A stretch of 45,397 bases of DNA, filler included, from Jimgerdemannia flammicorona (taxonomy: Eukaryota), in NCBI GenBank assembly GCA_003990765.1. It is 2 parts of 2 records of this genome, joined end to end, with 100 filler letters (N's around TTAATTAATTAA, not from the genome) between each part and the next. Parts side by side here need not be neighbours in the genome. Positions count along the whole stretch, not along the records: positions 22,757 to 45,397 come from RBNJ01001235.1; 1 more part is not named here. The stretch is one strand, 5' to 3'. Numbering within the stretch: the stretch's first letter is position 1; each line of letters opens with the position of its first letter. Shown here in pieces: positions 1 through 45,397 of this stretch. The notes under the pieces were generated by a model. The model saw nothing but the letters and a program-made list of their open reading frames with translations. It was not told the DNA's origin and searched no databases. Made by a program: the position numbers and the translations under genes.

Positions 1-99
1 TTTTTTTATAGTTACTTAAACTTTGCCATTTATTACCAATCTATTACATAAAATTACATTATCCCCTCCTACTACCCAATACCCCTAGGGAGCCCCCCT

Positions 100-3000
100 C
101 TCTTCTATATTCTCATACTTAAAAACCACCTTACCACTCACTACTCCAACTTTCCCCTCACTCTGCCCACAAATTTTCTCTACCAAACAGCTTCACTGAC
201 CTCTCTGGAGACCCCATCCCAGCCACCAGCCTGTCAAGATATCCTCCATCAACCCTTCTCACCTTACCAACTACTCCCCCAAACTCAGATGCTTTTCTTC
301 CTCAAAAACAAATATCCAGTGATCTGCCAGTCCCACCCATACTGCCAATACTCAACCCAAAGTCAGCCACTTCTTCCCCACCACCCCCACTAATCTATTC
401 TGCAGATCCTCCTATCAACCCTACTCTCCATCTCCCCTACACACAGCACTCAATCTATTCCCTACTGCTAACCAGAAATCACCAAGTATCTTGTACTCCC
501 CCAGCCAATGTTCTGATATCTACACAAACCCCCCTTTCTGTCCTACATTGTAGCACTTCTCACAGTCAAAGGTACTCCCCTCTACAAGGTGGCTCAAGTG
601 AAAGTTGAACATAATATTCCTCCACAGCATGTACCACCAAACCACCCAGTACTAGGGTGGCAACTATTATCTTACTCTACACTCTAGGCCCAGATTCCAT
701 TCCAGTTCCACTTCTCTCCAATTTCTACCATCTGTCAGCTACTAGGTCACACATTCTGTCCCATCTCCCTCTGGTACTCTACTCTAACACCAATATCAAA
801 GTCTATAAGGGGAACACCCCCCAGTAATATCTGATCTCATCTCCATATTACTGGGCCCCAAGGCACCTCTCCTTTATCCTCCTGCTAGCAAATTCCAATA
901 TGGTGAGCCCTGTCCAATACTCCTCACCAGAAACCCTTAAATCTCATATGCTCACTATTTGGAAGCCCAACCAAGGATAGTAAATCCCTGGTAGTTCCTC
1001 TCAGTGAGTACCTTATCTTTCAGACCTTCTTCATCAGAAGAATCCAGCTACCACCCCTCAGTTCTACCACTCTCCTCAACTACCATGCTCTCAAACAATG
1101 CAACCTCTTCAGAAAGTCAACCAGCCCAAGGCCTCTTCTAGCCACTGGCAATAACAAGATTTCCCAGCTAATTTGACTCCTCTGCCTAGTCTAGATACAA
1201 TCTTTGGCAGGCTTCAATAGCCTCTTCATCACCCAGGTCAAAAAGTCCAGATGATATACCAAATACCATATCTTTAATAGCCAGTAGACATTCAAAATTG
1301 TAATGCACTCTGCTAAAGAAAAGTGGTGGCCTCTCCAATCTTACAGAACCTCCCTCCAGATAGCCACTCATCACTCCCACTAAGATTGTAGCAGAACTGA
1401 CCCATATACAGAGAGATAGATGTCTAAGTATCTCACAGCCTTCCCAGCAGAGACAATTGTTCCAATGACATCCCCTCACACCAGGCTGTTATCTAACACC
1501 ATTGTTTCATACTTATACCAGTTAAGTTTAGCCCTAGAGTGTGCCTCATATCACTCTACTATTTTTCAGAGTTCTCCAATAATAGCAATTAACCCCAGAC
1601 CAATCACCATATCACTGGTAAAGGCTCCAACTTTCCACACAATGCCGAATATGAAGAGCCCTACAATTCTCTGCCTAATCCTATCCATCAATAACTCCAA
1701 GAACAGAGCATATAAAATAGGAGACAGTGGGTCCCCCTGGGGAATGCCCCTCTCTAGAGGGAATGTCATCCCTCTATATCTATTATATATGAGCATCACT
1801 CTACTCTCTTCCAGTAGGCTGATCATTGCTACTCAGAACTGCTGAGGGATACCAATCTTGTCCAGAACCTTTACCCACCAGACTCATCATACACAGTCAT
1901 ATGCTTTCTCCTGATCCAAGAAGACCAATCTCCCATCCAGTCCATAGGCTCAAGTCTCTTCAATAATACCATATTCTCTGGTTGTGCCATCTCTAATGAG
2001 CCAGCCCCCTACAAAACCTTACTGTTCCTCATCCAAGACTTGCTGAGTCACCTTCTGCAACTGCACCACCACCATCTTAGTGATGAACTTCCTGTCCATA
2101 TCCAGTAGCATGATGGGCCACCAGTTCCTCCAGTCCTCCCTCCTATTCTTGTCCTTAAAGAGCAGAGCCACTAGCCCCAGATCCTGCTCCCCCACCTATC
2201 TTCTGGACTGTAGTACTAAGTTACAAAGTGTCATCACTCCAGGGACATCTACCATCTTCTTCCAAAAGTCCCAGGGTAGACCATCCTCTCCTGGTACTGT
2301 GTCCAGTGTAGTCATGACAAGAACCTGGCAAATTTCCTCCTTCTGAACCAGCACTATCAAACCATCCAGCCCCTCTACCTGTGGTGGGTGCTATTTCTCC
2401 AAAGTGTGTTCTATGGTAGCAACATCAGCCCCACCCTCCTCCTCACTCTACAAACCACTCCACCTCTCCTTCAATGAGCCCAGAATATCTTGTGAACCAT
2501 ACACCAGCAGACCACTAGAGTCAAGAACCCCTTTCCATCTCTGCTTCACTCTCCTCACCCGAAGGGTCCTTGAAAGGTACCTAGAGGACCTCTCCCCCTC
2601 CTTCAACCCCTGCCAGTATAGTCATGCAGCCAAACCCTGCACTCTCAACTCCTCCTCCTCCCTTAATACCTATTGTAACTCCACAACCTCCAGCCTCACC
2701 CATATAACCCTCCAGTCCTCCACCCCCTCCAGCCTCACCCACATCACCCTCCAGTCCTCTACCCCCTCCAGGGCCAAGAGTCCAGCCCAGTCTTCCAAAA
2801 GCCCAGTCAATCTATCAGAAGCCCAGGTTACCCTCCTCCTCCTCTGCCTTCCTGTCTCCTTGCTAGCTTCACTTCTGTAAACCCTAGTAGCCTCCTTCAA
2901 CCTCACCCACCAGATACCAACCACAGCCACCTTCAGTACCCAGCCCTCCATTCTCTGCCAAATATCCTCTGCCCACTTCCCAAAACTCTTCTTAGCCAAC

Positions 3001-3755
3001 AAAGAGGAATTGAGGCACCAATGTCCAGGCCCATCTCTACTTCCCCTGAAGTGTTCCTGTCCCAACAGTCTCCAGTGATCAGACCATAGACACCACTCAA
3101 CCTCCAGCAACTTTCAAACATCTAAGCCACAGCAGTCTGCCATTAGCATCCAGTCAATCCTCATACCCAAACCATTTTCCCAGTGCATATAAACCCTCTA
3201 ATCACCCCAGAACCCCCTACCAGCATCCACCAGAGAACTCAACCTCTCCACTTTCTCCCACATCTCCAACCCCCCACTCCTGCCCTCAGTCTCCCATCTG
3301 CCATCAGTCCTAACCACTAATGCCTCTCAGACCATATTAAAGTCCCCTCCAAGAATGTCCACTCCAGCCCCCATGAGAGTCCTACTCTCCAGGAGTCTCT
3401 TCACCCAATCTACTCTCTCACCATATACAGCAGGGCAGTAGAAGGACTCCACTATAACCAGCTTCCGACCTGGTCAAATCCACTCTCCCCAGACCAGTCT
3501 GTCTCCACAGCTCCTCATATCTTGTATCTCCCCTCTGCCTCTCCATACCAGGATCCCAACCTTACTCTTCCAAACTACTACACCTCCTTATTCTATCATC
3601 CATTTTAGTCTATCCAAGTTGTCTTCACATCTAACATCCTGCAGAAGAAAGAGATCAGCCTCCAGGCTCTTCAACCTAGTAAAAATGTTCTGACATCTAA
3701 CTAAACTCTGCAGCCCATTTACATTCAAAGAAAAAATATTTATTATACTATTCAT
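100..3755 (-). pseudogene. LINE ORF2 remnant: APE endonuclease, reverse transcriptase, C-terminal Cys-rich domain
   Basis: Starts MNSIINIFSLNVNGL (APE N-terminus). Contains WSDH (APE) and GIPQGDPLSPILYALFLE...AFTSDMV (RT, decayed FADD). Many in-frame stops; 3' boundary approximate. Confidence 0.9.
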
Positions 3756-3789
3756 AAGAAATAAGATTAAGAGTCATACTTGCTCTCTA

Positions 3790-5790
3790 CAACTCCACAT
3801 CTATCCCTTCCTATACCAAGTCCAAGTTGTGTTCCATAGCCTCCTCCACCTCTTCAACTCTCCTTATCTCCAATCTGACCAGAAGTTCAGTTAGTTCCCC
3901 ATTCTCCTTTTCCTCAAAATCCTTACAATACTCCAGGCAGGTCTCCTGCCAGAGCTGCAATTCATGATACTCTGCCCAGCAGAAGGTGGCCTGCTCACCA
4001 GCAGCAACTGCCAGCTCAGCCTCCCTCTCCTTATCAACCTCATACCCTTCCTTCTCCCGGAAAACTACAAGTACCTCTGCCTTCAGTGCTTCCACCACTC
4101 TGTCACTATGCAGGATCTGTGCCCAATGCTCATCACTCATCACTCTTAGGTCCACTTCTCCCAACTATTTAGCCACAAAGTTGTTCATCATCTGGTACAT
4201 CCATAGTAGGTTTCTCACCTTCTTCCCCCCAGGAGTCACTGGCCTTCCTCTACCCAGCATTGAAATATCTTTCTCTACACTCACTGTCTCATCCCACTCC
4301 TCCTCTGGGATATCTACCAGTTTCTCTTTATCAGCTGCCACCATCTGTCCCCCCTTCTCCACCTCAGGTACTCCAAAGTGCACTCTCTGAGTATTATATA
4401 TTGACACATCCTCTGCTGCTCAGCCTCTTGCAGCTGGTCTCTGCCTAATAAGAGGAGGAGGAGTATTCTCCCAGACTTCAAATATACCATCCTCATATGA
4501 GTCCTTGCTTGGTATCTTTCTGGCCTCCTCCAGACCCACCTCCACATTCTCTCTACTTCCACTGGTCCAGATACTCACTTTGGCTCCTCCAGTATCCTCA
4601 CTACCACTAGCAGCCCTCTTTACCTCTCCCTCTAGTTTATCTAGCAACTCCCTCTACCTCTTGCATTCTTGGGACCTCTCCCACAGCTCCTTATCAATAC
4701 AGACATGCTTCCCATCAATAATCTCCAAATGTATCAACTCTATATACATCTTCCAAGCCTTTGCCCTCTACTCCACTATGCTACTCAGTTCCTCTAGTAC
4801 CTCTAACAGGTCCTCTTCCTCCTCCTCACTCCTCTTCACCCTCATCACCTTTTACATGAAGGCTCTCCACACCATCACTAAAGGCTAATCATGAGCCTTC
4901 CCAGTAGCCTCTCTCCCTGCCAATCAAATCTAGACATCAACATTCTCTGTCCAGAAGGAGGTCCCTTCCTACACCCTGAACCCTACATCAACCACCTCTC
5001 CATACTTGGTCATGACTTCCTCAACTCTTCTCCTTGTCTCCACAGTAGTCACTACAGGAACCCCTATCACCAAGAGCTGCACCACCCTAGGATCCTACCT
5101 CAAGCAGTATGCCATCAGGACATACATCTTCCTAACCATCAACTAGCCTTCAGCATATCCTCCAATGACCCAGTCTCCTCATAGCCCACCTCCACCCCTT
5201 CCAGATCCCTCAGAAACTTAACAGATACCACATCATCCATCTGCTTTGTGATCAGCCCCAGGACCATTTTTGCCATCACTGCTAAGCCCTGGAAGTACAA
5301 GGTGACTATAAACTCCAAGATTGACTTCTTGAGTAATGGGGCCACTATCAGACCCATTACACCATCAGCCAGATCACTAGGCCTTGTGCTCTTCCTATAA
5401 CTCAGTTTACCATCAGCAGTCCCATCTAGATTTTTTTCCAGATTGCTCATCATACCCCCATCAGTAGTTACCCCCTCAGCTGCTACACTGCCAGCCCCAC
5501 TACCCTGGCCTCTCAGAGGGACTCTCTCCTGTAACTGCTACCCTGCATTCTTCACTGTCTTCTTGCCAGTCCTCCAGTCCAGTTGCTGGCTGTCTCTCCT
5601 TCATCTTATCTGCAAAGCTCACCCTCTCAATCCTCTGTTCTCTAATACTACTTCCTCCCCTTCTATGTCCTCCCACCAGCAAGCCTCTCATGCTTCCCCC
5701 CAAGCCTGAGCCCCTCTCCACAAGTTACCAGTCAAATACACTTGAGTCCCCCTGCCCAATATATATCTCAGAACACTCATCACTCACTAT
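3790..5790 (-). pseudogene. LINE ORF1 remnant
   Basis: Fragments (GEVDLRVMSDEHWAQIL, PEVEKGGQ, RVSFADKMK) match ORF1 of copy 2. The start ATG has decayed to ATA at 5790. Confidence 0.8.
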
Positions 5791-6949
5791 ATTACTAGTA
5801 TCTTTTCTTCAAAAACTGTGTTGTATATATTGTCAGAAGGTTGTGTAACCTGAATGTTATCAGAGAGAGCAAGTCAAGCCTCTGAGACAGAATGGCTAGG
5901 ATATGGAGATATACTTACTACTACTGAGGATGAAAGTGAAGCAAATTTTCTACAAAAACTAAGAAGTAATTTTGATATTTCGAGAGACTCTAAAAGTAGC
6001 CAAGAAGATCTTTTCATTAGAGTAATCAATACTGAAAGCCTGGAAGACAGCATTGATTGGACTATTAGTAATGAAGTAGTATACAAATTTGCAGAACTAT
6101 CTATATAACCACATCTACCTCTGAAGGAAAACTGAATTATACAAGCCTTCTGCCTATACATATGTGAACACTATAACTGTTTTCACTCACCAAGAGATGA
6201 CTGTAGGAACTGCTGAATTCTTGATCTTAAAAAGGTTTCGATACCAGCAATTGAAGATAAGAATGAGTTAAAATGAGCTCTAGTCCTTATATGAATACAA
6301 CTACCTACCTCTAAAGTTTTTAAGAAAACCTATAAGAAGAATAGGAGATCATCTCTTATCAACCTTTGGAGATCCTCACAATCAAAGGCAATAACAACAG
6401 CACCTATACTATTATCTAAGCTCTCCAGGACACTCTATTTATTTATGACAAATATCAAAAGAAGTACTTAATAAGTAAGAAAATCAAACAGCAGAATGAG
6501 GAATTTATCAAGCAAGAACACTATAATTGTGGAAAGATCTTTACCTGCTATTAGTGTAAGTATTGAAATATCCATCTCAGTGAAGATATCTACAGAGCTG
6601 AGTTAAGAGAAAAAATTCTACCTTATAGGAACCTCAAATTTGCTGGGCCTGTTGAAAATGCAAATAGATCAATCATGAAGAAACCTATAAAGCCAAGAAC
6701 AAGACCTTCATCTGGGATCTGCCATTAGAAATTCTTACTATTATCTATTAGTATTACCAATTATACTAAGGAAAACAAGGAGTTAACCTTCATAGAAGCC
6801 TTAGATCTACTTAGAAGAACTGGATTCAACTATACAAGGAATCCAAAGACTGGAGTACAATAGCCATTCTTTAAGTCAGAATATATGGAGTTCTCTCCTA
6901 TAGTAGCAACTACTGAGACATCATTCCTCAAGACTCAGCCTATTATCTA

Positions 6950-7340
6950 AGTCAAACTACTATCACCTTGGATATAACTCTCTCTTATATAAACAGAAGA
7001 ATTAGTAGAATATGATCTCTGTCTAACCTATCAGGCAATGCTCTATCCCAGGACTATCAGGACCTTTGATCTTTAAATTGCACTTACTATACTACCTGGA
7101 TATTATAGACAACTGGGAAAGATCACCTAAGAAATCACAGTAGAAGGAGAAATCATTGATCAGGATTATCAAGGTCCTCTGAAGATCATTATTTTTAACA
7201 ACAGTAGAACTACTGAACCTTTAATCTCTTGGAAGCCATCTGTCAAATTCTATTTATTAAGACATCACAACCTACTATTCAAAAGGTAAATTAACTGGAC
7301 AGTACTAAGAGAGGACAAGAAGAGTTTAGAAGTACCAATA
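6950..7340 (+). pseudogene. dUTPase domain in the gypsy pol region
   Basis: Manual translation gives YDL..., IALTILPGYYRQL, ITVEGEIIDQDYQGPLKIIIFN (motif III, G.ID.DY.G) and LDSTKRGQEEFRST (motif V RG.GGFGST with G>A decay). Confidence 0.85.
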
Positions 7341-7849
7341 GAACTTTATAACTATTACTTACTAAAGTCTACTTAACAATAGTAGCTCAGTTCTGCCAAA
7401 TGAAACTATACATCTGTCACTCTATCTGAGTAAGAGAAGATATCCTCCTTCAACCATATCAATTAAGAAGTCTTAATATATACTTATCTATGAATACCAA
7501 TAACCTGATATTTAAACCATTAAGAAAAGTATCACTTTCTCCTAGCTGACGAATATATCCATGACCAGATGTCATCAATCAATATTTCTTTTTAAAACCT
7601 ATTCTTCAAAGTAGTAACAATCCTCAAAGGAACAATATTGAGATATTTCAAATTACTGATAGATATCTATAAAGAAGAAGTTTTGAATTTTTGAGAAATA
7701 GTAAGCCCTCTCTGGTGAGACTATAGTATCATAGAGAAAGATTCAGTAATCAAAGCTGTTGACATTGAGACAACTCTAATTGAGGATTAGCAATAATAGA
7801 TATAGAGGTTAATAGAAGAATACAAAGATATATTTACCACTACATATAA

Positions 7850-10400
7850 TAACTTTCTACTATATTAATATACAGAATATGAAATATATATAGAAGATAC
7901 CAAACCAATCTGATAATACTTCTATCAAACACCATATCACCTGATTGAGTTTGAACAACAACATATAGATGAGATACTACAAAATAAAGTTATCAGACCC
8001 TCATCAAGCCCCCTGAGCTTTACTAGCAATTATAGTACTGAAGAAAGAAGGATGGAGACTAGTTATAGACTTCAGAAAACTTAACAAGATCACTACAGAA
8101 GATGCCTACCCACTACTAAGAATTGATGACATTCTCAATACTCTTAGAAAAGCTAAGTATATGACCACTACTTACCAGTTTCAAGGATTCTTAGTAATAA
8201 TCATTACAAAGAATAATATCTGTAAGACTGTCTTCATCATCAGACCAAGATAATATAAATACCTCCAAATATCATTTGGACTATACAATGTACCAGCCTC
8301 ATTCTAGTAAATGATAAACTATATCTACCAAGATCTCATTGAGAGAAATGTGCTAGTATATATAGATAATATAATTATCTATACCAAAACATTTAAATAA
8401 TACTTATAAGACCTCCCCATCTGAGACTTGGGACACAGACTCAATGTTAAGAAGTACTTCTTTGAAAAACATCAAGTTAAATATCTAGGATATATAGTTT
8501 CAGTCTAAAGACCCCATGCTGACCCATGCAAGGTAGAGAAAGTCAAGAATTATTAAACCCCTACCTCTGCAAGGAAGTTTATATTTTCTTATATTAGTAT
8601 CTTACTACCAGCAGTTCATCCTAAGATTTTCAGACAAGGCAGCTTCACTATATAATATCTTCAAGAAAGACCAACTATTCTACTGAAAGGAAGAACAGCA
8701 GAAGTTATTTGACCTACTCAAGAAGGCCCTCACTAAAGTTCCTATTTTAGTATAACCAGATTTTTGTAAATCATTTATCTTGGTAACCAATGCCTCTGCC
8801 CTTAGACTTGGATCAATTTTATCTCAGCTAGATGACCAAAAGAAAGAATATATTATTGAGTATACTAGTAAGGCCACTAATGAGACACAAGCAAACTATA
8901 GAGCTATTAAGCTAAAATGTCTTGCAGTAGTATGGGCTGTAGATTACTTCAGATACTATCTTTTGGGAAAAAGATTTGTCCTTATTACTGAATACCAAAC
9001 TTTATAATAGTTGTTCAACAAACTGGAGCTCTCAGGAATCTTTGCCAGATATATTATATCTCTGCAAGAATATCAGTTTATCATTGTCTATAAGAAAGAT
9101 ATTAAGAATTTCAATATTGATACTCCATCAAGAATCTCATGAACTTAACAAGAAAAAATAGAGCTCTTATGAGAGAAGGTTGCTTCTCACTTATCCAAAT
9201 AAATCAAAAACTATGCCTTGCCCTCACCTAGAGCCTATACTATAGAAGCTTTAAAAAGAGAATTTAGTTTGCTCACAAGCTGTTAATTCAAAGAAATTTC
9301 TAGAAATTTCAAGAAGGTAATGTTAAACTTTGGAGAATAGAAGGAGATCAATATACCTGAGTTCCATAAGAAGATGAATACAGAAAATACTTATCACTAA
9401 CTATGTCAGAATATACATCAAGGAATTGAAGTTACTATTATAAGAATCAAGAAGAGATATTAGTGACCAAAAATGAGAAAATAAATTTCAACACACATTC
9501 AACAATATAATATCTATCAAAGATATCAATAAAAGCCAACTGATAAAGTACTACTAATACCAATCACAGTACTGGCTGGAGCATTTCAAAGACTAAGAAT
9601 AGATATTGTTAGCTCTCTACTAGTAACTAGCTAGATGAGATACTATATTCTCACTATTGAAGATTATCTAACAAAATAGCCAGAAGTCTTTACCATTGAG
9701 ACCACTAATACTCAGACAATCATTGAAATCTTATATGATGAAATTTTCAGCTACCATAGTGCCCCTAAGGAAATCATTACAGACCAAGACTGAGAATTTG
9801 TCAACAAAGCTATAAAGATCTTTACAACCAACTTTAAGATCAAACTTCATCCAATACCACCCAATCACCTACAAGTAAAATGAACTTACTGAATGAATGA
9901 ACAAGACCATCAAGTGAGAACTCAGTAAGACTAGAGATCAATTGAATTAGAATATATAACTTTCAGCAATCCTATTTAGTATCTGTACTTCAAAAGCAAC
10001 TGCTATCCAATAGACCCCTTTCTATTTGGTATATGGCTGAGAAGTACAAGACTCCACTAAACTAATCTAGCTAGATTTGGTAAAATATATCACTGAAGAG
10101 ATCACCTGATTATATGAATAAGTATGAGGTTTTATTATCAAAGCACAAGAGTGACAAACGAAGTACTATAACTGTAAAGTAGATCTTGAACCCCTGCTTA
10201 TTGGACAATAAGTCTTAGTATACTATACTATTATAGAAGGAAACTAGAGTACTAAACTTGAACTGAAATTGGAAGGACTCTATCTCATCTTTCAAAAGTT
10301 TACAAACTATACTTATCAACTCAAGACCCTAGATAGAGTTATACTCAAGACTAAGATATACTACCACTACATAAGACCTTATTACTCAGTGGAAGCAAAA
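7850..10400 (+). pseudogene. Gypsy pol remnant: RT, RNase H, integrase
   Basis: RT: IRPSSSP, RLVIDFRKLNKIT.DAYPLLRIDDIL, FGLYNVPASF, VYIDN (YIDD decayed, ~8357). RNase H: LVTNASALRLGSILSQ...KCLAVVWAVDYFRYYLLGKRF. Integrase: DYLTK*PEVF, PKEIITDQ, and a GPY/F-like LEGLY. Confidence 0.93.
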
Positions 10401-10489
10401 TATATTAGAATAACTCCATTCACTCTATCTGTATCATCTCTATTAGAGAAAGACAGATACTTTATATAGAACTCAAAAAAGCCAACAAT

Positions 10490-11860
10490 GTTAAAACTAA
10501 TCTCAAGTTCATCTATATAATAGATATTGCTATAAAAAATTGCCCCAGATTATAGAAAAATCCATTTTCAAGAGATTTGAACTCTCAGCCATAACAATGA
10601 GAGCCCTTGCTCTAGTCAAGAATGGTCAGTTCTTACAAATATATCAAGAGTTCAAAAAAAAAAGAGAACCAAGACCTACTATTCCTGTATAACCACAACT
10701 ACAGAAGATAGCTCTAATTTTTGCAAGAGACAGATATGATGATATCTTCAAAATCAGAAATATTAGAATTCAGAAGACTGTCTTGACTTCACAAGCCACT
10801 AGTTATAAATTGTAACTCAACTATGACTCATCTTGATTATAAGATAATCTACATCTGAACTTATAATGACTTATAATAACTTTAGTAGTATACTACTACT
10901 AGTTAGATGATCCTACTCTCTGGACTAAAGGAGAAGACCTTTAAGATATAAAAGAAACATTAAGAGAAAAAATATAAAGTATCAACTATAAATAGAAGAC
11001 TTACTATAAAACAAAATACCTGCCATCTACCAAACAGCCAGATCAAGGAGCCACCCAGGTCCATTAGTTTAAGAATAGATATTCACTGATATCAAGAGGG
11101 CAATGAGGCTGTATATAAGAAGGACCTCTAGTCTGAACCTCTATATAAGGGACTCCTACCACTATACTCTCAACTGCAGGGAAATGGATACAAAAATTAC
11201 CACTACTGTAGATTATCTTTTGATATAGTAAGAATATGAGCTAGAACACTACCTCTATTAAGAATTCATATAAGCCAGCTCTTAAGAAATTTTAAATACT
11301 ACTTATATAGATAGACATGAATGGAAACAGACTAAAAGAGTTTATCAGATCTTCAGATATACATATATTCTGAGTTATTCTCAATCTAGAATATTTCAAA
11401 GTCTCTGACATCTAAGTATTGATAAGTCACTATGCAGACCACCTCAAGGAATTAGTTGCAGAAGAGACCCAATCTACTATTATAGTCAAGAGTAATGAGA
11501 TTCAAGACCTTTGGAACTCTATTCTAGAGAACAATCTGGACCAATTTATTTATGGTCTAATTGTACTATTTCAAGACCCTCTCTTGAGAGTCTACTATCT
11601 CTAGAATTTGACAGATGTTTTCCACTTTATAGATAATCTCACCATTGATAAGAGACCTCAAAAGCAGAATGACCTTACACTCTTTGATGATATCACCCCC
11701 TTAGATAACTTGGAGAATAATGGTAATCCACTTATTTTATTAGAAAATAATATCAACAACTTTCTTTTCTCATTTCCAGACCACTCTCACTAATTTCAGC
11801 ATGACTGTGGGGGATCCAGAAAATGATTTGGTTAGACTCTCTGAAGAAAATGAGAAGGAG
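10490..11860 (+). pseudogene. Extra ORF of unknown function between integrase and LTR (copy A)
   Basis: Translation ILNLEYFKVSDI*VLISHYADHLKELVAEETQSTIIVKSNEIQDLWNSILENNLDQFIYGLIVLFQDP aligns without gaps to 13980-14185. Boundaries approximate. Confidence 0.65.
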
Positions 11861-11879
11861 AATAAAGATGACATAATTT

Positions 11880-12929
11880 CAGTTATATTGAATTTTAAGA
11901 TATCTGAGGATAGCTCTATTAGTCAAATTGAGTAAGTTAGTTAGTTGTACAAACAGTGACTCTATATTAACTAGCAAAATTTATCACAAATATAAAATTA
12001 GTCTTATCTAATTAGTTAGTCATCTGAATTCCAAAATTATACTAAATTATCTAGCATTATTCTTAGCCTGAAAACTGTATAAATACCCCCTAATCCATAG
12101 TGAATAAATCTCAGTTAGTTCAAGTTTGAAGTAAAAAAGATTATGGAGAAATCTACTGCCTCCAAGAGAACAAATGATTCTAGAGACAAAATATCTACCT
12201 GGAGTATAAAGCTTAGAGATTGAGAAGATGAATCACTCTTGCTACATACTATATAAAATTTAAGATATAAGTCAGCTTAAGTTTGAAGTAAAAGAATTAT
12301 AGAGAAATCCACTACCTCTAAGAGATAGGATAATTCTAAGAAATAAGATAACTAGAGCAATAATTGCTTGAGATTTGAGGTGAAGAATTTCTCTTACTAT
12401 ATAAAATTCTCACAGAATTTAAGATCACTATTAGAAAGAACCACCATTAAGATACATACATAAGACCCAGAAAATATCAGAACATTGCCAGGAAACATAG
12501 AGAACCCAGAAAATAATCATCAGGAAACTTAAGAATAATATATGAATGAGTCAATTAATATAAGTCAGATAAGAAAACATCACTACAAAATCCGATACAA
12601 GAACCCAGAACTCAAGATATAAGTCAGTTAGTTAATGACTACTATAAACCTTAGAAATTAGATATAAGACTTAAGGATATATCAGACTACTAATAAATAT
12701 AGAGAATACAAATAATTACCAGAAATCACATGAATATTCTTCAACTGTTTCACCATTCTGAACAATTAGTCATATGATCAATGACTTGAGATATATGAAC
12801 TCTAATGTGATGCAAACTTAATTGTGATATGAACTTTAGTCAATAAATTGAACAATAGTTAAAATAGACATTGGGCCTGAAATATAGTTGGAAATAAATA
12901 AGAGATAGTATATGGTTATTTAGTAGCAC
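11880..12929 (+). repeat. Probable 3' LTR of gypsy element 1
   Basis: TGTATAAATACCCC TATA box (~12076) followed ~25 nt later by GTGAATAAATCTCAG, the same arrangement as the other LTRs here. Internal ~155-nt tandem duplication (12110-12410). Termini are not crisp. Confidence 0.6.
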
Positions 12930-13399
12930 ATTGAGCTGTATATATTAGCAAACTAATCTATATAAATCATATGCTATATTGTATATTTTTTTAGATAATA
13001 TTATTAGTATTATATATACTAATTCTCTAGTTAAATCTTTGAAGCAAAATATAGCCTTCTCAAGTAGAATTCTAGGAGTATATCTGAAGCCAAGATGGAA
13101 TATCTTGAATGTAAATGATTCAATCTTACTGACTTATATGTATTTTTCATTTTTTAGCAAATAATATTGAAGTTGATATTGTATTATATATAATAGTGAG
13201 AATCTCTAAACTAAAGTCTCCTATACTGATACAGACTTTTTTCATTAAATTCTATCTCAATATTAAAATAGAAGAGAACTCTCATATTATCAAATTGACT
13301 AATATTACTAAAAGTATATATACTAAACAAATCACAACCTCAATAATACTTCTTGGAACAGCTTTATATTATAATAGTGACCTCAGAATAATGATATCA

Positions 13400-14420
13400 G
13401 TAGAGAAGACAGTCTTTCCATACAAGCTATCAGATCAGAGTATAAGAAGATTATATGATATGACTCACTCAGACTATGAGATGAGTAATGATGACCAACC
13501 ATAAGTTATTGTAACCACAAGACAGATATCTTGAGGAATATAAAAGAAGGATCAAGAAACTGCAGTAGCAGCAACCTAAACAAAGCTTACAGAAATAGTT
13601 CCAAAGACTTACTGCAAACAAAATATCTTCTGCCTGCTAAACCTCAAGGTCCAGAAACCACCAAGGCCCCTCAGTTCAGAAAAGAATATTTCAAGACATC
13701 AGAAGAGTCATGAGGTACTGTACAAGAAGGACTCCTAGCCTCAACCTGGGTACTGGTAACTCTTATCATTATATCCTCTACTACTGAAAAATAGAAACAA
13801 GGATTACTATTGCTACTGAATACCTCTGGATATGGCAGGAGTATGAAATAGGAAACCCCCTCTGCCAGGAATTCTCTCAGGCCAATCACCAAGAAATATA
13901 AGATATCACTCCCTTAGATATATATGAAATAAGGATAGCTAAGAAGATTCATCAGGTCTTCAGGTATATATTGTAGTCAATCCCCAACTTGGAGTACACT
14001 AGAATCTCAGACTTCAAGAAACTATCAGCCTACTGTACCAATGCACTAGAGGCCATGGTGGCCACAGAAGCCCAGTTCACTATTACTCTTAATAGTGATG
14101 AGATAGGAGAGTTCTGAAATCTCATCCTCAAGGACAATCCTGATTAATTCCTGCAAGAATTGATCTCAGCATTTCAAGGCCCCAGTATCTAGATTAGACC
14201 TCCCCAAGACTCTACATTTATTCCTTATTTTGTGGAAGAGAATCTCATAGATTAGAGAGCCCCAGATCTCCTTGCTTTCCCTGCTGCTGAATGTAATAAT
14301 GTCATTCCTGATGACATCACTGCTGATGACATCATTCTGCACAACATATACAAATGGATGAAACATTCGTGGATCTCATTTCCTTCAGCAGTGACAAATA
14401 TGAAGCCCCAATGATCCTGA
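13400..14420 (+). pseudogene. Extra ORF of unknown function (copy B), upstream of an LTR
   Basis: IPNLEYTRISDFKKLSAYCTNALEAMVATEAQFTITLNSDEIGEF*NLILKDNPD*FLQELISAFQGP is homologous to copy A. Confidence 0.65.
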
Positions 14421-14432
14421 ATATAAGTTCTT

Positions 14433-16208
14433 AGTAACACTGAATTCTACCAGTATCCTTTTTCTGTGTAACTGTTATTCTTCTGGCATTCTGATCTTGC
14501 AAAACTCAGAAATTCTTCTAGTATCTTTTTTCTGTATTACTGAAATCTACTGGCATTATGAACTTATGCAACAATCTATACAGATACTTGAATTTGTACT
14601 TACAACTATAGTTTTCTGTGTTCCAGTATTTTATTTGTTTTTTGGACTTTATATTTAGCTTTATTACTTAGCTATCATTGAATTATATTTTGTATAAATA
14701 CCACTCTTATTTTCTTTGAAATAAAGTCAGTCAAGTTTACTTACACTCAATTCTATACAAGCAATCTAAGAGATAATAAGATAGTTTAAAAATAAGAAGT
14801 TTGAGGACTATAAGACCTTGGGAAGGCACTCCAATAAGAACTTGCTTATACAAACTTATGGGAGAGGCTCTTAGAAGTTAGAGAGGTCGCCACATCTCAC
14901 TAGCAGACTGGGTGTCGATTCTGAATATCTACTGGTTCCCAAAGCTGTGGTATATTGCTTATCACTTGAACTTCCCAGCTTGGGTGGTGAAGAGGCTAAT
15001 AAAGATGGCTAGGGCTTGGATTTGGACTGGGAGGCAGTCTCAGATCAGTTAGGATACCCTATCATTGCCAGTGGTAAGAGGAGGGCTAGGACTGGTAGAT
15101 CTTTCTAAGAGACTCCACAGCCTGCAAGCTTGGTGGCTGAAGCAGGCCACTGAACTACAGAGAGCAGGATGGAAACCACTAATACAGAAGGTATGAGAGA
15201 TGAGGTTCTCTCCAAGAGGGTCTTTGGAGAACTTGTTATCTTTAGTGGGTTTGGGTGGGAGCCATCAGTTAATATATAAAGGCTTCTGGTGGGGGGTGGT
15301 AGACAGAGCTCACCAGATAGATTTGTGCTGGCATAGTAATGAAGGTGAGATGCTATGAGGTCCAGCAATGTGGAGATGAGACAGACTGCTATTGAGGGGT
15401 ACTCCACTGATTGAGTTTGACATTAGTGATGGAGTAGAGTATTAGAGGGGATTGAATCAGGATATCTGGCCTGTCAGTTGGCAAGCAGTGGAGATTGGTG
15501 AGGAGTGGGACTAGACAGGAGTCAGATCATAGAGTGCTGAGGTAAGGAGGTGGCTTCTTCCCAAGTTCTGGGTAGTATAGTGGAGGATGCTTCAGAGGAT
15601 TGTTATGTTGAATTTCCATGCTGGGCATCTGGTAGATGGGGGATGACTGGACTGTGAGGAGTGTTATAATGTTGGACAAATTGGAGGATTTGTACAGATA
15701 CCAGAACATTGGCTGAGAGAGTGCAAGGTTCTGGGGGACTTTTGGTTAGAAGTAGGTAGGTGATTGGGGGTTAAGAGAAGACCAGATGGGGAGAGAGGTT
15801 GATGGGAAGATTTGAGAGCTAGGTTGGTGGGAGGTGTGGGCAATAACTGGTCCACTATAGTGGATTTTAGCTATATAGATAGGACTGGCTAGACATTGGC
15901 TCTTTGTTTTTGAGGAGGGGTAACAGATGGATCTGTAAGAGAAGTTGTTAAGATGGGAGGGGTTGTTGAGAGATTTATTGACAGGGTGGTGGATGGATTG
16001 GGGCCTACAGAGAGGGGGACCATTACTATCTGGTGGAAGGCATCTGCAAATGGAGTAGTGGATGAGTTGCAATTATTAATGACTTGGTGGTCTTTAATCA
16101 TAATAGAGTGAGGAGAGGTGGACCCCCAAGAGGGATCAGTTAGGGGTGGGTTCAATGTATTTATATCAGATAGATAGGTATATTAATAAAGGATAGAGTG
16201 CAAGAGAC

Positions 16209-16245
<37 letters not shown>

Positions 16246-16349
16246 CCATGTTATCTAAAAAAAAAAAAAAAAAAATACAAACTTATGGTTAGTCTAAGAG
16301 ATGAAGAGAATCTGATATATTTGAAGGACTCAGCAATCACTACATGACA
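14433..16349 (+). repeat. LTR of gypsy element 2, interrupted by LINE copy 3
   Basis: TATAAATACC (~14693) and AATAAA (~14720). 14740-14861 plus 16275-16349 is duplicated at 18366-18462 plus 19722-19831. Ends ...CTACATGACA and is followed by a TGG-type PBS. Confidence 0.75.
14862..16274 (+). mobile_element. 5'-truncated LINE (copy 3) with 14-bp TSD and double poly(A) tail
   Basis: ORF2 C-terminal sequence (VSILNIYWFPKLWYIAY, GGLGLVDL). TSD ATACAAACTTATGG at 14848-14861 and 16275-16288. Confidence 0.93.
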
Positions 16350-16352
16350 ACT

Positions 16353-16370
16353 TGGTGTCCATTGGCTGGT
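16353..16370 (+). promoter_or_regulatory. Primer-binding site of gypsy element 2 (tRNA not assigned)
   Basis: TGGTGTCCATTGGCTGG lies 3 nt after the LTR end. A decayed equivalent (TAGTATTCATTAGCTAG) sits on the minus strand near 39895-39912. Confidence 0.65.
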
Positions 16371-16399
16371 AATTCAAGATGAATCCCTCACTTTTAAGC

Positions 16400-18365
16400 T
16401 GAAAAATGAACAACCACCACAACAACTACCCTGACTACAAGAGTCACCCCTGCAAGAATTTAAGACAAGATAGAAATACATTCCCCTACATTCTATAGAT
16501 ATACTACTGAAGAGTCAATTCTGATCTTCATTGAAGACTTTGCACAATTCACTGCTATATGAGCTCTTACCATAGATGCATAATTGGCCCTTCTATCTGT
16601 CAGTCTCAGAGGATCTGCTAGAGACAAGTTCAATATAGCTACCATTGCTGATACTGATGCAACCAAACTTTCCAATATGAAGACCTTCCTCAGAACTATA
16701 TACTATACTGAAGAGATCATGTAAGCTCTCAAGAATCAACTCAATACTATCTGCCAGAGACTTAGTAAAGATTCCAACTTATTCTATACCTGAATCTGCC
16801 GCCAGATTGTCTTGGCTGGCTATGATGATATTCTTAAGAAACAAATAGCTGATTCAACCTTCCTCAAAGAAGTCTACCCTGAAATTTTCTGAGCAATCCA
16901 GTCTACTCTAGCTGCTCTGATCCTTGATCAGAAAGTGGTCTTTGCACAGAGATATTGGACTGCCAGACATTCTGCCAAAAACTCAATAGAGAAAATAACT
17001 GGCATCAAGATGGAGCCATTAAAGCCAACTAGTATCATACCAATCACAGTTGTAAACAGACAACCATCCCCACCTATCCCCAAGGCAGTCAAAGCTGACC
17101 CAGTGGAGGAACTCACCAAGCAGTTTGCCAAGATGACTGCACATCTTGGTGATGTTGTTAAAGAAGTCTGAAGTGCCAACAGAAGACCAGTACAGAGATT
17201 TACAGTTGCTATAGAAGAATGCAATATCATATGCTTTAGATATGAAGAAGAAGGCCACTATGCAAAGAGTTATATGACTGAAACAAGATGCAAAGCCCAA
17301 CTAAGCAATGCTATCAGAACCAGAGAACAAACTAATGCAGTAGTCATTGAGGAGATTGGTGATACTGATGATGAAGAATACTATAAGAAGTCCAAATTCT
17401 GCTTTATTACTGAAGGTACCAGAACCTTATTCAAGCTCTATAATAAGAAGAGCAACAGCAAGCTAGTTGAAAGACCAAAGAAGACCCCAGCTATCACTAT
17501 TCAAAGGAAGACCCAAACCAAGGAGATTGATCAAGACATAGAGTTAGATGAAGCTATCTACCAAATTATTAAAGGCACTATTTCAGTCTCAGGAGAAAGT
17601 GAAAGCAAGAAAGAACAGAAGCTATACAAGACTAAGATCTATCAGTATAATATCTACAAGAACCTCAAGAAACAGAAGGTCAATGCTACTTTTGGACAAC
17701 TAGCCAAAGTCCCTGCCTTTAGACAGCAGTTGAGAGTAGAACTTGCAACTACTATCAAAAACCAAGAGTACAAGATCATAAAAGCTCACAATGTACAAGA
17801 AGATGATTAAGAAAACTCAGGCAAAGAATCTGAAGACCAGTGCAAGACATCAGCCTATACTCTATATCAGATTGAAGATTGTATCTTTGATGTCATTATT
17901 GATATCAATCCTGGAGGATGCCTCATGAGTAAGAAGACAATTGACTGCCTAGGCCAGGATATTGAAGAATCCACCAAGATGATCTATATCACAGCAGATA
18001 ATACTCTAGATAAGATCTGAGAAGTTCCCATTAAGATTAGAGGAGTTACTATTTCAGTAAATATGATTGTTGTAAGTACTACCAACTATGATATTCTCAT
18101 TGACAACCAATGACTTCACAAGACCAAGACTGTCATTGACCTCAATGTCAGAAGATGTAAATCAACTATAGAGGAAGAATGATATGAGTCTTTATTAATA
18201 TATATAAAGAAGTACTATCAGACATAGAGGAAGGAGATAAAGAAGACACAGAAGTCTTCATGCACTCAGTATATAAGAATAAGAGAAAGACACCCAAGCT
18301 TACAGATGAGCAGTAGTACAATAAGATCATTGATGGCTATGCTTCTCAAGGAAGATGCCCCTATA
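16400..18365 (+). pseudogene. Gypsy gag and protease remnant (element 2); pol deleted
   Basis: Decayed zinc knuckle ICFRYEEEGHYAKSY (~17228-17275). Protease IFDVIIDINPGGCLMS...YDILIDNQ*L (17880-18120). Joins directly to the R/U5 part of an LTR at ~18366. Confidence 0.8.
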
Positions 18366-19678
18366 GTACTCACTCAATTCTATATAAGTAATTTAAGTGA
18401 TAATAAGACAGTTTAAAGATAAGAAGTTTGAGAACTATAAGACCTTAAGAAGGCACTCTAATGCTTGGGTGGTGAAGAGGCTGACAAAGGTGGCTAGGGA
18501 ATGGATTTGGGCAGGAAGGAGGTCCCAGATCAGTTGGGATACTCTTGCAACACCAGTGGACAGGGGAGGTCTTGGCCTTGTGGATTTCCCTAAGAGGTTG
18601 CACTGCTTGCAAGCCTGGTGGCTGAAGAGAGCGACTGAACTACAGGGAGGGGATTGGGTGCTTCTGATGCAGAAGGTGTGGGAGATGAGAACCTCCCCCT
18701 GAGGGTCCTCAGGAGATCAGAATTCGGCAGCTGCAATTTAAGGGCTTTTGGTGAGGAGTGGTCAATGGCACACACAAAATTGGTCTGCACTGGTGAGGCA
18801 ATGAGGGAGAGGTATTGTGGGGTCCTCGTATATGGCGATAAGATAGACTGCTTCTGGGGGGTGCTCCACTTATTACTTTTGATATTGGGGATGGAGTGGA
18901 GTGTCAGCAGGGGCTTGGCCAGGACCTTTGGCCGAGTGGGTGGCAGGTAGTCGGGATTGGCAAGGAGTGGGACTGGGCAGGTATCTGGTCTTGGAGTACT
19001 GAGGTATGGCAGTGGCTTCCCCCTAAGTTCTGGGTGTTGTGGTGGCAAATGCTATAGGGGAATGTCATGTTGAATTTCCACACCAGGCATCTGGTTGAGG
19101 GTGGCTGTTTTGACTGTGAGGAGTATTACAATGTAGGGCAGGTTGGAGGTTTGGTGCAGATGCTGGAACATTGGCTGGGGGAGTGTGAGGTTTTGGGGGA
19201 CTTTTGGGTTGAAATAGGGAATAGACTGGGTGTGGAGTGCAGGCCAGTGGGGGAAGGGGACTGCTGGAAGAACTTGAGATCTTGGTTGGTGGGGGGGGTG
19301 GGTGATAGTTGGCTCACTGTCGGGTGGGTGTTAGCAGTTTGAGTGGGTCTGACGGGACATTGGCTATTTGTGTTTGAGGAGGGGCAGCAGATGAGCCTGT
19401 AGGAGAAGGTTGTGAGGTGAGAGGAGCTGTTGGGAGATCTGTTGACTAGATGGTGGATTGGTTGGGGTCCTTCAGGGGGGCAGTGGTGCAGTTTGGTGGT
19501 AAGGATATATGAACAGAGTAGTGGAAGGGTTGGAATTGTATTCAATAGAGTGGTATTTCATCAGGAAGAAATAGAGGGGAGGGGCCCCCTAGGGGAATTG
19601 GATAGGGGTGGGTTCATTGTATTATATGGGATAGATGGATATAATAATGGATAAGTCCAAGTGACTATAAAAATAAAA

Positions 19679-19725
<47 letters not shown>

Positions 19726-19831
19726 GGCACTCTAATAAGAACTTACTTATAACAAACTTATGATTAGTCTAAGAGATACACCTTGAAGAAAATCTGACAT
19801 ATTTGAAGAACTCAGCAATCACTATATGATA
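18366..19831 (+). repeat. Partial second LTR of element 2 (U3 missing), interrupted by LINE copy 4
   Basis: CACTCAATTCTATATAAG...AGAAGGCACTCTAAT / ...CTCAGCAATCACTATATGATA matches the 14740-16349 LTR. Confidence 0.8.
18463..19721 (+). mobile_element. 5'-truncated LINE (copy 4) with 15-bp TSD
   Basis: AWVVKRL...GGLGLVDFPKRL and GCFDC...EHWLGEC. Family 3' end AAGTCCAAGTGACTATA-An. TSD AGAAGGCACTCTAAT at 18448-18462 and 19722-19736. Confidence 0.93.
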
Positions 19832-19969
19832 ATATATAGATTGAGCCAGTATCTCTAATTTCTATAATTAGAATATTGGCTCAAACTCCAGCAGAAATAT
19901 CTGAAGCATTAACAGATATGAGACACAATGTAAATATAACAGTATTTATCTAAAATTCCATTTATATAA

Positions 19970-20690
19970 TGTGATAAGTAAAAATTATCATATAGCTAGA
20001 TGATATATAAAGAGTATTTAATATATATAGTTATCTAATATAGTTATGTATCTATATGTATTACTATTTATATAAATAATTGAATATATTAAATGATAAC
20101 ACTCTATTCTCTAAAGAACCACCTATTTTCCAAAGGAATGAGAAGTTATATATATTTTAAATTAGTCTTACTATATATTCTATAATTACTCAGATAGCAA
20201 TCAGATAGTAATCATACTTGAATAAAATTTTCCTGAGATTTTAGTAAATAAACTATAGTCTGAAATCTAAGTTACATAAAAGTAAAAGATAATTCTATCT
20301 AATATACTTTGAGTAATATATCTAAATACTTAAAAGTAATATCTGCTCTAAACCTACTATTAGACAGAATGTAAGCTTTAATATTTTTTTCAACTCTGGT
20401 CTACTTTTCATATAAAGAATATTTATAACTAAGTTCAAGTAAAGAATATTACCAAAGGGATATTTATTTAGTTTTTTTATAAGATTAAACCTAAGATTAC
20501 TGCTGAGTTCCAAAGATATAACTCTGTATATTTATATAAATTCTAAGATCTATTAATGATAAACTATTGAAGATTTTATTACTTTTTAAAAAAGTAACTG
20601 AGGACTCAAGCTAATTTGCATAGCTCTTCTGTTTTATAATTTATCTCTATTAAGCTAGTAGGTTACATTTAGAAGCTCAACTAAGAAGAC
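19970..20690 (+). repeat. Decayed short-type LTR (19970-20667, TGTGAT...GTTACA) with decayed tRNA-Pro-type PBS
   Basis: 3' end is homologous to the LTR ends at 21257, 24662 and 40844. Followed by TTTAGAAGCTCAACTAAGAAGA, a G>A-decayed TTTGGGGGCTCAACTGGGAAGA. Confidence 0.75.
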
Positions 20691-20949
20691 TTTTAAAATC
20701 TATATAACTTTCAACTTATAGCACTCAATAGATAAATAAGATATTAATATTAATATAAGTATCTTTGATATAGTACAATTTTCTATTACTATAGAAGAAG
20801 AATTTTCAGCAATATTTTGATAGAAAGAGAAGTAATTATCTCCAGACTTATCAACTATCTGTTATCAGAAAGATTATAAAAAGAAAACAGTACTATATAG
20901 AACTCTCAATAATCAGTCTGTTCACTAAGTCTATAAATTGTAAATATAT

Positions 20950-21070
20950 TATAATATACTGACTCAATAGAGACAAATTATAAGATTAGAGCTAATATAT
21001 AAATTAGATTGAGCTCTCAGTAACTTTATCCAAAAATAACAAAATGTTCAACAGTTTCTTTCAGAAATGG
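20950..21070 (-). repeat. Fragment of the same LTR family (U5 terminus)
   Basis: TATAATATACTGACTCAATAGAGACAAATTATAAG...AAATAACAAAATGTTC matches 21257-21360. Confidence 0.7.
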
Positions 21071-21256
21071 ATGCAAGTTTTCCATTTTATATTATATAGG
21101 CAATTTTGGCAATATTTCCTAATTAGGCAGAATTGGCATAATATGGCAGATTCCTAGATCTCTTGAGCAAAACAGATATTCTTAAGTTGATAGATAACTT
21201 GGGTGATGTAGATTCTTCTTAAATCTGCAGACTTCTCAAAAAAATAATATAGATAG

Positions 21257-22539
21257 TGTAACGTGCCCAGCTCAATAGAGGCAAATTATAAGGTTAGGGG
21301 TTGATGTAGTTTGGCTTGAGCCCCCAGTTACTTTGCTAAAAAGCAACAAAATGTTCTATAATTCCAGAAGTCCTTGGTGTTTAGTGGTATAATAGTCAAA
21401 GCTGGATATCTGCAAGTGATTCTGGTGGTTTCCTATTGAGATGGTTCTCTGGATGTAGTAGCGATTTGTGTGTATGTGGTGGATGATCTCTGTGTAGCGT
21501 GATGGGTTTTCTTATGCGAGGCGGTCAGGCAATTTGGTGGTTTCCTTATGCGATTTCTGTGTGACAATCTTTTATGTGGCATGACGATCTTTTTTCTACA
21601 ATCCTGGTGGACTGGCGAATACCTCGATTTGGTGGAAACCTTGATAACTCGGATGGCGGATAACTCAAAAATGGTAGGATACAGATTCTTCCTGAACCGG
21701 CGGACTCTCTGGGAAATAACTCGGATGGTGGATAATTCGGATAACTCGGATAATGCAGATTCTTCCTGAATTGGTGGGTTCTCTGGGAAATAACTCGGAT
21801 GACTTGGATGGCAGGATTTCCTGGAAAGTTATATCAAAGACTGGCTTCGTTTGCATGAGGTTACATCGTAGACGGGCTCCACTGCAAAGTTGCATCAGAT
21901 AGACTGGCTTGTGGCAAGATTCGGGTTCTTCTGGAAATGGCGCTTGGCAAAGTTACATCAAGACTGGCTTCGTTTGCATGAAGTTACATCAAAAGAGACT
22001 GGCTTCACTGCAAAGTTGCATCAAAAGACTAGCTTTGTAGCAAGAGGGACTTCTCAAATTCTTCAGGCTTATCTGGCAAGTGAACCTAAATGTAGTGGAC
22101 TTCTCTTGAAAACAGACTCATTCTTTATATGTATTGGAAAGTGGACTAGAGTGGAAAGTAAGCTCACAAACTCCTAGTAGTGACTTTAGAGTTGTTCTTG
22201 CAGTGTAGTAGGCAGACTTGTCTTTTGCTTTTGAACTTTTCAGACTGAGGTTTATTCACTCTTGTCTCTGGGGTATTTTATACAGATTGGTTACTATCTC
22301 AGTTGCTATCTGAATAATTATAGAATGCACAGCATAGGCTAAATATAGTGTGTAACTTCCTCTATACCCTCAGGGTATAGTACCTTTGAGGTACAGTGCC
22401 TTCAAGATTCAGGTGTCTTGATCTGGATATCTGGTGATATTTATATAATTTCTGTAGCAACTAGGTAACTATAAGAGTAACTATGATATTATAATGATTA
22501 TATGTATTATTCTCTATTATGCTTATATCACTCATCACA
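21257..22539 (-). repeat. 3' LTR (1283 bp) of a minus-strand gypsy element, preceded by a polypurine tract
   Basis: Minus strand reads TTTTAGTGGGGGCTGA (22555-22540), then TGTGATGAG...GTTACA. TATAAATACCCC and GTGAATAAA lie at ~22282-22251. Confidence 0.85.
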
Positions 22540-22656
22540 TCAGCCCCCACTAAAAGATAGTCTGTTTTGAACTATTCTTTAGTCATTATTCCAGTAAGCA
22601 TAGGTATCTTCAGTATCAATATCTATACTATTTTTTTTTTTTTTTTTTTTTTTTTT

Positions 22657-22756
22657 NNNNNNNNNNNNNNNNNNNNNNNNNNNNNNNNNNNNNNNNNNNN
22701 TTAATTAATTAANNNNNNNNNNNNNNNNNNNNNNNNNNNNNNNNNNNNNNNNNNNN
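22657..22756. other. Artificial assembly linker (N44-TTAATTAATTAA-N44)
   Basis: Exactly 100 nt, with a palindromic six-frame stop cassette between two equal N runs. Confidence 0.97.
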
Positions 22757-24600
22757 GTGTGAGTCCATGGAGGAGGCCTACAATGGTTAAGGCATCTGTG
22801 ATTTCCATTGGGAAAGCCTCAGGCCACTTGGTCAGATGTTCTACAAATACAAGGATGTATTTGTTTCTTCTTAGTGGTAATTCATTTGTCTCAGGCACAA
22901 AGGGTGAGGGGGTTCGGGGAGGTGTTTCAGCTTGTTCCTCCTCATGCTCTTCATCTTCTTCTTGAATAATTCTTCTGCTGATGTTCCTGGATGGTCTTCC
23001 CACAAATCTCTTTCTTTTTTCTGCTGGATAGGCTGTCTTTCGGGTGGTAACTTTGGTAGGGTACAAGTCTAGATCGCTGTAGTCTTCACTGTTGCTTGCT
23101 TCCTCGAAATCTTCAACAGGATGAGCTTCAGTCTTCTTGTACTGAGTGTCATTCCTTCGGTTTGGTGGTTCTGAGTCCCTTCGGTCACTTCTTTTGTTGT
23201 CACATTTAGTGGCATAGTGTCCGAATTGTCCACAGTGGAAGCATTGGACTTGGGCTCTGTCTTGGGCAGGGTACCTTCTTTCTTCTTGCTGGTAATTCCT
23301 GTTATCTCTTGATGGATAACCTTGGCTCCTCTGTGGTGGGTATTCTCTGTTGTTTTGGTAGTCCTGATTTTTGCATGTGGTGAGTTTTTCAATCTGCCCA
23401 ACCAATTGGTCTAACTTGGAGCTGAGGTCTTGAATTTCCCTTCTGTCCTTCTTTCCTTCCTTGGCTGGCCTTCTTTCTTCAGACCTTTCTTGTCCTTGAA
23501 GGAGTCCTTGCAGGGCTTTGACCAGGATATCTTCTTTATCTTTCTTCTTGTCATGGTCACTCCAGGTAGTTCCTTGCCTGACATCAAAGAATCCTTGGGC
23601 TGCATCTACTTGCTCTTCAGACCTTCTGATGCCTAGGGTGCGGACATGCTGGGCAATATTCGGAGGAATTCCATTCATGAAGGTCATTGGACCTATGATG
23701 TCTTAGTTGGTGGCATTGAACCTGGCAGAATGCATTCTCTTCTGGATTCTTGTGAAGAAGGCTCTGGGTGATTCTCCAAGATTCATCTTCATTCCCATGA
23801 TAGATTCCTGAGTTTTGTGGTGGGTTTCATTTCCTGCATATTTTTCGATGAGCCAATGGACTATGGCCTCATATTCTAGCTCATCAGAGAATGCTGCTTG
23901 TATCTGTCTTGCCAGTTCCGAATCTGGGTTGTTTGCTGTTCAGTGGAAAATTCCTCTAGCTGGTTCTCTAAGCTGGGCTTTGTAGATGGCAATTTTTCTT
24001 TCATCTGAGAGGTTTCTCAGGGCTGCAATTCCTTCAATTCCATCAAGGAATTCTCTGGGGTCTTCCTCCAGGTATCCTGCAAAGGTTGGCAATGAGGTGG
24101 CCATTTCATCATCACTTTCTTCTAATTCTGGTTCAGGTTCAGGTTCTGATTCTGATTCGCTTTCTGAACTGTCACTAGAGACAGGAGTGCTTGAGTATCT
24201 TGAAGATGGTGTTCTGGTCCTTGGATGAGGTGGAATAGGCCTAGGTATTCTTGTAGGAGCTACTTCTGGTTCTGCAAGAGATTGTGGTAGGGTTCTATTG
24301 GTGAGATTGGTGGGACTGGTGTGGGGTGTCTGGCTGTAAAGTATTGGGTCCGGGTAATAAAGTCTTCTAGTTCTTGTGCAAGTTCTCCAAAATCTCTGGC
24401 AGGGCTGCCTGTATTGTCTGGTTGATCTGGTTGAGGATTTCGGGCTGTACTGCCTCCTGCTTCTGGTTGGGATCCTTCTGATGCTGGGTAGTTGGCAAGT
24501 CTTGAGGTGATTACTTCTCTTCCTGTCCAAATGCTAGTGATGACTGGTTCTCCTGTAGTAGCTGAGGTTGGTGTTGTATCAAATGTATCCAGTTTGACTA
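22757..24600 (-). pseudogene. Gypsy gag (lightly decayed) fused to an integrase-core fragment
   Basis: LPTFAGYLEEDPREFLDGIE (capsid N-terminus), FMNGIPPNIAQHV, CFHCGQFGHYATKC (23243-23202), then in frame NKYILVFVEHLTKWPEAFP (integrase). Confidence 0.88.
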
Positions 24601-24642
24601 TGGGTTCTTGTGAGCTGAAAAGTCACGTCGATTTTGAAATCT

Positions 24643-24659
24643 TCCCAGTTGAGCCCCCA
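24643..24659 (-). promoter_or_regulatory. Primer-binding site, tRNA-Pro-like
   Basis: TGGGGGCTCAACTGGGA lies 2 nt after the LTR end and resembles the known tRNA-Pro PBS TGGGGGCTCGTCCGGGA. Confidence 0.75.
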
Positions 24660-24661
24660 AA

Positions 24662-26076
24662 TGTAACGTGCCAGCTCAATGGAGGCAAATTACAAGATTG
24701 GTGGTTGATGTAGTTTGGCTTGAGCCCCCAGTTACTTTGTCAAAAAGCAACAAAATGTTCTAGGATTCCTGAGGTCCTTGGTGTTTAGCAGTATAATAGT
24801 CAAAGCTGATATCTGCGAGCAGTTTGTGTGTTGATTTCCTAATTGGGACGGTTCTCTGAGTGTAGCGGCGATTTGTATGTCTTTTCCTTCTTGGGTCAAC
24901 TGGGAATGGTACAATTTCTGTGTAGCGTGACGATCTCCTTGTGCATGATGGTCTGGCAATTTAGTGGTTCTCCTTATGCGATTTCTGTGTGACGATCTCT
25001 GTGTAGCGCGACAATCTCTGCATGACGATCCTCGTGTAGCATGACGATTTCCAAAAGTATGCGATTTCTGGCGGATAGCTCGATTTGGCTTGCTGGGAAT
25101 TGTATGGCATGGATTCTTCTATGCCGGGCTCACTGGGAATGATGAACTTGGGTGGCTCTTCTGGGAATGCGGCAGATAACTTGAAAACGGCAGATGATGC
25201 AGATTCTTCCTGAATCGGCGGGCTTCTGGGAAATAACTCGGATGGCACAGATTCTTCCTGAATCGGCGGCTTCAACTGGGAATTAACTTGGATGGCGCGG
25301 ATTTGACTTCAACTGGGAATACAGTGGATAACTCAAAAATGGTGGCTGATGCGGATTCTTCCTGAATCGGCAGGCTCTAACTGGGAAATGGGGGAAAGGG
25401 TCTCTTGGCAAAGTTGCGTTAAGGACTGGCTTCATTTGCACGACAGATCACTGTGTAGTTGTGTCAGAAACTAGCTTGAGCAAGGTGGCTTTCTCTGGGA
25501 ATACGGATAACTTGGAAATGGCGGCTTATTCCTTAAGCGGCGAATTACTCAAAAGGCGGCGAAGCTCTCCTTGAACTTAGGCAGCAAATCAGCTTTGTAT
25601 CGGAAAGTGGACTAGAGTGGAAAGGGGAAATAAGCTTACAATCTCCTAACAGTGGCTGTAGAGTTCCTCTTGAAGTGTGGTAGGCAGACTTGTCTTTTGC
25701 TTCAATTTTGGACTTTTCGGACTGAGGTTTTATTCACTCTTGCCTCTGGGGTAATTTATTCAAGTTGGTTGCTATCTGGTTACTATGTGGCTGACTATAG
25801 ATTTGCTATCTTTGGTAATGTTTGGGTGTGTCCTCTGGATACAGATGTGTCTGCAGGACATGAGTGTGTCTGCAGGACATGAGTGTGTCTGCAGGACATG
25901 AGTGTGTCTTCAGGACACAGGTAAACAATCCTGATCTGGTGTCTTGGCTAATTATAAGTGTGGCAGGCATGAGTAACTATGATACACTGGAAGTCACATC
26001 ATGCTGAGTAAGTATGCCAATTGTTCGTGTCATCTGGCTAAGTTATAATTCAGGTGGTATGTTTTGGTCTGTTACA
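24662..26076 (-). repeat. 5' LTR (1415 bp) of a relatively young gypsy element
   Basis: TGTAAC...GTTACA termini, adjacent PBS, retains many CpGs, homologous to 21257-22539 over R/U5. Confidence 0.9.
25827..25919. repeat. Five 19-bp tandem near-palindromic units in U3
   Basis: TGTGTC(C/T)NNNGGA(C/T)A units start at 25827, 25846, 25865, 25884 and 25903. Confidence 0.9.
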
Positions 26077-29000
26077 ATATGATAGATATCTCTAAAAGAA
26101 AGGATATGTCACCTATATCTATTATTCTGAATTCTTAATATAGGGCTTCTTTAACTCTATTAAGCCTATTCTTATTGGTAATGATAATTATATCATCAAC
26201 CCAATTAATAATGAATACTATATCATCATTATAGTATTAGATATATATATATACAATTATCTGCTTTGCTATATATAAATTTATTATCATGGAGATGTTT
26301 ATTAATCCTTTTATTCCATAATCATACTGTTTACTTAATGCTATATAATCTCTTACATTATTTATCTATAAGCTCACCTTATTCACATCCTTGTATTTGA
26401 TGGATATATAGTTCAGTATCTATATCACTATTCAGAAATGCTATCTTTATAACTATTTGATGGATTTTGAGGTTGTATAGTATGCCAAACTTAAGAAGCA
26501 TTCTAAGTAAAGTTATCTTGAATAATAGCAAAAATATCTCATTATAGTCTATACTATAATCCTGTGAATTATCCTTAGCAATAAAATGAGCTTTACATCA
26601 CTCTATACTTCTATCACTCTTATGCTTAATTCTATAGATCCACTTGAATCCAATCATTTCGCAATTTGGTAGAAGAGATATGAGATCTCACATATTATTC
26701 TTGATGAGTAAATCATATTCCTCATCTATTATATATTTCTATTTTTTACTATCTGAAGATTATATAGCTTTTTATATATAGGTATTTGGCTTACCAGAAG
26801 ATGTTATAATATATATGTATTTATATGCTTTAGTGTAGCTCACATAGTTCTGTCATACTATTTAGGACTCACTAGTATGTTCTAATAACTTCCTAAATTA
26901 GAATAAGTTTCTCAGCAGATGTTAGAATTCTTTTGTTTTTATTTATCCTTTTTGAAGAATTCTTTGCTAGTGGCAGTTTTGCCATCATTATCTTTATCTT
27001 TAATCTTTATTATTCTTGACTTAGATAACTCTGGCTTAGGCTCAGGTATATATAGCAGTTGAAAATAATTTCGATTGACTACTGAAGAGATTGATAATAG
27101 TTATTGATTTGATTGTACTGGCTGAGATATAGATGTAGATATATTGACCAGTATATCTATATGGGATTCTTGACTTTTTTCTTTTTTTCAGAACTATATA
27201 TTATGTGAGATGACTATATATCTTGCCAAAATATTTAACAAATATATATTTGCTAGCTATTAACTAAAATTTATACTAATTGATTTTGCTCTTATCAAGG
27301 ACATATATATTGCATCTGAATATATATAGATATAATATATCAGACTTAGATCTACTTTATAATTCTTCAGGGCTGAGATCATTATCCTTATACTTATTAT
27401 TATTACTGACTTTCTTACTTAGTAATTGAGATATATATTAATTATATATATATTACTATATTAATTACTTTGGCCCAATAAGAATATCTCAGTCTGGCTA
27501 TATTTATCATTATATGAGCCATCTCTATAACCATATAGTTAAATGACTCAGTTACATCATTTTGCTAGAGTATATAGAGAACTATTATCTAATATTATAT
27601 ACTACAATTTTTCAGGAATTGCCTAAACATATTATTGATATATTTATATCTATTATCTGATCATATAGTATATATTCTATATCCTGTTTCATTCTTGATC
27701 ATTGTCTTGAATTTCTTGAATTTTCTAAGACTTTACTTATTACTAATAGAAAATATATATATGTCTTATATATATAATTATTGATAAATATAATAAAATA
27801 CTTCTTGTCGGTATATGAAAGCATATATATCAGCCCACATATATCTGTATATATAAGGTCAAGAATCCTAGAGATATGTTTCAGTCATTTCTCAAATAGT
27901 TACTAGGATACTTTGTTTTTTATATATATATTACAGAAATCATCCTCTAGATATATATGTAACAGTAGTTCATTTACTGAACTACTTCAGATTATTCTTC
28001 CAAGACTTGTTTTACTGATATATCCTAAGTGTTGATATTATATATTGGACATATCAGCTATAGTTATTATTATATATATTATAATTTAGCATCTCATTAA
28101 TTGTATAGGGATTACTATACTTTAAAGCAGTCATTATATATCTTATTATCATGCAAATTATATATAATTGCATCTTTTGCATATATATATATTTCTTTGT
28201 TGCTATAGCATATCATATTTTCTACCAAATAAAGATTTTTACCAATTTTTAAAGTATATAGTTTATCTAGAAAAGTGCTAGCAGGTTCTATAATATTACC
28301 ATAGAGATATATTCCTATATTTCACTTTTTTTGAGCATAGATGATATTGTTGTCTCTTAGTTTGATAGATATAGAGTGTTCAAAAGGCTCATATATAGAG
28401 ACTATTTTCTGTATAGTATTATATATTACATAGCTCTAGAATCCATTAATCAGATATTGTTATCATTAGCCATATTGATAGTATATTTGCTAAATATATG
28501 ACCAGATACTACTAGTAGTACTTATATTATTGCCACTTTTTGTCAAGTAAAAAGTATTTTGCTATTGACCAGAATTTATAGATAATGAGTTGGTAGATTT
28601 GATAGGTTTGGTAGTAAGACTATTATCTATATATATTGCTTATATGAAGAATTACCACTTTCATCAGTTTTAGTGGTATTAGTATTATCTTATTTCTCTT
28701 TATCATGATTGCTCTTTCTGTATTATCAATATTAGTTTCCATATTGTTGTTTTTTATCAATCTCTTAGTCATTTTTCTAGTAATAATAGTTATGCTTTCT
28801 ATGTCAAAACTTGCTGTAGTATTTATAGTAATCATTATACTTAGTTGATTAGCTGGACTGGTTGCTATATTGAGCTTGGGTTTGGATTTATTGGCCTTAT
28901 TATCTATACTTTTGATCTTATTTAGCATTATTACTACATCTGTATGATCTATAGAATATATTTTTATCATCATCAGCAGTACTATTTCCTTAGTACATTT

Positions 29001-29243
29001 CCTCATTCATGAGGCTCATAATGATGTGAGTATAATCAGTGAGCTTGCTGCTTCCATCACTATGATATGATAGACTTCAGAGAGATTTCTTATAAGAGCT
29101 AAGATCTTGTCTTTATCACTAATATATTATACCAATGTGCTTAGAGAATTGATCTGATTTACTAGATTGTTGACATGACTAGTGTATTTGCAGATAGTCT
29201 CCTTTAGCTTCATTCATAGATTGAATAACTAGGATTTTAGGTG

Positions 29244-29314
<71 letters not shown>

Positions 29315-29943
29315 ATATTAGGTAAAATTAATTCAATATGGATATTTGCATATAATGATTTTATAGAGTCTCCCATATCTCATGAGTAGTTACTGCATAC
29401 ATTACAAGCTTCATTTGAGTGTTGAATAGATAAATATAATCTCTTATAATACTTGACAGTTATTTACTATATTGTAATTTTAAATTAGTACTTATGGCTT
29501 TATATACTCTACTAAGCTATATGTATTTGTCAAGAAGATTCATTATATGAAAAGGTCAGATCATGTAATCTTTCCCATTGAAGATCAGGATAGACCTCTT
29601 GACTATATTTATACTTACAACTAAGACTATATTTGTATTTCCTATATCTATTATAGTTGTTGTTATAGTTATATCAGTAGGACTACTTATGATTAGTATA
29701 TCTATTTCTGCACTTATATTATTAGACTGATCATCAATTGACATTTTAGCATAGTCTATTTAAAGAGGTATATTTGCTATAGCTGTTTAGTACTGCTAAT
29801 GGAGCTTATAACCTTTATAGTAAAAAGAGAGGCATTTATTGAAGTTCTCAAAGTCACATATTTCACATGGTACTAATTATATAATATAAATCTGATAGAA
29901 TGGTATAAGTCATATGTTGATATATCAAGTTGCTATCCCAATA
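26077..29943 (-). mobile_element. Heavily decayed Ty1/copia element (5' LTR, PBS, gag, integrase, RT), cut in RT by the gypsy LTR
   Basis: ~128-bp LTR at 29943-29816 and PBS GGTTATAAGCTCC (decayed GGTTATGAGCCC). gag IFNGKDYMI*PF, EIWETL, ISDKDKILALIRNL. Integrase LDLIYTDICG...KYFIIFINN...SDN...QNDVTESFN (~27870-27510). RT IGFKWIYRIK...KAHFIAK...IAFLNSDI...WVDDII (~26700-26180). Confidence 0.88.
29244..29311 (+). repeat. Orphan poly(A) insertion inside copia gag
   Basis: 68-nt A-run flanked by GATTTTAGGTGAAA (29233) and GATATTAGGTAAAA (29314). Copia gag continues on both sides. Confidence 0.7.
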
Positions 29944-31999
29944 ATTTTCTAAGATTAAGATTAATTTAATATAAAGAATGTCTTCTATACTTATTGATTT
30001 TAAGATTAAGATGACATCTCAACTAAAGTCCTTTCTCAGATTTGTTCTGAATTTCAGAATTTTCTATATTTTAGGAAGTTCAAGAAACTAAGACCAGCTT
30101 AGTTAAATTGGCATACATATTACTGTAGATAATACCTAACTAGAAAATTTTTAGATCTAGTTAGGAGTAGAATCTAATATAGTATAAGTTTACTTCAGAG
30201 TAATTTGCAGGTTATTAAATAGATTTATTTGCTATTCATAATATTGCTATTGGTTAATACTAAGAGTAGTGTGTGATGGAATATTTAGGTAGAGAAGTAT
30301 TTATCTATTTGTATTTTTATCTATATTTATATCTAAATTTCTAAGGTCTAAGAGAGGGAATATTTATACTAATTGGAGGCTATCTGGATACTCTTTGATG
30401 AGATTACTATTAATGATATTATCTCTGATAAAGTAGTTATCTAGGAATAGTAGTTCTTGAATTACATCTCTCTGTTTATTTATGAAGTAATAGATTGAGA
30501 TAAAATTATCATCCCATAGGATGGTATTATTTATCTTATATGCTAGATATGGTATCAGTGCCTGGGAAGGGGTATATCATCTTTGCTTTTATCAGATTCA
30601 CTGTCAGTATATCTTCAGTAGGTTACAGCACTTTATGTTATAGGGTTGTAGTAAGCTAGTAGTTATTTTTTATATTACTCATACTCAGAAAGGTTATTAG
30701 TTCTATCTCAAGGGTTGTCTGGAGGTACAGATTGTATTCTTCTATTTCTTCATTATAGTTGGAATAGTTAGATATAAATATAGATTGATACTCATACCAG
30801 TGATCATTATCTCAATAGGTCTTATAATAGTTATGAACTATTGTAAGGTATTAGTAAGATTAGTAGAGTGATCAGAGATGGCAGAGATTCTTAACTGAAG
30901 GTCATATCAGTTTCAGAGGGGTTGTTGTCTTCTGCTTTATCATTGTTGAACTGAATTCTATCATAAATATTCTTCATAGTATATCCAACTTAAGACATTT
31001 GTAGAATATAGTCATTGGATATAAAAAGAGCCTGTCTATAATTTGAGTATATTTAATATATTTATAGTTGAGTTTTTGTATCATATTGTCGATTTGGCTA
31101 TAGGTTATCGTAGTAATCATTTTAGCAGTAGTAACTTAGAGGTAGAAAATAAAGATATTATACTTATAGAAGAGTTCTCAGTATTTACAGATAATGAGTT
31201 TCTGATGTTGCAACATTTTAGTAATATCTGTATTATAGCAGTAATTAATCATATCTTCTAGGAGGCAGTCAATCTGATAGTAGCTTGAGATTTGTCTAAT
31301 TTGGTAAACTTTACTAAATATATTCAGGGCATTCCATCAGACTTCTACAAAGTAGAGAGGTAATAAGCTATCAATATTTATAAGAGGCAAGAGCACTGTA
31401 GCTTGGTTAACAATGATATTTCAAATGTCAATATAGATACAGTTGTAGACTTCAGTAGTCATATCTGGATATATGATTGAGAGTTGTGATTATTATTTAG
31501 ATTTATTATAGTTCTCTATTTTAATATACTGGATATTTAGTATATATAATTTCAATCTTGATTAATGAAGTTCTGTTTTCATATATCTTATATTCTATAA
31601 CTTCAAGTTAACTTAGCTTTGTAATCTGTAACTTTAGTTTGACTTAGCTTCATAATCTTATATGTGATTTCCAGATTTGTTCTGAGAGTGATATGTAAAT
31701 TCAATAGCTTAGAGGTTATACATATACTCATACTTCTTATAGAGTATATCCTTTGATAATCATCTTATATTAATCTTCTTTACTGATCTATCTCATTTTT
31801 TTTTTCTTCTTCTAAGTGGTTATCATATGGGCTTCTCTTTGCCTGCTGACATCTTTTTTTTTTTCTTATAGTCACTTGGACTTCGCCATTTATTACCATT
31901 CTATAAAATAAGTTTACAATATCACCTCACACTACCCGATCCCCATGGGGGAACCTCCCCCTGTATCATTATTAACAAAAGTCACCTTCATACCTATCA

Positions 32000-34900
32000 C
32001 TCCCACCCTACCCACACTCTGCCTACAAATCTTCTCTACCAGATGATGCTGTCACCCCCAACCAAGTCACCAGCCTGTCAGGGTATCTTCCACCAGGCTA
32101 TGCCAGTGTAGCAGCTGATCCCCTAGGCTCAATTACCTCCCTCCTTCAAAACAAACAACCAGTGACCTGCCAACCCCACCCAAATTGCCAAAGCAAAACC
32201 TAATATGAGTCACTCCTTTCCCACCCCCCCCCACCAGTCTATCCCTCAAGTCCTCCCACTGGCCTCATATGCCATGTCCCCTATACACTACTCCCAAATG
32301 ATCCCCAATAACCCTCCAAAAGTCACCAAGAATCTCACACTCTCCTAACCAATTTTCAGGCATCTGCACATATCCTCCAACCTGCCCTACATTGTAGTAC
32401 TCCTTACAGTTGAAACAACCCCCCTTGACAAGGTGGCCTGAACAGAAGTTGAGCATGACATTCCTCCTCAACATGTGCCACCAGATCCCCCAGTACTTCA
32501 GTGGCATCCACCTCTGCACCTCAGCACTCTATGCCCAAATGCCATGCCAGTCCCACTCCTCACCAATCCCCACCCCCTGCCATCTGCTAGGCCACAGATC
32601 CTGGCCTGGTCCTCATTGGCAATCTATCTCATCACCAATGTCAAACTTGGTTAAGAGCATGCCTCCCAGCAACACTCGATCCCATCTCTACATTACCAGG
32701 TCCCAAGCCTCATCTCCTTCATTTCCTTGCCAATGAATCTCAATACAGTGTGCCCCCTCTACTATACCCCACCAGAAACCTTTGTAATGCAATTGGGCAA
32801 TGTTCTGAAGCCCAACCAATGATAGGAGATCTCCTGTTGAGCCTCTTGGCAAAGACCTCAACTCCCAAACTTTCTGCAAGAGTGGAACCCATCTGCTCCC
32901 TCTCAGCTCCATTACTCTCTTCATCCACCAAGCTCTCAGACAATATAACCTCTTCAGGAAGTCAACCAGTCCAAGACCTCCTCTTTCCACTGGTAAGGAC
33001 AAGACCTTCCAACCAATCTGACTTCTCCTTCTAGCCCAGATCCACCCTTTGGCCAGCTTCAATAGTCTCTTCACCACCCAGGCTGAGAAGTCCAAATTAT
33101 AAGCCAGGTACCACAACTTCAGTAGCCAATAGACATTCAGAACTGATACATGCCCTGCCAGAGACAAGTAGCAACCTCCCCAGCTCTGCAGGGCCTCCCC
33201 CCAGACTCCTATTTGCTGTTTCCACCAGAGTCTGGGAAGTACTGATCCACCAACTGACAAATAAATGCCCAAGTACCACACTGCCTCACCAGTAGGGATG
33301 ATCTTTCCAATAATGTCTCCCCCTACCAGACCATTACCTAATACCATTGTCTCACACTTATGCCAATTGAGTTTGGCCCCCAAGTTCATCTCATACCACT
33401 CCACAGTTTTCTTTAGCTCTTCAACATCAGTAATAGATCTCAGGCCAACCACTATGTTGTCTGCAAAGGCCCCAACTTTCCACCCAATTCCAAGGATGTT
33501 GAGCCCTTCTATCTTCCTCTGAATTCTGTTCATTAGGAGTTCCAGTGAAAGAGTATACAGAATGAGGGACAGTGGGTCCCCCTGCAGAACACCCCTTCCC
33601 AGGGGAAATGATACCCCTCTATGCTTATTACAAATGAGTGCAGCCCTACTCCCTTCCAATAGGCTGACCATCACCAACCAGAACTGGTGTGGAACTCCAA
33701 TTCTGTCCAATACTTTTGCTAGCCAGACTCGCTGCACCTGGTCATAAGCCTTCTCCTGTTCCAAGAAGACCAGTCTCCCATCCAGTCTACAAGCTCATGT
33801 CTCTTCAATAATGCCATGCACCCAGGCCATGCCATTCCTAATGAGCTGGCCACCTACAAAGTCCCTCTGCTCAACACCCAAAACTTGCTGGGCCACCTTC
33901 TGTAGCCTTGTGACTACCACCTTTGTGACCAATTTTCTGTCCATATCCAGCAGCATGATCAGCTGCCAGTTCTTCCAGTCCTCTCTCCTTTCTTTGTTCT
34001 TGTAAAGCAGTGTCACCAGCCCCAGATCCTGCTCCCCCACCCATCTCCCTGTCTGCAGGATAAAGTCACACAGTGCCATCATCTCACCCAGTACTCCAGG
34101 AACTCCCACCATTTTCTTCCAGAAGTCCCAGGGCAGACCATCTTCCCCAGGTGCAGTACCCAGCATTGTCGCTGCAAGAACCTAACATATCTCTTCTTCT
34201 TGAACTGGCAGCACCAAGTCCTCCAGCCCATCCACTTGTGGGAGATACCAATCCTCCAATGCCTGATCAATGGTATCAGGGTCAGCTCCACCCTCCTCCT
34301 TACTTGACAATCCACTCCACCACTCCTTAAGTGATCTAAGAATGTCTTGTACACTATGTACTAGTATACCCTAGGAGTCAATCACCCCCTCCCATTGTTG
34401 CTGCATCCTTCTTGCCTGAAGGGCCCTTATGAGGTACTTTGAGGACCTCTCCCCTTCCTCCAAACTCTGTCAATAAAGCCATGCTGCTAAGCTCTGTACC
34501 CTGGCCTCCTCCTCTTTCTGCAACACCTGTTGCAATTCTCCAACTTCCATTTTAGCCCTCCTCAACCTCCAGTCCTCACCTTCTACCAATGTTGTAAGGC
34601 CTGCCCAATCCTCTAAGAGTCTAGACAGCCTACCAGTAGCCCATCTTATCCGTCACCTCCTCTACTTCCCCACCTCCTTGCCAACCTCACTCCAGTAGGC
34701 CTTTGCCCTCTCTTTCAACCTCATCCACCAAATATCAATGGGGGCACCTTCTTGTCTCCAGCTTGTCACCCTCAGTTGTATATCTTCAGCCCACTCATTT
34801 CACCAGATTCCATCATCTAATAAAGAGGCATTGAGGTGCTAATGTCCAGGCTCACCCCCACTCCCCCCAAAATGTCCTCATCCTAACAACCCCCAATGAT

Positions 34901-35576
34901 CTGACCATGGACACCATTCCACCTCCAGCAACTTCCAGAAATCCAAGCCCCAGCAGCTAGCTGTCAGAATCCAGTCAATTCTTGTCCCCAGACCCCCTGC
35001 CCAATGTGTGTACACTCTCCTATCTCCTCAGCATTTCCTACCTGCATCTACCAGAGCGCTAAGCCTTTCCACTTCCTCCTATACCACCAGCCCTCCACTC
35101 CTAGTCTCAGCTCCCCAGCCACTATCTGTTCTATCCAACTTCACATCCTGGACCATATTGAAATCTCTACCAAGCATATCCACTCCAGCTTCTGCAAGAA
35201 CCCCACTCTCCTGGAGACCCTGCACCTAATCCACATACTCACCCTGTACAGCAGGACAATAACAGAAACCCACCATAACTGGCTCCCAACCTGTACATAT
35301 CTATTCTCTCCAGACCAGTCTATCTCCCCAGCTCCTCACATCCCATATCTCCCCTCTGCCTTTCCAGACCAGAATTCCCACCTTGTTCTTCCAAACTGCC
35401 TCTCCTCCCCATTCCTTTATCCAATCTAGTCTATCCAAATCATCTTCACACTGGATATCCTGCAATAGGAAGAGATCAGCCTCCAATCTCTTCAGCCAAG
35501 TAAAAATATTCCTATATTGAAAAGTACTCCTCAGCCCATTCACATTCAAAGAAAAAATGTTGGTTGTACTATTCAT
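32000..35576 (-). pseudogene. LINE ORF2 remnant (APE-RT-CCHC)
   Basis: MNSTTNIFSLNVNGLR...LFLLQD, APGEDGLP, EKAYDQV, GVLQGDPLS, AFADN, YLGIYL, GGLGL, CFNC...LGEC. Confidence 0.95.
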
Positions 35577-35601
35577 AGTGAAATATAGTATGTTATCTCA
35601 T

Positions 35602-37619
35602 CTATCCATACTGCTCTATATTCCTCTCTTCCTGCACCAAGTTCAGATTATGTTCCACAGTCACTGCTTCCTCCTCAGCCCTCTGAGCCTCCAATCCAGC
35701 CAACAGCACATTCATCTCCCCATCTGCCTTCTCCTTAAACTCTTCTCAGTACTCCAGGCAGGCCTCCTGCTAGAGCTGTAATCCATGATGCTTGGTCCAG
35801 CAGTATTCAGCCCACTCACCAGCAACTCCTGCCAATTCAGCCTCCTGCTCCTCATCCACCTCATACCCTTCCTCCCCCAAGTATACAGCAAGAATTTCCA
35901 CCTTTAACGCCAACACCACTCCATCCTCCTGCAGGATTCTCGCCCAATGCTCATCACTCATAACTCTCAAGTCCACTTCCCCCAACTCATCAGCCACTAG
36001 GTTATTCATCATCCAACATATCCAAAGTAGATTCCCCACCTCCTTTCCTCCAGGAGTTGCTGGCCTCCCTCCATCCAGGATCATGGTGTCAGCTCTGGCA
36101 CTTGCAGACTCATCCCATACCTCAGGGATATCTACCAGTTCCTCCTCCCTGATTGCTACCCCTTGTCCTCCATCCACCACCTCTGGAACTCCAAATTGAA
36201 CTTGCTGGGCCCCCCACATAGGCACATCCTCCTCCATCCTGCTTCAGGAAGCCGGACCATGTCTGATAAGTGGGGTAGGGGTAGGTGAGGCTTCCCCATC
36301 CTCCTCCCAGACCTCAAACGTGCCATCAGCATAGAGGTCATTGCCCTCCACCTCCCTGTCCTCTCCAGTCTCCTTCTCAGTGCTCCCACCACTCTCGCCT
36401 ACCCAGACACTTGCTTTAGTACCTGCTGTCTCCACCATTCTGCCTGCATTCTTCTGTGGCCACCCCTCCAGCTTTGCCAGCAGTTCCTTCTGTCTCTTGT
36501 GCCCCTGAGCCCTTTCCCACTGCCTCTTGTCTACTTGGATCTGCTTCCCATCCACCACCTCCAGGTGTGTGAACTCTACAAATACCTTCCAAGCCTTCAC
36601 CCTCCACTCCACCATGCCACCCAGCTCTTCCAGCACTTCCAACAAGTCCTCTTCCTCCTCCTCACTCCCTTTCACCCTCATCACCTTGTACAAGATTGCC
36701 CCCCAGACCATTACCAAAGGCCAGTCCCTCACCTTCCTGGTAGCTTCCTTCCCTGCTAGCCAAATCCTCACATCAACATCTCCAGTCTGGAGCAAGGTCC
36801 CTTCCCATACTCTAAAGCTAATGTCCACCATGTTACTATACTCTGTCATAACCTCTTCAACTCTCCTTCTTGTCTCCACTGCTATCACTGTAGGTACCCC
36901 TTTCACAACAGTTGTACCACCCTGGGATCCTACTACAGACTGTGCATTATTGGAACACACATCTCCCCAACTGTTAATCCTATCTTCAGTGCCTCCTCCA
37001 AAGGCTCAGCCTCCTCAAATCCCACCTCCACTCCCTCCAAACCCTTTAGAAACTTTATGGATGCTGCTTCAGTCAGCTGTTTAGTGATAAGACCCAGCAC
37101 CATATTTGCCATCACTGCTAGGCCCCAGAAGCACAGAGTTACCACAAACACCAAGATCGATTTCTTGAGTAGTAGAGCCATCACACCATCTGCTAAATCT
37201 CCTGATCTCCCAAGTCCCTGCTACTCAGCCACACTATCAGCAGTCACATCTGGATTTTTTTCCAGATTGGCAGTCCCATCTCTATCAGCCATTATGCTCC
37301 CCTCAGCCACTACACTCCCAGCTCTACCACCCCCACCACCAAGAGCTACTCCCCCCTATACCACTGTCTTCCCCACCTCCTTGCCTCTCCTCAGCCATCC
37401 CTCCAGCCCAGATGCCTGCTGTCTCCCCTTCACCATCTCTGTGAAGCTCACCCTTCCAGACCCTGGTCCTCTACTACTGCCCCCTCCTCTACTACATCCT
37501 CCTGCCAGCAGCCCCCTCATACCTCCCCCCAGCCCAGGGCCTCGCCCCACCTGCTGCCAGTCAAATACACTTGGGCCACCCTGCCCAGTATACACCTCAG
37601 ATTGCTGGTCAGTCGCCAT
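35602..37619 (-). pseudogene. LINE ORF1 remnant (~670 codons)
   Basis: Starts MATDQQSEVYTGQGG 65 nt after the 5' end and is colinear with ORF1 of copy 1. No CCHC recognised. Confidence 0.8.
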
Positions 37620-37961
37620 GTTGCTAGTTACTTTCTCTAATAAACAATGTTGTAAGTGCTTTTCAAAGATTGTGTAACCTGAATAGTATTGCTTACTGAT
37701 ATCTTCCCCTATCTCAGAAAGTACTCTTTTATTAATATTGATTGAGATTTATATCTTTTGTTCTCAGTAGACAATCTACATATTCTGAGAATTTATATTA
37801 ATTATTGTCTTGGTAATATGAAGCTACTAGTTACTAATAAGAATATTATAGTTAGTAGTATTTGTAATGATCACATTCACTGGAATAGTTACTCTTTCAA
37901 ACTTGATAAAGAAATCTTAAATCTTTCTTAGAGGAATAACTCTTGTACTATCTACAATGTC

Positions 37962-38291
37962 TAGTATTTCCAAATAAATTAAATTAATTTAAATTAAATT
38001 GGAAGTCAAATTTGAACTCTATTTTTAGAAATATAATAACATAATGAAAACATGTCCAAAATTAACCATTTTTAGCATATTAGATTTGCCTTATATATAG
38101 GAGAATTTAATAAGCTAAAAATAGTTAAATTTGGATATATATTTATTAAGATATTATATTTTGAAAAATAGGATTCAAATCAAATTTTGAATTAAATTAG
38201 CATTTGATTTAAATTAAATTAAATTAAATTAGACCTTTGATTTATCAAATTTGGGTAAAATTTAATTTGATTTGATTTGTTAGGAGTACTA
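37962..38291. mobile_element. AT-rich fold-back MITE, possibly hAT-type, inserted in the gypsy protease
   Basis: TIRs TAGTATTTCCAAATAAATTAAATT / AATTTGATTTGATTTGTTAGGAGTACTA. Internal ~80-bp-arm hairpin centred on CCTTATATATAGG (~38095). The protease frame resumes with an apparent 8-nt excess. Confidence 0.8.
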
Positions 38292-40200
38292 GCTATGAAA
38301 AATACCAATTTTATAGCTTTTTGAGTTTCCAACCTAGGTAGTCTACTGTCTTCTTACTGAGAGACATTTTTCTGCTTCTATATTAATAATGGCTTCAAAG
38401 ATTCTGTCCTCAATCTAGTAGGTAGTATAGATAGAAGACTTGTAATTATCTTTATTACTCTCTTCACTATAATCTTCTTATGTATTATTGATCTTAACTC
38501 TCTTCCATTCTTGTTCCTTGACTGTTTTTATAAGTTCCAGTCTTATTTGTTATCTAAAGATAGAGATTTCTGTCTACTGTCCAAAGGTTACATTGACTTT
38601 CTGCTAACAGAGATTCCTTAAGATATATATCATACTTGAAGATTTTATTCTTTTACAGTTTCTTCTCCTTCTCTTCTTCACTAATAAAAGTATTACCTCA
38701 GATAATATATATCTTCTACTACTTATTCAAGTTCTATATCTTGATCTATTTCTTCAGCTATGATTTTGTTTTCTATACAAACTTTTATTTATCTTTATAA
38801 AGACTATTCTACTAGATTTTTTTTGAGTCTTCTTGGTGGTCTCTTGTAGAATTCTCTACAGATATCTTTCTTAGAGATAAGAGTAGAGTAAGCTTCTCAT
38901 TCTTGCTCTTTATCAGAATCTTCAATATCTTTGAAGGTGATAGTATTAGTTTGTTTATATTTTCTAGTAGTATTGCTTAGCTGGACCTTATACTTGGTTT
39001 CACTTATATATATATTTATAGAAGTAGTGGTCTTCTTCTCCACAAGTGTAGCAGGTTTCTCTTTTCTTATCTATAGTGATAGCAAACTTCTGAACTAGAT
39101 AACCATCTCTTTCTCTGATTTTCTTAACTATATCTCTCTTATTTCTGTAAAATTCTTAATAGGTTTCTCATAGGATCACTATTTCTCTGCTAGTCTATTA
39201 TCTTTGATTGAGGTGTGTTTTGATTGATTTAGTTGTAGAGAATATGTTGATTATCTTGAATGCTTCAATTCTGACTTTAGTAACTCTCTCTATTATATTG
39301 TCTTGAGAGTGTCTAGCTATCTAATATTTCTGAGTATAAGTTATCTTCTATATGAAGTTCAGAACTAATGATATTGATCAGATTACCATAGCTATCTCTA
39401 GGTGAATTCCTTTTATAAAGATTATTTTAGCTACTTGATCTCTGATGATATTAGTATAATTAATCAAGATTATCTAATAGCAGTTTTGGGTGTAGAAGAT
39501 ATTTGGGTCTCATTTATTTCTTGGTAGATAGTATTGAGTTGGTCCTTCAGAGTCTACTTGATTTCATCTTTATAGTAAATTACTTGTAACCAGGCCTTCC
39601 ATACTATCACTATTACAGTATTATCATTTTTAGTATAATTTATAGCTATAAATACAGCTCTTGCTGGTTCTCAGAGACTGAAGAGTATAAGAGCCACTTA
39701 CTGTCCTACTGTCAAAGTCTTTATAGTAGTATATTGCTTAAAATTATTAAGTAAGATAATAATTGATTCATCAGAGACATATTTATAAAATACTAATAAT
39801 CTCATATTTATTATATCTATATATCTTAGTTTAATTTGTATGTATATTTAAGTGATAGTAATAGTTTATTGTTTTAGCTTAAAAGTCTTGAATTACTAGC
39901 TAATGAATACTAAGTTATAATATATTAGATACAAGTATGATAGATGTTTTTATCTTAAATACTTAATCTTCTTTAACTTCTTGGAGTTCCAAGATACAGA
40001 AGTGGGTGAGGTTAAAATATATTTATCTACAGGCTTATCAGTTTCTTGTCTCTTTACTTGAACTATTTCAATCTGAGATTTATTCACTCTTGATATTAGG
40101 GATTTTTATAAGTTTACTAGCTATATAGTAGCTAAGTTAAGACTTCATTTTCTGAAAGTCATTTTGTATAGTTGAGAAATCTGTTCATCTGTATGATCTA

Positions 40201-40844
40201 TATGATTATGAGTTTTATACAGCTGTGCAATTATACAATCAAGAGATTAAGTAACTATTAAACTATAATATTATACTATATCAGAAATCAGATTCAGATA
40301 CCATGATCAAATATCTATCCCCTGATTGGTATTCCTAATATATATCAGCTATCAAACTATATTTTATAATTATCTAACTAGTAACTAGATAGTAACCATA
40401 CTTATATAAATACCCTAGAGATTTCAATGAATAAACTTCAGTCTGAAATCTAAGTTAAAATAAAAATATAAGTCTATCTATAAAATACTTCAAGAGATAT
40501 ATCTGTTAAAAGTTACTTAATTTAAAGAAAAGAATTGCAATACTCAGGAGAAACATCTGTTCATGAGCTACTATTAAGGAGATTGTGAGCTTACTCTGAA
40601 TTCTACTCTGGTCTACTTTCTAATATAAAGGAGTCTGCTATTTTTGGTCTGCTTACTCAATTAAGCCAGAAGATTTATTACCAAAGTTCTAAGAAAGAGA
40701 ACTCTGCTATTTATTTTTGAAATATTCTGTCTGAGATGAACCATTGATCATTTTGTTATTTTTTGACAAAATAACTGGGGGCTCAAGCCAATTTGCATAG
40801 CTGCCCCACCTTGTAATTTGCCTCTATTGAGCCAGCAGATTACA
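40201..40844 (+). repeat. Probable solo LTR (short type)
   Basis: Ends ...GGGGCTCAAGCCAATTTGC...CAGATTACA and is homologous to 19970-20667. TATAAATACCC and TGAATAAA at 40405-40435. Possible TSD ATCTA/ATATA; left end uncertain. Confidence 0.75.
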
Positions 40845-41196
40845 ATATAAAGAGAAGGTGGGAAAAACATATAGCAATTATAAGCCATGACAGAAGTTAG
40901 TATGAAGAATAAATGCAATATATCTTGAGTGAATACAAATAAATTTTAAAGTCTTATATATAGTGGGTAAAGTGCCGAAATAGGTGACAAGATAGTGTAT
41001 CAAAGTATTATAAGAAATATAATTTGCGCAAGACGAACGCGCACCCAGCGTTTCTGAAGCACCACCTCTGCCGTTTTCCTGTGGGTCTTTACTTTGTTTG
41101 AGCATTCTGTCTTGTTTGTCGGCACCCTTTTCAGTCCCGTCACCGACACCCCTTCAACTTTGCTGTCTTTGTTCATGCGAAATCCGATGTATCCGG

Positions 41197-41266
41197 TTAC
41201 TGCTTGTCGAGCGGTTCACATAGCACGCCGTTCCCCCGAGTCGTTGAGTAGGCAATATTGCAGATA
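41197..41266 (-). CDS. Predicted exon 2 of the deaminase-fold gene (G-ICNIAYSTTRGNGVLCEPLDKQ*)
   Basis: Branch-like TACTAAT (41296-41290). First downstream AG is the CAG at 41269-41267. The phase-2 join completes PPCGIC. Confidence 0.68.
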
Positions 41267-41807
41267 CTGCCATCCAATCCCACAGGTTAATTAGTATTTA
41301 GATCCGCTGTGCTGTCGGCGCCCTATCTCGGCTAAACTATATGCCACACCAATCTCGGCAACGTAACAATGCGGCTTTTGGTTCCAGGGTCATTCATCCC
41401 GCGACGCAACTCGCCATTCGATGCCTGTGTGAGCTATAAAACCGCAACCCAGGTATTGAGTCCCGATTCCGATTATTTTCGTGGCAACAGTATGAATAAG
41501 CCTTTTTGTCAAGATGTTCTTTCAGGTGGTAATAGCATCGATTTACCAAGATAAGTAACCAGGATTTATTTAATTCTCGGGATGAAAAGCGCGGATGGTT
41601 ATGCAAAAAAAATTATATATACATATAGCGAGCAAAGACAACAATAACATCTCGGTCCCTCCACGGCTCATTCATCTCATCATCTTGCACCTCCCGCAAT
41701 GTCATCAACAATCATCAACAATCTCGCCTTCATCATCCCTCCGCCTCTACGCCCTACACCTCCCATTGTCTATTTTAACCCGCATATCACCCAGGATCCA
41801 TCAGTAA

Positions 41808-42011
41808 AGAGGTCGCGGCAGCAGAGAAGTCATGGCAGCGGAGAGGACGCAGCGTAGGGGTCGCGGCAGTGGAGAGATCGCAGCGGAGAGTGGCAGCGGA
41901 GGGTGGCAGCGGAGAGGTTGTAGCAGAGGTGGCATTAGAGGGAAGTCACCGCGGAGAGTTCACAGTGGAGAGGTCGCAGAGGTCATTGAGGAGAGATAGA
42001 GGTCTTAGCAG
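41808..42011. repeat. Degenerate GCAGCGGAGAGGTC-type tandem repeat inside the predicted intron
   Basis: About 12 variable 11-19 nt units. Confidence 0.75.
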
Positions 42012-42157
42012 ATAGCAAAGGGAAGGCTTGTGCGATGGGCCACGTTATCACATTCCAATTTTCAAAAATGAAATATTTTAAGTTTACTTACTGTGATATT
42101 TACGGAAGGGAGTCATAGGGTGGGAATTCGACACCTGGGTTGACTCCCCTTTCCCAC

Positions 42158-42969
42158 CCACAAGGAGGGCAAAACGTTAGAGACTCTACATCGAATGTAA
42201 AGAGCCTCCAGCGTTCGCCCCCCCAATCGTCATTTATATCGGCGAGGGACCTGCCGTTTTTCAGGCCCTCTCCCAGGGCTCGAATAAGTGCGCCCCGTTC
42301 AGCACATTGGCTGACCTTGTGCCAAACGGGCTCTTGCCTCCTCACGCTTTCAAGGTCAACTATCGGCAGAAGAACCTGGTGTCGCCACATCCTGGCTTTC
42401 TGCGCAATACTACTACGTTGGTCATTTCTGGCACGTCCATCACCTTCCTTGTTTTTAATGGTTGTTAAACCAAGGTGTATGATGCCAGATTGATGGATGG
42501 CAATACAAATTTTTGTGGGACAGAGCACCAACTCCTCGGGGTCATTGAGCCGGATCCATTGCTTCAGCATAAGGACCCAGTCTCTCGCCCTTTTTATGGT
42601 GGGCTTCACATCATCGTCAGCCAAAAATAGTTTACCCTCCTCCCTCCATTGAGCTTCGAGGGCCCACAGCCCAATCTCGAAGGGAGTTGGGAGACTTTGC
42701 GCATTGGCAAGGTAAAATGCCAATGGCATTTTGGTGCTGACGGCGAAGAGGAGTTGGTGCGAAAGTCCCGCGATATTTTTGATTGTACCCATCGGATCAT
42801 CGGAATCAATAAAATTGATCCTCACCCTTGGAGAGATTGGGATGCTAGATTCGACATTCGTCTTAACCAACATCTTTTTCCCTTCATGACCATCTTCGTC
42901 ATCGTCGTAGCGCTTTCTCTTACCATGAGAAGCCAGGGAAGTGGTGGAAAGCGGAGGAGTCAGTGACAT
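42158..42969 (-). CDS. Exon 1 of a putative zinc-dependent nucleic-acid/cytidine deaminase-fold protein
   Basis: Stop-free, CpG-rich ORF. MSLTPPLS...GKRKRYDDDEDGHEGKK; HKVSQCAERGALIRALGEG; LTFCPPCG. Donor GG|GTGGGA at 42158|42157. The start codon is inferred; upstream in-frame ATGs exist up to 43179. Confidence 0.78.
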
Positions 42970-44382
42970 TTGTATGGGCTTGAGATTTGTGAGGTGGGAG
43001 AGGGTGTGTGGTTGTTTGATTTGTCTTGAGCACGGGAGATATTCCAGTAATGTGTGGGAAGCCGACGTACGACAGTAGTAATCGTGAATCGGTTGTTGGG
43101 TTGTTGTAGTGATCTCGGTATTCATGATGACGTCATCACACACGAAAAAAAAAAAATTGCTGATCTCAATTTCTATCATTGATTAAAACGACTGACAATT
43201 TCTACTAGGTAAGATTTTGGCTTGGCAGGTAGTCTTGAATGATAAAGACTAGGCAGAATGACTATGATTAGGCAGAATGATGACAGTGACTAAGCAGGAT
43301 GTAATGTATCTGGCCTCCAAGACCTTACGTCTACGTCTGTATTTCGATTAATGAAAATTTACGCGGTCGCCTACTGAAAAAATTGTATCTATCGTGACAC
43401 TTTTGCTTGAGTGAAGCATCGCAAGGCAACTTGTTTGTTCTGCTTTGTGGTCATCATTCTGCAATCAGTTAAATCGACGGTTCATTCTGCTTAATGGCTT
43501 AGTCGCCGTCGTTCTCCTTATTCGACGTCATTCTGCTTAATCGTCGGCATTTTGCAAATTATTCTTGAAATCCTCTGGCGGAATAAATCTGTTTTGGAAC
43601 TTCTGTAATTCGCAACAATGTGCTGATTATTCTTAAGAATCGAGGGATGCGATGGCCTGCCAATTGGTAACTGACAAAGGTTTTCCTAGTAGCTTCAGGG
43701 TTCTCGGAGGCGCTGATGGCATGTTTGACACCACGGATAAAAATTTGGTCTCTTGAAGCGACTGGCTCCATCGACGAGACCCCGATCAACAAATTAGACG
43801 CCTAAGCAGAATGACAGTAAAGTTCGAGACACCAACATAGCACAACAGTCGAAGTCATGGTTTATTCGGTAGAGAACCTATCTAAAAACCACTCATCTGT
43901 AAAAAAATATCTGTCTCTACCAATACACCTATATAATCTAAACCATTTACATCTCCTCAGTATAAATTATTGCTATCTTAAATAGTATATTTATATTTAC
44001 TGATATATAATACAAAGATAAAACTATTATTAAATTTATATAAATTAAAATAATTTTACTTATAATGATTGATATATTAATAATTTTTCAATCTCTATGC
44101 CTTACACTACATACCCACCAACTAACCACCAACTCAACCAACCAACCAACATCTAACCAACCGACAACCACAAACCACCAACAAACTAACTAACCATAAC
44201 ATACCGCAATGTTCGCTATTGTCTTGTGCTTTCCGTTCACGTTGTTTCTGTTTACTTGCTAAATTATGTTCCTGTTTGCGCTTTAAACTTCGGCGTGATT
44301 GACAACGACGAAGGGACGACGTGCTGACAACAACAAAGTCGATGGTGAATAATCGACGGGACTGATGATGGTGGTGGATGCA

Positions 44383-45022
44383 CGATAATGAGCCGACGGA
44401 AAGACGAGACGACGCGATGACGGAACGGCAACGGCAATACAGATAATAGAAGAACAATGACCGGCAGCAATGAACGACCGGCAGCAAAGGATGATCCTGG
44501 AACGGACGATGGTGAATGATCGACTGAAAGACGGTGGTGAATGATCGACTGAAAGACGGTGGTGGATGATCATAATGAGACGACGGCACGACGGGACGAC
44601 ATTGGCGAAAGCGATAATGGTAGAAAAACGACCGACAGTGATAAACAACGGCTGGCAGCAATAAACAACTACCGGCAATAAAGGATGACTAACGGAACAG
44701 ATGTTGGTGGTTAATCGATAATGAGACGACAGAACGGAATGACGGAAAGTGAAACGATAGCACGACGAGCATCGACCGGCGGCAATGAACAACGACTGGT
44801 AGAAAAGGGTGATCAATGGAACGGACGATGGTAGATGACCGATAACGAGAAGACGGGACAGATGATGGTGGCAACGGAGATACTCTGTTGGTGTAGTTAC
44901 CAATATTAAGCCGAACGAGGGAATGTGCGATGGACGACGACGAGATGAACGATGTACGGCGATGAGACGATGTACGACGACGAGATGAACGATGTACGGC
45001 GATGAGACGATGTACAACGACG
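44383..45022. repeat. CpG-rich degenerate minisatellite
   Basis: ~140-190 nt units starting (G/C)ATAATGAG(A/C)CGAC at 44383, 44571 and 44718, plus a partial unit at ~44841. Exact 25-bp duplication at 44511-44560 and 40-bp duplication at 44941-45020. Confidence 0.8.
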
Positions 45023-45373
45023 GGACAGTAGGCGTTAGCGATGCAAGAATAAAGTGATGATAATGTGTGGAATGTTGTATGCGTGTAAAAGTGACAATAT
45101 GTTCTGATTGCTGTATATAATGGTGTAGTTCCCTATATTCAGCAATATGGAATTGGTTGTGTGTGTGTATGTGGTCCGTAGTAATGCGTGAGATACGGTG
45201 CGATAAGTGGTAATGCCATGCGATATGTGGTAATGCTGTGCGATAGATGGTAATGCCGTGCAAGGCTGACAACCGTCAGCCGTTTGTCAACAATGGAACA
45301 CGTGACGTCGGCTAAGCCTTGGGAAGTGGGAATTGACCGTTTTGGGAATACGGGAGGCGCGCACAGCTTCTCG

Positions 45374-45397
45374 TTTTTTTTTTTTTTTTTTTTTTTT
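45374..45397 (-). repeat. Poly(T) run at window edge, possibly the tail of another minus-strand LINE
   Basis: At least 24 T; no body is visible in the window. Confidence 0.35.

Follow-up and report, generated by a model that had tools for sequence, protein, structure and literature searches.

In this work we have examined a gene on the minus strand of the window, by which we mean the whole stretch of 45,397 nucleotides that was analysed, together with the intron that had been proposed for it and the enzyme that it might encode. A single gene without interruption occupies the locus, 42100..42969(-), possibly with a start further upstream, and no splice is needed or likely. Its product is a candidate deaminase, and we propose, with a probability of roughly 0.45, that the C-terminal ~150-170 residues form a domain with a deaminase fold, highly diverged and of the 'C-terminal hairpin' type (YwqJ/CDA).

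The reading frame and the proposed intron

The initial annotation described a 359-aa ORF with QCAERGALIRALGEG and FCPPCG, and this ATG-initiated frame is present with both motifs at 42100..43179 (this and all other features of the gene given below lie on the minus strand). Counted from the ATG at 42969 the protein has 289 residues, and the single-exon coding sequence, 42100..42969, comprises 289 codons followed by the stop TAA (42100-42102). CAE then occupies residues 222-224 (42298..42306) and CPPC residues 267-270 (42160..42171), with a spacing of 45 residues from C222 to the CxxC. Upstream, the frame stays open as far as 43182, and it contains further in-frame ATGs at 43179, 43125, 42873 and 42729, so that the start at 42969 is provisional. 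A stop-free frame of 360 codons is not a chance event: at the local base composition a codon is a stop with a probability of 0.050, so that the chance per start is (0.95)^360 = ~9e-9, or ~8e-4 when both strands of the whole window are counted. No second copy of the gene was found within the window.

It had been claimed that the ORF lacks the last zinc ligand and that a hidden splice restores it. In this two-exon model an intron of 891 nt (41267..42157) joins PPCG to a second exon of 22 codons and a stop (41197..41266), which supplies the last cysteine in a PCxxC register. The sequence strings named for this splice do exist: GG|GTGGGA with the intron start at 42157, the branch-like motif TACTAAT ~23 nt before the acceptor, GGCAG| with the first exon base at 41266, and the stop at 41197-41199, so that the model has GT...AG boundaries and the correct phase. 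As splice signals, however, they are at chance level. When the downstream 2058 nt were shuffled 500 times, an AG acceptor giving a cysteine in the needed phase was present in 97% of the shuffles (mean 3.4; observed 2), and in 15% such an acceptor came with 15 or more open codons as well as a CTRAY branch motif. Two further points count against the model: the donor GTGGGA fits the fungal consensus GTRNGT poorly, and for fungi of this kind an intron of almost 900 nt is long.

C267-P-P-C270 is already a CxxC, and the putative zinc site is complete in the ORF as it stands. The missing ligand was an error of register: PCxxC was expected, and the cysteine pair of CPPC was overlooked. Moreover, the splice would remove the C-terminal tail, residues 271-289 (42103..42159), which is conserved in homologues: 13 of its 19 residues are identical in RUS31371.1, which has the same stop, conservation with RUS28013.1 is partial (7/15 identical over FCPPCGWERGVNPGV), and G271, E273, V276 and G279 are invariant in the tail columns of the family alignment. 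The second exon has no match in any homologue, nothing resembling the missing deaminase elements was seen in the downstream frames, and domains of the YwqJ type stop just past the CxxC anyway. We consider it extremely improbable that the gene has two exons. The proposed intron is read here as 3' flank or intergenic DNA, and a 14-17-nt periodic repeat lies inside it at 41801-41933. Should the deaminase reading fail as well, the locus would be a cautionary case, in which an intron was invented on the strength of a short, catalytic-looking motif in an ORF restricted to one lineage.

Elements of a putative deaminase domain

What would the domain look like? In the proposed arrangement, helix 1 at about residues 121-138 would be followed by a beta hairpin at 153-170, an insert of ~50 residues and helix 2, whose first residues would be C222-A-E224; next would come strand 3 (254-260) and, past a short insert, C267-x-x-C270 and a short tail of 19 residues. 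Cys222 would be the first zinc ligand and Cys267 and Cys270, which come after predicted strands at 254-260 and 265-267, the second and third, the three holding one zinc, and Glu224, the candidate catalytic glutamate, would shuttle the proton while a cytosine-type (or other) base is deaminated by hydrolysis. The ORF, the motifs, their spacing and the conservation of the tail are shown, and the fold, zinc binding, activity, substrate and nuclear location are inferred. The basic patch near the N-terminus, KRKR...KK in the initial annotation, is present at residues 17-32 (42874..42921) as KRKR, an acidic run and KK, and compared by eye with the NLS consensus it looks NLS-like. The same annotation spoke of a ~220-aa N-terminal extension, which was overstated, since the putative deaminase core would begin near residue 120 with the helix 121-138.

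The secondary structure elements come from AlphaFold2 models of low confidence, with a mean pLDDT of 36.5 for a 5-sequence alignment and of 39.7 for residues 120-289 as a single sequence. The two models broadly agree on the order helix, strand, strand, helix, CAE helix, strand, CxxC, and the second adds short elements within the insert. In them CAE begins a predicted amphipathic helix, 222-234, and the Gly/Pro-rich tail after the CxxC has no predicted helix. A Foldseek search of the second model against the PDB returned 420 rows at E<=10, of which none reached E<=0.001, and the rows listed included no deaminase, an outcome which is meaningless because the pLDDT of the model (39.7) is too low.

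The closest parallel is the YwqJ-like clade (PF14431) of bacterial polymorphic-toxin deaminases. In the account of the clade given by Iyer et al. (2011, PMC3239186) it has a few basidiomycete members, a YwqJ-like protein of Laccaria being cited, its signature is Gx[CH]xE where helix 2 begins, and its C-terminal elements may be truncated after helix 3 or strand 4; for each of the clade peculiarities in that account the window protein shows a possible counterpart. As far as predicted elements can tell, both have [CH]xE at a helix start, and in both an insert precedes helix 2 and another the CxxC. The CxxC of the window protein lies 6 residues past the predicted strand 254-260 of the low-confidence models with an insert between, as in YwqJ. 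The ~50 residues that separate helix 222-234 from the predicted hairpin at 153-170 include H197 and H217, either of which may or may not be equivalent to the histidine of the clade. In the YwqJ toxins which we fetched, the distance from H-A-E to the CxxC is 44, 46 and 50 residues, close to the 45 of the window protein, the second motif is 'ACxNC' instead of PCxxC, and the tails are short; the PF14431 match stops 5-8 residues past the CxxC in two of them, and the window protein, with 19 residues after C270, likewise ends soon after its CxxC.

There are also differences. The signature glycine two residues before [CH]xE is a serine in the window protein (S-Q-C-A-E), which has no HMM or profile match to YwqJ and lacks a toxin-delivery module, and no immunity gene lies next to its own. 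The window gene is eukaryotic (Mucoromycota-type), it encodes a conserved N-terminal region of ~120 residues and the basic patch, and the catalytic residues are not conserved within its own family.

In cytidine deaminases (PF00383) PCxxC follows [CH]AE after ~30-35 residues, whereas the window CxxC is at +45 and lacks the preceding proline in the PC register. When residues 174-289 were searched with phmmer against 177,635 PDB sequences, only two matches were returned, 1mq0 (human) and 1zab (mouse), both of them homotetrameric cytidine deaminases; they aligned on the CAER helix with an E of 1.4 and 12 bits, which is not significant. The alignment covers ~31 residues of the CAER...A...A..EG helix and stops short of the second motif, which in the window protein comes 45 residues downstream, after an extra insert, and the window protein is twice the size of these PDB chains (140-146 residues). 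The full-length protein gave 0 matches to the PDB sequences, and with a profile of the family alignment the only matches were a DUF4200 protein (E 9.6) and ROR-gamma (E 0.085), both of which we take as noise. For the small, toxin-type MsddA-like DNA cytosine deaminases (PF24174), the likeness is that of a language-model look-alike (0.87; 13% of the cluster members carry the family), with no evidence at the level of sequence. A preprint (bioRxiv 10.1101/2023.06.29.547047) attributes almost all of the DNA activity to five families, and its main text makes no mention of YwqJ. Our literature searches found no work linking Jimgerdemannia with a deaminase and, in the parts of the literature since 2015 on YwqJ-like deaminases in eukaryotes that they covered, none about fungi.

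Tests of homology

In the language-model search of the ESM Atlas, residues 140-289 had as their first-ranked match among the named clusters a cluster at 0.90 that shares 179 of 256 features and in which 11% of the members carry PF14431 (YwqJ-deaminase); the second, at 0.89 with 169 shared features, is YwqJ-like in 100% of its 226 members. MsddA-like (0.87), Toxin-deaminase (0.76) and OTT_1508_deam (0.76) clusters followed, and 9 of the 10 best family-bearing matches share a family or clan. Scores below 0.9 count as leads only, the top rows also include the unrelated Urocanase_N at 0.88, and with the whole protein the search was weaker, YwqJ appearing at rank 10 with 0.82. The PDB match at E 1.4 restates the motif that first drew attention, and part of the language-model signal probably does so too. 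There is also a selection bias, the CAE/CxxC motif having been picked by eye among very many windows.

Profile methods gave no signal. Neither the whole protein nor its C-terminal 146 residues matched any family of Pfam, NCBIfam or PADLOC at E<=10; this includes PF14431, whose curated cut-off is 25.9 bits (hmmscan against Pfam-A), and PF00383 (dCMP_cyt_deam_1). With hhalign, the probability was 0.07-0.12% against an alignment of E. coli-type Cdd, which is narrow (16 of 120 listed sequences, all at least 80% identical), and 0.10% against a gammaproteobacterial YwqJ subfamily alignment. The latter was built from 51 matches and the C-terminus of one fetched toxin, keeping rows of more than 90 domain residues. 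In an unfiltered hmmsearch with the HMM of this subfamily the window protein scored -2.7 bits, and 533 of the 952 shuffles that were scored (of 2000) did as well or better. The YwqJ comparison set is a Pseudomonadota sample, in which 3 of 401 genomes had a match at E<=0.001 and 1 of them one above the cut-off; any CAE-type members from Bacillota, Actinomycetota or fungi would lie outside it. The superfamily guess of the initial annotation, a CAE-type, YwqJ-like deaminase, remains the best single reading, with added leads in the language-model look-alikes, the spacing, the truncation and the description of the clade, but it failed every statistical homology test that we ran.

The family and the motifs in its members

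Among 1.84 billion representatives there were four homologues, all of them hypothetical proteins of Jimgerdemannia flammicorona: RUS31371.1, RUP44478.1, RUS28013.1 and RUP44295.1. Judged by these sequences, the family is small and has so far been seen only in Endogonales-type fungi. A Pfam scan of the four gave nothing meaningful, and searches for further relatives confirmed none of the 19 pattern stretches in genome contigs, 121 in metagenome contigs and 32 in viral contigs. RUS31371.1 matches the window protein with an E of 9e-62 and 116 of 217 residues identical, and it aligns to residues 81-289, ending at the same stop. Identity is 72% across residues 81-193 and much lower beyond. The best-conserved part of the family is residues 81-195 (42385..42729), with predicted helices at 96-110 and 121-138 and the beta hairpin at 153-170, and here RUP44478.1 is 72% identical across 113 residues.

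The J. flammicorona homologues resemble the window protein in the N-terminal half and in the C-terminal tail. Unlike the window protein, they lack CAE and CxxC wherever they cover these sites (RUS31371.1, RUP44478.1 and RUS28013.1). In RUS31371.1 TQAR replaces CPPC; in RUS28013.1 TPPY does so and the CAE region is absent, with ~49 residues missing. RUP44295.1 does not cover the catalytic sites, and the end of its model resembles the N-terminus of the window protein. The stretch with the CAE helix, 42254..42400, is read by RUS31371.1 and RUP44478.1 in a different frame. The best match to residues 111-159 of RUS31371.1 among ~90,498 ungapped 49-residue windows in six frames begins at 42400(-) in this alternate frame, with 14 identities and a BLOSUM62 sum of 32, and the alternate frame has 3 stops within the 49 residues.

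Could it be, then, that this is an orphan Endogonales gene whose product is no deaminase at all, the functional part being residues 81-195 and CAE and CPPC chance motifs in a fast-evolving region? We regard this as a serious possibility, if a tentative one. No homologue that covers the motif sites keeps their residues, and the CAE stretch, which is missing from RUS28013.1 and whose frame differs between two lineages, is poorly constrained. The fall in identity after residue 193 fits as well, as do the lack of a signal in every library and purpose-built profile and a PDB match with an E of 1.4, no better than chance when a whole database is searched. Against it stand the five deaminase-clan clusters among the language-model look-alikes, the best of them with 179 shared features, and the joint match of spacing, inserts and truncation to one specific clade. 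Furthermore, the CAE stretch in the window frame resembles an amphipathic helix of a folded protein, while in the alternative frame of J. flammicorona it is basic and of low complexity, and RUS31371.1 and RUP44478.1, which come from two J. flammicorona isolates, are separated by an additional frameshift. These last two observations suggest that the J. flammicorona copies are decaying and are not the reference state.

Another explanation is that the gene is a relic of a toxin-derived deaminase family under loss, the window copy being intact in ORF and motifs yet giving no working enzyme or not being expressed. The frameshifts, ligand losses and deletions of the homologues, the AT-rich repeat DNA and low-complexity DNA on either side of the gene and the Gly/Pro-rich, helix-free tail would agree with this, but a frame of 289-360 codons is still open, and paralogues show conservation of the protein sequence in both the N-terminal half and the tail. 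We think such a relic unlikely.

If the C-terminal part is indeed a divergent deaminase domain, YwqJ-like toxin-type enzymes would extend from bacteria and mushrooms to early-diverging mycorrhizal Endogonales, and in a new architecture, and the protein would be a candidate eukaryotic mutator or editing enzyme that Pfam, NCBIfam and PADLOC do not recognize. Perhaps it is even an Endogonales-restricted, toxin-derived YwqJ-like deaminase of nucleic acids that has acquired a patch for nuclear targeting and an N-terminal domain of eukaryotic kind, with the window copy as the sole catalytically intact member of the family, although we hold this more specific picture to be quite improbable. Were it true, the frameshifted and ligand-stripped J. 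flammicorona members would show the birth-and-death pattern expected of a gene in genome conflict, whose targets could be retroelements, endobacterial DNA or non-self nuclei.

Lastly, the initial annotation placed the gene at the edge of a C>T-eroded transposon block. The flanks are in fact AT-rich, with a GC content of 26-29% at 38-41 kb. The RIP-type index, (CpA+TpG)/(ApC+GpT), is 1.09-1.56, which against the RIP threshold counts as not depressed, and RIP was therefore rejected as the cause of the AT-rich flanks. The gene itself has AT-rich repeat DNA on one side and low-complexity DNA on the other.

The open frame and its proposed splice

An ORF search of the window found an ATG-initiated frame of 359 codons on the minus strand (43179..42100), within a stop-to-stop open frame of 360 codons; read from the ATG at 42969, it gives the protein of 289 residues that we call P0001. 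By calculation from the local base composition, the whole window should contain only about 8e-4 such open frames, and this one is therefore not due to chance. The initial annotation described the ORF and both of its motifs correctly: QCAERGALIRALGEG is present, with CAE at residues 222-224, as is FCPPCG, with CPPC at residues 267-270, after which 19 more residues precede the TAA. Residues 17-32 hold a KRKR...KK patch that resembles a nuclear-localisation signal, a putative one only, and in the homologue P0005 (RUP44295.1) the N-terminal region is kept at least in part (11/22 residues). A perfect donor-like hexamer, GTAAGT, lies 9 nt past the stop codon (42086-42091 (-)) and could mark a 3'-UTR intron or be meaningless.

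The same annotation held that the last zinc ligand was missing and supplied it by removing an intron (42157..41267 (-)) and adding a second exon of 22 codons. However, C267-P-P-C270 is already a CxxC in P0001; the loss was an error of register, since PCxxC was sought and PPCG was seen without a later cysteine. The 19 residues which the splice would remove are identical at 13/19 positions in the closest homologue, P0002 (RUS31371.1), which has the same stop; motif and tail are identical at 7/15 positions in the distant P0004 (RUS28013.1), and four tail positions are invariant in a three-sequence alignment. The second exon matched none of the homologues P0002-P0005, and none of the frames downstream of P0001 looked like the missing deaminase elements. 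The signals are ordinary: an acceptor giving an in-phase cysteine occurs in 97% of shuffles of the downstream sequence, and in 15% there is one with, in addition, the CTRAY motif and an open stretch of 15 codons or more. With the removed tail conserved, the second exon unmatched and the signals ordinary, we rejected the splice and regard a two-exon gene of this kind as very improbable. Within the proposed intron, on the gene's 3' side, there is a five-copy family of imperfect 28-nt repeats (GCAGCGGAGAG-like; 41801-41933) with irregular spacing of 14-43 nt.

Is P0001 a YwqJ-like deaminase?

For comparison we used genuine YwqJ-deaminase domains, namely ORFs bearing two PF14431 matches (78.8 and 57 bits, from one of 401 sampled genomes) and 51 relatives of the first. 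These domains have an ACxNC motif in place of PCxxC; the spacing from H-A-E to Cys is 44, 46 and 50 residues in the YwqJ examples and 45 in P0001, and in the examples the PF14431 match stops just 5-8 residues past the second cysteine. Passages of Iyer et al. (2011, PMC3239186) place [CH]xE of the YwqJ-like clade in helix 2, describe an insert separating strand 3 from CxxC, note that members are often truncated past helix 3 or strand 4, and mention basidiomycete members. Given these descriptions and the fetched domains, the absent P-C register and the short tail of P0001 need no extra exon. Of the clade-specific features, the CxxC spacing, the insert before CxxC as predicted, and the short tail fit P0001, which has Ser where the YwqJ signature has Gly before [CH]xE.

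Two AlphaFold runs, both of low confidence, predict broadly the same order of elements (helix, hairpin, insert helix, CAE helix, strand, CxxC), the second run adding short elements within the insert. When residues 140-289 were used in an ESM Atlas feature search, deaminase clusters ranked top: two of YwqJ-deaminase (0.90 with 179 shared features and 0.89 with 169), MsddA-like (0.87), Toxin-deaminase (0.76) and OTT_1508_deam (0.76), and nine of the ten best family-bearing matches belonged to one family or clan. The signal was weaker with the whole of P0001 as query (0.82 at rank 10). A phmmer search of the PDB with residues 174-289 returned only human and mouse cytidine deaminase, on the CAER helix (E 1.4). 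Since the locus was picked out by this very motif, the PDB match and some of the language-model signal do not count as evidence independent of the motif.

Every statistical homology test for a deaminase came out negative. Pfam, NCBIfam and PADLOC searches of P0001 gave 0 matches at E<=10, hhalign gave about 0.1% against an E. coli-type Cdd profile, itself narrow, and 0.10% against the gammaproteobacterial YwqJ subfamily, and in an unfiltered hmmsearch with this subfamily P0001 was no different from shuffles. Modelling gave no usable fold (pLDDT 36.5 and 39.7), and Foldseek with the second model found no match at E<=0.001. With look-alikes and YwqJ features on one side and the homology tests and the fold on the other, the deaminase idea is the leading, unproven reading, and we give a true, though highly divergent, deaminase-fold domain a probability of roughly 0.45. 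That the motifs arose by chance in an unrelated orphan protein, as the negative tests would have it and the look-alikes would not, is a serious possibility.

If the deaminase reading is right, then by analogy Cys222, Cys267 and Cys270 would coordinate one zinc ion that activates a water, and Glu224 would act as the proton shuttle. Both features are common to all CDA-fold deaminases. In one broad screen, almost all of the DNA activity came from five other toxin families, and its main text does not name YwqJ (bioRxiv 10.1101/2023.06.29.547047).

Homologues in Jimgerdemannia flammicorona

When 1.84 billion cluster representatives were searched exhaustively with HMMER, four proteins matched P0001, and a word-indexed search of 5.8 billion also recovered two of these. 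All four are recorded under J. flammicorona as "hypothetical protein". Pattern-plus-tblastn scans confirmed no relatives in prokaryote genomes, JGI metagenomes or IMG/VR, and no second copy of the gene was found within the window. The family is thus lineage-restricted, and its members place the window in an Endogonales-like fungus. P0001 and P0003 (RUP44478.1) are 72% identical across 113 residues of the N-terminal half (81-195), which is well conserved, whereas the catalytic-looking residues are not: CPPC is TQAR in P0002 and TPPY in P0004, in which about 49 residues around CAE are absent. Could P0001 be deaminase-derived, with its function since lost? We consider this unlikely.

Residues 111-159 of P0002 and P0003 are colinear with window DNA in a frame other than that of P0001 (42254-42400 (-)). 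A comparison with about 90,498 ungapped windows across all six frames put the start of the best match for this segment of P0002 exactly at 42400(-) (14/49 identities; BLOSUM62 sum 32, runner-up 11); in the window, the alternate frame has three stops. Beyond this stretch the homologue rejoins the shared frame. P0002 and P0003 represent the same locus in two isolates, with one further frameshift between them near residue 158. Such comparisons suggest either decay of the J. flammicorona copies or a lack, or strong relaxation, of constraint on the middle of the protein. The C-terminus of P0005 resembles the N-terminal region of P0001 (42808-42873) and its N-terminus resembles residues 86-162 (42484-42714), which points either to a gene model in which tandem copies were fused or to a locus modelled wrongly.

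Surroundings of the gene

The island that houses the P0001 gene (41-43 kb) has a GC of 49%, with AT-rich DNA to one side (38-41 kb, GC 26-29%) and, to the other, a low-complexity tract with few stops (44.1-45.3 kb). This tract has 25-40-nt direct repeats, and the three overlapping frames poor in stops that lie in it (147-330 codons; 44134-45300 (-)) had no Pfam match and are therefore probably not genes. Short repeats (90-150 nt, 75-82% identity) tie the AT-rich DNA immediately downstream of the gene (40358-40849) to the 20-22 kb region (20174-22326) and are likely pieces of a dispersed repeat.

A large repeat, coding on the minus strand, occurs as 5.8-kb copies at 1-5855 and 31861-37684 with 69.8% identity. 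The second copy has an RVT_1 ORF on the minus strand (E 7.6e-15) and, upstream of it, a weak Exo_endo_phos (APE-endonuclease) match below the cut-off (E 0.0012), which together mark the repeat as a degenerate LINE-like element; further fragments lie in the opposite orientation at 14878-16350 and 18463-19832. Transitions make up 69% of the differences between the 5.8-kb copies (C<->T 812, G<->A 394; transversions 541), the two transition classes being similar per available site by our own arithmetic (24% vs 21%), and the RIP-type dinucleotide index is not lowered. The LINE-like copies show extreme strand asymmetry (plus strand C 35-36%, G 12-14%, GC skew about -0.5), and their sense strand is rich in G and poor in C, with no T excess to match. 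Proximity is the sole link between these elements and the P0001 gene. Another open frame, of 333 codons (22701-23702 (-)), has a zf-CCHC (zinc-knuckle) match just under the Pfam cut-off (E 0.0006) and probably stems from another retroelement, as a gag-like remnant.
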